Below, piece after piece: positions 1 through 64,000 of a DNA stretch of 64,000 nt. Each line of letters starts with the position of its first letter. Position 1 is the first letter of the stretch. This stretch comes from Mytilus edulis (lineage: Eukaryota), in NCBI RefSeq assembly GCF_963676685.1, contig NC_092350.1:35216001-35280000 (forward strand), in the 5' to 3' direction. Under the pieces are notes generated by a model. It did not search any database. It was not told the DNA's origin and saw only the letters and a list, made by a program, of their open reading frames with translations. The position numbers were made by a program, and so were the translations under genes.

Positions 1-615
1 TAATCTTTTACGGTTGCGAAGGAGTTGTGGACACAAGGAAAACAGTGTTTGGGGAGATAACTTCTACAAAGAAAAGTATTCGGTTACGCAGGGTAAATTT
101 CAAAAGTGCATAAACTGTTCGATATCATATACCAAATATCTAAGCGACATATTGCGAAACAAATGTTTATCGCAAGAACAAAATTTGGCGGAAGAAAAAA
201 AAAAATTAAAAACCAATTGTTCAGAGAACAATTGAAGGTCTTTCCACCTTACACTATTGTGAAGTTGGGTTGCATTCTACAGGAAGGAACAGCTGACAGT
301 ATCATTTGTGAACGCATTTTTAAAATAAATGGTCTAAAAATCTTTTCTTTGCCAGTTTCATAGCCCTATAATGAGCATGTAATAAGGTTATATGGTACAT
401 TACGATGTGGATGTCTCGTCCAGTATGAACGATCCCGAATTTTGGAATGACTATCATGAAAGAGGATATTAAGCAAATGAGGAAGTCTATAAATAAAATA
501 AAAAAGTCAGCTTGAAAATTACAGGAAAATCATAATTTCTTGTGTTGCTTTTTTTTTTAGACGATTTAAAAAAGAATATCCATTGATTCTGATTCTGTTA
601 AAATATACGATAAAC

Positions 616-758
616 AGAATAATTCATGGCAAAATCGGTATCACATGCATTATCACCACTCGACCAATATCAACGCTCGGGACCTTCGGCACTCAGGACT
701 GATATTGGTTCCTCGTGGTGATACAGCATGTGATACGGATTTTGCCATGTATTATTCT
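616..758. repeat. Imperfect palindromic MITE-like element
   Basis: AGAATAATTCATGGCAAAATCGGTATCACATGC is mirrored by GCATGTGATACGGATTTTGCCATGTATTATTCT; inner arms ACCAATATCA / TGATATTGGT. Confidence 0.8.
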
Positions 759-2720
759 ATATATACAAATTATAAAACCAATATCTTCATGAATGACCAA
801 AATAAACATGGAAAACTGATTTTTCATAACTTTGCACAAAATCATCAGACCGCAACAAAATTCGAAATTTTGATCAGCAACTTGTCATGATAAAACAATA
901 CACAAAATATCAAATCTATATCTTCAAGCATGAAGAAAAAAGTGGAAAACTGATTTGCCGGACTTATGGATGGACAGACAGACAGACAGACAGAATGCAA
1001 ACCTAAAGTCCTGTTTGACTTCGTCAATAGGGAACTAATAAATACTGGAGGAGTTGCATGACCACAAAAGAGATGAACATAAGTGTCAATTACTTATACA
1101 TGTGTCAACTGAAAGTTTATAAAATGTTTTAAGACAGAAATGCTCAATTAGGATGAGTAAAAACTCTTAGCAAAAGATTCCAAATTTCCAAAAAATTGTT
1201 TTGCAGTAAAATAAAAAAAATAATGAAATCGTGATCCTCAATCTTCATTTATCTTCTAATGAAGAAGCAATGTTTTAGTCTGAAATGATTTATAGTTCTA
1301 ATCATATTCTACAATACATCTGAAAATCATGAATATCATCTTTTTAAATTATTACTTTTACTTTTAAGTCTATTTTTTGCTAATATCCATTTGAATGGCT
1401 AGGTATTTATGCATCCCATTACTGTGTTATTGTGATATGGTGAATTTGTAATTTTTTCGTCTTTCATTATTGCTTATGTGCTTTGTCTATATGCCTTTTT
1501 CTGTTTTTATAGTGATTAATATGATATCACAAAGTTGACTGCTGTACATGGTGTACCCCTATTTTTGACATTTTTTACCTATTATGTCTGTTTGTTTTGT
1601 TCACCCATTGTTGTCAATATAATGGAATTTTATGCTAATGTCATACAACTGAGAGGTTAAACTAGCTATAAAACCAGGTTCAATCCACCATTTTACATAA
1701 GAAAATCCATTTACCAAATCAGGAATATGATACAGTTGTTATCCATTCTTTTGATGTGTTTGAGTTTTTCAGTTTGCTATTTCATTAGGAAATTTTCATT
1801 TTTAAACTTTCTTAGAAGTTGGGTAATTTTGTTATTTAACTTTAAACTGATTATATTGAGTTCTAATATACTTAGCTAGCAATGTTTTGTTATGATATAT
1901 AGTTCTCATCATGTTCTACAATACCATCAAAATCATAATACAAAATGAAACTGTATGAATTTCTGATATGAACGATTTTCATCCTTTACCAATCTTATCT
2001 TTTTTACTGTTCATATCTTGCTTTGTCCCACTACAAGAAACATGCAAAGTTGGATCCCAACAAAACAATACAAAGTGTTCAATAGCACCATTTATTGGTA
2101 AAAGTAATGATTACCCAATTATGACAGATTATAAAATTAGTGTATCTACAAATCAGATACATCTCAGATGTCACTGAATGATTTAAAATATTGATATATT
2201 TCTGTCATAATAATGCTGAAATAATATACATGTATATGTTAGCCACATTATAAGGTTCACATCTCAAGAACTATGTTTTTATTAGTTATAACCATGAAGG
2301 TTAAAAATGTTTTCAAAAGTGATGCTGCAATAAATAAGATTACATGATACCTTAATTATGTTTATGACGTTACAATCGCATTGCCATTTATTGTATAGAG
2401 CATTTCACAATCAATTTCAATCTCTAGGTAGCTTAAACTCCTGTTGAAACATTTTTTTTCTAGCTAGCTTATTTGAATGTAGTATCAATTTTGGAAATTT
2501 ACTCCAAAGTAATTTAATAAATAACTTTTATGTTTTTAAGGTTTCTTAGATATTTTTCAAATGAAAAAAATAAAAACAACACTTAATATTTTTGTTGACT
2601 GTACTTGTCATGTTTAGTAGACTACAGAATGAAATACTGTAAATTGGTTGTGTTCATGATCTTATGTTATTGTTAAACACTAAATGCTTATGTTTGCTTG
2701 AATCACTATATTATAAACTA

Positions 2721-3684
2721 AACTAGGTGCTCCGCAGGGCGCAGCTTTATACGACCCCAGTGGTTGAACCCTGAATAGTTGGGGCAAATTTGGTCACAAT
2801 ATTCAAGCTTGATTCTGTCTGAATTTGGATTGTGATCAAATTTTTGACATAATATAGGTTTTTGTCACAAAATTAATGTGGTCAAAGATCTAACAAATCC
2901 ATTGCACAATACTGTGCAATTGAAGATTTCTTCTTGAAACTTCTTTGAAAAAAAAGGAAGCCCTTCAAAAAATGGTTAACAAAAAATCCCCCAAACTTTT
3001 TGAACCCCCCTTGGAGCAATAACCCTTAAACTCAATCCCATGCTTTCCATTGCAGTATTGAACCTTGTAGTACAATTTCAGAGAGATCCATACCCTTAAA
3101 CACAAGTTATTGTCATGATTGTTTGGAAACTAGAATCATGCTTCTTTTTGGCCCTTTTTTGGCCCCTAATTCCTACATATTTTGGGCAATTAACCCAAAA
3201 CTTAATCCCAGCCTCCCCTTTGTTATATGGTACATTGTGGTACAATTTCAGAGAGATTCATACAATTACACATAAGTTATTGTCTTGAAACTAGAAAAAA
3301 GCTTGTTTTTACCCCTTTTTTGCCCTTAATTCCTAAACTTTGGCTCCATAACCCCTAAAATGAATCCAAACCTTCTACTTGTGGTTTTAAACATTGCGGT
3401 ATGATTTTAGAGCAATTGAAATACTTCTACACAAGTTATTATCCTGAAACTAGAAAAATGCTTGTTTTGGGCCCCTAATTCCTAATCAGTTGGGACCATC
3501 ATCCCCAAAATCAATCCCAACCTTCCTTTTGAGGTATTGAACTTTCTGAAAAAAATTTCATGAAGATCTATTTACTTAAACTAAAGTTATTATCCGGAAA
3601 CCAATGTGTCTTTGGACGACGACGACGCAGACCACGACATCATACCAATATACTATCCCAAAATTTTTTTGGGGTTGTATAAAA
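2721..3684 (+). mobile_element. Helentron/HINE-like non-autonomous element
   Basis: 5' box TGCTCCGCAGGGCGCAGCTTTATACGAC is shared with 7526 and 24371. Internal ~155-160-bp tandem units, (GAC)n microsatellite and a short terminal palindrome. Confidence 0.65.
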
Positions 3685-5862
3685 ATGAGTCCATAAAATC
3701 AGCTTGGAGAACGGACCTCATTTCATAATACTTTAGGAGAAAACATGTTTGTAGGTTATAAACAATTCAGTATAGCTCACGAAATTTTGTTTTTTTGTAA
3801 AACAGCCATTGATAATTACTTAACACAACCTAAGACATAAACTAAAACTTGTTTAATCAAGTTGATGAGACACACAATTCTATTTCAATTATTTTATAAG
3901 ATCTTTGTATTATGTGAAGAGAAACTGATAAGATAACTGTTCTACTACATTTGTAACTGGTTCAACTTGATATGAAAATGAATGAAAGATTCATACATGC
4001 AAATAAAAATTAAAAAAATGTCTAATACAAAATCAGACAAATTGTACATAACATTATATCACAGAAATATAAACAACCTTTTTCTACACAAACTTTTGGT
4101 TTTTCTACAGCTCCAAGAAAACTCAATTTACATCCATAATAGCACTGTTTGTTTTAAACAAAATGTAACATGAGCTACGTTTCAATAATTTAAACCCTTT
4201 CTTTTTTAGTGAAAAGTAATAAATATGCCAAACAATTTGGAAGCCCAACAAACCTTAAAGGTATGAAGCTTTGTTAAAAATATAAAGAAATCTTATATGT
4301 AGTTGCTTAGACAAATGTATTGCTGACAGATCTAAGGTAGGACTGACTCATTTGGAACAGAGTTAGTATAACATCAAAATGAGAATTATAATCAGTTTGG
4401 TTTGTATAGAGTACCATTTTGGCAGATTATAATTTTATCTTGTCAATCATTTATTATCAAATGTCAATAAAACATCTGACTGGATATTAACTATGACTAC
4501 TATTTAAAAGATGTGGGGTTAACAACAATGGCGCAGCATTACATTGTAGATGCAAGTTACAAAATCTAAACAAAACATATATTACTCAGAATTATGATAG
4601 CATAATGTCCAGTGGGAGGTTACTCGGAAGTAGAAGAAAGAATGTTAATCATCTTGTACACAACTTTGTGTTCTGTATTTATTTGCTTCATCAAGGTTTC
4701 CTTTAATTTAATAATACCTGCTGTGTTCCTACCTCAATTATGAATTTCTTTTCTTCATACAACAGTTTTATGGATGACCTTAGATGGAATTTTAAAATAT
4801 CAAGAATCTAAAATTAATACTATAAATCAGAAGAGCATAAGTTAAAGAACAAAATAAGCTAAAAATGTTGATAGGTTATGGAGCTACTGTCCAAGATGTT
4901 TGAGTTTTAAAAAATGGCGGGAAAAGGCTGACTCTAGCTTTTATCTTATATTTGCATTAATATTATTTGGGTCTCAAATCAAAAGAACCTGCTTAAATTT
5001 TGGTAATGTACCTTTTATGGGCTATTGAAGTCCTATTTGAAAAGAAAAATGGGTGTTATAGTGCAAAATATTTTACCCTGTATCGTAGGTAAAAAAAAAC
5101 ATGGAGTCTGAACATCTGACACAAATTCCTAAACCTCACCTAAAACATCCTTCAGAATCAATTGTACAGATCTATACCTATTGATATGCATACAAAGCAC
5201 TTAGTAATATCAAATATAACATATAATATAAATAAACACAGAAAAAGAGTCAAAAACACAGAAATATCAGTAAAATGACTAAAATGCAGAATTTAATGCA
5301 AAAACACAGTTAAAATTACACATTTATCATTCATAAATGCTTTCTCTTTATCTATATAATAGATAGTCTTTTTCACAAACACTTATTGCACTTTTATATT
5401 CAATCTATTTATATAATGAACAACCTTCACATTAATCAACTTTTAATCAAATGCTGCAATCACTTCTCTCCTATGAATCAATGGAATATGATTTGTATCA
5501 ATTAATGCTCGATGTTACACTTTTCTACTAAGTTTTTAGTATTACCTCTTCGTTGTAGATGTCGCAGCTACTTGCAACTAATTTTTTCAGAAGTATGCAG
5601 TTCTCAAAAAATGATCAGTTATACAAAAAATGTATTTTTCTTATTGACCTCCTCTATTATTAGTTACACCTACTTCATATTCAAAACTTTATAAATGATA
5701 TTTGTCTGGTCTGCCTTTGAAAAGGTTTTTTTAAAAGCTGCCTCTTGTTACAGTATAAACTAATGTTGGACTGTATTAATAAAACTGAAACTATGTATAT
5801 ATTCTTCCACATCTTTCCATTTTTTTCTTTCTATTTCACATTGGCTTCTACTTCTTATCAGG

Positions 5863-8800
5863 TCAATCATTTGACAGATATTTTAAAGCTTTCAGTCCAT
5901 GCTTCAGTGATAAATCTCGTTTGAATTCAGCTTTCAGCAATTTAAGACATCTGCAATTAAAAGCATAACAAAGTTTCAGCATTGTGTAGGTATATAACTT
6001 ATAAATAACATTTATATAAATACAATATAAAGATAGAAAAATTTCCAGATACCCAAACTAATTTGTTGCACATTTTGAAAACTTTGCTTTTCATCAGTGA
6101 GGCTCTAAATAAAACCTTCAAAATAGGCATGTAATTCAACTTTCTTAGTTAGTCACTATTCTGTAAGTCTGAAGTTTCTGCACTTTTTCTATCTCTGTCT
6201 AAGTTATGATATTCGCTTTGCAAAAAAATTACATTTTTTTTCAAATTATCATGATTTTTCTGGATACCTTAGATAAGGGCCAGTGGTAACTCTTGTTTGC
6301 CAGTTTCTTCAAAAACTTTTGAGAGCACTACAACCTTTTAATATATTTTTTTAAATATTTTTTTTATTCATTTTTATTGATTGTACCACTATGTCTATGT
6401 TCTATTCGTAGTCATAATTGCTATGTTTGTTGATAGGCAAAAACTTCAGATTTTGTTTTAATTCTAAACTTAATCCTTATTGTGGGTTAATGCATTTTAA
6501 ATTGCCAATTCAGTTATAATCTGTCACTTACCTTCTGTAGTTAGAACTTGATCTAAATTTAGCAATGTCAAAACTAGGAGCATGAGGCATGTGGATCATA
6601 AAAGCATTCGGTAAGACATAATACTCATATCTGTAAAAACAAATATATTTTTTAAGTCTCTAGAGCTTTTTTGTTCCTTCATTTCCAAACAAAATTAGGA
6701 AAACATAACTACAGCAATCAGGAAAAAAAACGGGAAAATTCAAAGTTATTGATTTGGTCTCAAGAAATTGTGCACCTATATATATAGCTAGCTAATTTGT
6801 CTTGCACCGGACAGATGATGAAACCGTACATGCATATGCAATAGTAAATAATGTATTTATTTATAAAATTGGTTCTCAACATAAAAACAGCCTAATAAAC
6901 AACTTTGAGGTCAGAGGTTAAGGTCACATGAAGGTGCTGATTCATGATGATATAAGACACTTAAAATAGTGCACCTTATCACTGTTCATGTCAAAATATA
7001 GAAAAGTTTGGCTTTAACAAGGTTGTATGAGAATCAAAAGAAAAAGAAATACTACTTAAACCTAGTAACAAATCATTTTTGTAGAGCGAATCTTGGATTT
7101 TTTAGGATGGAATTCCTTTACAACATACCCTAAAACATCTAACTCCATTATATGTGAGACTTTGTTCCATCCAAACCCAACAAATCTTTGGTCAAATTTT
7201 GGAATGTCTTTACCAACAACTATATAAGGTTCAAAATCATGGTTCCATTCCACCTGTAATTATAACAAGAGATAATACTACAACATAATTAATATCTGTA
7301 ATTCATTATTTCATAAAACTGGAATATTGAAGAATTTTCATAAAATAATCATTTATAGTAAAAATACATAATAGACTGACATTATGATATAGAAAAATTA
7401 TTTCTACATTGACCAGTTATATTACCTTGTAAGGTTGTGTAGAAATCCTCCATTTGGCATAATTAGTCTGTGCATGTCCTTTTGGCCACACATGAAATCT
7501 ATAAAATAAAAAGTAAATTACATGAAACCAGATGCTCCGCAGGGTGCAGCTTTATACGACCGCAGAGGTCGAACCCTGAACAGTTTAGGCATGTATGGAC
7601 ACAACATTTAAGCTTGATACAGCTCTGAATTTGGATTGTGATTAAATAGTTAACACAACATAGGTTTCTGACACAGAATGAATGTGGTCTAAGAACTTAA
7701 ACTTAAAAACCTAAAATCTTAAAAATTTTAAATTGGACATTTACCTATTATATATGGTCCAACATCCAAAATCTAAATACATGGTTAGATTCAGCATATC
7801 ATAGAACCCCAAGAATTCAATTTTTGATGAAATCAAATAATGTTCAATTTTAGACCCTTTAGACCTCAATGAGGACCAATTTGATAACTGGGCCCAAATA
7901 CTAAAAATCTAAATACATAGTTGGATTCAGCATATTGAAGAACCCCATATATTCAATTTTTGTTGAAATCAAACAAAGTTTAAATTTTTACCCTTTGGAC
8001 ATTAATGTTGGGACTAAAACTCCCAAAATCAATCTCAGCCTTCCTTTTGTGGTCATAGACCTTATGTTAAAATTTCATAGATTTCTTTTTACTTATACTA
8101 AATTTATTGTGCGAAACCCAAGAAAAATGCTTATTTTGGCCCTTGTTGGCCCCTAATTCCTAAACTGTTGGGACCAAAACACCCAAAATCAATCCCAATC
8201 TTCCTTTTATGGTCATAAACCTTGTGTTTAAATTTCATAGATTTCTATTAACTTTTACTAAAGTTAGAGTGCGAAAATCAAATGTCATCAGACGACGACA
8301 ACGACAACGACGAGGACGCCAACGTGATACCAATATACATGTACAACCAAAAAATCTCGACGGCTCAACAAAAATGAGGAAAAAAATATTCCTCTTGATG
8401 CTACTATATCTTTTGATTATAAGAAGCTTCTGTCCAATTTTGGTAAAAATCCAGGATAGATTATGAATATAATAAATGTTTAAAAAACTTTAAATGCAGA
8501 GTGTAAGTAATGTTAACAGGAAGAAAACCTGAGTCCATTTATGAGTAAAATACAGATAAACAGGAACAAAGTTTTAACAAAACTTCCTTCTAGATACTAC
8601 TTAGCTTTTGATCATAAACAAGCTCCTGTCCAAGTTTGGTACAAATCCAGGATAGTTTAAGAAAATTATTTAAATTTTTAAAACATTAAACACAGATTGA
8701 ATGTAAGTCCATTTAATGTAAAATACGGAAAAACAGGATTTTTTTAAAAATTTACTTCTGGATACTATCTTATGATCATAAACAAGCTTCTGTCCAAGTT

Positions 8801-11800
8801 TGGTAGAAATCCAGGATAGATCAAGAAAGTTATTAAAATTTCAAAAACTTAAACCACAGAGTGAATATTTGTGGATGACGCCGCTGACGTCAACCATTCG
8901 ACTACAGAAAGTAAGATCACTATGTCTCACTTTTTCAACAAAAATCGAAGGCTCAACAAAAATGAAAATCTGTAACACCTTTTAAATTGTAAAATATTCA
9001 TCCTTCAAAAGTTCTTAATATTTCAATAATTGGATGGCATAATAGCACTGTATATAATTCAGAGACTTCATTAATATCAAAAATAGCAGGCCCAATACAT
9101 GAGGCTTCAAGTAAAATTATCTAATCAAATATATTTAATTTATCTGAATTTTTAGGTTCAAATAAATTCATTTGATCTTTGAACTCTAATAATAATTCTC
9201 TAATTGTCATCATGGAGTGGACTTATGAGCATTTATCATTTTAGTATTAAATGTTGTGCAGGTGATCATTGGTCTCTGGCTATAAAACCTTCTTTTCCAT
9301 ATCATGAACAAACAAGAATGTGTCCCAAGTACATGGATGCCCAATTCACACTATTATTTTCCATGTTCAGTGGACTGAGAAAATGGGATAAAATTTCTAC
9401 TTTGGGATTAAAATTAGAAAGATTTTATAATAGGGAACATGTTTACTAAGTTTCAAGTTGATTGGACTTCAGCTTCATCAAAAACTACCTTGACTAAAAA
9501 CTTAAACCTGAAACTTGCGCTATCATTTTCTATGTTCAGTGAACCATGAAATTGAGACAAAAATTCTAATTTGGCATTAAAATTGGAAAGATCATATCAT
9601 AGGAAACATGTTTACTGAGTTTCGAGTTCATTGGACTTCAACTTCATCAAAGCCTACCTTGACCAAAAACTTTAACCTGAAGCGGGACAAACGGGCAAAC
9701 GTACGAACAGATGAACAAACCAACGAACTAACAAAAGGACGTTCAGACCAAAAAACATAATGGCCATAAATGGGGCATAAATACTATTTAACCCCAGGTA
9801 TCTATTAGCAGAACAATGTACATTCTCTGTAATACCACTGTTACCTGGTAATTATGTGTTGGCGTTAATGGCTAATGTGTGTGTGGACTTACCTAAATGT
9901 GAAAAGATCACCCATGTCTAGCTGTGTCAGTAATTCTGCTTTAGATTTAGGGAAGTCTATTCTGTATCTTTGTGTTTCAAATGCTGGAACAATTAATGCC
10001 TGTAAACAAAATCAAATTCTTGAATATGTTAAGAATATCAAACTTTTAAACAATTAATGCATTTATAAAACATCACGTATTGGAATAATTGAATGCCTGT
10101 GTAGGATATATAATGCAGATACAATAAAAGACTGCAAATTAAGATACAATGTTAAAAAAATATAAAATCTTAAAACAATTTAAAGAAAAAATGCTGGAAT
10201 AATTATAAAATGCCAGTAAAAAACATTTAATTTAAAATCTTTAAACAATAAAATGCATATCAAGTGCTGGAAAAAAATTTAAAAATGTAAAGAACATTGA
10301 ATAATGGAACAATTTGAAACTGCTTGAACAATAAAAGCATGTAAGTAACATCAATTGATGGAATAATTAAAGACCATTACAATCAAATTATTAAACAACA
10401 AAACCATGTAGACAAGAGAATGCTTCAACATTAATGAATAATATAAAAGTCCCATTGTCAACACATCATTTCTAATTTTGACTTTAAGCAGAAGACAGGC
10501 CAAATATTGAACTTTTATTTCGAAAATGCCTTGTAATAACAGATAGTTCAGAACTTGGACTTCAAAGACAATATAATAGTTTTGGTGTGTATTGTGAATT
10601 AGATGAAATTAAATATCCACAAACATGCATGTTTTCCTTCATCCAAGTAAATTGGTATCCAAGAAAATAAATGAACCCACAGTAGTATACAAACTAGAAC
10701 TTACTTTTTTGCTGTTTTCCATATCCATCAATGGTAAAGCCTTCTTTAAATATTCATACAATCCATGCATGGGTAGGAAATCCACATCTGACAGGAACAC
10801 ATATGGTGTATTGACTTGTTTTAAAGCTACATTACGTAAATAGTTTACTGGGTAATATTGCTGTAACAAAAATATAATATTAAAATTACATAAGAAGTAT
10901 TAAACACAGGCAAGAGTTGTGAACTGCATAAATCAATTTAACTTACTAAATATTTATAAGTCAGTCAATAGTCAGGATTAAATTCATGGTTGTATTTGTT
11001 TATATTTCAATGTTATTGACCAATAAGGAATTTTTGTAAAGGAAATCCTGGGTAATTACTGCTAAATTTATTTGTGAGTTGTTCAAGGTCTGTAAGGTTT
11101 AAAACTAATTACATAGTATAGATACTTAATGACGATATACTGACCTCTAGACAATTCTTTTATGTTTGTTTGTTGTGGGTTAGAAATACTGTCAAATGAT
11201 TTTTATAAAAATATGAGAAAATTATAAAATGGAAACTTAAGTAATCCTAGAAACAGAAATATATTCTAGCTTTTTTTGCATCAAGTCAGATGAAACTAAA
11301 ACAACAAATCTAAAATCCTTCAATTTCAAAAAGAACTTTATTTTTCCACTCCAACCAAGAACAATGTACAATATTTGTGAAATCCATAAAATAACATTGG
11401 AATTATTGTGTTACACAGAAAGTGTAGACTTTTGGCACACAGGTCACTATTTGACAATGGCCATAAGTTGATGGTGATCTTACCCCATCCCTATAAACTA
11501 CATGATATCCTATATTCTTTCTCTGCATCAATACTTCTGATTCCTGAGCATAACGTAAGAATTGTTGAGCCTCTGCGTCAGACATGTGAAGAGCTAGACT
11601 GATAGGACCTTCCCAATGTCTACAGATTGTCTCTAACATCTGAAGCCTGTCCATACTTAGTTGTGCCACTAATGTCACATCCCATTCTGTTGGTTGGTAA
11701 TCATAGTCAAGGTAATACAAATGTGTACGGTGTACAAGTATACGCTCTCTACGAAAATCATAACACTCATCATCTTCATTCAAAGCACTCAACTGTAAAA

Positions 11801-14800
11801 TAAAACTTGTTTAAACTTAGTTCATAAAAATCAAAGTTGTTGTAAGCAAAGACGGGTAAAGATTGTATTAATTTATCAGTGGGAAGTAAAATTAAATATT
11901 GTATTGAATAAATCATTGGTTGTAGTTACTTTAACTAAAAATTCTGGACAATGGGAGATAACTCCAATTTTTAAAGATGACTTAAACAATGACATCGTTT
12001 ATATTTTTAGAACAGATATTAGATTCCTGCACCTTGCAAAAGTTGTAGTTTTCTTGACAGATGTAACATTGTGTTATGACTTGAATATCTTAATAGCTAT
12101 TACATTGATAAAATTCTGGCAATGTTCATTGATAGCATGTATAGAATGTTAAGATCAATGCACTATCTTTTGTGTATCAAAAAAGGTAGTGATAAGCCTT
12201 GGAAGATTTAGATATCAAGTCAGTAACATAGGGTTTTGATTGCATTTCAATATATAAAGCAGACTTTCTAATATTTCATCTGACTATTATCATTTAAAAT
12301 TGCTCATTAAAGTAGATAATTAGGTGGGAGTGTCTTAAGACACTTTAAATTTCATTCCATGATGCATAAAATTTTACTTATTTAATCACTTTCTATTAAA
12401 ATGCTAATCATCAGATATGTTACCTGTTGTTCAATAGGGTTTTCTTGAGTGTTGTCACATCCAAACAATTCACGTCTCAATAGATTAGCATCATACTCCA
12501 GGAATGTAAGATATAAGTTGTGAAAAAATTCTAAATGTTTAATTTTGACTTTTAATTTCTTTGGTGAATTCCAGTGGATTATCTAAAAGAAAACATAAAT
12601 AGGTTTTATCGATATAATTAATTAGTAAGAAATTATTCTTGCCTGAGAATATTACCTCAATGGAGAGTTATATGTAATGAAATATCTTTGTAATTATTTG
12701 GTCATGAATATCTTATGATAAGTTCAGAAAACAAAATATAACAATTCCAATGTAAAAGTCATTCATTCAAATTTAACTAAACTTTTAATATTGCATGCAA
12801 GTATTATCTTTTAATTGTGCCTTACCTTGAGATCCGAGATTTCACTGTAACATTGTTCACTACGAGTGTTATCACTTAGTTGTACATTCCACTGACATGG
12901 TAACTGATACAGCAAATAGGGATGAAGTTTTAAAACTGTATTAAATATGTCCTGAAAATAACAATTGGTTTCAATTAAGACATGGTTTAGAACACAAAAT
13001 ATGGATAATCAAATTTCTAAGCAACAATTGTCCTTTATATGTATTGCAATTGCTGCATTTTTGAAAAATGTAGTTCATTGTAGATCATTGGCGCTATATA
13101 TTAATACTGCTTTTGCCCCAAATTACAGGTCAATTATAATTGGAACCATTTCAATATAATTTTTATCCTGAATACAAGGCTAAAAATCAGGGGTCATTCT
13201 ATAGCTTACAATAAAGCATGAGGTTTATACATTGTTGAAGGCCATACAGTGACCTATAGCTGATAACCTTCTACATCGTTTGGTCTCAGATGCAGAGTGG
13301 TCTCATTGGCCATCATACTACATTCTCGTATTTTTATATTGTATGTTGAAAAACAAGAACAAATGGATCTTATCGATGTACCCTATCATCAAATATAGAT
13401 ATATTATTTATACTAATGAAGTTATAATGGTGAAAATAAAATTTATAATTTTGGTGATACTGTTATTCAGAAATTATTGTGTGCATTTATTATTACAATT
13501 TTGTCATCTTTGACTAAAATACAATTTTGATTTTTGTGATAATGTGAAAAAGATTGTTTTATTAGCATAAAAAAATTCTAAATACGACTTTAAATTATTG
13601 CGATTATAACCCTGTTGCATTTTTTACAATAATAAACACATTGCAATAATTTCTAAGTTTTCAGAAATGAAAAATGGAATGCCAATTGCACTTAAGCAAG
13701 GCACAGCTAAGAGAGTTAATTTCATAATTTTTTTCTACAGTTATATTACTTAAGTTACATCTTCAAATGATTATACCCTCTATTTTAAATACATGTACAT
13801 AAAATACTGTCTTTTTTCAAATATTATTCGAGCAACCCTCATGTAAAACAAACTATGAGGAAAATTTGCTGTAATTAATTTTTATAACCAGTATTCATCT
13901 CAGAAATTTTATTCAAACTTCATGTATTGTCAGCAAGTAGCAGATCTTCATTTTTTTCCCCTCTTCTCATTTGTTGATAAATATCAACATGAAAACATGA
14001 ATATGCTTGCACACTTACCCATTGCGTGTTCAGTTAAAATTAACACAAAATTTGGGCAAAATCCTTATTTGGCATTAAATAATTTTAAAATTGTTACTAC
14101 TTTCTAGTGTCATGGTAAAATGGAAACTTAAAGCTGATATAGGAAAGAGACAAAGACTAAAACATAATGACCTAAAACCACTATGTACCGGTGTGTATGT
14201 ACTTTGAAATAAGCCACAGACTCCTACTTTTCTTATATTACCTGATCTGCTAATGAAGTATATAACATGGTTTGTAATTCTTCTTGTGCTATTTTATTCC
14301 ATAATTCCATCCATCCCATATCACGTAACTTTTGTAAATCAAGTAAGATAACTCCAGTATTGAAACCTCTACCCTGAAACATGTCAATGTATGGTCTTGT
14401 TATCTAATCGCCCTTATATTTAGGGGCGATATCTTTTTGCGCCAAAAAGTAACTCATTTGCGCCACAACTTAATTGCGCCAATACCTCTTTTGCGCCACC
14501 TAATTTTCAAAACTATAGGTATCATTTGCGCCAATACAATAATCATCTAATTGCGCCAATTTTATATTTTTTAATTTATATATAACAACTAAATGATTGA
14601 CTAGGTACCAACAGCAAAAAAATTCTCTGACATTGTACACTGAAATTTCAAATTAGCCTCGCATCCTAATAAAATAATACTGCTTGCTGGATCGTTACAC
14701 AATACAAACTCATCATCTTTGTTTGTAACAATACCAATATCATCCAATAATTCTGCTCGATTTTTAAATTAAGCCGGACGCAGTTTTCTTCTCTCTCTAT

Positions 14801-17800
14801 ACACAGACTGACACACATATTTTAAATCTTTCTTTTCTAAATTCTCTTCTTCAATTTTGAAGATCTCTGAATTTATTATTTTTGAAGGTGGCTCTGACAA
14901 CACATTGGTTGCTTTTCTTTTACACGCAGTTCTGAAAAATTGACGTTCTAATTTCTGGACACTGATAATGAAAATATTATATTTCTTTTTAAAAATGAAA
15001 ATATGGTATTTTATACTGCCAAAATCTGCTATGAAATTTTAATAAAGCGAAAATGTATTTTATACTCGTGACAGTTGACTTGTATTTGCATTATAATTTT
15101 AAGAAAAATTGTTTTATAGTCTCTCAAAACTCTTTATAGAGTGGCTCTTGTTAACTTGTATTTCAAAAAGCTGTATATTTTATATGTAACAAGTGGCGAG
15201 ACTTTAATAAAGTATTTGTCTTGTCTTGTCTTGATTTAGGTAAAACATATTAACAGGTAAATGTGGCGCAATTCCATTTCATTTATTGGCGCAATTAATA
15301 CCATCAAAATAAAAGAGAGTGGCGCAATTAATACCTTTTCAAAACTGCAATTGGCGCAAATTGATTCTGCCCATATTTAGATACATTAAGAGCAATATTC
15401 AGAGAAATTAACAAAGACCTAATAGGGAATAATAACTTTCATAGTCAAATCAGTTTTACAACCTGAAATGTATTCTCTGTGACCTGTGTTGATAATATCA
15501 ATGAATATGCACTTTATATTATTTCTCCTCAATCTTTATTTGAACTTTACTTTATATACCTTTTTTTGTTAAAATTGATGGCCATTTGTCTTTTCAAAAT
15601 ATATCCCTTTCAGAAGTTCATTTTAGTACTTTTCTTAAAACTGTGATTTTTCTTATAAAAACATGTATACTGAAAATCATGATGACATATTTTACATGTA
15701 TGTTCAAGCATATTTTCGTATATTTGGCATATATTAATTAAAACTAATCCACACAAAATATATAATCTGTACCAGAGCTCGCCATGGTCTGTGATTCTTC
15801 CAAAGTTTACCTAGGTACCAGTCACTTTGGTTTTCTACCAATCCTATTGCCTAAAATAAACAGGATCAACATTCATAATTCATAGCTTAATATCAACCTG
15901 ACAATAAATAGTAAGAATATATTATCTCAAATACACAATAAAAAAAATTGTCAAAAATAAAACTTGTTATCCTTAAGCTCCTTATATTATTTATTGAAGT
16001 TACATTTTTTTTACTATTTGTTCATGTCAGAATATCTATTTTAACTGCACTCTTTCAAGTAGATTTACTGGTCAACTTGTTTTACATAGTAATAAAAATA
16101 GAAAATGTTGGATATATATGTAGAAGGTAACAATTAACCTTAATAAATTATCTGAGTTTTCTATTGGTTTTTTTTTTTTTTTGCATTACTTAAACTTGTG
16201 TTTTCTCTTGTTCAGATTAGGGTGTATTTTTATTGTTCATTTTTTTTCAAATATCAATCTCTTGTCTGTTCCTTCTTTGATAAAGGCTGTTATAACCATT
16301 ATCATATAGATTTGAATGTACAACTGCATTATTTTCATTTAGACTTGGAAAACCATTGTACTTCTGTTCACTTAAAGCTTTACCTTGGAACATTTCATTT
16401 ATTCGATTCCCTTATTTTCAATGACCTTATTTACTATTTTTCATTGTTTAACGGTATGGAAATATTGTAATTTGGTTAAACAAACAAAAAAATTAGAATA
16501 AAAATATTGTAGTTAAAGATTTGCCTTCAACAATTGGCGATATGACATTTACAAATAATTTCACTGGGAATGTAATCCCATAAATAACAGTAATTTTGAA
16601 GTAGGTGTTTTTCTTTCTATAGTGTTGTCTATTGAATATTAGTAATAAAAATAAGTGACATAAATATATAAATTGCATAAGAATTACATGTATACAAACA
16701 ATAATAAATATTAACCTTCTTGCCCTTTAGAATGCTGAATATCTTCCACAGTTCAGCAATATCTGTAGCAAATGTCACATCTGTATCTAATACTATAACC
16801 TAGTGAAATGAATAAAACATTTTCCTTTTAATTATAATATGTCAAAACAGAAAAACTTTCCACTGCATCGACCAATAATAGTTGTTTAGTAAGCATCATT
16901 TTATCAAATGGCCCAAGTTTATGGCAATAATTTTCAAGCCCATGACTCAAAGTTGGTGCAACTTACAATCCAAAATTTATTAATCTAATTTTTAATAGGG
17001 AAGTGTTAAGCATAAACAATTAATGTTGCAATGAAGTAGAATCAATACAATATGTATCATGTGTATGGTTACATCAATTTCACTAGAAACCTGTTAGTTT
17101 TCCTTCACATAAATAACCATTGTTTAAATTTTGCTAGCTAATTAAAACTAACAAAATTTGGCATTGCATGAAGGACATCTGACACGCCAGATTCATTAAA
17201 CATTTTTTGTTGGTCAAAAATCCAACAAATCATGTTTTGATTGTAAATTTTAAAGGATCTTTTTTTTGTCTATTATTAAAGTTTTACCTCAAATAAGGTG
17301 ATCATATAAATAAATTTATAGGTAATCTTTGACAAAGTATGATCATTTTGAATTTCTTAATACCTACCTTGGTGAGATTTTGTGGTAAAGTTTTTGGTAA
17401 TGTTAACTTCATCAAACCAAATACTCCTGAGTAATGTTTATTGGATATCCATACTACATCCTCCTACAATACAACATGCACACATATATGTTTTAAAACT
17501 AAAAAAAATCACAATTAGACTATATGTCAGCTCAAAACTCAGATCATGATTAAATAAACTCAGAAAATGCTGAAATAAACTCAGAAAATGCTGAAATAAA
17601 CTCAGAAAATGCTGAAATAAACTCAGAAAATGCTTAAATAAGTTATCATTATCTGTATTCTTACTTTAAAAAAACACAGCATAATTATCTTTTTATTTCA
17701 CAGCATATACATGATATAAGAAAATATAAATTAGAATTACCTGTACTTTGTCTGTTGAGTAAAAACTGAAATTTACTGAAATTAAGAAAAATTGTGTTTT

Positions 17801-20800
17801 CAATGAAACTCATTTTATGAAATACTTAAATACAATGAATTGACAGCAACCAGACTTAAATACAAGAGATTGACAGCAACCAGAATTAAATACAAAAGAT
17901 TAACAGCAACCAGATGTTTTTCATGAATATGATATTTGCTAATCTAAACCCTCAAATAGGATCAAACATAAAAAAGAAATGAATACTTGTACGGTTCATT
18001 AATGGAAAGGTCAAAATCAGTATCACTTTTCTCTACTAAAAGGTCTACAAATCAACAACGCTGAAAGCTTAAAAATGGTGAAAATCATTAATAGTGCTTT
18101 TCTTTCACATGTTTCAGGCAGTGTATGGATGCCAGATGGAAAAATAGTTTAATTGGTTCTTATCCTGAATATGCATGGATATTTGCCACAATTAAAACAC
18201 CTTAACTAATACCAAATCATTTTTCCTATGTACATGTACAAAATCACTGTTCTTTTTGCACCCATATGACTGTGCACTCTCCCCAACTAATTATGTTCCT
18301 TCAGTTTTCTAAACTGATGACTTTCAGCCAGAGCTCATACCAATGTAAAAGAAGGATAAATGTGTGTGAAAAGATATGGCTCTTTATAGACAAAGGAGTA
18401 GGTTCAGTAAGACCCCATTTTGGCCCCAAAATATAGAAGTTTTGCAAAATTGTGAAAATGTAATCCTTTAGCTATTTATTGGAAAGTAAAATGCTTCTGC
18501 TACACAAATATGGTCTGTTTTTGACAATACAATGCACATATATCGGGTACTAACATCATTAAGTCATGCTAAATTACTGAAATCTTCACAATTTTAGCAT
18601 TTTGGTTTAAATTTTAGACGGTTTCCGTCTCAAATGAAAGTGGCTGCATTCGTGTTCATGCATAATATTGAAATGTAAGTTATATTTAATGATAATACAT
18701 GACATATATAAAGGTTGAGGATGAACACGGATGTTTCACATTCATTTTTGACAAAAACCATCTGAAAAATTACGATTTTTTGCATATTTGATAGATTTTT
18801 CATATTTTTGCTTGAATCGGAGGGTTTTTAATGACTTAATCAGCTAAAATCTTTCACATACTAATTGAATCAATTGAAATAGACACTTAAGTGTTTAAAA
18901 AGTGTCCAAAATCTTTCGTTAGATGAACCTGAAATTTGAGGCCAAAATCAGCCCTTACCGGACCTACTCCTTTTGTAATTTTTGTTCAGAGATTTTTTTT
19001 TATGGATAAATGTATTCCTGTAATATACTTTTTCCTGTGTCACAGAAATAATTTCAAGTTATCAGATTCAATTAAGTTCAAGCGGATGAATAACATTTTG
19101 ACAAAATTTTACCCTAATAAGGACTAAAATCCTTACAAATTACTCATATAAATAAATGTAAATACCTTCAGGAACATTCCATGTTTCAAACAGCTGTGTC
19201 AAAATAAGTTCTGCTATATGATCTGATATAAAGTGGAAGTGGAGAGGGTTCTTTCTGTAGAACAATACACTTTTAATTAATGTGACAACACTCCTTGTGG
19301 CACTGTGTCCAGCACAAACAATGGCTATGTGTATTACCTGTAACGAATAATATCAAAGTTTCGTTGCTGATATTTCTACTCAATCTACATTATTATTTTT
19401 AGAAAGGACATAAGGAATGAAGATTATCAACTGTCCTGTACAAATCTTTCGTACAAAGTTTTATTGCATTCATATATTTTAGTGGAAAATTATTGTGTAT
19501 CACACTTCCCAATTTTATATTTCTTATTCGCATTTTGATATTTCTTGTTCAGAGTTTACCTATCTAAATAGTTTTTATTGCCCACCTACCTCACACTTGG
19601 GTATTTCCAGTTCAGCGTTAAGACATCTTATTAAAGTTTTATTGCCATTATATGTTGTACCATTCTGTACAGCAATACTCATCTGTAGGCCCATTAGTTT
19701 ATTTCTTGTTTTACTGTTATATTAAAAAGATACAATTATAGATGAAACTTATGAAAGATAAAAAAAAAAAAAAAGCTACAATTGTTTGCACCTATCCTAA
19801 GTCAGGAATCTGATGTTCAGTAGTTGTTATTTGTTGATGTGGTTAAAACATGTTTCTCTATTCTCATTTTGCATATATATTAGACCATTGGTTTTCCCAT
19901 TTGAATGGTTTTACATTTGTATTTTTTTAGGCCCTTTATGGCTTGTCTGTTTGGCGTGAGCCAAGGCTCCGTGTATATCTATTGAATTATACGTGTACTA
20001 TGGTAGCAAGATGCATAGATTTAAAGTATATAAATTACAATGAATTAATTAGTTTTTATCCTCAAAAAACAAGAATTTTTAATTATCAAACATTTAATTT
20101 GGTATAAAATGTAGTTTATTCATATTTTGAACAGAACACATAAACATGACATATTAACATGATTAACGTTTAGAAGAAAGAGGTTAGTTAGTGTTTGTGT
20201 TTAAAATTTGACAACAATACACATGAAAAATTTGTTTCATATTTTGCTTGTCAGATCATTTTATAGCCAACCATAGGGTATGGGTTTTTCTCATTGTTTA
20301 AGGCAGTACATTTGCTTATAATTACATACATTCACTTCATTTGAACTTTGGTGGATAGTTGTCTCATACATGTATGGCATAGGCAGTTTTATTTTTATAT
20401 TGTTCAAATTAACCTATTTGTGCAAGATTATAGGATTCATTGTACATGTAAGGTCCTTATTATCATTTGTACCTCAGTTGCTTCCTGAGGACTTTGTTTT
20501 CTTGATCTGCTTCTTTCAATCTCTGTGCAAGTCTGGACTCCAAAATTTGCCCAGCTTGACCGTCATATTTTGGGATTTCTATAATAAAAATGAAAATAAT
20601 AAATATGTATCATTAAGAATTTGCATTGATGTATTAGTGTTCTATGTTCACTTCATAAGTCTTCTGAAAAATTGACCTTTTGAGTAATTTATATTCATAT
20701 TTGAATTTTACAGTAAATGTATTCAATTGATAAATATGTCAATATGTTTTACCTACATTTTACATGATACACAATCATCATGATCATTACATTCCAGATC

Positions 20801-21141
20801 ATTAGTTTATGACCAAATTTATTCATTTCAATATATAACTGTAGTTGTATACTTTTCCTAGTTTTTTTATATACCATGTTGAAAATAATCAGGCAGCGGA
20901 CACAAATGAGAGATGAAGAAATCTAAAATTTATGAATAGCAAACATTTTGCGTTTGGGAAACATTTTGATACATGTAATGGCAATTTGTACAAAATCTAT
21001 TATTTGTCTTTCTAATTCACTCTACAGATAACATTGATAATTACCATCAGTAGTTAAAGCTAAGTAAACCAAAATACATGTTGGAAATGCTCCTATTATC
21101 ACTAACACAGCCAAAGTCTGCTTTCTCATTCTTATCAGCAT
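5863..21141 (-). CDS. LARGE: LARGE xylosyl- and glucuronyltransferase, 18 coding exons, ~721 aa. Exons: 21141-21045, 20578-20473, 19713-19590, 19337-19166, 17775-17741, 17463-17368, 16799-16716, 15850-15773, 14373-14242, 12951-12826, 12582-12424, 11792-11484, 10860-10705, 9999-9893, 7498-7426, 7253-7129, 6630-6532, 5950-5863
   Basis: All introns are GT-AG with consistent phases; total 2166 nt. N-terminal type II anchor [29 protein letters not shown], coiled coil ([14 protein letters not shown]), GT8 motifs ([48 protein letters not shown]) and GT49 motifs ([60 protein letters not shown]). Confidence 0.96.
7526..8962 (+). mobile_element. Composite Helentron/HINE-like elements in a LARGE intron
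   Basis: Same 5' box as 2721, internal tandem units and (GAC)n. A second repeat-bearing unit runs ~8380-8962. Confidence 0.6.
9310..9781 (+). mobile_element. HINE-like element with two ~170-bp internal repeats
   Basis: AAACAAGAATGTGTCC start, duplicated core, degenerate tetranucleotide tract and GGGGCATAAAA end. Confidence 0.55.
14424..15372. mobile_element. Non-autonomous TIR element with 8-bp TSD in a LARGE intron
   Basis: Ends GGGC...GCCC. TSD ATATTTAG at 14416-14423 and 15373-15380. Repeated TGCGCCA motifs at the left end are mirrored by TGGCGCA at the right end. Confidence 0.85.
17552..17641. repeat. Minisatellite, 21 bp x ~4
   Basis: AAATAAACTCAGAAAATGCTG repeated. Confidence 0.9.
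17827..17914. repeat. Minisatellite, 30 bp x 3
   Basis: TAAATACAA..ATTGACAGCAACCAGA repeated. Confidence 0.85.
18392..18973. mobile_element. Non-autonomous TIR element (possibly Kolobok-like)
   Basis: TIR AAAGGAGTAGGTTCAGTAAG versus CTTACCGGACCTACTCCTTT (18/20). Superfamily is tentative. Confidence 0.75.
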
Positions 21142-21695
21142 AGTGATAACCCATGGTCTCTCTCACTACATTGCATACTATTCTGAAAAATGAAGAAATA
21201 AAAATATGAAGCTTTATTAATCTTCTCCATGTTTTCTGGTCTAGATATTTCCATACTTTCATCACTTTAGAAAAAGTGAAGAAAAAAAATACAACAAACT
21301 AATGTTTCATTCTTTGGGAAGAAAACATTGTCATGATTATTGTCAGTGATTGTATCTTCAGCCTTTTCATCAGCATTCAGAGGAATTCAATAAACAAATA
21401 ACTTTGCAGAATAACCTAAACAAGTTATGTCTTGTATGTTGAAATATTCTTAAATAATTGCTTTTGTAAATTGTAAATATCATTGACATGTCCATCTTGT
21501 TCATTCAAACAGATTGAAAATGAAGTCAGGCGCGTAGCTCCCTATACGCTAACACGCAGTTGCGTGCACATCGATTCGGCATGCAAAAAAAAAAATGGCA
21601 AAATAAAAATTTATAGATTGAATGTTAAAGGAAACACCTATTTTGTCACTTTTTAAATTGATGAAATATCATTAAATAACGGCATTTGGTTTCAA

Positions 21696-21796
21696 AATAA
21701 AAGTGTTATTGGAGATTGTGACAAAATCGGACAGTAACTTGTAAAAGATACAAGTTACTGTCCGATTTTGTTATAATCTCCAATAACACTTTTATT
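21696..21796. repeat. 101-bp palindrome (48-bp arms, 5-nt loop) abutting the 18S fragment
   Basis: 21696-21743 is the reverse complement of 21749-21796 with 2 mismatches. Confidence 0.92.
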
Positions 21797-22286
21797 CGTA
21801 TATTAAAGTTGTTGCAGTTAAAAAGCTCGTAATTGGATCTCGGGTCCAGGTTGGCGGTCCGACGCCTATTGGTTACTGCCTGCTCCTGACCTACCTCCCG
21901 GTTTTTCGCCCTTGGTGCTCTTGATTGAGTGTCTCGGGTGGCCGGAACGTTTACTTTGAAAAAATTAGAGTGTTCAAAGCAGGCAATATCGCCTGAATAA
22001 TGGTGCATGGAATAATGGAATAGGACCTCGGTTCTATTTTGCTGGTTTTCGGAGCTCGAGGTAATGATTAAGAGGGACTGACGGGGGCATTCGTATTACG
22101 GTGTTAGAGGTGAAATTCTTGGATCGCCGTAAGACGAACTACTGCGAAAGCATTTGCCAAGCATGTTTTCATTAGTCAAGAACGAAAGTCAGAGGTTCGA
22201 AGACGATCAGATACCGTCGTAGCTCTGACCATAAACGATGCCAACTAGCGATCCGCCAGAGTTGCTTCAATGACTCGGCAGGCAGC
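21797..22286 (+). pseudogene. Dispersed 18S rRNA gene fragment (~490 bp, V4-V5 region)
   Basis: Contains universal 18S blocks CGTATATTAAAGTTGTTGCAGTTAAAAAGCTCGT, TTTACTTTGAAAAAATTAGAGTGTTCAAAGC, GGTGAAATTCTTGGA, GCGAAAGCATTTGCCAAG, CAAGAACGAAAG and GATCAGATACCGTCGTAG. Truncated at both ends. Confidence 0.97.
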
Positions 22287-22673
22287 ACTCAGTCTATGTA
22301 GTTTTTGGAGCACATTTTACAGTTTACGGTTCATCAGTTTGGAATGAAATGTACCAATCGGCATTAGAATTATCAGAACCCTTCGATATCGTTGAAAATA
22401 TGCCGAGGCGATGTGGTCGACAGACTACCAGAGCCAATCATCCTGCAAACACGCCAAAACAGTATTGGAAAGTCTCATTATTTTTTGCGTATGTTGAAAA
22501 CAAATGTACGATCAACAATGAACGACGACAGTTACTAGCATTACTGCATATTCATCGGCATTTCAGTGTGAATATTGACAGTTAAAGTAATAGAGAAGTT
22601 TGTTTCTGCCTAGACACGAAAAGCAGATTTTGGACAATTTTGAGTAAATTCTGTATCATAAATATGTGAATTT

Positions 22674-23034
22674 TAATGTGCGTATTGTTATGCGTTTACT
22701 TTTCTGCATTGGCTAGAGGTATAGGGGGAGGGTTGAGATCTCACAAACATGTTTAACCCGCCGCATTTTTGCGCCTGTCCCAAGTCAGGAGCCTCTGGCC
22801 TTTGTTAGTCTTGTATCATTTTAACTTTTAGTTTCTTGTGTACAATTTGGAATTTAGTATGGCGTTCATTATCACTAAACTAGTATACATTTGTTTAGGG
22901 GCCAGCTGAAGGACACCTCCGGGTGCGGGAATTTCTCGTTGCATTGAAGACCTGTTGGTGACCTTCTGCTGTTGTCTGCTCTGTGGTCGGGTTGTTGTCT
23001 CTTTGGCACATTCCCAATTTCCATTCTCAATTTT
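22674..23034. repeat. Unclassified ~360-bp interspersed repeat, copy 1 (nested in the hAT element)
   Basis: Highly similar to 52044-52403 (TAATGTGCGTATTGTTATGCG...CCATTCTCAATTTT). A partial inverted copy is at ~63435-63570. Confidence 0.85.
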
Positions 23035-24370
23035 GTTGTTTATGTATTACTCTATTCAGAAGATTTATTAATAGTTTTACATTCATAATTTTTTTATAAG
23101 TCCTATCTACAGATAACTCCTCTTTTAACCGTCCTATGACCGAAAACCGAAAAAGAAAACATTTTTCTGCATAAAAAGGTCCCAAAAATTTTTCGCCTCG
23201 CTCCGCTCGGCAGAATTTGCTTGCACATGGTTTCTATCTAGCTACGCCCCTGGAAGTATAACATGTATAATAGAGTTTTCTCAAACAAAATAATGTGTCA
23301 TGCTTGTTGAAGTAATATTTGGACATTTTTTATTCAGAAACCTTTCACAAGTTAAAATTTTGAACTTAATTTGATTTTGATGGATAAAGATTACATTAAT
23401 TTATAAATGTGTTTTAAACATTCAACATGTGTGTACCATTGATGATCAATTAACAATTTACTTTATTAGCATGATTAGCATGTTTTCTTTTTCTTTTTTT
23501 CTTTGTTATAGATTATTAATAGATAAATAAGCTTTTAATTACTATTAAATGAATGAACTGCCCTGGTTGACCTGAGGTAATTTGAGGAAAACATGATATT
23601 GGACATTTAGACCTAACATGCCTAAAGACCTTTGCTTTGTGACATCATTCATTTTCTTTTACGAAAAATGCATTAATTTGATAATTATGTTCATATGTAC
23701 ATGTAAAGCAAAATTTTGTCATCTGCACCAAGACAATCATAAAAATATTTCATAACTACAATATATGTACCATAAAATATTGTCCATATCTATGAAAAAA
23801 ATTCCAGAGAAGGACACAGTTTCATTGTGAAATTTGGTTTTTATATAGACAATATTTCACAGATTAATACTTAGTAAAATGTATGAAATTTTGTCCTGTT
23901 AAAGGGAGGTAATATTTCATTGTATTGAGACAATATTTCATAGACAGATTATCATGAATTTTGTATCATGAAGGAGAGGTTACAACATATATATGAATTT
24001 GGATAATGATCAATGATGATATCATTAAAATAGTTTATTTGATTGATAATAACAAATAAACACAAATTAATAATAGATGCAGGTATAAACAGAACAGTAT
24101 TTTTGCTCATCGATGGATGGCAAGGATACAAAACACTTTTCGAATATCACCGTCATAAAGTTGTAACGTAGGGCATTTCTGAAAATCAGAACAGTTTTCA
24201 GAAGAAAGGCAAATTCATTTTGTTTACAAAATATTGAAATGTATTCTAAATGTTTTGACAAGAAAAAGTGATGTCACAAAAACCCCTTGTATTAAGTTGT
24301 AATTCATGAAGATAAACTTGAAAAAGTACTGCATACTTGCTTTACAAAATAATTTCAGTAATATAAATCT

Positions 24371-26827
24371 AACCAGATGCTCCACAGGGTGCAGCTTTAT
24401 ACGACCGCAGAGGTCGAACCCTGAACGGTTGGGTCAAGTATGGACACAACATTCAAGCTGGATACAGCTCTGAATTTGGATTGTGATTAAATACTTGACA
24501 CAGCATAGGTTTCTGACACAGAATGAATGTTGTCTAATGAACTCAAATTTTTTTTTTGCTTTTGAGCAATTCACTATGCTGTTAAATATTAATCCTCTCA
24601 AAAAAAAATGTTTGAAGAAATTTTCTTTTTAATTTATCTGAACTGAGAAAAATTGAACCCCCCCTCCCCCAATTTTTTTGTTCACCTCCCCCTTCCCCTT
24701 ATTCCAAAAATGATCTCAATTCAAATTTCTAATGGAGTTTACAACAATAACTACTCATTTAAATACATCATAAAGTATTTAAATAAAAAATGTCATACAG
24801 CCATGGTTAAAATTAATATTAATTAATAGTAACTTCTAAAAAAATAAATGGGGAATATGTCCAAAGGGACACAGATGATGCCTCTGCTAGCATATAATGT
24901 TATAAAGGGACATAGCTCAAGAACTGTAAAAGTGAAGCTGCCAAAAATTGAACTTAAAACTTGTAAAGGAGCATAACCCTAGAATAATAATCAAAGTGCT
25001 TGTAATCACTAAATGGTAAAGATTGCTTTAATTTATCAGTTGGTAGTAAAAGTGAATATTGCACTGTATATTGTATATATAGCATTGATTTAAGTTGATT
25101 CAGCTATTATTCTTGACAAAGAAAGATAACTCCAATTTTCAAAGATTTCATAAAGCATTGGTTTAAGTTGTCATAACTTCATCTTTAACTTACATTTTTA
25201 ACAGAATAATAGATACAAGTACATTTCCCTGTGTTTTAAAGAATGCAAGAGTAACCCCTGTTTTTAAAGCTGGTGAAAAATTCATGGCAACAAATTATAG
25301 ACCAATTTCTGTACTTCCAGTTTTATCAAAACTTTTAGAAAAGCATGTTTCAAAACATTTGTTTGACTATCTTAAAAGATTAGATCTTTTACACCCAGCA
25401 CAGTCTGGGTTTCGACAAGAACACTCTTGCCAAACTGCCCTTATCAATATCATAGATAAATGGATACAGGATATGAATGATGGTAATATCAACTTAGCAG
25501 TCCTGTTGGATTTTAAGAAAGCTTTTGATGTAGTAGATCATGATATCCTCTGTAAAAAACTTGAAATTTATGGATTTGATAATACTGCTGTTTCTTTTTT
25601 TCAATCGTATTTGAATGAAAGAACTCAACAAGTACAAATTGGTAATGCTCATTCTGAAAAACTTCATATCAAGTATGGTGTTCCCCAAGGCTCCATATTA
25701 GGCCCCCTTCTGTTTATATTATACATCAACGACCTTCCTATTTATATGAAAAATTGTTGCACTGATTTATATGCCGATGATTCAACCTTACATCTTTCTG
25801 GTAATTGTTATCAAACTCTTCAGTCAAAGGTACAAGAAGATTTACATGGTGTAGAGGCATGGTGCAATGATAACAATATGTTCATCAATAAAAATAAAAC
25901 AAAATATATGATTATTGGAACGAAGCAAAGAGCAATGCCACATTACAATGAGAGTTGTTTAACTATTAACAATCAAGTGATACAATCTTCCACATGCGAA
26001 AGTCTTTTAGGCATTAAAATTGACCCTTCCCTCACATGGACAACCCAAATTGACTTGATCTGCTCAAAAATATCATCTAGACTATATCTACTATTAAAGA
26101 TTAAAAAATTTCTAAATCTAGACTGCAGAAAATTATTCTATAATGGTTATATCTTGCCACTTATTGATTATTGTTGTATAGTGTGGAGTAGTTGTAGCAG
26201 TGAGGGTTTAAAAAGGATATTAAAATTACAAAAGAGGGCTGCTAGATTAATACTAGAAACAGACCCATTCGCTCCTTCTGCACCCTTATTCAAACACTTA
26301 AACTGGATGACAGTTGAACAGAGAATAAAATATCATAAGTTAGTGATGACATTTAAGTGTATTAATAATGATGCCCCATCATATCTTACTAACAAGTTTC
26401 ATTATGTTTCAGACAGAAATCCGTACCCCTTGAGAAATGCTGTTCAAGGAAACCTCATACTCCCTAAACCAAAAACAGAATTATTCAAAAAATCTTTTAT
26501 GTATTCTGGACCATACTTGTGGAATAATTTGCCAATACAGTTAAGAAATATTACAAATATTAATTCTTTCAAATACAAAATAGCAGATCATTTATTGAAA
26601 TCAACCTAACTGTATAAATAATATAAAAAACTGATCATGTCATCATGTTTATTTTTTCATCACATTTTATCAAGTTGTATTGAACATTATTATCACACTT
26701 GACTTTTTATGCTAATGTATGTATGCAATGTACTAGTATATGTTTGTGTTTTGTTTGATTTTTCATTACGAGGGCCTCAGGGAAGATTAGTTATATAGCT
26801 AACTGTGTAACCCTCTTAAAATAAAGT

Positions 26828-26858
<31 letters not shown>

Positions 26859-27235
26859 ATTCAAATACCATTCTGGCTAAAGAAAGATAACTCCAATTTA
26901 TTGTCTTGAAACTACAAAAATTATTGTTTTTGGCCCCTTTTTGGCCCTTTATTCCTAGACTGTTTGCCCCATAACCCTTAAAATATATCCCAACCTTCTA
27001 CTTATGGTATTAAACAATGGTGTACAATTTCCTAAACCTTAGGGAACATAACCCACAAAATCAATCCCAAACTTCCTTTTTAGGTTATAAACATTGTATT
27101 AAAATTTTATTAATTTCTATTTCCAAATGTACTTATACTAATGTTATTATCTGGATACAAATATTTATTTTACAAATATTTATTTATTGGCACACACTCA
27201 ATTACAATAATTGGCAACGGCCCATACAACTAGTA
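24371..27235 (+). mobile_element. Composite HINE-like region interrupted by the LINE at 25171-26858
   Basis: Same 5' box as 2721 and 7526; the host repeat unit resumes immediately after the LINE tail. Confidence 0.6.
25171..26858 (+). mobile_element. 5'-truncated non-LTR retrotransposon (L2/CR1 group) with an open RT frame to 26609 and a (GTT)n tail
   Basis: RT motifs NYRPISVLP, QSGFR, DFKKAFD, GVPQGSILGP, YADD. The frame is open from ~25173. The 3' UTR ends in AATAAA plus (GTT)n. The element splits a host repeat unit at AAGTTG^ATTC. Confidence 0.93.
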
Positions 27236-27384
27236 TACTAATAGTAATGATGCAGCAATTAAACAATACTACATAGCATATCATTTTGCACATTTCGAAC
27301 AATGAAATGTGCAGTTATAAATATCAATATATATAGGTTAATTTGTAAGAATAGACTACTGACATAAGTATATTGTATGTTATA

Positions 27385-28761
27385 CAGTACAATTTTCGCG
27401 AAAGCCATCCCAAACTCCATACACCGAGTTTTTTCCTGGTGTGACACCAGGAAACTCCGACATCACTCCCTAAATTCTCGGAGAAATTTGGGAGTATTCC
27501 CTCCGACTTCCGCGTAAATCTGTTACCTTTTGTTTATTGTATTAGCGACATCTCTCCCAGTCTGGAGTGACGCGGTGTCACACCAGGTAATTAATTGCCC
27601 TAATCCTTCTGATCTATGCCGGCACGCGACAGTCAAGGTATGCCAGATTTCTAATGTAATTAAACAATTGTATTTCCTGTCTATTGATTATCAGTTTATA
27701 TCTGATTGCTTGAAACAAATGAAAGATTAAAATAAAAATAAAAACGTTGTTAATTCTTTTAATTACTCTGTACATCTAAATCAATTTTTAAAAACAACTA
27801 TATTTGATTTTGACTTCCATTTTTTATCAGTAAATAACTATTTAATTTACTAAAAGAGATATAATTGTGTAACAATAAATGGAGACTAACGCTGAATAAA
27901 TTAGGGTAGTTTAAAGAAAAGTGACACGTCTCAAAGTTTTTTATACAAGTAAAAATGAAAATATTATTCACTATCTGTTATGCTAATAAGTAAGCCATTT
28001 CCATTTTACAATTACAAAATAAAAGTTTTAAAAAGGAAAAGGTTGTTGTTATTAAATGCTTTCAATTGCATTAAAGTTTTATAAAAAAAAAATCTATACT
28101 TGATTATGACCTCGGGTTTTTTTTTATCGGTAATTTATATAACTTACGAAAAGAGACATACTTGCGTGAAAATAAACGGAAATTAACGCTGAAGGTATAA
28201 AATGTGAGAAAGAAAGAAAATTACGTGTCTTAAAACTTGTATATGCAAGAAAAAAAGAAAATACTTTTCACCATTCTTTATGCTTAATAAGTCTACAGCA
28301 TTTTCTCTTCACGATTTGTTAGCTTTACTTTAGGATAAATAATACATTTCGGCTACAACAGGAATACTTCTATAGCTGCATCAACTCGTCGTTGCATAAT
28401 ATTTATTTACGCACAATGAATGTAAACTTTTGTGTTGTATTTAGAACAGTGATCTTTAAATATTTTTAAAGCAATTAATTGCCGTGGGAAGACGATACGC
28501 ATCTCAGTGATCAACAGTGCGTAGTTGAACTTGAACTTGAACTTATTACAAAGGTAATAAATCTGGCTAATCCGATGATGTTGTCACGCGTCATTAATTT
28601 TCAGTACATCCGATGGGCAATAAACCAATAAACAGCCACGCGGTGTTGGGAGAGAATCTTTGGAGGAAATTGGGAGTATAATCCCTGATTCGCCGTGTCA
28701 CACCGCTACACTCGGAAATCCGTGATTAGAGTTTGCGATTACATACTCTCTGGGCGTACTG
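27385..28761. mobile_element. TA-flanked non-autonomous DNA element (Tc1/mariner-like ends)
   Basis: TA-CAGTAC...GTACTG-TA. Inverted subterminal blocks (CAAACTC, GGTGTGACAC, ACTCCC). Internal degenerate ~300-bp duplication (~27790 versus ~28090). Confidence 0.6.
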
Positions 28762-28949
28762 TAGCTTTATAAGTACATTTTTCCTTAATTCAAATGATTG
28801 ATTAATAAAAGATGATATTAATCAAAGTGTTTTTCTACACTTGTTATTAAGTAATAGTTTGATATATTCATCCTCAGTTTTAGATTGTTTGTCATAATTT
28901 TTAAATTTGGACAATTTTGATATAAGAACATTTCTTTGTGATTCATATA

Positions 28950-29112
28950 ATCACAGGAGGTTGAAATCCTATCAATGAGGGTCTATAAATATGTCAACTC
29001 GACTATCACAGTAGAGCTTCTCTTCGCTTCTCTCTACGAGAGAAGCTCTACTGTGATAGTCGAGTTGACATAATTATAGACCCTCATTGATAGGATTTCA
29101 ACCTCCTGTGAT
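28950..29112. repeat. Near-perfect 163-bp palindrome (~73-bp arms)
   Basis: ATCACAGGAGGTTGAAATCC...AGAGCTTCTCT is mirrored with one mismatch. Flanks are TA-rich with no clear TSD. Confidence 0.92.
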
Positions 29113-29784
29113 ATAATATTGCACAAAAATTTTGTGCAATGCAAGATAAAATGTTTTTCGTCTTCTATATGTATTGCATATGTAATTTTGTCCCTTAGAT
29201 TATTACACATAAACAAATGTGAAACTTGTACTGATGCTACAGAAGGGAAATGGTATAGAGAATTAATATTTTAGAACCTAGAAAATGTTTCGCTCGAACT
29301 GTCGAATAACAAAATCAAAAATTTCAAATGTGATTCATTTTGCAAAAAAAAACGTATAAAGAAGAACTTTGCAGATACAAATATATTCTACTGTACATAG
29401 TGGCTTCAATTTTGTAGGATTAGATTACAGTTTCAATACCTTTATAAAACCTATGTGTTCATTATGAAAAATTATAGATAACTTTTTTTCAATGTATTTT
29501 CAACTGGACCTTCTTTCTGAGATTTATGGCAAAGGAGAAGGAAAACAACAAACAGGTAACCAGTAAAAAGAAAATCACCAATCACCAAAAAAAAAGACGA
29601 AACGGTTATAGTTTTTTACCGTCTATAAACACAGCTGTCATTCTCTTTTATAGATGCTTTCTATTTTTATAACAATTCGTTTACCTTACAGTTGATGCCA
29701 AGACATTGAAAATTTAACATTTTTTTAATAAAAAGATCATACTTTTTGGTATTCAGATTCATTTTGCCAATATTTGTGTTGACC

Positions 29785-32700
29785 ATGGCCTCAGCTGCAT
29801 CAGATTTTGTGAGAGAAGTATGGGAACGCTATCAGAAGATAGTGAGGGAAAATCCCGAAACTGTCAGTCAACTAGAATCCACATTCAAAGTTGTGTCATA
29901 TGTTATAGCAGGTAAAATATCTTGTTAATGAAGAATGTTTACAAGAAATCTTAAAAAGGGGTGGATAACTCAGATTTTAATCCTACTTTCAGTTTCATAT
30001 GATCAACAAAATCCTCTTTGATAGGCAACATCATGCATACATAATTTATTTAATGGTTTATTCTTCTCATATATATCATCTTAAAAATAGGGATGAAACA
30101 ATACTCTTATTGAATGATTCTGCTTTTTTTTTAAACAAGCCAAAGGTCATGGTTCAGATTTTATCATTGTTACATTTCTTGGTTTCCAACTTTAAAGTCA
30201 TCTGAAACGAGTGATTTAATCAGATTGGTGAAAATTAATATTTATCCAATTCTTGAACCCATGCATGTATATATCATCAACTTAGTCATGTTAGTCTTCT
30301 GTGCTAGTCCAAATAATTATGACGTCTTGAAAGGCTATTATAATTTTTTTCTTTGACGCCTTCCTTCGGCGTCAGAGAAAAAAATTAGAATAGCCTTTCA
30401 AGACGTCATAATTATTTGGACTACTTCTGTGCATGATTTTATCATTTATACAAATGACATTATGTATCGTATAATTGTCATTTTTTTTCTCTCTGTTTGT
30501 TATGATGTGAAAATATAGCTGCTCATTACTTGTCGTTTTTGAAGCCAAAGTTTACCGATTGTCACCTTATAGTAAACAATCAACAAAGAAGCATGGATAA
30601 TGGAAACATGTTTAACATGTACAATAAGATAATAGTTTATTTCAGTGACAGATCCATGCGTATTGCCATCACCTGATTTTTATGAGGGGTCACTCTAAGG
30701 TCACTTTGCATATGGAAAATAGACCTACAATCATATTTTAACCCCCACAAACAAAAAATATCTTATAAGTCACATTCATCATGTTCGTAGGATGATCCTG
30801 GAACCATTGAAACTGTTTTTGAACTAAGATCAATTATTTTACATGCATTAATTGTGAGGGCTTTAAAAAGAAACAGTAGAAAGATAATTTTACCAACATA
30901 AAAAATACTGGAACAACAACCACTGGCGGATCTAGAAATTTCATAAGTGGGGGCACACTGACTGCCTAAGAGGGGGCTTGCTATTGTCATGCTTCAGTGA
31001 TTCACTATATAAGCAACCAATTTTTTTCCAAAAAAGGGGGGAGGGCCCCTCTCTTAATCGGCTGAATTGAAGTGTAAGTTGGTGTGGTCCAAATCTGATA
31101 GTTGCTACTGGGCAACCTTTCTTTTTGGGGGACTTTTACATAATAAATGCATGTATGTATGGAATCAGATATGTGTATGTATGAACATTTGATGAATGAA
31201 AAGAGACAGACACTTAAAATGCCAAATAGAACAATAAAAAGTCACCTAAATGTGATTAGGTTAAAAATAGTCATTTATGATCTCTTTCATGTCTTTTATA
31301 CATTTTTAACCAATTAAGTCTTTTTGTCTTTCAGGTAGATTTGAAGATTCCCAGGTTTTGTCAGAGCTTGTCTACTTGGCATCCAATTTACTGATTTTAC
31401 TAAATGATACCATCTTCAGACAGACAGCCAAAGTTTTAAAAAACATAGTAAGTCTGTCAAATTTATATTCAACATGTACATTTGTATTTATATTAATGTT
31501 TAAAGTTGAAGCTAATAGTAATACTGAATTTGAACAAGCAATTAAAATCTGTGATGTCAAAGTAATACATTTTATCTTCAATAACCAATGAAAGTATCAC
31601 AAACCAGAGCAAAACATGCTGTCCACTCTGGGCTTCCAACTAAACAATTAATCGAATATAATTTTTTATACTGGTATTTATCATTTAGTCAAATTGTAAC
31701 TAACTACTTCATCAAGATTTTAGAAGTAAGTTGTGGTTGGTCGTCATAGTTGAATACTGAGAAGTAGCGAATAACATCCTAGTCTTATAGGCCAAATAAA
31801 AAAAGATGTGGTTTTCTTATTACCCTACCCTCCATATTTTTAAGCTAAAGAAATAGCTTACCCTTAAGTTGTTGTTTTTTTCCATTTTTTTAATACGCAC
31901 TGTTCAGAATGCCTCTCCTTTAGACTCAATGTAAAAACAAATGGTAAAATAAAAAAAAAAATCCCTACCTACATGACCTATAGCTATCTTCCCTATTTTT
32001 ATTAAAGATGCAATATGAAACACACATACCATTTTTTTTGGCCAGATTGAGAAAAAAAAATAATTTTGGACAGATATTGGATGTATAAATCTGAGTCAAA
32101 CAGTGTCATATGTTTACAACTTTCAAGTTTATGCAAAGTAAATGACTGACTTTTGTAAATGCTAAACTATTAAATCAATGTTTTACATGTACAAGTATGC
32201 TCTTTCTTATTTCAGTCTGTTCCAGTAGAAAGATGGAAAAGATTTTTAACAGTTTTACAGTATGCAGAAGTTTTTCTAGAGATGGCAGCACAGAGAGCAT
32301 GGGGAGAAACAGGAAGATGGTTCATTATATTAGTTGTACAGCTCACAAAGTAAACAGGCAATCTCTCTACTCATTTTTCGGCTTTATGTAGATATATATA
32401 TAGAATGACCAAATTTCCATAGAAAAAAGTAGTATGGCCTGGTATGTTAAAACTTTGATATGAAAAGTGACATAATTGGTATATATTGTAATTGCCCCTT
32501 ACCATGCAATAATAGTAAACTTATTCAAGCCTTTCAGAATAATATTAATTTTATTGATGTCACTTTGAGCTAGGTAAAGCTCTTGAATATTAATTTGACT
32601 ACTAGTATTTGACAGTTAGATTTTTTGCATTAAATGTAAAAATTTTAAAGCCCCATTGTTATATTTTACAACAAAATTGAACAATGTTATTAAAATACTG

Positions 32701-35700
32701 ATGTCATTTCCCTATATATTATTTGGAAGATTTAAAAAAACAGTTGATTTTCAGGGCTCACGCTACCAGGCGACTTGGGCGAAGAAGTCGCCCTCCCGAC
32801 CTTCACTTCGCTTTCCCCGACCCCCAAAAGCGAAAACAAGTCGCCTTGTTCTTGACGAAAGTCGCTTTCAGTCGCTTCCATCATCAGACATTTTCAATTT
32901 TTACCAAGTTGATGAAACATTAATTTTTAACTGATAATTAAAGAAATTCAGACATAAACTATTCATTATCTTTAGAAAAGAGGTTGAAGCATTGTCTTCG
33001 CAGTGTGTATCAGGTTATTTGATAAAAATACAACTTTTTATCACTTCGTGCATTTTCGCAAGTTCCGGTGCTTGTTACTCGAAAACGTACATCAACCTAA
33101 ATTTTGGCGGCAAAATAAGTTTGTTACTTCATTTAAAGGTGATAAAAGTTGCCTCCAGTAAATGTTTAATCCATTTATTGCATTAAAACCGTCATGTTCC
33201 TTTCCAAATAACTTGTCAAACATCGTTTATTTTTGTAAATTTTCTTGCATTCTTCCGCCATTGACCGATTTCTAAACTACGGATCTGAACCGGACCAGCT
33301 ATGACCGAAATCCGTACTTTTACAATAATTACTACAGACGCACGGATGGAACAGCTGACAGAAGAATATTGATCCCAAAGGGAAAAATTACGCATCCCAC
33401 ACGCATTAAGAGACTTTTGGTTACATCTAATTGATTGGTGTATATAATTCCCTATATTTTTTATGAATGTTTCAAACTATTGATTAAAGTTGCTTAACTC
33501 TGAGACTATTATACTAATATCAATATATTATGGCCCAGCTTAATAACTTTTATATTTTTTTTATGAGAAACACTGAATTTCATACACAAGATAATTTTTA
33601 ATTAAATTGTAATTGATATAATTTCTTTACATTTTTTAAAATAAAATTATTTTTTTTAGTGCTAGATATTTAGTTGGTAGTTTCTCACAAGAACCTTAGT
33701 AAAACTTAAACAACTTTTAATTTCAAATGTTACTTTAATTGTAATTTTTTACTCATATGAATTGAACAACATAAAAAGAACATTATTTACATATGGCCCT
33801 TTGTACTATTGTAAAATCCAAACATTGTAGCCCACCCGCGCGAATGAGCACTTCTCTTTCAAATCTCACCACTTCTCCCTATCAGTTTCAAAAAGAGAAG
33901 TCACTTCTCCCTATAATTCTGAAGTAGTGTGAGCCCTGATTTTCAAATTCTTATATATTCTTTCATTTTATTTTAGGACAGTTATAAGGATGATGCTGCT
34001 TTGGAAACATAAAGGAGGGTTTCAGACAAATCCTCCTCAGCCTCCACTTGATAGGGACCAACTTTTACCCAAGTTAAAGAGAAGTGTTTCAAAGGTAAAC
34101 AGTAGTAACGTTAACTGATGCTTGAATTATGTTAATACAAGAACAGATGCACTACATTCCAAATTCAGCATGAATACAACCATATTGTGATGTTTTTACT
34201 CATGAAGTCCACATCAACAATAGATATCCTGATAAGATTTTACCATCACATTCTTTTGTTTTCTTAGCAGCAATTTAAAAAGAGACCAAAAGAGTTTGTT
34301 TTATTTTGTTTTGTTTTTTTGTTGGTTTTTTTGTTGGTTTTTTTTTTTTTGGGGGGGGGGGGGGGGTATTTTAAATATAAGAAGATTAAATTTTGATCAT
34401 TTGAAGATTTCCCTGAGATTTTCAAGTTTTTAACCGGATTTTTGTGACAAAAATGTCGGTTATTGATTTGGGGATGTACGGCGGGCGGCCGGGTGGTCAA
34501 GCAGTCAGGCTGCCGGGCGGGCGGCAATCAAATGTTGTCCGTGCATTAACTCATGAACCGTTCAGCCAAAGCTTTTAAAATTTTAATATGTTGTTACTGA
34601 CAACTAAATGAAGGTCAAGTTCAATAATGGCGATTTTGACCTTACCGTTCAGGAGTTATGGTTCTTGAAAGATTGAAAAATGGAGTTTTCAGTCGTGTCC
34701 GTGCATTTACGCATGAACTGTTCTACCAAAGCTTCCCAAATTTTAATATGTTGTAACTGATGACAAAATAGAGGTCAAGTTAAATAATGACGATTTTGAC
34801 TTTCACCGTTCAGGAGTTATGGTTCTTGAAAGATTGAAAAATGGTGTTTCCAGTCGTGTCCGTGCATTTTCTCATGAACCATTCAACCAAAGCTTTTGAA
34901 ATTTTTATATGTTGTTACTGATGACAAAATAGAGGTCAAGTTCAATAATGACGATTTTGACTTTTACCGTTCAGGCGTTACGGTTCTTGAAAGATTGTAA
35001 AATGGTGTTTCCATTCACGTTGTTGCGTTTACTCATGAACCATTCAATCTAAGCTTTTCAAATTTTAATATGTTGATACTGATGACAAAATGGATGTCAA
35101 ATTTGATATTGACGATTTTCACTTTCACCATTCATCAGTAATGGTTCTTGTGATATTGCCAGGACACAAATAAATATTAATAAATCCGGTTTGCTGTTGT
35201 TGTGACAGCCTCTTGTTTGTTTTGTCTTGAAAAAAAGCATCTGGTATTGTCGAAATAAACATGATAAAAAGAAATTAACTATAATTTATATTATTTCCCT
35301 AAGATGCAATCTCCAAGATCATTATCACTTACATTCAATCTTATCTATAAAACTTTGTTAGAATGCCTATTGGTAGCAATGGGGTTTATAATACATTTAT
35401 AGCCATGTATTGCTATTTGTAAGAGAAAAAACAGGTATCTTGGAATATTCACCATTTCAAAATCCAATCCTGAAAATTTCCCTTGAAAAATTGCCTGAGA
35501 TGGTTGAACCAGGGGTGATGTATCATTCCTCGATTAGTATAAACATTGTATTACATGTATTATACATTTTTTATATTTTTGTAGGAACTACTTGATTTGG
35601 AAGAAAATTTAGATGGTGAAAATGAAAGTCCTACTTTTACATTGAAAAGTTCAGGCAAAGTAATGAGACGTCTTTCAACATGTAAGTTGAAGATTGTGCT

Positions 35701-38700
35701 ATTGATAGATTGATTGATTTTTGTTTGACGCCCCTTTCAGCAGCTATTTTGTGGCAGTCAGTTTTTATTAATGGAGGAAGCTGGAGTGCTTTGAGAAAAC
35801 CACCAATCTTTGGTTTGAAAACTGACAATCCTATTTAATTAAGATAGAGAGTCAAGGGCACCTGCAACTTACTAAGTGACACAGATAATTGTATAGTGAT
35901 AAATTGGCTTTGAGCAAATAAAACCATATGCAACAAATAACTAAATACTAAATATATCAGTGTTTTCTACATCTTATTTCTGATCTCATTTTTGCATCAG
36001 CTTATTCATCATGAACATACCTTACATTATATAAATAAGAGAAATTGTGATAGGCAGAAATTACATAAGCCATCCACCAAAACCTGTAGACATTTTTATG
36101 ACTTCATTTGCTCTCCAAAGAAGGACAATTAATAAAATGGTATAATGTAAAAATCCAAGATAGTTGTTAATACTTAAATGATGTTACTCTGTCTATAAAT
36201 GTACATGAATTTTATTTATAATCTCACTATACCTAATTATCTTCTTTTTTTTTGTCAGCACCTCCAATCAACTTCAGAACATGGAAGTTACCTTCAGAAG
36301 AAAAATCCAGTTATTCCAAAAGCAAAAAATTACCATACGGAATTTCACCGACGTCATTGTCGAAGCAGAGACTATATGCAGAAACTTTTTATATAATCAA
36401 ACCATTGTTACACTGTATCCTTTTCACTACATCATTGCCTTCAAAATGTTATATAATAGTAAAAAACGATTTACATTGTACAAAGTGAATCCTTGCAGTT
36501 CAAGTTACCACTGCTAATGCTATTCAGCCTGTAGTATAAACCTCCAAGCTTTGAAGGAGATCCCCTAACAAGTTGATATATCTTGTCAAAGATTGAATAC
36601 TCTCTGAAATACTTTTCTTTCTCTGATATGACGGGTGGTAGGAGGGGTCCTGATCCCGAAATCCCAGGCTTAAAAACACGAAATCCTGAGGTCCCGAATT
36701 TAAATAAATTTAAATCCTGACATCCCGAAATTCGAAAAAAGAATTCCTGGATCACAAAAGGGTCTATCCCGAAATCCCAAGCTTAAAAACACACGATCCC
36801 GGAGTGCCGATAAAGGTCATATCCCCCCTCTGATATGGTCTACCATAAGATTTATTTTTATTTTTGCAAATGTTAAGTTTAACTTACATTTTTTGGCAGT
36901 AGACATTTGTCTGTACTGTAAATGATGCTGTAGATAAAAAAAAACAAAAAAACATGTGATAATCCTTTAATTATAAAGCATGTTCTTACCTTCAAAAATG
37001 TATTGTTTGATGCTAATATGCAGCTTAAATTCGCATTATTTTTGTGAGAAAAATGTGTCTTTCAGTTTTAACAATTTTGTTTAGTTTTTGGGAACACCTC
37101 TACCTGTACTTACTTCAGCCATGATTATTGGTACATACTGTTGACATTAAGATCGCAAAGTTGATGCATTTTACATGATTAGAAATTATGAACACTTGTT
37201 TTAAGTTACAGGAAAATATTGTTGTTCATTGTAGTTTTTCCTTAAATATCTGTAGTATGTAGCATGCGTCTATTTGGAATAGAGTCTTGGAAGCCTTACT
37301 TGTTATCTGGATTTGCTGATGTTTCAAGGTACATTTTGTATTAATGATTGCATTATATTATACAGTGTTCTCCTCAGATGATGCTATCTGGAAAGGTTTT
37401 ATGATAGAAAATATTGTGATTATGGTTTTATTATTTTAAGGAATAATTTCTATTTCAGATGCCATGGTGCTATTTAAAAATTCTGGGGAGAACACTGTTC
37501 CCGGTATATTGATATTTTTTTTTCATCAATCACTTTCAAATCACACATATTTGTATGCATTTGAGAAAGCATAGAAGACAATCAAATGCTTACTGTTTGA
37601 GAGATAAGACAGTCTAAATCGTCTTTTTTTTAAAACATAATTTATAGTTTGATGACTTTCTTACATATTTAAAAAGATCTATATATCAAGTCAGGAGCAT
37701 TTTTTTTTCAAAATAATTGCATTTGATCTTAGTTTTCCATCTGTTTTAACCATTCACAGATTAAATAACTTTATACATTTTTTCTCATTCAATTGGGATG
37801 ATTTAATTAATAATCTAGAAGAATTTAAATCGGTCTCATGTTCTGCAAACAAAAGAAATCAAAAATATTTACTTGAAAAGGAAATGCCCTATTTTGTTTC
37901 CAGCTTGAAATCTTTTATTAAATTATCTAATATTTGAAATACCTGTAATTTTCGGTTCACCATTTTGATACATGAAGTAAACATTTCTTTTATTACAGTT
38001 TATGTATGATTGGTGACCCTCAAGACCTTAACCAAGAAGAAAAACAGGAGATAAAGAAAAGGACATACATGTTATTATTATATTTATTGAAGTCTCCTAT
38101 GTATGATAGACATACCAAGTAAGTGAAATTAGTGAAGGAATTTGAAGTTAAAATGATACAAACCAGTCAGAATGATGACAAAACAACAGCTTTTTCATAA
38201 GTGCTTTATTTGAATTACCATGATCAATAAGAACTTGTTTGCTTTGACTTAGGCAGCTGCATCAATCTGTTGAATATTCATCCATTTGGTCAGATTTATG
38301 TACTTATTTAAGCTTGGAGTCCTTTTTATGGGACTAACATTTATCATGATAATAATTTTTGTAGAAGAGAAGACCTCTCTCCAAAAAAAAATAGTTTGTT
38401 AAATTCTATTATTATATTTTAGACTTCATTATGTTTTTACTTCTATAGGGAACGGCCATTGATAATCAAGGGGGGTAAATATATATCCTGATGCCCAATT
38501 TGATGGGAAAATATATTGTGGTTGAGCAGATAACAAACAAAAAAATGATTTTATTGATAGCTTCAAAAACTACAAAAAATGTTTGTGAAATTTTTTTCTG
38601 AGTCAAAAAAAACCATACCCTCTCCCTTAAAGTTAAATAGTTGCACTCTGATAAAGTAAACGTAAGGAAATTAAATGAAAAAAACAAACTTTGTTGTACA

Positions 38701-39616
38701 AAAATGTATATGATTTGGATATGATTATTAAAAATCAAACCTGCAAATCAAAACATCTACAATATTTAATTAGAAGCTAAATTGAATAATTTTAACCCTG
38801 CCCCAAAGGGTTAACAAAAGTCAGAATATAAAAGTTATAATGTTTTATCATGTCAATGTCTATAACATTTTCTTGTTAATTTCAGAGTCAAAATATTGTC
38901 CACATTACAGTTTATATCTGACCATGTTCCATTAACTGGCTTAATTCTACGTAAGTATTATGGATTTTTGTAGAAATAAGAGCTATGATTTTATTTAAGA
39001 AATTTGAAGTTAACATCTGATGCACAGAAATAGCATTCCTCGTTTAATTAATATCTGAAAATAACAGTCACATGTGGGTACAAATATGTAAAACAAAAGC
39101 ATGTACAACTTAGGAGCGAGGTCTGCAGTAAAAGTGTAATAACAGCTGTATTTAAATGACTAAAAAAACAATTGAATGACCAGTGCATTCTGCTTTAAAA
39201 CCCTGATTTTACTATGGAATTAACAAAGTATTGTACAATTTATGTAGCATGCGATATGAAAAAGGATCATGTTGGTTAAATGTCAATTGGACAGCATCCC
39301 AACAACAGTGACCGAAATATTTTCAGCTGGGGGTCATCATACTGTCTCCAATAATGATCAAGTACAATGTCAGAAGCTCAGTTTAGGCAAGTTGTAAGTA
39401 AATCTGTTCAAGAGGACAGAAGTTAGACAAGACTAGGATGTCACCATTCAAGATGATTTACTTAGGCCATTCAGCTATGAGAAATTGTGAATATGCAGGA
39501 TTAGTGTTGAATGTTTTTGACACACTTTTACTAAATATTTTACTTTTGTTTCAGGTCCATTGGCACAGTACCTACCTGCCTGGCAGAAAGTCTATTTCTA
39601 CTTGTGGTCAACATAA
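29785..39616 (+). CDS. PEX16: Peroxisomal membrane biogenesis factor 16, 10 coding exons, ~354 aa. Exons: 29785-29911, 31335-31447, 32216-32349, 33977-34094, 35585-35681, 36259-36414, 37256-37328, 37999-38118, 38886-38950, 39555-39616
   Basis: Spliced frame of 1065 nt. Recognisable motifs [94 protein letters not shown] and C-terminal RPLAQYLPAWQKVYFYLWST. Confidence 0.95.
30305..30423. mobile_element. 119-bp fold-back MITE with 9-bp TSD
   Basis: Almost entirely self-complementary (TAGTCCAAATAATTATGACGTC...GACGTCATAATTATTTGGACTA). CTTCTGTGC occurs at 30296-30304 and 30424-30432. Confidence 0.9.
32752..33938. mobile_element. Non-autonomous TIR element with 5-bp TSD in a PEX16 intron
   Basis: TIR CAGGGCTCACGCTAC / GTAGTGTGAGCCCTG (14/15). 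TSD ATTTT on both sides. Subterminal AAGTCGC/CACTTCTC motifs. Confidence 0.85.
34427..35217 (-). mobile_element. HINE-like element with ~4 tandem copies of a ~160-bp unit
   Basis: Units start GTCCGTGCATT at ~34537, 34697, 34858, with a more diverged copy at ~35019. (GGCG)n tract and CTCTTGTT terminus. Confidence 0.7.
36415..37255 (+). other. U12-type (minor spliceosome) GT-AG intron in PEX16
   Basis: 5' splice site GTATCCTTTT. A branch-like TTTCCTTAAAT lies just upstream of the AG at 37254-37255 with no separate polypyrimidine tract. The reading frame requires this junction. Confidence 0.85.
36630..36830. mobile_element. Short MITE-like insertion with internal ATCCCGAAAT repeats, inside the U12 intron
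   Basis: G-rich and C-rich ends; CTCTGATATG is repeated at both boundaries (36621-36630, 36828-36837). Confidence 0.55.
37363..37497. mobile_element. Short MITE
   Basis: TIR CAGTGTTCTCCTCAG / CTGGGGAGAACACTG (14/15). Confidence 0.65.
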
Positions 39617-41454
39617 TTATTGACAAATTTTTAAATTGTGTATTAAACAGAAACATTTATTTTGTACACATGTTGAATTTTATTTCTAATACATTAAGAG
39701 TTACAACATATCATCAATTTTGTCACCAGTTTTATACGAAGCTTGATTTTTGTTCAAAATGTCAACTGAGAGGAATGAAGATAAAAATATCAAATATATG
39801 AAGGTAACTGGTGTACATTGTTTTCACAAATGCCGTATTATGCAAGGTATTCTTACTGATAGCAATTAGGCTAACACAGCATGGTTGTGATGGGTAAAGG
39901 AAGTGGGATAGGATTTGCTGGATCATATCCAAATGTGATTGATTGATTGACAGTTACTAAATGTTCAGTGCTATCCAAATGTGGGCTAAACCTTTCAATT
40001 AATGTCAACGTGTAGGTACACCATAATATTTTGGAGGCTTTGACTAAAAATTTAAAGGGTAACAGTTATCATGTGTAAAATAAAAACTATCTGAATGGTT
40101 TTTCAGATTCTCATTAATTCAAATAAGCATGAATGTCTAGTTGAAATCCTATAGAAAATGTGTACATAATAATCCATCTTTTATTACTTGTAAATAATGT
40201 CAGAAACATTGCATACTATAAGTTTCATTCTGGTTCACTGTCTGCCTTCTCATGACACATTTTCTGGCACTTACCAGATCTAGACTTTTAATATTCTTTG
40301 GTAAATGATGGTACACAATTAACTAAATGAACAAAAACAATTGACTGGTTTTTCCAGAAATCCCTGCCATTGACCATTGTTGTGAGTGACACAAAATAAT
40401 AATTTTATTATAATAATGGCGATATTTAATAATTAAATTAACTTCAAAGTAGAATTATGTTTTCTGCATTTAGTTCAAGTTGTTATCTCTTTGACACATT
40501 CCCAAGGTCCAGTCTGAAGTATTTCACAGCTGTAATTCAAGCTTGCTCATGATCCTTCAAAAGGTTTAGTTTTCTTCGATATTTGTGTTATGTTCACTGT
40601 AACCCTATTAAAAATTAACATTCTAATACAAATTGAGATTACCCTCGTAATTTCTGGCCTATACACATGATACAGGTTAGATTGACAATATTGGAAACCA
40701 ATTGCAAGCTTACTGTACATTATATTATATTTTACAGGTTATAATTTATTATTAGTAGAATTGTATGATCAAATCAAAATTCTATGAAACTTGATTGTTA
40801 TACAGAATATGCAATTACAATGATTAAGTACTTGACTATTAAAATTGTGTAAATATATTACTTTTGTGTAATTTATACAACAAAGATATAGGACTATGTG
40901 CTGGCTTGCTCATTCACTGATTTTTTTTTATCCAAAATATATTATATGAAAGTTTTGAGAATGAAGAAAAGGAAATGTGTTGTATACACCAATGAGACAG
41001 CAACCCAATAACAAAAACAGTGATAACTTCTTTAAAATTCATGGCTTCACTCATCCAACATCTAGTTTGGGTTTGTCTGAATGTGACAACCATTGTTCCT
41101 ATTTTATTTAAACATAATTCACCAAAAATAATGTTTTATCTTTTTTGACCAGTTATAGGACCAAATTTATAAATTTAAGTTGCTTTCTTCACTGATTTGC
41201 ATTATGTATTTTTTCTGTACTTTGTTATTCCTTATACTTCCTACATTTTTGTAAAAGAATGTTTTATGGTCATGTTGATGTCTCTGACACATTCCCCATT
41301 TCCATTCTCAATTTTATTTCAATTTTGTATTCTTTTTTTTTTTGCCATTGATTGCCATTTTATGCTCTGAAGTTTAGTCTCTTTTTCTTTTTATTGTAGC
41401 ACCTAATTAATCTCAAATCTTTATTTTTAACTATTTTTCTCTAATTCAAGTAGA

Positions 41455-43260
41455 GAGGTTTAATTTCTGGAGACCTACACATAGTCAATAACTACAAGTT
41501 GAGACAACTTTTGTCCAAGGGTCTGAAATACAGAGAGCCACAGCCAATCAATTGGAAGCAGTATGTTAAACTACTAATGGATTCTGTTGAGGATTATGCA
41601 AAAGACTGGGCAAAAAGAGAAAAGGTTGAGGTTGACACCCTTTCCAAGTGGGTAAAATCAGTGAGGTCATTGATTCAGATAAGTGCTAGTAAGCTTAAAG
41701 TGTCAATAAGCACCAAAGCTGCTTCCATCTTTAAAGACCCTCAGGTCATAGAGGAGTTGTCTTCCCTCCATGACAAATATGTTGTCGTATCAGCTGACAA
41801 AGCCTCTAACAATATTGTTTTTGTGTGCAAGAAACACTTCACTGACTGCCTAATTAAGGAACTCAGGATAAATAACACTCTTGGAAATCCTACATATACA
41901 CTGTACGCTTACGAAGCAGGAAATCCTGGAAAACCACAAATTGGTTCTAATCTCCTTTGGTGTTAATCCAAAGGATGAAGACCAGGGCTTCCATCCTTAT
42001 ATTGGATTCCTAAGCTTCATAAGAATCCTTATAAGGAAAGGTATATTGCAGGTTCTTCCACGTGTTCTACTAAACCCCTTTCTAAAGTTCTTACTGCCAT
42101 ACTCACTGCAGTTAAAGAAGGACTTCAGAAATATTCCGAAACAACATATTCAAGAAGTGGTGTTAATCAGATGTGGATACTGAAAAATTCAAAAGAGTTG
42201 TCTGTGAATTTACAATCTCAATCACTAAAACATTGTACCAACATTAAAACCTTTCATTCTTCAACTCTTTATACCACTATTCCACATACTAAACTTAAAG
42301 CTCGACTGAAAGAACTCGTCAGCTTATGTTTCTTTAACAAAAAAAGGCACTAGACAATTTAAATATCTAGTTTTGGGCAGGAATTCAGCTTACTTTGTAA
42401 AAGATCATACAGATTCAAGCAAAAAATAAACCAAAGAGGATATCACTGCCATGCTGGACTTTTTAATTGACAACATATTTGGAGGTTTGGTCTTTCAACA
42501 GACTATTGAAATCTTAGTGGGTACCTATTGCACTCTTCTACTTGCAGATTTGTTTTTGTATTCTTATGAAGCAGAATTTTTCCAAGGGCTTGTACAGAAA
42601 TGAGAAAAGAAATTAGCCCAGTCTTTTAATTTCACCTTTCGGTATATTGATGATGTACTGTCTCTTAATAATAATAGATTCAGTGATCACTTACATTTAA
42701 TATATCCAAGTTAACTTGAAATTAAAGATAATACCGACACAGATAAATCTGCTTCATATTTAGACCTTGTTCTCGAAATGACTACTGATGGTAGGTTGAA
42801 TACCAAAATTTATGACAAACGCGATGATTTTAATTTTCCTATAGTCAACTTTCCATTTCTGTGTAGCAACATCCCAGCCGCACCAGCATATGGAGTATAT
42901 GTGTCTCAATTGATACGTTACTCAAGAGCTAGCTCAAAGTACGTTGATTTTGTTGAACGAGGAATACTGCTTTCTCAAAAGTTGCTTAGACAGGGCTATG
43001 AATCAATCAAATTAAGGTCATTACTCAAGAAATTTTACGGTCGCCATCATGAGCTGATTGGCCATTATGGCAAAAGTGTGTCAGAAATCATATCTGATAT
43101 TCTTCCAGGAAATGCTTACCCTTCCGAAGCACCTGATTTCACTCCCTGTTTTTAGTGGAGTTCGTGTTGTTTCTTCTTATTTATTATTTATAACTGTTGA
43201 TGTAAATGTCTTTTGGTTTTATGAGTCTTTGTTTACTCCTTGGCCTTGATTGTTATTGTC
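41455..43260 (+). mobile_element. Decayed Penelope-like retroelement RT region
   Basis: Motifs across broken frames: LLSKGLKYREP, ADKASNN, YWIPKLHK, STLYTTIPH, LLADLFLYSYE, FRYIDD, YDKRDDFNF, SQLIRY. Multiple stops and frameshifts. Confidence 0.85.
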
Positions 43261-43659
43261 TTTAGATCTCAATAGATTTTTTAGTGCAATGCATGATGGT
43301 GTGCCTGTCCAAAGTAGGGAATATTTTTGGTTTAGGTTTGTTTTCATGGGTCGTGCTTTTAACCTAACCTGACCATCCGTCGTTCACTATACAAAAATCT
43401 TCTTCTCTGAAACTACTAGGCCAAATTTAACCAATATTGGCAACAATCAGCATTTTGGATATCTAGTTTTAAAAATGTGTCCGGTGACCAAGCCAACCAA
43501 CCAATGGATAAAAAAAATGTAGATTTTGACTTTTATCTCTGAACCAAAGCCGAAAGAGCAAATATGACATGGGGTAGAAGGTAAAAATCTATCTGCCCTG
43601 AAATTTTCAGATGAATGGGACAACCCCTGAACTGGTAATTTTAAGGAAATTTTGCCGTT

Positions 43660-46600
43660 TTCTTCTTCTTCTTCTTCTTTTCTTTCTTCTTCTTCTTCTT
43701 CTTCTTCTTTTCTTTCTTCTTCTTCTTCTTCTTCCCGGTTACGAGTCGAACTCTATAAAAGTGTAATTGACTCGGGCGCATCTCAAACAGACAGGAGGCC
43801 ACTCCTTTCTGGCCAAAAGTAAAAGTCCAGGAAAATCTGGATGGTATTTACAATAAAAATATATGCTAAATTACAACTATATACACTGGTTCTCCTGTTG
43901 TCTATTTAAGGTGTGGTTGGGTCCAGCGGATGATGTTCACTCTGGCCCTGAAGTCCTCTAGTGATCCGGACTCCACTACTGATTCTGGGAGTTTGTTCCA
44001 CTCTCTCGTTGTTCTCGGGAAGAATGGGTGGTAGTAGACGTCTCTCTTCACTCTTGTCTGTCTAAATTTGTGGTTGCCCCTGGTTCTACTGTCACCTGAT
44101 GCAAAGTACTTGGCTGGATCAATGGCAATCATCTGGTGTTGAGTTTTGTAACACAGCACTAAACTCTGTTTCCATCGTCTATGCTGCAATGATTCCCATT
44201 GAAGTTGGTCCAGAAGCTTTGTGACACATCCTGTAGAGTTGTCCTGGTGGCAACTGTAGACAAAGCGAGCTGCTCGTTTCTGTACCTGCTCTATGTCACG
44301 TATGATGGTAATTTGGTGTGGATCCCATACCGGGGAAGCATATTCCAGGGTTGGTCTGACTAACGTGCAGTAAGCTGTAGCTTTTGTTGCTGGGGTTTCT
44401 CCGTAAGAATCATAGTGTCTTGGAGGCTTTCCCTATGGTCTGGTTGATGTGCTTTGAACAGGTGAGATCTTTGCTGATGGTGAGCCCAAGGTATTTCCCA
44501 CCGTCTATTGTTTCTAATCTGTGTCCATGGAGTGCGTAGGACGTCTGATGTTGTTGACGTCGTCCAGAGACACGGATGACTGTGCATTTTTCTGGGTGGA
44601 AACACATTTGCCACTGTTTTTCCCATTCTTCCAGCGAGGAAAGATCTTTCTGCAGCAAGTCTGCATCTTCTGGTTTCTTGATGCGCCGGAAGAGTAGACA
44701 GTCATCGGCAAACAGTCTAGCGCTTGATGTTGTAGCTTCTGGGAGGTCATTGATGTATGCCAAAAAGAGTAAGGGACCCATCACAGTGCCCTGTGGAACT
44801 CCAGATACCACGTCAAGTGGGTCAGACTTGTGATTTTCAAGGATCACAGACTGGGTTCTGTTGGACAGGAACTGTCTTATCCATTCGAGTTGGACACCTC
44901 TTACTCCGTAGTAGTCCATTTTGTGTAGCAGTCTGTTATGTGGTACCTTATCAAAGGCCTTGGCGAAGTCTAACAGGATAATATCAGTCTGATCGCCATC
45001 CTCCATGTTCTTGGCTATTTCATGTATGGTTATGAAAAGCTGGGATTCGCATGAGCGTTTGGTTCTGAACTCATGTTGTTCGTCACACAATATGGAGTTT
45101 CGGTCAAAGTGGTCCATGATAGTACTGTGGACTATGTGCTCTAGTAGCTTACACGTGATTGATGTAAGGGATACTGGACGGTAGTTTGCTGCTGTGTGTT
45201 TTTCGCCTTTCTTAAAGACTGGGACTATGTTGGCTGTCCTCCAATCTTCTGGTACTGACCCCTGATCCATTGACAGTTGGTATAGTCTAGTCAGGTAAGG
45301 TGACAAGTGTTCGGCAGTGTTCTTTAGCATGAAGGCAGGTATATCATCTGGCCCAGTTGCCTTAAAAGGTCTTATTCCTCTGATGAGTTTAGTGACTTCA
45401 TTCTGGCTTATTTTTATTGGTCTCATGGTTGGGTATGGGCTTGGTCCTTTATCTGGCATGTTGTTAAGGTCTTTCTGTGTATAAACTGAGTGGAATTGGT
45501 TGTTCAGGATTGCAGCTTTTGTTGGTGTGTCACTGTGGAGGTATCCATCTTTATTTTTCAGAGTTGTTATGCCTGAAGATTCCTGTTTCCTGCTCTTTAT
45601 GTACGACCAAAATCTTTTGGGGTTCTTGTATAAGTCTTCACTAACGTTACAATGTCTTGCATAAATTTGGTGTGTGCTCGTCTAGATTCACGTTGAAGTT
45701 CGGCTTTGATGTTTTTATAGCGTTTCCAATCCTTTGGTGAGTCGGTGAGTTTTGCTTTGGAGTAAGCTCTTTGTTTCTGTCTACTCATTCGTCTTAGGTG
45801 GATGTTCATCCAAGGGTGGCTTTTTCTAGCTAGTGATCTTTTGGTTGGTACAAATTTTTCCATGGATTCTTTTATGATCTTTTTGATTGATGTCCACATG
45901 GTGTCAATATCAACAAACTCAGACTTGTTGAAAAGATCATATTGACTGTCAAGATGTTTCCCTATACTTTCTAAGTCTGCTTTCTTCCAAAGGTTTATTT
46001 TTCTTTTTGTTGGTTTTGGTTTATTGTCATTTGCTGTTATGTCCACTAACACTATGTCGTGGTCGCTATTTCCTATAGGTGGTAGTGTTTTACATCTATC
46101 TATGTTTCCTGGGTGGCTTGTAAACATAAGGTCTAGTATGTTGTTTCCTCTTGTGGTGTTGTTATTTATTTGCTGAATTGACAAGTCAGCTGACATCTGT
46201 AAAAAAGCTCTGTTGATTGTTTGTGGCAGTTGGTTACCTTTTATTTCATTTTTTCCCCAGTCAATATCAGGTAGATTGAAATCCCCTCCTAGTAGAAAGA
46301 TACTCCTTTTATTGTTGTTTCTCAGGTTGTGAATCTCTGTTATTGCTCTCTCAGCATATTTGTTATCTGTTTTGTTTGGTGGTCTATAAAAGCTCGTAAT
46401 GATGTATTGTTTAGTACCTATCTTAATTTTTCCTGTTATCATTTCTGCGTCTTTGCTGATAGATACTTGGCTGAGTTCCAGTTCGTTCTTAGCAGCTATT
46501 AGTACACCTCCATGAGGATCTTTTTCACGATCGCGTCTAATAACGTCATATCCAAGTTCTGGTGGAAAAATTTCTCTACTCCCAATGTTGTTGGAAAGCC

Positions 46601-46940
46601 ATGTCTCTGTTCCAATGATTATATCAGGATTGGCGGTTTCGATGAGAATAGGTAGTTCTGTTCGTTTGTTCTTGATACTTTGGAAGTTTATTATCAGAGT
46701 TCTTAGTGCTTTTCTGTTCTTATTTCCAGTTGTGTTTTGAGTTACCCTCTTTGGCGATGATGCAGCTAAAGGATCTCCAAGACTTATGTTGCTGTCATCT
46801 TGGTTGATTGATGACGACTTATTCCCATCCGAGATGGACAACATAGAAAAAGTGTTACTATCTGCAGAGTCTATCAGGTCATACAAAACAGTTGTGTGGT
46901 TTGGTGCATTACATACCATACAATACCAAGAGACAGAAGT
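43660..46940 (-). mobile_element. Near full-length, disrupted CR1-group LINE (partial PHD-like finger, APE endonuclease, RT) with a (GAA)n tail
   Basis: APE motifs INFQSI, GTETWL, GGDFNLP, LDL, SDH; RT motifs NYRPVSLT, DFAKAFD, GVPQG, FADD. Frameshift near 45645, premature TGA at 44410 and a deletion near 44385. The (TTC)n tract on the plus strand runs 43660-43734. Confidence 0.93.
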
Positions 46941-49541
46941 GTTATTATTTTTTACAAAAATCTTCTCTGAACCTACTAAGACAAATTGAAACAAACTTGT
47001 CCACAATCATCAGTAGGGTACTAGTATCTAGTTTTAAAAATGTGTCCGATGACCCCGCCCACGAACCAAGATCTATCTGCCCTGAAATGTTCAGACCAAT
47101 CAGGCAACTTATTGTTGGGTTGCTGCCCCTAAATTGGTAATTTTAAGAAAATTTTGCAGCTTTTGGTTATTATCTTGAATATTATTATAGAAAGAGTTAA
47201 ATTGTAAACAGCAATAATGTACAAAATAGCACTACAAATAAGTCAACATGACCAAAATGGTCAATTGACCCTTTTAGGAGTTATTGCCCTTTATAGTCAA
47301 TTTTTAACAATTTTTAAAAAAGTTTGTAAATTCTTACAAAATATTTTCAACTGTCACTTCTGGGTCCAAGTTCATATTAAATAGAGATAATTGTAAGCAG
47401 CAAAAATGTTCAGTAAAGTATGATCTTCAAACACATCACCAACACCAAAACACAATTTTTGTCATAAATCTATCTGTGTCATTTGTATAATATGCACATA
47501 GACCAAGGTGAGCGAGACAGGCTCTTTATGGCCTCTAGTTTTTGTCTATTTGAGATAAATGAACATGATGAAAAATCTGTGGTCATTTTTGTCTGAGGCT
47601 TAAGTTGCAGAGTGCTAGACATATTGATAATGATCCTGTAGTATAGGTGGCATTTAATAATTGCATAAAGTTTTTTTTTTTTATTTCAGACGGTAGAAGA
47701 CTAATGTTTCATAACATGTATGCAGATACATGTACCTTATATAATTAAGTATACATATGTCAACTATATTTTGTATCTTGAATGATTGCAAGGTGTTTAT
47801 ATTTGTCTAGCAGAGTTCATACAACCTTGACCTAATTGTCATGGTTCATTGGTCAATATTTAATTTTCCTGGTTTAAGTCTATTGCTAAGATATTTGAAG
47901 CAAAAGTTCATCTATACTTGATGCATATACGATTGGAAGGTATGCAAACCTGTTTTGGATGTTCATTTGGCCTTAACCTCATTTCCGTAGCTCATTTGTC
48001 AATGTTAAGCATTCCTTCTGAAGTCCGTTTCGAAAATATTTAAAGCAACAACAAAAAAATTAAATTTAGTATGAGAAAAGATTGTAAGGTATACATGTCT
48101 GCCAGTCATTTGTCATCTGACCTTTACCTCATTTTCTTGGTTATTGGTTACTGATACGTTTTCATGGTTTGGTTTGTTTCTTTGATACAATAAGCAATAT
48201 GTCAACTTTATTTGGTGTATGGAATGATTATAACGTGTATATGTCTGTCTGACAGGGTTTATCTGACCTTTACCTTATTTTCTTTGATCAGTGATACTTT
48301 TTAGTTTATAATTATGTAATGTTTGGTGTTGAACTTTTAACACTAAACAAATAAAGGCAATTAGAGCACGAGAGACATATCAGTGAATGGGTGCACTCTT
48401 GTATACTATATATATTGCAATCTTTTTTTATATTGAAAAACACAAGTTTGATTATGTGTGCTGTCATCACTTGGCATTCATTGTTCAGTCATGTTGGTCT
48501 ATTTTCATCTTCTCTGAAACTACTCAGCCAATTTGGACTAAGATTTGCAAGCGTAATTTCTTTATAGAACAAATCGTTAAAAAAGTATGCCATTCTCTTA
48601 AGTTGTTTTTCTTAAGTCCCATTTTCACTCTACAGTGAGCGGTCAATGACGTAGCTTAATTTTTTAGTTATTCAAAGGATTTCAAGGACCCTACACCGAT
48701 TGAAAGGCCGGAATGAATGATTTACGAGAACATTTCTAAAATAAATTTTCAACAATTATTGATGAACAAAGGCGATTTTTAATGTTTCCTAAAAGTTCAG
48801 TGACAAATATTTCATGCAAACAAATCAACATAAATCGAACAGAAAATAGGATCGTAGGGGAACGGGAAGGGTAATGCTAGAGTCTTTTCAATTCTTGTTG
48901 AGACGATTCTTATGATTCTGTATTATAAGAATAAAAGATAAACTCTGTGAGAAAAGGAGCACAATTGTTCCAATATGAATACCTACTTTTTGTTGAATAA
49001 CATGTCCACTCATCATAAAAACCAATATGTTTTTTAATAAAAATTACTAGCATTGTACTGATCCCCTTGGACCCGCCACTGATCCTATACTTCGAAAATA
49101 TTAACTGCATATTTTTTTTTAATGAGGAAGTTGTCTCTTTTGTCAAAAGAAGCTAAGCCACTGCGGTCCTAAAGATCTTTAAATCTTCGCCCATTGGTCT
49201 TATATACTAACTAACATTTGTCTAATTTGAAATCATACCCATCCCCTTATATATATATTGTAACACTAAATTTTAATCCATAACAAATTAAATTTTATTG
49301 TAGTATACGAGTACATGAGTAGCTTTAAATACATGGTCGATACGTTCATTTACATATGACCGAATGCTATGCACATAAATAAATTTGTCAATACATTGTA
49401 GTATTTGTTTATAGTTCTCAATTCTTAACAAATAATCGAAAGTTATGTTTTCTTTTATTAATCAATTATTTTACCTAGGTATATTTCTTGGTCCAATTGT
49501 TTTGTTAGGTATAAACCTGCAGACTTTCAAAGTTTTGCGAC

Positions 49542-52500
49542 ATGCATTTCATATTGATGCTTTGTTATATATTCTTTATTAGCTATATCTGTATGAACTA
49601 TGTCGAATCTAGTAAGTATTATTATCTTTTATTAATATCATTGTCACCTTATCAGACTTAATATACATTTGTATCACATAATATTCTCATAATAATCGAC
49701 GAATTCGTGTCGTTAGCACCAGCAACACGAATGTTACTATAGAGGAGTAGACACTGATTTTTCTTCCGGGCTGGTAGTAATCACTTTCTGTTTATTCGTC
49801 CATTCGTCTGTCAGATCTTCTTTGACGCATGAGTCAAAATTTGTTCGAACGATTTTAATGTATTTGTTCAGAGTGTTGGTGTCTTTGATTTAGTTCGACT
49901 TTTTGATAGAAAAAAAAAGTCTTTGGTGGGTATTCTCAACAGTTTCAAAGTACATTTGTAGGTGCCAGGGGATCACACAAGAACCTGCCAAACCATAGCC
50001 TCATATTTATGTTTTACTTTAAGGTATTTTTTAAGTATTGACCGCCAAACCACCGTTAACCAAGTTATTTTTTCGCTTGGCCGATTTTCTGTTCCCTGTT
50101 TTTATGTGGTATATCAAGTCTGATAAGGTGATAATCAAGATTTTGGTCTTAATCTTTCAATATCAAATCAGTTATCTTATTAATTCAATTTAAAAAAAAA
50201 TCAAAACATCTTTATTACTACTTACTATATGCAATGGACATTTTCCAGTTTCTTACGATGATCTTAACTGTGTCGTTGATGACACATTACCAGCATCATC
50301 ATCCGACAACTATATTGACTGTCAATCAAAAGAAATGGTAGCAGCAGGACGAAATAAGTGTTGTAAGATTGAGGGAAGTGTTGGGTGTTGCGAACCTGGT
50401 GGCAGGTATAGTAATATAAAAATTAACTTTTTTGTATATGTTGTATCAAAGAACAGTCTCTTGACAATAATAGTCAACATATAAATAAGAAGAATGATGG
50501 GGATTGATTCCCTATAGTACAAATCTCAACCAGGCCAAATGATGTAGAAGTTTACAACTTTATATAAAAAAGAAGATATGGTGTGATTGCCAATGAGACA
50601 ACTCTTCACAAGAGACCAAATAATTTCAGAAATTAACAATTGTTCAATTGATAGGGAAATAATCTTAATTAGATTGAAACGTATCTACAATCTGTATCCA
50701 AATAACATATTTTACTTTTAAGGTATTTTGATGCTTTCAAACACACCATTTGGCACTCAAGGTCACTTTTGAATCATTACATTCCTAGCCGAAGACCGCA
50801 GCTTACCTCGTACTGATCATGATTTTTCTATGTTTTAGGTGGAAGAAAATTCTTGCGATGAGCCTGGGTATTGGACTGACATTCATAACATTAGCTGTTA
50901 TTTATATCTACTTGTTCTGGTGTAAGAAGGACACGATTCCCTGTCTCGGTCGTTGTCAGGATAGAATACAAAAGAAATACTATCAAGCTGAAGAATCACT
51001 TCCGTAAGTACAACAGGATTGAGTTTTAAGAGAACATGGTAAAATTCAGTTTACATCAATAAAATGAATTGTTTCCATTTTTCTGATTTCTGATTTCTTC
51101 TATCTTATGGTTAATGAAATTATTGCGTTAGACAGAACAAAAAATATACCATTATTTTTTGCAATTTTGTACAGTTAAACGACATACATCTTGTATATAA
51201 CACGCATTACAAAACTCAAACTTACTTGGGGGAAAATCCTTCCTATTTCCTTATTTATTCATTTCAACTTAATGAAAGTAAGCACGTTTCTGAGATATGC
51301 ATCTGAACAGATAAACCATTATAATAGTTGGTTATCACCAGGACATGACGGTAACCTTTAGGTTCGACATCTCTTTCGAACAGCTGTTTCTGCGACCAGT
51401 TTAACAACCTTAAACCAACTTATTTCAGCAGTAAAACTAATATTTACTATGAACAGTCATATTACTCTTTGTACTTGGTTACCCATATACTCATACATCT
51501 AAATTTTGTAAATAAACAAATAAATTAAAAACAACACTGCATGCACAAACAAACAAAAAATAAACCAAAGTTTTTAAATTGATATTGGTTTTACAAAATG
51601 TAATTACAATCAGCAAAAAAAAAGGGAATTAAATAAAAAATAAATCAACCATTTTTGTTTTTGAAATTTTCAAAAATAAAGACCTGAGTTCGGTCTGAGA
51701 GAACTATGCAGTAAGCTATAAAAGTTATGGGATAACTAAATGTGAAACAAAGAGAAAAACACCGGTTCTAATTTAAGATTATAAATATTTGTTATGACGG
51801 ACATCAACAAAATGCAAAATATGGCCGGCTTTATACAAAATACAAAATATGATGGGATTAGAAATGTTTGCGAGCGTTTTAAACTGAGACTGCTGCATGT
51901 TTATTAACACTGTAGCAACACAAAATTAGAAAAAAAATAATAAGTGATAATCAAATGTAAACTAAGCAGAAACGCACATAACAAAATGTGGTACATGGCC
52001 TATCGTTCATGTCTTATTTATTTTTGTATCCTTGAATGTATACTAATGTGCGTATTGTTATGCGTTTGCTTTACTACATTGGTTAGAGGTATAGGGGAGG
52101 GTTGAGATCTCACAAACATGTTTAACCCCGCCGCATTTTTGCGCCTGTCCCAAGTCAGGAGCCTCTGGCCTTTGTTAGTCTTGTATTATTTTAATTTTAG
52201 TTTCTTGTGTACAATTTGGAAATTAGTATGGCGTTCATTATCACTGGACTAGTATATATTTGTTTAGGGGCCAGCTGAAGGACGCCTCCGGGTGCGGGAA
52301 TTTCTCGCTACATTGAAGACCTGTTGGTGACCCTCTGCTGTTGTTTTTTATTTGGGCGGGTTGTTGTCTCTTTGACACATTCCCCATTTCCATTCTCAAT
52401 TTTAATAATGGTATTTCAGATGTTGTGCCAGTCGCGTCGAAAGACGTAAACAAGAGCAAGAAATTATGGTAAAGTCAAAAGATCAACCGGCATTCAATTT

Positions 52501-52573
52501 ACCAGACGACGAATTTTGTAACTCAAATTACAAAGAAGAGTGGTGGAGTGGACAAACAATTAAAAACTTTTGA
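49542..52573 (+). CDS. Single-pass membrane protein with a six-cysteine ectodomain (Shisa-like/WBP1/VOPP1-type), ~181 aa. Exons 49542-49611, 50249-50405, 50839-51003, 52420-52573
   Basis: Phase-consistent GT-AG splicing gives signal peptide MHFILMLCYIFFISYICMNYVES, ectodomain C..C..CC..CC (LNCVV, IDCQS, KCCKIEGSVGCCEP), TM ILAMSLGIGLTFITLAVIYIYLFW, cytoplasmic cysteines and a tail ending WWSGQTIKNF*. The family call is from the cysteine pattern only. Confidence 0.8.
52044..52403. repeat. Unclassified ~360-bp interspersed repeat, copy 2
   Basis: Highly similar to 22674-23034. It ends about 16 nt before the last splice acceptor of the Shisa-like gene. Confidence 0.85.
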
Positions 52574-53004
52574 TATCGGAACATATCATTGTTTTGCCAG
52601 GAACTGTATACGTTTGTGTAATTTACCACAAATATTAATATATAAATTCATAAATTCAATGCAAATGTTGTTTGTTTTATTTCACTGATTATGCGTGTAT
52701 ATATGTGTGTGTAAAACCACAATTTTATCATCATTAAATCCTGGAGTTTGAAATCAGAGTCTAAATCGCATGACTTGTATTTATGTGTAATGAATTAGTA
52801 TTCCCAATATTTTTTACCTAAGACCAAACTCTAAAGATTCTCTCTAATTTTTGTCCAATATTGAATGTTGTTTGCACTGAGAAAGCACTCGCTAAGAATA
52901 GAAATTATTACTTACAGACGTTGGTGTTCTGCTTTTCTGTTAGTCATATTCTCTTGACTGCTCATCTTCCTTCATTTCTGAATCTCTGTAGATCTCTGCC
53001 AGTG

Positions 53005-53270
53005 CTTTGATGCCTTCAGGTGGTTCCAACCTTCACCAGATGTTTCGACCCTGTACTATAACATCTTCCGGTTGGTAGGCCAGAAATGGTGGCTAAACAT
53101 CTATTCATCAGCACTCGGCTTTCAGCTTAGATCATCTCGGCGATGCCATAACCAGCAAGATCAACGTTCTGTTGCTTCTCCTAGCTGTCTTACTGCTGTC
53201 TTTCTTGCCTTTTCGACTATTCCCTTTGCCCGTAGCATCCTACATACTGACTGTGTAGACAAATCTCTGA
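53005..53270 (-). mobile_element. 3' fragment of a restriction-like-endonuclease LINE (HERO-like)
   Basis: Minus-strand translation SVCRMLRAKGIVEKARKTAVRQLGEATER*SCWLWHRR resembles the HERO C-terminus as I recall it (EAAE.AS.WLW). It is followed by a 3' UTR-like segment. Confidence 0.6.
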
Positions 53271-55254
53271 GGAATACTATTTAAGTTTAAATTACAATTT
53301 AGTGCACCATGCATGACATCGTTCATCAATTGGTTTATGTCTAGTACCCACATGTTTAACGCCACAACATTCTGTATGTATGTGCCTGTCCCAACTCAAA
53401 AGATCTATTCTTAATATAAAATGAATTTAAGAACTGAAGAACAAAAAGAATTAGACACTGCGAAAATGGTACATTCGCATACTAAGAGTGTGCCCTCATT
53501 TGTAACAACACAGTGGTAGTAACACAAACCTAGGATAAAAAAAATACAACAAACAATGCATGTTTTTATAATGTCCTTCTTGAGATACCTATAATTGTTT
53601 TTTAGAGACAAATACGTACAAATTTTTAGGAGTCGCTTAATTTCACGTCATAATCTACTGGGGTTTTTTAAGTAACGCATGTTACGGTTGCAACATCCTT
53701 GGGCTATCTAATTCTATTAAGGAGCTTTAGTTTTTAAGCCCTCGAATAATTATTAGGTTTGACTTTCTAAACGTTTGGTTTCCAGTAAACCCGATGGAGA
53801 TTGTTCCATTAAATAAACACATATATACGCATGGTAATTAGCATACGGAGCTTTTTGCGCCATAAAATACAGAAACTAGAAGATGGTATCAAGTTTTATT
53901 GATGAATTCAATAATAAGTAAGATATAATATCTTAGATGTAATACCTATTATATATACATCTATGGATATACTAATGAATTTTTTTTTACAAATTTTAAA
54001 ATCTAGAACTTTATAAACAACTATGACAAAGAAACATTATACAATTAATTTTAGGAAAATTTACATGTTTACCAACGGTTAAAAATACGTCGGCGACTTT
54101 TATACAAAATGACATTTTTCAATCGGTTTGGGCTGTCATTAGAAGCAATATCATTCAGACAATACAAAAAGATGCCCGTATATAAACTATCTGCACTACT
54201 TTGAATAATTCAAGTGTATATTGTTGCCATAAACTACTGATCAGAAGCTGTTTTATATGTGGTATCAACAATTTTGATATCGCATGCGCAGAATGGAATA
54301 TATATACCATGCATATAATAGTTGAATAACCTTACTGTTCCAGTCATTGGAACATATGCTTTTAAATCATTCATCGGTGAATAAATAATAGATTTTTCTA
54401 TAAATAGTGCATACGTATTTTATTTTTCAATACACTAGGTTCTTCCTCACAACGATAAATAAAGCGTATAAAGTTGAGAAGACACATACATACACATAGG
54501 TAAGATTAGAACTATTATAATGGTCAAATACTATCACCCGACGACATTTTTTTGGACAATAACTTTATACCATTATGGTTTAATTTAACTATGATACTAA
54601 TGTGTTAGGAAAATGATCAATATCTTCTTCCGGGTGAATAATCCTTTCATATAAAATGACTTGAATGTCATATACGTCATTGATCGCCATTAAAAAAAAC
54701 AGCATTTGAAAAGATATAGTAGCTATGATGATCAGAGAAGCAATACTGGTTAGTGCAAAAGTTACATTACTGTTCAATTCATGATAAGCAGGTAAATAAT
54801 AGGGCCAAGAGTAACCGAGTACTCGAGTACTCGCCTGGCAGGCCGAGTACTCGGATACCCGTTTGGCTTTTTTTTTTTTTTTTTTTTAGATATTTATTAA
54901 ATATCATACAGATTAAAGACAATCTTTAATATTTAGATCAGTTTTTGAAGACGCAATTCTGCGATTCCACGTTTGCAGCTACTTTTCCCGAGAGTATCAG
55001 CTTCAGCCTTAGTTCGGCGGTATGTGTTAATACACAGTTAAGTTTGTTTTGAAATGCGTTATGATACATAAAATCATAAACAGTTTCGGAAAGAAGCATT
55101 AGATTAAATACGTCATACATGTTTGGACGTATGACACGCTGCAAACATAACTTGGTTCTCCTGTCTAATTTCATTTCAAAGTCGATGGAAAATTTTTAAA
55201 TGAAGTTCGTTTACCAAATTCTTTGTCTTTCCTTTGTTTCAGATAAAGCACAAT

Positions 55255-56823
55255 ATGAATATAAATGATCTACCGGCAGAGATGCTGATCGAGATATTCA
55301 CTTACCTACCAGAACGGGATTTCCTGAGAAATGCTCGCCATGTCTGTCAAATATGGAATCTCATTTCAAAGTCACCAATCCTTCGACAAAATGTTGACAT
55401 AAGTAAATACATGGATTCATACGCCTATCCTCTGAAATATTTCTCGGCCATACAACTCTTTATAAGGAAACTTGTTATGCATTCTACATATATACAGACA
55501 TTCGAGAAACATCACCAAGATGTGAAATTTGAAAATCTTAAATCATTACACATCACTAGTAAGGTGCAATGTACTTGGTGGCCAAATTCTATATTCAATA
55601 ACTTTTTCTCTATGTTTCCAAATGTTCAGATAATCAAGATTACCCCTGAATTTTATAGGGATGCTGAAAATTGTTTATATGCATTGTCTCAATTCTCGAT
55701 CATTGAATTAGACTTTGGATATTATGGTAGCGATTCGTATATATCAGGCAACCTACAGCTGCACTATAGGATTATACAATTTGTCCAAGTTCAAAGAAGT
55801 TTGAAAATCTTAAAACTCCGGGCGTCGGACTATTTTGCGGAAGATACGGTGGCGCAAATTCTTGAAAAATGTCCAACGATGACATCCTTGAATATTTCAG
55901 GAACCTATGTATCAGCAGAATCCTTCAAAATCTCGACAAATGCTTTGGCTTTAACCGAGTTTTATATAAAATCAGAAAACGAGTTTAAAGATGACGACTT
56001 AAAAGCATTAACAAAACGTGCTCCATGTCTAAAAACTCTACATATTGAAGGTTGCAGGTCGATAACAGAACGTGGATTTCTCCATATTGCATTTAATTGT
56101 TCTCATCTCAAGAGGCTGTTTATTGGAAAATTAGATTCGAATTGTGTGACTGATGTAGGAAGTGACATCATCACAAAAATAGCAAAAGCGTGTCCTCATC
56201 TAGAAATTCTTTCTGCAATTGGCTGTTCAAAACTTGAAGACGATTGTATAATGGATCTGGCTTCTTCATGCGGCAGTCTTCGGGGTATAAATCTAAACGG
56301 TTGTACCAATATTACAGATGTTTCATTTTTTGCACTAGCTGACCACTGTCCATTGCTGAATGTGTGCGAGGTACGAGACAGTGCTATATCTCTCAAATGT
56401 GCAATGTATTTGATACAGCATTGCAAAGGTCTTACCAAATTGAATATGTCGAACTGCAACAATATTGAGGACAAAAATGATTCCGAACTTGAAAATATGT
56501 TGGAGGCCCAGACTCAAAATAGCCAACCAAGAACAAATTCTTCAGTCAATAGTGAACTTGATACGGCGTCTAACTCCCGAATGCATTGTTTCCACTCTCA
56601 CTTGAAAGACTTAGATCTAAGTGAAAGCATGCATGTTACAAGAACGTTAGTGACCAAGTTAACTAGAATATTACCAGATCTGATATCTCTCAAGTTGTCA
56701 GTATCGGCTGATATTGAGTCAGATAAGGAATGGTTCCAGGAAATATTTGAGAACTGTGTTTGTTTGTCCGAATTCAAACTTTCTACGACAACAATTCAGA
56801 GGCAAGATTACCTAAAGTTATAA
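55255..56823 (+). CDS. F-box/leucine-rich repeat (FBXL-type) protein, ~522 aa, single coding exon
   Basis: F-box INDLPAEMLIEIFTYLP...VCQIW followed by cysteine-containing LRRs (LKTLHIEGCRSITE, LRGINLNGCTNITD, LTKLNMSNC). The track's TTG start lies in a polypyrimidine acceptor (AG 55241-55242); first ATG is 55255. Candidate upstream donor near 54500. Confidence 0.92.
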   Translation: MNINDLPAEMLIEIFTYLPERDFLRNARHVCQIWNLISKSPILRQNVDISKYMDSYAYPLKYFSAIQLFIRKLVMHSTYIQTFEKHHQDVKFENLKSLHITSKVQCTWWPNSIFNNFFSMFPNVQIIKITPEFYRDAENCLYALSQFSIIELDFGYYGSDSYISGNLQLHYRIIQFVQVQRSLKILKLRASDYFAEDTVAQILEKCPTMTSLNISGTYVSAESFKISTNALALTEFYIKSENEFKDDDLKALTKRAPCLKTLHIEGCRSITERGFLHIAFNCSHLKRLFIGKLDSNCVTDVGSDIITKIAKACPHLEILSAIGCSKLEDDCIMDLASSCGSLRGINLNGCTNITDVSFFALADHCPLLNVCEVRDSAISLKCAMYLIQHCKGLTKLNMSNCNNIEDKNDSELENMLEAQTQNSQPRTNSSVNSELDTASNSRMHCFHSHLKDLDLSESMHVTRTLVTKLTRILPDLISLKLSVSADIESDKEWFQEIFENCVCLSEFKLSTTTIQRQDYLKL

Positions 56824-58203
56824 GTGGTGGAATTTTGTTATGCTTCTGGCATTTATTTTAGTTTACCATTCAGCCTTGATTGCTATCCGCATGATGGGGT
56901 TTCATAATGATGCATAAAGTTAAGGGTTTTGCTGCCCGAGTCTTACTTTCATATGATTTTCTTTGTCTAATGTATGTCACATTTAGTACATTAGTTTTTC
57001 TTTTTGAAAAAGAAAAAAATAAATAAATTGTACGAACAGTACCACTGGTCAACCATCAACTTCTAACTCATGCGCAGCACCTATTAATTCTTACAAGTTT
57101 AAGTTTGGTTATTTTTGTTTGCTCAATGGTATTTTTCTTTCTTTTTTGACGACATATAGATACTTCATTTGTACGAAAATCCAGTTTTGTCTCTACACAC
57201 AAATAAAACTACTAAAAAGAGTGTTAAAAATAAATAGATACATGGGATAACTATTCAACAGACACCAAATAACGAGAACTACATGTCACCGTACTGCCTT
57301 GAACTATCCAGCCCAATCCGTAAAGAAAACCTTAAAAAGCCCCGGCATCACAAAAAATTAAACACATCTACCACAAGAGAAAAACAACGACATGATTTAT
57401 GCAAAAACAATTAGGAAAAAACAAACATGGCAAAAACAAATCATAAATGCATATTTTCGAGTGGTATTTTGGTCTTTGTAAGAGAATAAGGTCAAGCCTT
57501 TCCATTCTATGAAAGAAAATATTATTGTATAGTACATTCTCCTAGATCATGAGAGTTTAATTTGATGATACAGTCAGAGGGCAAAAGTATTTCACCACTT
57601 GAACATTTTGCTATTATATAATACATTTATATCAAGAACACTAAAAACATTATCCTTCAGTTATTTTGTTCAATTTGAATGAAACTTTAACTGCTAAACG
57701 AAAAAAAAGTTTACGGTCTGCAATTTTGTGCCATTATTATGATACCTGTGTTTGATAAACTAATAAAGGAAATAACTTTATGATAAATGTGAATCAGCAT
57801 GAAAGAAATTGATGGTTTGGGAAAGATATAATAATACTTGGTTCACTACTTTTTAAATAGAGTTCTTTTCAGATCTAACCATAGATTAATCACAATCATA
57901 TTTCGGATATAACTTCGATTTAGTCTTGTAGCAGTCAATTGTAAATAAATAAATAAAACATTCGTTCATAACAACTTTTAATTATATTTTTATAATAAAT
58001 GTATAACAAAATGATTGAAATGATTTAGCCTTAAAAATATAAAATACAAATGACAATGAGCATGGATGATATCATGAATGTTGCCTTTAAGATTAAAAAC
58101 TAAATTAAGATTATAAATAACAATGACCTTGAATGAAATAAGAATGCCTTTGAGAATAAAAAAAAAGTAAAAAAAAGGCAAATGGCAAAGAGCGGTTGTA
58201 TAA

Positions 58204-61200
58204 CTAGGGCTTCGTCCAGAAATTCACCCAGTCTCTACAATTGTTGTTGCTTGAGTCTGGATTCATGGACATATTGATTTCATAGTTATTGTACATTCCA
58301 GAGGTTTTCCATGTTGCTACTGTTTCTGTAATATATTAAAAATATCATTATGCATGTATTTTATATAATACAATACAATAAAAAAAAAATGAACAAGTTT
58401 TTGTATTAATGGTTTTAACAAATGTGACGAGTTTAATGTTTGTATATACGAAAATATACTAATAGTCGTATGTACTACGATTTACAAAGACGTCATGTGT
58501 TAACTGTGGTGTAAAGAACTATGATCACCTTGAGTTCTACCCGAAAGTATTACCGATGCTAAAGAATGGCGTCCATTTGGCTGTGATGGTTGTATAAATA
58601 CATAGCTACGTCTATTTGGGATATGGACGTTCAATCGGATGTCTTGTAGATCCGTTACATTGATACGCTTAATTTCAGGTGATATGTATCATCTATAGGG
58701 TCTTCAGTTTTCTATCAGTGTATGTTTATGTTTTTGTGTCAGATTATTGAAAATTATCGTTAAAAAATAACCATGTTCTAAAGAAAATGTTTGGAAATAG
58801 ATAAAGTATAAATGTTCTGCATGTATGTGCTAAAACTGTTTTAAAAAGAGATAATTTGATGTGTGGTTATGTGATGTTAACTTACCTTTGTCTCCTTGTT
58901 GTGTACTCGCCATATACGCTCTGTCACAATTGGCTGCTTTAGAACATATGGCACTGATCATACGACTCTTTCCCATAAGTGTTTGAACTGTGGCAGCATC
59001 CTCCTGGGAGACGTATATAGGAACTACATCCTTTACTACATTTCCACCCTAAAACGATTAAATAGGTTTAAATAACCAATGAATTCTGTAGACAGAGCAA
59101 AGTCTGAGTAGAAAATGGTCCTTACAATCACAGTTTAACATCAGTTATTTATTTAATTTTTTTCTGGGAGCGGATAAAAAATATATTTAGAATACACATT
59201 AATTCCCCAGCAGCTCAACGTAATAATATAAATAATCAATAATCAATAAATTCTGTTACTGTAAATAAATTGACAGTCCTTAAAATGGCCAAGCATCTAC
59301 ATGTATATCATATGTCAGGTTAGTCTAACCAAGTCGCTAATAAAATGAATACCGAGCTTCAAAAATGTCTTGAACAAATCGCGATCTTGTGCAATGCCAA
59401 CATAACATTGCTGTACAAAAATTCGATACAGAATAGTTGTTTCAATACAAATCGGTAATACATCTTCTATATAGTGAAACTTTGAATTGATGTTCATTGT
59501 TTAAAGAAGTTTGCTTATATTCGCCTTATATATACAGTGTATAATTATTTTCTGAAATGTTATCGTAACTTAATTATTATTTTTATAATATTTACTTACA
59601 TTTTTTAGAGCCTCTAAATCTTGTTTCACAATGTCCATGGTTTTTGTATCGTCCATCTCGGCGATAAAACAGAACTTGACTCTTCCGCTTTTCACGCTGA
59701 TTGCACCTAGTGCCTGAAAGGAAAATCAAGATCACTATATATTTCAACATAATGAGAGCAGGACTTTCAGCGGCGGGGTCAGGATATCCGGGGTTTGGAC
59801 CCTCTCCCTTTTTGACGATCAATGCATTTGAATGGGGACATAAGGTTAAACAATTTTTTTTATCCTAAGTTGGAACCCACAACAACTTTTGAAAATATAG
59901 CTGGATCTGTTCCTGTCTTTCATGTGTCATATTACATTTGAACAGTACTTATTACTAGTATGAAGTTGTCGTTCATCATTCTTAATGTATAAGCAACTGG
60001 GAATATAAATGTAATATTTGTCGCTTGACACTATATAACATCGACCTATCATTTTGTTAGTGCTCAACCCTGGAGGGAATCTCATGATTTGAAACTTACA
60101 AAATGTCCTACACTGTAGTATAAGTAAATAGAAATCTATGAAATTTAAACACAAGGTTTATGACCATAAAAGAAAGGTAGGGTTAGATTTTGGGAGTTTT
60201 GGTCTCAACAGTTTAGGAATAAGGGGCCCAAAGAGTTCAAAATTGAACTTTGTTTGATTTCATTAAAAATTAAATAATTGGGGTTCTTTGATATGCCAAA
60301 TTTAACTGTGTATGTAGATTCTTAATTTTTTGGTCCCATTTTCAAATTGGTAATATTAAAGTCCAAAGGGTCCAAAATTAAACTAAGTTTGATTTTAACA
60401 AAAAATGAATTCTTGGGCTTTTTTGATATGCTGAATCTAAACATGTACTTAGATTTTTGATTATGGGCCCAGTTTTTATACCCGTCAAAATTTTGACGGG
60501 ACGTATTATGGTATACAAATGTCCGTCTGTCTGTCCGGCTTAAACATGTCGCACCGTAACTTGAGAACTTGAGAACGACTTATCCAAATTTCATGGTTCC
60601 AACAGTTTAGGAATTAGGGGCCAAAAAAGGACCCAAATTAGCATTATTCTTGGTTTTCGCACAATAACTTTAGTATAAGTAAATAGAAATCAATGAAATT
60701 TAAACACAAGGTTTATGACCACAAAAGGAAGGTTGGGATTGATTTTGGGAGTTGAGGTCCCAACAGTTTAGGAATTAGGGGCCAAAAAGGGGCCCAAATA
60801 AGCATAATTCTTGGTTTTCAAAAAGTGAACATGATTAAGCTGATAACACAAAGAACAACTTAATTTGACAACATTTATAAATAAACGGAGTCAAAAATTA
60901 AACTCGAATGTGATATGATTTGTGGGGGGGGGGGGTATATGTTCCTAAAGAAATTTAAATTTAAAAATGTCTTTTTTAACCTAAAATTAAGACAAAATGC
61001 ATTGTAAAAATAAGGAAGTAGTTTCGAACCACATAGCGGTTACATCAAGTAATAGATGTTTAACAAATATTTGGTCTGATTGTTAAAAATCAGATACTCA
61101 CCGCATTAACGTCATATATGAAGAACGACGTATTGAAGCCTATAGCCTCATTGTTCACCGTGTCACGTGATTTCACAAACACTACATCCAATCCATCGCG

Positions 61201-62471
61201 GTATATTGCGCTTTCCGCTACATTCACATTGCCAACTGTGTTAGTCCATGTTGTATTAATGAAGTTCTAAAACATACAATATTATAAATAACATTGGAGA
61301 ATACAAGTAAAAAGACAAGAATATGCCGTGGATGTGCGATATTGGGTTAAAAAAGGGTTTTTACTCCTATTATTCAGCTTGTTAGTCGCTGGCACTAGCT
61401 AAATCATATAAATTAGGGGAAAGTTTTTACAGGAGAAAATAAACTCCGAAGATCTACAAATTTTATTCCAGTAACTGTCAACATTCTTTATAATACATTA
61501 CGGTTTTGCATGGATTTGCATTTGTGTTGTTTTTTAATATCAATTTTTATAAGATTACTCTCAATTTTTTAATCTAAGAGTTTTTGGTGGTGTTTTTTTC
61601 AAAGAAATTTACATAATGTAAAGAAATCAGTCTAAATAGACCAGTATGTTATCCTCTAGATGACTTCGGATTTTGTTTTGATTAGGTTAGTAATGTTAGT
61701 TCCAGATTAATGTATATCCTCAAATACTTTAATTGCGAGAAAGAAAAGAAAATTACTTTGGCCACAAACTTTTTTTTTTCTAATTGATAAACATTTTACG
61801 TGGACGAATTTAGAAATGAGGAGTTTAAATCCTCATGCAAAGATACCTTCACTATTCTTATCGTGTTCCTTTTTGGTAAAATAGTTCCTCACGTGTTCTG
61901 GTATTCAAACATCCTTAATTGACTTTAATTATGTTGTTTTTTTTAACGTTTATGAAGAATGCAAAACCAGATAGGCAGTTTGGACGCATCAAATTTATTT
62001 AAAAAAAATAAAGTATTGGACATGATTATTCATGACCATGACTTTGAATGTTAATGTCAAAAACATGCTGATACATTTTTTGATTTTGATTGAACGAAAA
62101 TTAAAAATTATGAATTATAGGAACCTAGATAAATTAACAAGGGTGTGAAAATTATTTATAGCTTTATTGTTACAAACAAATATGAAGATATATAATCAAT
62201 CTAATCTGTATAGTTAATATTCACCAGGCTTACGAAGAATTATATTAATTAAAAAAACTACAAATATACCGAATCATGCGAAACTATCTATTTTGTTAAA
62301 AGAGATTAAACCAAGTTGAATCAATGAATTGAATTCAATATGCAATAATATATGTCCCCTTACCATTCTTCGTGCATAGTTTCTCCATTTATTTTTGTTT
62401 TGACTTCTCCAACTCGCTTGGCAAATAGCAATTGCCAAACAACACACAAACAAAAACATCAATTTGTTCAT
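58204..62471 (-). CDS. Secreted BRICHOS-domain-like protein, ~223 aa. Exons 62471-62364, 61266-61102, 59713-59600, 59048-58886, 58325-58204
   Basis: Phase-consistent GT-AG splicing (672 nt). Signal peptide MNKLMFLFVCCLAIAICQA. BRICHOS-like motifs FFIYDVNAALGAISVKSGRVKFCFIAEMD and ISAICS. The gene model is well supported; the domain call is by motif resemblance. Confidence 0.75.
60090..60825 (-). repeat. Partial HINE-like repeat (reverse complement of units at ~7750-8280)
   Basis: Repeated AACAGTTTAGGAATTAGGGGCCAAAAA units. Confidence 0.6.
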
Positions 62472-64000
62472 CTTGAATTTCAAGTTTCTTTTCCTGATAC
62501 AACTTACTGTTTTGACAAACTCTATTTACAACTTGGCTCTTATATACCATGTGTAGTACATGTGTCATGAGGTCATTATGCAAAGGTTCATCCGTAGTTC
62601 TTATATGATTAGATGTCTTAATTATCCACATGGTTTCCCTTTGGCTAAAACATCATAGATTCTTATCATCATGTTTACTTACAAGAAACAACATGCGCAC
62701 ATGTTAATGCACATGATGTATATATTAAGAGCGTGTGTTTTGTAACGTTACTGACATTAGTACTATTAATTTAGCTACTACTTGGCTACTCCAGATTCCA
62801 AAAATTATTTCAGCGACCAATATTATTCAGCATTCAAATGTATAAAATTAATTTTTATATTTTAAAAAAAAATAATCAAAAAATCAGATAGGCATGTCCC
62901 ACAAACTTATTCATGTTATTCCAAATTTTCTTAAAATTTAAAAAAATATGTTTTTAAAAAGGCTTTATCAAAAAATGCTTTAATACTAGTTACGCTGATA
63001 TACTTTTTATTTTAGTGATGGCATTTGTTTATCATTATACTCCATACTGCGAGTGTTTACATAATTTTAGTTTATGCTTGAAATCAGTCTTTCTTAAGAA
63101 AAAAATGAACAACTGGCATTTCTGGTATGAAACATTTCGAATGCTGCATGTTTAGATATTAACGTATTAGTATTGTACTTATTTCTTAAATTTTTTGATC
63201 AAATAGAAATTTATTTAGGTTTATTAACATATTAACAATTTAAGGAAAAAATGCTAGATTAAATTAATTTTAAGTGGAATATATACATTTTGTTATCCGT
63301 TTGACCTTCATTTTCGATTTTTAGTAAACATGCTACGGTGAAAGCTTAGAAAGATCAACCTTTATTTCAATGTACGTCTTCGTTATAAATCATCATTTCA
63401 AAGTCTACATTTCATTTTTATGGTAATGTCATGATAAAATTAAAAGTGGAAACGGGGAATGTGTCAAAGAGACAACAACCCGACCATAGAGCACACAACA
63501 GCCGAAGGCTACAAATAGGTTGTCAATGCAGCGAGAAACTCCCGCACACGGAGGAGTCCTTCAGCTGTATTTTCCAACGAATTCTTAGGGTCCTTTGAAT
63601 TTTTCTGGTCTTAAACTAGAGCCCAATCAATTTATTTTTCGGCATCTAAACATTTGTTTTCGGTCATACTAGAAACCTGATTAACTTGATTAGGATTTTT
63701 TTTAAATTATGCCTTGTACAACGAAATCAACATCTTACTTTTGCACCCCATGAATACTAATCTAAATGAAATATACGCTCAAAATAAACAGGACCCAATT
63801 GAAGATGCACCTTTATTTTTGTTTTCACTGGTCGAGGGATGGGAGGGATGAGATCTCAAATTAGATGTGTAGCCACTTCATATGTTATATTAAAAGTGCC
63901 TTTTCCACCTATTCTAATGTGATCTGTTGCATGTAAGGAATCTCTGTTGTCGGTAGTTTTATTTGCTATAGATTATTTTGAGATATTGTGACAAAGGAAA

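What the first reader, a model, noticed from the sequence alone, without database searches (positions are those of the whole stretch)
21141..29785. LARGE and PEX16 are head-to-head, as human PEX16 and LARGE2 are
Seen: the two genes diverge with start codons 8.6 kb apart and only transposon-derived sequence recognisable between them. Known (recalled, not checked here): human PEX16 and LARGE2/GYLTL1B are adjacent and divergently transcribed on 11p11.2. Inference: the pair may date to the bilaterian ancestor and be held by a shared bidirectional promoter, linking dystroglycan glycosylation with peroxisome biogenesis.
Basis: partly seen in the sequence, partly recalled or inferred. Interest (0 to 1): 0.8.

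Follow-up and report, generated by a model that had tools for sequence, protein, structure and literature searches.

The report
Ancient divergent LARGE–PEX16 gene pair
In the blue mussel the dystroglycan glycosyltransferase gene LARGE and the peroxisome gene PEX16 sit back-to-back exactly as reported, and the same neighbourhood is found in other molluscs, a brittle star, an eel and man, so it is a very old but otherwise ordinary conserved gene pair whose spacer in the mussel has been swollen by transposons.

Summary
The window is Mytilus edulis chromosome DNA. An intact 17-exon LARGE gene lies on the minus strand (ATG 21141). An intact 10-exon PEX16 lies on the plus strand (ATG 29785). No other gene lies in the 8,643 nt between them.

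About two thirds of that spacer is transposon-derived. One piece is a 1.7-kb LINE fragment about 100% identical to at least 10 other copies.

The pairing is old:
- Two metagenome contigs carry the same head-to-head pair with only 624 and 574 nt between the start codons. One is from a heteroconch-like bivalve, the other from an unidentified animal.
- Consecutive accession numbers or locus tags put the two genes side by side in four cephalopods, a brittle star and a moray eel (LARGE2).
- Published human gene lists place PEX16 next to LARGE2.
- The pair is broken in sea urchins (same chromosome, 330–470 accessions apart) and in mites.

A shared bidirectional promoter is plausible ancestrally. No evidence supports a functional link between peroxisomes and dystroglycan glycosylation.

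Verdict: a new member of a known kind (ancient microsyntenic divergent pair), of moderate interest.

The parts
5863..21141 (-). LARGE (xylosyl- and glucuronyltransferase) gene, 17 coding exons, apparently intact
   Evidence: Exon-wise tblastn with Octopus LARGE P0320 covers residues 8-734. Solved LARGE1 matches at E 3e-50 and 3e-22. PF13896 matches at 11475-11681, 10729-10863 and 7125-7256. Inner exon edges are approximate.
21045..21141 (-). LARGE coding exon 1 (signal-anchor N-terminus), donor gtaatt
   Evidence: Read directly. The same ...DG|gt exon end is seen in L043 and L031.
21135..21200 (-). LARGE leader. A polypyrimidine tract and AG (21184-21183) look like a splice acceptor. Three upstream ATGs follow (21176, 21171, 21154), and the first uORF's stop overlaps the LARGE ATG.
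   Evidence: Read directly. Whether the acceptor is used is not known.
21142..29784 (.). Spacer between the two start codons, 8,643 nt, about 66-68% repeat-derived
21526..23252 (.). Repeat element with at least 5 other copies at 93-97% identity. This copy alone carries a hairpin (21696-21796) and a 490-nt 18S rDNA piece (21797-22286, 99% identical to the rDNA arrays).
23253..24370 (.). Stretch with no repeat match among the scored candidates
   Evidence: Only 40 candidates were scored, so low-copy repeats are not excluded.
24371..25170 (.). Repeat, 92-93% identical to other copies
25171..26858 (+). Young 5'-truncated LINE with an RT ORF (25284-26609) and a (TTG)10 tail
   Evidence: About 100% identical over 1.68 kb to at least 10 copies on other chromosomes. 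RVT_1 E 2e-31. Tandem repeat.
26859..27158 (.). Repeat fragment
   Evidence: matches at C7:2596330-2596543.
27381..28540 (.). 1.16-kb non-coding repeat, at least 40 copies at 90-97% identity
28935..29127 (.). Palindrome, 89-nt arms, 91% complementary
   Evidence: It gives weak miRNA-like Rfam hits below threshold.
29128..29784 (+). Unique DNA next to PEX16, the likeliest place for the PEX16 core promoter (inferred)
   Evidence: No repeat match. Sequence. No transcript data.
29785..39616 (+). PEX16 gene, 10 coding exons: 29785-29911, 31336-31447, 32216-32350, ~33978-34094, 35585-35680, ~36255-36413, ~37255-37326, 37997-38119, ~38884-38955, ~39557-39616
   Evidence: PF08610 matches. tblastn with M. 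edulis and M. californianus PEX16. Splice sites read.

Best explanation
This is a divergently transcribed LARGE-PEX16 gene pair inherited from the bilaterian ancestor. In its compact form the two start codons lie about 0.6 kb apart, so both genes must start within one short shared promoter region. A break there would damage both genes and the target is tiny, which together explain why the pair has lasted. In Mytilus edulis the pair is kept, but successive transposon insertions have stretched the spacer to 8.6 kb. The latest insertion is a LINE fragment still about 100% identical to its relatives. Removing the recognisable repeats leaves about 2.7-2.9 kb. Shown: gene identity, orientation, spacer content, and the presence of the pair in other lineages. 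Inferred: the shared promoter in the compact form, and that in the mussel each gene now most likely fires from its own proximal promoter (near 21.2-21.5 kb for LARGE and 29.1-29.8 kb for PEX16). No functional coupling of the two proteins is needed or shown.
For: Gene models and orientation. The window is M. edulis: the contig length of 93,447,462 equals that of the record holding XP_071120682.1, and the exons are identical. Spacer make-up. Head-to-head pair on metagenome contig L043: PEX16 ATG at 512 (minus), LARGE ATG at 1137 (plus), 624 nt between. Its PEX16 is closest to Mactra and Sinanodonta. Head-to-head pair on L031: ATGs at 572 (minus) and 1147 (plus), 574 nt between. Both PEX16 matches were confirmed with a PEX16 HMM at iE 5e-9 and 8e-9. 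Consecutive accession numbers or locus tags on the same chromosome: Octopus bimaculoides XP_014777233/4 and ..235; O. sinensis XP_029638629/31 and ..632; O. vulgaris CAI9725107 and ..108; Argonauta GAB1608491 and ..492; Amphiura XP_072033911/12 and ..914; Gymnothorax KAJ8247698 (GJAV_G00249290, LARGE2 by 89-90% identity) and KAJ8247699 (GJAV_G00249300). Control for this reasoning: M. edulis XP_071120682 and ..683 are physically adjacent genes in this window. Human adjacency.
Against: Orientation is shown only for the mussel and the two metagenome contigs. For cephalopods, the brittle star and the eel, adjacency is read from numbering, not from coordinates. The human orientation is from memory. 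No transcription start site was mapped in any species. The pair is not kept everywhere: in sea urchins the genes are 330-470 accession numbers apart on one chromosome, and in two mites the upstream neighbour of LARGE is an ERp44-like gene. Any constraint is therefore not absolute. The phylum of L031 is unknown. Intergenic DNA shows no alignable conservation.
Confidence: 0.8

Rival explanations
1. The bidirectional promoter still exists in the mussel. LARGE would have a non-coding first exon next to the PEX16 promoter, and the 8 kb of transposons would sit in its 5'-UTR intron rather than between the two promoters.
For: There is a very good acceptor-like tract (ttcatatttttatttcttcatttttcag) 41 nt upstream of the LARGE ATG. 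L031 and L043 also show acceptor-like and donor-like motifs between the PEX16 ATG and the LARGE ATG. A GTAAG donor-like motif lies on the minus strand about 95 nt upstream of the PEX16 ATG. From memory, vertebrate LARGE1 has non-coding 5' exons.
Against: Such motifs are frequent by chance in 31% GC DNA. The 384 nt just upstream of the LARGE ATG are unique and could hold a promoter themselves.
Confidence: 0.3
2. The adjacency in mussel and man is a coincidence or arose independently, helped only by both genes lying on the same ancestral linkage group.
For: With conserved macrosynteny and random shuffling within chromosomes, a few tens of shared adjacencies between two genomes are expected by chance (my estimate, about 2 per linkage group). 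In sea urchins the genes are on one chromosome but apart.
Against: The same pair recurs in at least seven independent samplings across bivalves, cephalopods, an ophiuroid, a teleost, man and an unplaced animal. The orientation is divergent wherever it can be seen. Chance per lineage is of the order of 1e-3 or less.
Confidence: 0.03
3. The pair is kept because the two products work together, so that co-regulation links peroxisome membrane biogenesis with dystroglycan matriglycan synthesis.
For: None found. The literature searches for PEX16 with LARGE2 or GYLTL1B returned only deletion and GWAS gene lists.
Against: The genes have been separated in echinoids and mites. After the vertebrate duplications LARGE1 lacks a PEX16 neighbour (Rhineura: different chromosomes). 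Most conserved divergent pairs are functionally unrelated (general knowledge).
Confidence: 0.05

Closest known systems
Human PEX16 / LARGE2 (GYLTL1B) neighbours at 11p11.2
   Same: The same two orthologous genes are directly adjacent (PMC4199189 gene order; variants 4.3 kb apart). From memory they are divergent, a few kb apart.
   Different: The vertebrate partner is the LARGE2 paralogue, whereas the mussel has a single LARGE. The mussel spacer is 8.6 kb and mostly transposons.
Ancient conserved microsyntenic gene pairs of metazoans (Irimia et al. 2012, Genome Res, PMC3514665)
   Same: An adjacent pair of unrelated genes is kept across phyla for more than 500 million years, with lineage-specific losses.
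   Different: I could not check whether this pair is in that paper's lists, because no supplement is held. Neither gene is a developmental regulator, so the regulatory-block/bystander model does not obviously apply. A shared promoter is the more natural reading.
Bidirectional (head-to-head) promoter pairs, defined by start sites less than 1 kb apart
   Same: Orientation is divergent. Spacers of 574 and 624 nt between ATGs in L031 and L043 leave room only for one short promoter region. CCAAT boxes are present, which is a weak sign.
   Different: In M. edulis the ATGs are 8.6 kb apart. No start sites, no co-expression and no reporter data exist for any species.

Membership tests
Conserved ancient microsyntenic pair | The two genes are direct neighbours with no gene between them | tested here: met
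   Only repeats, an RT fragment and an rDNA fragment lie in 21142-29784.
Conserved ancient microsyntenic pair | Orthologues are neighbours in several distant phyla | tested here: met
   Bivalve-like L043 and the unplaced animal L031 by sequence. Cephalopods, an ophiuroid and a teleost by consecutive accessions or locus tags. Man by published gene order.
Conserved ancient microsyntenic pair | Relative orientation is conserved | tested here: inconclusive
   Divergent in M. edulis, L043 and L031. Not readable from accession order in the other species. Human orientation is from memory.
Conserved ancient microsyntenic pair | Not explained by chance given linkage | tested here: met
   The pair recurs in at least 7 samplings. 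My estimate of chance adjacency per lineage is about 1e-3 (argument in the report).
Bidirectional promoter pair | Divergent orientation | tested here: met
Bidirectional promoter pair | Transcription start sites less than 1 kb apart | not testable with these tools
ATG-ATG distance is 8,644 nt in the mussel, and 624 and 574 nt in L043 and L031.
Bidirectional promoter pair | Co-expression or shared cis elements | not tested
   No expression data. There is no alignable intergenic conservation, and the motif census is uninformative.
LARGE glycosyltransferase | GT8 domain followed by GT49 domain with a type II signal anchor | tested here: met
   About 74-76% identity to gastropod and octopus LARGE over the aligned exons.
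PEX16 | Full-length match to the Pex16 family | tested here: met
   PF08610 exon matches. Identical to M. edulis PEX16 over most exons.

The most novel reading that the evidence does not exclude
LARGE and PEX16 form a bidirectional transcription unit more than 550 million years old, with a promoter core so tightly shared that it survives even when 6 kb of transposons are inserted. In the mussel the insertions would lie in a LARGE 5'-UTR intron. The two genes would be co-regulated in all animals that keep the pair.
Probability: 0.2. Interest if true: 0.55.

Novelty: new member of a known kind. Interest (0 to 1): 0.4.

Why it matters
It adds a well-documented case to the catalogue of gene neighbourhoods kept since the bilaterian ancestor. 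It comes with natural experiments: compact 0.6-kb spacers, a mussel spacer inflated 14-fold by transposons, and two lineages where the pair was broken. These make it a convenient system for asking whether divergent pairs persist because of a shared promoter or only because the breakable target is small. It also helps annotate LARGE2 versus LARGE1 orthology in vertebrates, since PEX16 marks the LARGE2 locus. It does not by itself link peroxisomes with dystroglycan biology.

Tried and rejected
- **The look-up of encoding contigs:** I replaced it with a metagenome scan and with accession and locus-tag order.
- Local scripts only read the window file as a BLAST subject and for CpG counts.
- **Joined spliced models:** none was searched. 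All searches used single exons or proteins returned by the tools.
- **Human contigs:** none was fetched or compared.
- **Literature:** PEX16 with microsynteny or bidirectional promoter, LARGE1 with LARGE2 and synteny, and the WGS prefixes of the metagenome contigs returned nothing useful. The Irimia 2012 supplements are not held.
- **Extended synteny with human neighbours:** I found no PHD-finger exon in 60 kb beyond LARGE, and nothing recognisable in 40 kb beyond the window. This is inconclusive.
- **Intergenic conservation:** local alignments of the L043 and L031 spacers against the unique mussel segments score no better than shuffles, and the motif census is uninformative.
- **CpG observed/expected profile:** it marks the transposons and the rDNA piece, not the promoters.
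- **Placing L031 taxonomically:** its LARGE is 70-73% identical to every phylum tested, its PEX16 exon is at most 58% identical to any, and there are no Pfam hits downstream.
- **Melanotaenia accession numbers:** isoforms of one gene are 7-9 numbers apart, so numbering there does not follow position and I did not use it.
- **Weak PEX16-like hit in the mite contig L021:** the HMM did not confirm it.
Full report
**What is in the window**

The window is G000:C7:35216001-35280000 of a 1.37-Gb, 31% GC genome. Three results identify it as Mytilus edulis:
- Its PEX16 exons are 98-100% identical to Mytilus PEX16.
- The contig length of 93,447,462 equals that of the record carrying M. edulis PEX16 XP_071120682.1.
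- That protein matches the window exons at 100% over most exons.

**LARGE**

LARGE lies on the minus strand.
- The start codon is at 21141.
- Exon 1 (21141-21045) encodes a type II signal anchor and ends at a gtaatt donor.
- Exon-by-exon comparison with octopus LARGE covers residues 8-734 in 17 coding exons, down to a stop near 5863.
- Single exons hit solved LARGE1 at E 3e-50 and 3e-22.
- Pfam Glyco_transf_49 matches three exons.

**PEX16**

PEX16 lies on the plus strand. Its ATG is at 29785 (accATGg), and ten coding exons run to 39616.

Both genes look intact.

**The spacer (21142-29784, 8,643 nt)**

Searching the spacer against the same genome and scanning for repeats and RNA families gives the following map.

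| Coordinates | Content |
|---|---|
| 21526-23252 | Repeat with at least 5 other copies at 93-97%. This copy alone holds a 48-nt-arm hairpin and a 490-nt 18S rDNA piece, 99% identical to the rDNA arrays. |
| 24371-25170 | Repeat, 92-93% identical to other copies |
| 25171-26858 | 5'-truncated LINE with a 441-codon RT ORF (RVT_1) and a (TTG)10 tail, about 100% identical over 1.68 kb to at least 10 copies elsewhere. This is a very recent insertion. |
| 26859-27158 | Repeat fragment |
| 27381-28540 | 1.16-kb repeat with at least 40 copies at 90-97% |
| 28935-29127 | Palindrome with 89-nt arms |

This amounts to about 5.7-5.9 kb, or 66-68% of the spacer. Without it the start codons would be some 2.7-2.9 kb apart. 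No other gene was found.

The CpG profile marks the repeats rather than the promoters.

**Is the pair old?**

*Route 1: metagenome contigs.* A scan with the first conserved LARGE exon returned 31 animal contigs. A PEX16 HMM and tblastn found PEX16 first exons on two of them. In both cases they lie upstream of LARGE on the opposite strand.

| Contig | PEX16 ATG (minus) | LARGE ATG (plus) | Spacer | Source animal |
|---|---|---|---|---|
| L043 | 512 | 1137 | 624 nt | PEX16 closest to the clams Mactra and Sinanodonta, so a bivalve lineage far from mussels |
| L031 | 572 | 1147 | 574 nt | Unidentified, 53% GC; its LARGE is 70-73% identical to every phylum tested |

In both contigs the LARGE N-terminal exon ends at the same ...DG|gt boundary as in the mussel.

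Two mite contigs have an intronless LARGE. One of them, L021, is 92% identical to Dermatophagoides farinae LARGE. Their upstream neighbour is an ERp44-like gene, and no PEX16 lies within 5.8 or 10 kb.

*Route 2: numbering in annotated genomes.* I compared the public accession numbers and locus tags of the two proteins within the same annotated genomes.

| Species | LARGE | PEX16 |
|---|---|---|
| Octopus bimaculoides | XP_014777233/4 | XP_014777235 |
| O. sinensis | XP_029638629/31 | XP_029638632 |
| O. vulgaris | CAI9725108 | CAI9725107 |
| Argonauta hians | GAB1608492 | GAB1608491 |
| Amphiura filiformis (brittle star) | XP_072033911/12 | XP_072033914 |
| Gymnothorax javanicus (moray eel) | KAJ8247698, GJAV_G00249290 | KAJ8247699, GJAV_G00249300 |

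In each species both proteins are on the same chromosome-sized record. The eel LARGE is a LARGE2.

That such numbering reflects physical order is supported inside this window. M. edulis XP_071120682 is PEX16, and ..683 is the next gene downstream, at 49542-52570.

In four sea urchins the two genes share a chromosome but lie 330-470 accession numbers apart, consistently across species. The pair was therefore broken in echinoids.

For man, a chromosome-ordered list gives PEX16 next to GYLTL1B/LARGE2 (PMC4199189). Variants assigned to the two genes lie 4.3 kb apart (PMC12747543). The divergent orientation in man is my recollection.

Presence in spiralians, an ambulacrarian and vertebrates makes inheritance from the bilaterian ancestor the simplest account. 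My rough estimate of chance adjacency within a linkage group is about 1e-3 per lineage, which cannot explain seven recurrences.

**How it probably works**

With under 0.65 kb between start codons in two animals, both genes must start within one short region. A shared or overlapping divergent promoter is therefore the likely ancestral state. This, together with the small breakable target, would favour retention. That is inference, because no start sites are known.

In the mussel there are two possibilities:
- The promoters are now separate, one proximal to each ATG. I put this at about 55%.
- LARGE keeps a non-coding first exon beside PEX16, and the transposons lie in its 5'-UTR intron. I put this at about 30%. 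A strong acceptor-like tract ends 41 nt upstream of the LARGE ATG, but such motifs are common in AT-rich DNA.

Intergenic sequences of the three species are not alignable, and a motif census is uninformative.

**Function and novelty**

Nothing supports a functional link between the two proteins. The papers that mention both genes are deletion or GWAS lists. The pair has been split in urchins and mites. LARGE1 has no PEX16 neighbour.

No searchable paper describes this pair as conserved or bidirectional. The supplementary lists of the main microsynteny paper are not held, so it may sit unremarked in such a list.

It is a new, well-supported member of a known kind of feature.

**Limits**

- No human contig was used.
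- Orientation outside three sequences, and all transcription start sites, remain to be checked.

Noticed in passing
window 21696-22334: A 490-nt piece of 18S rDNA (Rfam SSU positions 606-1116, 99% identical to the genome's rDNA arrays) follows a 48-nt-arm hairpin. Both sit inside one copy of a repeat whose other copies lack them. This is the subject of another finding.
   Followed up: partly
window 21135-21200 (minus strand): The LARGE leader holds three upstream ATGs. A 13-codon uORF has its TGA overlapping the LARGE ATG. There is also an ATG-TAG, and a 35-codon out-of-frame ORF with a strong Kozak context (gagaccATGg) that spans the whole coding part of exon 1. If transcribed, they should damp LARGE translation.
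   Followed up: no
window 25171-26858; also 43905-47006 (minus) and 41454-43152: A LINE family appears to be currently active, with at least 10 copies about 100% identical over 1.68 kb. A longer LINE with endonuclease and RT ORFs and another RT-bearing element lie between PEX16 and the next gene.
   Followed up: partly
window 49542-52570 (+): A four-exon gene encodes a 181-aa Cys-rich single-pass membrane protein (M. edulis XP_071120683.1). In the M. coruscus record CAC5385784.1 it is fused to PEX16 as a 517-aa model, which looks like an annotation artefact.
   Followed up: partly
window 55204-56820 (+): A single-exon 539-codon ORF with an F-box and leucine-rich repeats (Pfam F-box-like E 5e-9, LRR_4 E 3e-10).
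   Followed up: no
L021:3553-4847 and L033:6097-9001: In two mite contigs LARGE is intronless and its upstream neighbour is an ERp44-like thioredoxin-domain gene (two copies in L033). This is a different conserved neighbourhood that replaces PEX16 in that lineage.
   Followed up: partly
window 28935-29127: A near-perfect palindrome (89-nt arms, 15-nt loop) lies 660 nt upstream of the PEX16 ATG. No other copy appeared among the scored genome matches. It gives sub-threshold miRNA-like Rfam hits on both strands.
   Followed up: no
G000:C3:80301718-80304952 (L005, L006): A second Glyco_transf_49 gene in the genome (E 1e-69, almost one exon) has no GT8 part nearby in the match list. It is probably the B4GAT1-type relative rather than a second LARGE.
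   Followed up: no

What the first reader, a model, noticed from the sequence alone, without database searches (positions are those of the whole stretch)
21522..23257. hAT-derived transposon carrying captured 18S rDNA
Seen: 13-bp TIRs and an exact 5-bp TSD (GAAGT) enclose, in order, a 101-bp hairpin, ~490 bp of 18S rDNA, an internally deleted hAT transposase remnant and a nested 360-bp repeat. The 18S piece sits where most of the transposase should be. Known: elements that insert into rDNA (Pokey, R2) and rRNA-derived SINE heads exist. Inference: here rDNA appears to be cargo of a cut-and-paste element, which could disperse 18S fragments genome-wide. One copy cannot show whether capture happened before or after insertion.
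Basis: partly seen in the sequence, partly recalled or inferred. Interest (0 to 1): 0.85.

Follow-up and report, generated by a model that had tools for sequence, protein, structure and literature searches.

The report
One-off 18S filler inside a hAT5 transposon
One copy of a common, defective cut-and-paste transposon has had 490 bases of the animal's own 18S ribosomal gene and a small inverted duplication patched into it, apparently during repair of a DNA break. No other copy in the genome carries this piece, so it is a repair scar and not ribosomal DNA being spread around.

Summary
There is a 13-bp TIR pair (12/13 matched), an exact 5-bp TSD, a 101-nt hairpin, 490 bp of 18S (21797-22286), hAT transposase remnants and a nested 365-bp repeat.

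The element belongs to a non-autonomous family with hundreds of candidate copies. Six sibling copies each have a different 5-bp TSD. A 3.5-kb autonomous relative encodes a DUF4371 + hAT-dimerisation transposase, which fits the hAT5 type with 5-bp TSDs.

- About 35 distinct sibling copies were inspected and all lack 18S.
- All three rearrangement junctions occur once in the 1.37-Gb assembly.

Compared with the family consensus, this copy lost 26 bp. In their place it gained a 53-nt inverted copy of its own adjacent sequence, joined at a native 6-bp palindrome, plus the 18S piece. This is a complex templated (filler-DNA) insertion of the kind made by error-prone break or gap repair.

The 18S piece differs from the rDNA units by 7 transitions (1.43%). 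That equals this copy's private divergence (1.44%), so it is an old, real insertion and not a misassembly.

Whether the chimera moved once as a unit cannot be told. The result is ordinary, though neat.

The parts
21522..21526 (.). left target-site duplication GAAGT
   Evidence: The right-hand copy is at 23253-23257. Siblings have other 5-bp TSDs.
21527..21539 (+). left terminal inverted repeat CAGGCGCGTAGCT
   Evidence: I14. Conserved in all aligned siblings.
21527..21743 (+). native left body of the non-autonomous hAT5-type element, ending in the left half (CTTGTA) of a small native palindrome
   Evidence: 95-98% identical to >=39 other loci; alignment A1.
21744..21796 (-). copy-specific inverted duplication: reverse complement of family sequence AATAAAAG...CTTGTATCTTT, giving the flipped loop AAAGA and the right hairpin arm
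   Evidence: Alignment A1. Siblings read CTTGTA-TCTTT-TACAAG-ATTTGAATTTGTAAT here. The junction word is unique in the assembly.
21797..22286 (+). 490-bp sense-strand fragment of the genome's own 18S rDNA (about Rfam model positions 606-1095), now a pseudogene piece
   Evidence: 98.6% identical to 23 rDNA units; the 7 differences are all transitions. Both junction words are unique.
22287..22668 (+). native internal body with two hAT transposase remnants (22337-22486, roughly codons 453-503 by my own coordinate arithmetic; 22493-22668, the last ~50 codons including the end of the hAT dimerisation domain, plus 3' UTR)
22669..23033 (.). nested 365-bp interspersed repeat with a probable AATTTT duplication at its edges; present only in a subfamily of the element
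   Evidence: >=6,099 candidates, full-length copies 96-98% identical.
23034..23252 (+). native right subterminal region and right TIR (23240-23252, AGCTACGCCCCTG)
23253..23257 (.). right target-site duplication GAAGT

Best explanation
A non-autonomous, internally deleted hAT element of the 5-bp-TSD (hAT5) type sits in unique chromosomal DNA. In this one copy, a break or stalled synthesis occurred at a small native palindrome (CTTGTA-TCTTT-TACAAG). It was repaired by error-prone, synthesis-dependent repair with template switches. 26 bp were lost. 53 nt of the element's own adjacent sequence were copied in inverted orientation, joined through the 6-bp palindromic microhomology. Then 490 nt of 18S rDNA were copied or captured as filler, with blunt joins on both sides. 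Abortive gap repair after transposon excision, Pol-theta/alt-EJ and replication template switching would all give this product. The result is a single chimeric copy that has been decaying neutrally since. It is a repair scar, not a family that spreads rDNA. Shown: the structure, its uniqueness and its age. Inferred: the pathway and the order of the steps.
For: (1) The siblings give the undisturbed site, and this copy differs from it by exactly a 26-bp loss, a 53-nt inverted copy with a flipped loop, and 490 bp of 18S. (2) No other copy has 18S, and the three junctions are unique in 1.37 Gb. (3) The family is a real transposon: 6/6 siblings have different 5-bp TSDs. The autonomous relative L073:3232-6732 has the same TIRs, the TSD ACATT and a 674-aa ORF with PF14291 + PF05699. 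hAT5 elements are documented to make 5-bp TSDs (PMC9004415). (4) It is not an artefact: the 18S piece has 7 transitions against all 23 rDNA units compared, and the only 100% match found among the scored hits in the assembly is the piece itself. (5) Age: 7/490 = 1.43% in the 18S against 17/1183 = 1.44% private substitutions in the element body. (6) Short homology patches lie between the element and the uncopied 18S flanks (8-mer P = 0.006; 9-mer in register P = 0.00015). These argue for templated copying rather than random ligation. (7) Local fold-back inversions of 2-150 bp primed at short inverted microhomology, combined with distant templated insertions in complex events, are documented products of break repair (PMC11724301). 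Interrupted gap repair and filler DNA in hAT elements are known (PMC3014272).
Against: The 18S junctions were not checked with reads. The two 18S junctions show no microhomology, and the 11- and 13-nt non-matching tails next to the homology patches were retained; no standard model predicts that. Only about 35 distinct copies, out of the 40 scored per search from about 680 candidates, were inspected copy by copy; the rest are covered only by the junction-word scans. The equal ages of the 18S piece and the copy also fit capture before the copy landed here.
Confidence: 0.8

Rival explanations
1. The capture happened at a donor site, and the chimeric element then transposed here as a unit (18S as true cargo, moved at least once), without leaving other surviving copies.
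For: TIRs, subterminal regions and a perfect 5-bp TSD are intact. The 18S piece (1.43%) is as old as the copy's own lineage (1.44%), so capture was not much later than the copy's birth.
Against: No second copy or donor exists in the assembly. Equal ages are also expected if gap repair hit this copy in place while the family was active. With 7 substitutions, the capture age has a wide margin, roughly 0.4 to 2 times the copy's age.
Confidence: 0.2
2. The filler was copied from 18S rRNA itself (RNA-templated repair or a captured cDNA), not from rDNA.
For: The fragment lies wholly inside mature 18S. rRNA is the most abundant cellular RNA (general knowledge). The in-register 9-nt patch next to the right junction would let the right-hand break end pair with a sense-strand 18S template, which could be RNA.
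Against: No poly-A, no TSD around the 18S piece and no other RT hallmark. rDNA offers the same sense strand. If synthesis ran from the left end, the template must have been antisense, that is DNA. Nothing here separates the two.
Confidence: 0.15
3. Assembly artefact: a chimeric read or collapse placed rDNA sequence inside a transposon copy.
For: rDNA is high-copy and mostly sits on small unplaced contigs. The 18S junctions were not checked with reads.
Against: The piece differs from every rDNA unit compared by the same 7 transitions and has no indels. A chimera would be identical to its source. It comes with an ordered 26-bp deletion and a 53-nt inverted duplication whose arms have since diverged at 2 sites. 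The flanks are single-copy. A contig of run X16 crosses from the flank 27 nt into the TIR with 0 differences over 442 nt.
Confidence: 0.03
4. An rDNA-targeting element (Pokey/R2-like) or an rRNA-derived SINE.
For: Association of a mobile element with 18S sequence.
Against: The element sits in unique DNA on a chromosome-scale contig, not in an rDNA unit. The rDNA units match only the 490-bp piece, not the element. There is only one copy, with no LINE-like tail.
Confidence: 0.01

Closest known systems
hAT5-type hAT transposons (5-bp TSD) and their internally deleted non-autonomous derivatives
   Same: Short TIRs starting CAGG. 5-bp TSDs in 7/7 family copies and in the autonomous relative. The autonomous relative encodes a transposase with DUF4371 and the hAT C-terminal dimerisation domain (PMC9004415).
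   Different: Placement within the hAT5 clade was not tested by phylogeny. The window copy has only about 100 codons of transposase left.
Abortive gap repair / filler DNA in cut-and-paste elements (Ac/Ds and P elements from general knowledge; hobo-type hATs in Anolis, PMC3014272)
   Same: An internal rearrangement with foreign filler at a deletion point, with the termini kept intact.
   Different: In Anolis the filler-bearing forms amplified into families. Here the filler form is a single copy, and the filler is rDNA.
Fold-back inversions plus distant templated insertions at double-strand breaks (PMC11724301)
   Same: A local inverted copy primed at a short inverted microhomology next to the break, a second fragment from a distant locus, a small deletion, and blunt or near-blunt outer joins.
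   Different: Those are yeast experimental events, and most are under 14 bp. Here the inverted copy is 53 nt, the distant piece is 490 nt, and the event is a fixed or segregating germline allele of an animal. The loop orientation requires a same-polarity template (sister chromatid, displaced D-loop strand or other copy), or final joining of two 3' ends through the palindrome. A simple self snap-back does not explain it.
Transduplicating elements (Pack-MULE type) and rDNA-associated mobile elements (Pokey, R2, rRNA-headed SINEs)
   Same: Host sequence, here rRNA gene sequence, lies inside or next to a mobile element.
   Different: There are no multiple copies sharing the captured piece, no insertion into rDNA and no retrotransposition features.

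Membership tests
hAT superfamily | Transposase with the hAT C-terminal dimerisation domain (PF05699) | tested here: met
   Met in autonomous relatives L073, L074 and L075 (E 5e-9 to 4e-10, above cut-off, plus PF14291). The window remnant aligns to that ORF at 78-88% DNA identity. On its own it gives no Pfam hit.
hAT superfamily | Short TIRs with a CAG/TAG-type terminus | tested here: met
   CAGGCGCGTAGCT / CAGGGGCGTAGCT, conserved across copies.
hAT superfamily (classical) | 8-bp target-site duplication | tested here: not met
   5-bp TSDs in the window copy, six siblings and L073.
hAT5 group | 5-bp target-site duplication | tested here: met
   GAAGT, AGATC, TTGAA, ATTAC, TATTT, TCATT and ACATT. 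The definition is from PMC9004415.
hAT5 group | Transposase clusters with named hAT5 transposases | not tested
   No reference hAT5 proteins were compared.
Cargo-carrying (transduplicating) transposon family | Several copies share the same captured piece and junctions but have different TSDs | tested here: not met
   Junctions are unique in the assembly. About 35 distinct siblings were inspected and none has 18S.
rDNA-specific elements (Pokey, R2) | Element inserted at a specific site within rDNA units | tested here: not met
   The locus has single-copy flanks on contig C7. rDNA units match only the 490-bp piece.
Complex templated insertion from break repair | Local inverted copy joined at a short inverted microhomology, plus a distant templated fragment, plus a small deletion at one site | tested here: met
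   6-bp CTTGTA/TACAAG, 53-nt inverted copy, 490-bp 18S piece, 26-bp loss.
Complex templated insertion from break repair | The pathway and enzyme that made it (gap repair after excision, Pol theta, replication switch) | not testable with these tools
   The sequence product is compatible with all three.

The most novel reading that the evidence does not exclude
The 18S piece was copied directly from ribosomal RNA by a break end that paired with it through a 9-nt patch. That would make this locus a natural germline footprint of RNA-templated break repair in an animal. Separately, the chimera with its intact ends may still be mobilisable, in which case it would be the first step toward an rDNA-carrying hAT.
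Probability: 0.12. Interest if true: 0.55.

Novelty: new member of a known kind. Interest (0 to 1): 0.22.

Why it matters
This finding removes a tempting but unsupported claim that a DNA transposon is spreading 18S fragments through the genome. What remains is a well-resolved natural example of a complex repair scar: a deletion, a fold-back-type inverted copy and a distant templated filler. The undisturbed state is known from hundreds of sibling copies, which is rarely possible for germline events in animals. It also documents an abundant hAT5-type family, with 5-bp TSDs and autonomous and deleted forms, in this genome. The short homology patches beside the filler hint at how a repair template gets chosen. 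Practically, it warns annotators that isolated 18S hits on chromosomes can be filler pseudogenes.

Tried and rejected
**Tried without result**
- Pfam on the two remnant ORFs (78 and 48 aa) gave nothing. hAT identity was established through autonomous relatives instead.
- I looked for an alternative haplotig with an empty site. Both flanks are single-copy in the assembly, so there is none.
- The literature search for "18S rDNA fragment + transposable element + captured" returned only cytogenetic papers. No precedent for 18S inside a hAT was found or excluded.

**Reads**
- I laid contigs of four runs on 20300-21796 only, leaving out every 18S letter on purpose.
- The two 18S junctions are therefore untested by reads.
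- The "opposite strands" joints at 21699/21793 and 21704/21787 are alignment ambiguity of the palindrome, not evidence.
- Depth over the element is swamped by other family copies.

**Models rejected**
- A simple self snap-back of the left end is rejected because it predicts loop TCTTT, while the copy has AAAGA.
- LINE-mediated retro-insertion of rRNA is rejected as stated, because there is no poly-A and no TSD around the piece.

Full report
**What is there**

The window is AT-rich (about 31% G+C) eukaryotic DNA. It comes from a 1.37-Gb assembly (contig C7).
- TIRs at 21527-21539 and 23240-23252, 12/13 complementary (I14).
- The TSD GAAGT on both sides.
- A 48+5+48-nt hairpin at 21696-21796 (I1), with a DNA fold of -48 kcal/mol and z = -17.
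- An Rfam eukaryotic SSU match at 21805-22334, 313 bits, model positions 606-1116.
- BLAST to the genome's own rDNA units bounds the 18S piece exactly at 21797-22286, 490 bp.

**The element is a real transposon of the hAT5 type**

- The left 217 nt match at least 39 other loci at 93-98% identity, out of 681 candidates. The internal part gives 641 candidates.
- Six siblings, aligned at both ends, keep the same termini. They carry six different 5-bp duplications: AGATC, TTGAA, ATTAC, TATTT and TCATT, plus GAAGT here.
- A protein search with the 78-aa remnant found long open frames elsewhere.
- Three of these frames (674, 611 and 701 aa) carry Pfam DUF4371 (PF14291) and the hAT dimerisation domain (PF05699) above cut-off.
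- One of them, L073:3232-6732, is a 3.5-kb element with the same TIRs and the 5-bp TSD ACATT.
- The window's 22337-22486 and 22493-22668 align to that ORF at 78-88% DNA identity. So "internally deleted hAT remnant" is correct, although the remnant alone gives no Pfam hit.
- hATs classically make 8-bp TSDs. The hAT5 group is the documented exception with 5 bp (PMC9004415).

**The nested repeat**

Most family copies run directly from 22668 to 23034. So 22669-23033 is an insertion carried only by a subfamily (the window copy and L002-L007). It is an abundant 365-bp interspersed repeat with at least 6,099 candidates.

**The 18S piece is private to this copy**

- Every sibling goes from the left body across about 26 nt straight to the sequence that follows the 18S piece here.
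- The family consensus reads ...GGACAGTAA-CTTGTA-TCTTT-TACAAG-ATTTGAATTTGTAAT-ACTCAG....
- The window reads ...GGACAGTAA-CTTGTA, then AAAGA-TACAAG-TTACTGTCC...CTTTTATT, then 490 bp of 18S, then ACTCAG....
- The second segment is the exact reverse complement of the family sequence AATAAAAG...CTTGTA-TCTTT, which explains the flipped loop.
- So this copy lost 26 bp and gained a 53-nt inverted copy of its own neighbourhood plus the 18S piece. Only the left hairpin arm is native.
- Queries of 106 nt across either 18S junction match end to end only at the window itself.
- Junction words of 22-29 nt for all three junctions occur once in the assembly at up to 2 mismatches.

**It is not an artefact, and it is old**

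- The piece differs from each of 23 rDNA units by the same 7 substitutions, with no gaps.
- All 7 are transitions, and two are at CpG.
- No scored match elsewhere in the assembly is 100% identical to it, so no source for a chimera was seen.
- The rate of 7/490 = 1.43% equals the private-substitution rate of this copy's transposon body, 17/1183 = 1.44% against its subfamily.
- The two hairpin arms have since diverged at 2 sites.
- So the event is roughly as old as the copy's own lineage. With only 7 events the margin is wide, about 0.4 to 2 times the copy's age. That is why capture before, during or after arrival at this locus cannot be resolved.

**Mechanism (inferred)**

The inverted copy joins the native sequence within the 6-bp palindrome CTTGTA/TACAAG. 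A plain self snap-back of the left end would keep the loop TCTTT, so it is excluded. Two routes give the observed loop AAAGA:
- A 3' end ...CTTGTA primes on TACAAG of a same-polarity strand. That strand could be a sister chromatid, the displaced strand of a D-loop during gap repair after excision, or the other template at a fork.
- A strand synthesised from the right-hand end finishes in ...TACAAG-3' and is joined to the left end's ...CTTGTA-3' by microhomology.

The two 18S junctions are blunt. However, the parts of 18S just outside the retained piece share an 8-mer (CTCCAATA) and a 9-mer (AGTTTTTGG) with the element sequence beside the junctions. The right-hand patch is in register to within 1 nt. 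In shuffles, P = 0.006, 0.002 and 0.00015 respectively. This argues that 18S was used as a paired template and not ligated in as a random fragment. The retained 11- and 13-nt non-matching tails remain unexplained (note 2).

Fold-back inversions of 2-150 bp at short inverted microhomologies, and complex events that add a distant templated fragment, are established products of break repair (PMC11724301). Interrupted gap repair and filler DNA in hAT elements are also established (PMC3014272). Whether the template was rDNA or rRNA cannot be told from the product.

**Reads**

Four runs kept as contigs were laid on 20300-21796. The 18S junctions are therefore untested by reads.
- Run X16 has a contig matching 21112-21553 with no differences. 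It crosses from the flank 27 nt into the TIR, just under the 31 letters the tool asks for to count as bridging.
- In run X1 (same organism label, another study) and run X6 (another organism label), contigs match the flank up to exactly 21526. They then continue for 666 and 405 nt with sequence unlike the element.
- The simplest reading is an empty site in those samples, meaning an insertion polymorphism. The right flank was not in the stretch, so this is only suggestive.

**Surroundings**

- Both flanks are single-copy.
- The element lies in a TE-rich stretch.
- An ORF at 29746-29928 looks like a PEX16 N-terminus to my eye, and a 441-aa ORF at 25284-26609 looks like a reverse transcriptase. 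Neither was tested.

**Verdict**

The "cargo that disperses rDNA" part is not supported. This is a one-off filler-DNA repair scar in one copy of a hAT5-type non-autonomous family. It is a new instance of a known kind and of modest interest.

Noticed in passing
window 21777-21784 and 22300-22308 (with L008:1491-1498 and 2005-2013): The element shares an 8-mer and a 9-mer with the 18S sequence lying just outside the captured 490 bp. The right one is in register to within 1 nt (shuffle P = 0.006 and 0.00015). This suggests homology-assisted choice of the repair template. The retained non-matching tails are unexplained.
   Followed up: partly
L073:3232-6732 and L074 (about 3430-6883): Apparently intact autonomous hAT5-type elements (674- and 611-aa ORFs, PF14291 + PF05699). 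Both also carry a 147-175-bp piece of the same 365-bp interspersed repeat, but at a different internal site, between the equivalents of window 21595 and 21650.
   Followed up: partly
L005:667-1781 (G000:C6:20124506-20125620): A sibling copy holds a head-to-tail triplication of a ~271-bp internal segment (equivalent to window 22308-22587). This is another internal rearrangement in the same family.
   Followed up: no
L044, L047, L048, L049, L057-L059; L051: The family forms a deletion series. Several copies keep ~270 bp more between the equivalents of 22490 and 22489. L051 keeps ~1.06 kb more between 22407 and 22448, containing an internal direct duplication (two near-identical 56-58-aa ORFs).
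   Followed up: no
window 25284-26609 (+): A 441-aa open frame that reads like a reverse transcriptase (contains YADD), probably a non-LTR retrotransposon fragment. Not run against Pfam.
   Followed up: no
window 20300-20400: Contig depth about 4,000 times that of the neighbouring unique sequence in all four runs laid, so a very high-copy repeat ends near 20367-20400.
   Followed up: no
window 21526/21527: Contigs of runs X1 and X6 match the left flank up to exactly 21526 and then continue with unlike sequence for 666 and 405 nt. This is probably an empty-site allele, meaning the transposon insertion itself is polymorphic or lineage-specific.
   Followed up: partly
G000:C8:9889-10379 and 24206-24696; many small contigs: rDNA units (18S spaced about 13.5-17 kb apart) sit mostly on small unplaced contigs. 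Two units lie at the very start of chromosome-scale contig C8, a likely NOR at a chromosome end.
   Followed up: no
window 29746-29928 (+) and 21047-21265 (-): Short ORFs that may be first exons of the head-to-head genes noted by another reader (PEX16-like N-terminus at 29746). The transposon would then lie in the shared upstream region.
   Followed up: no
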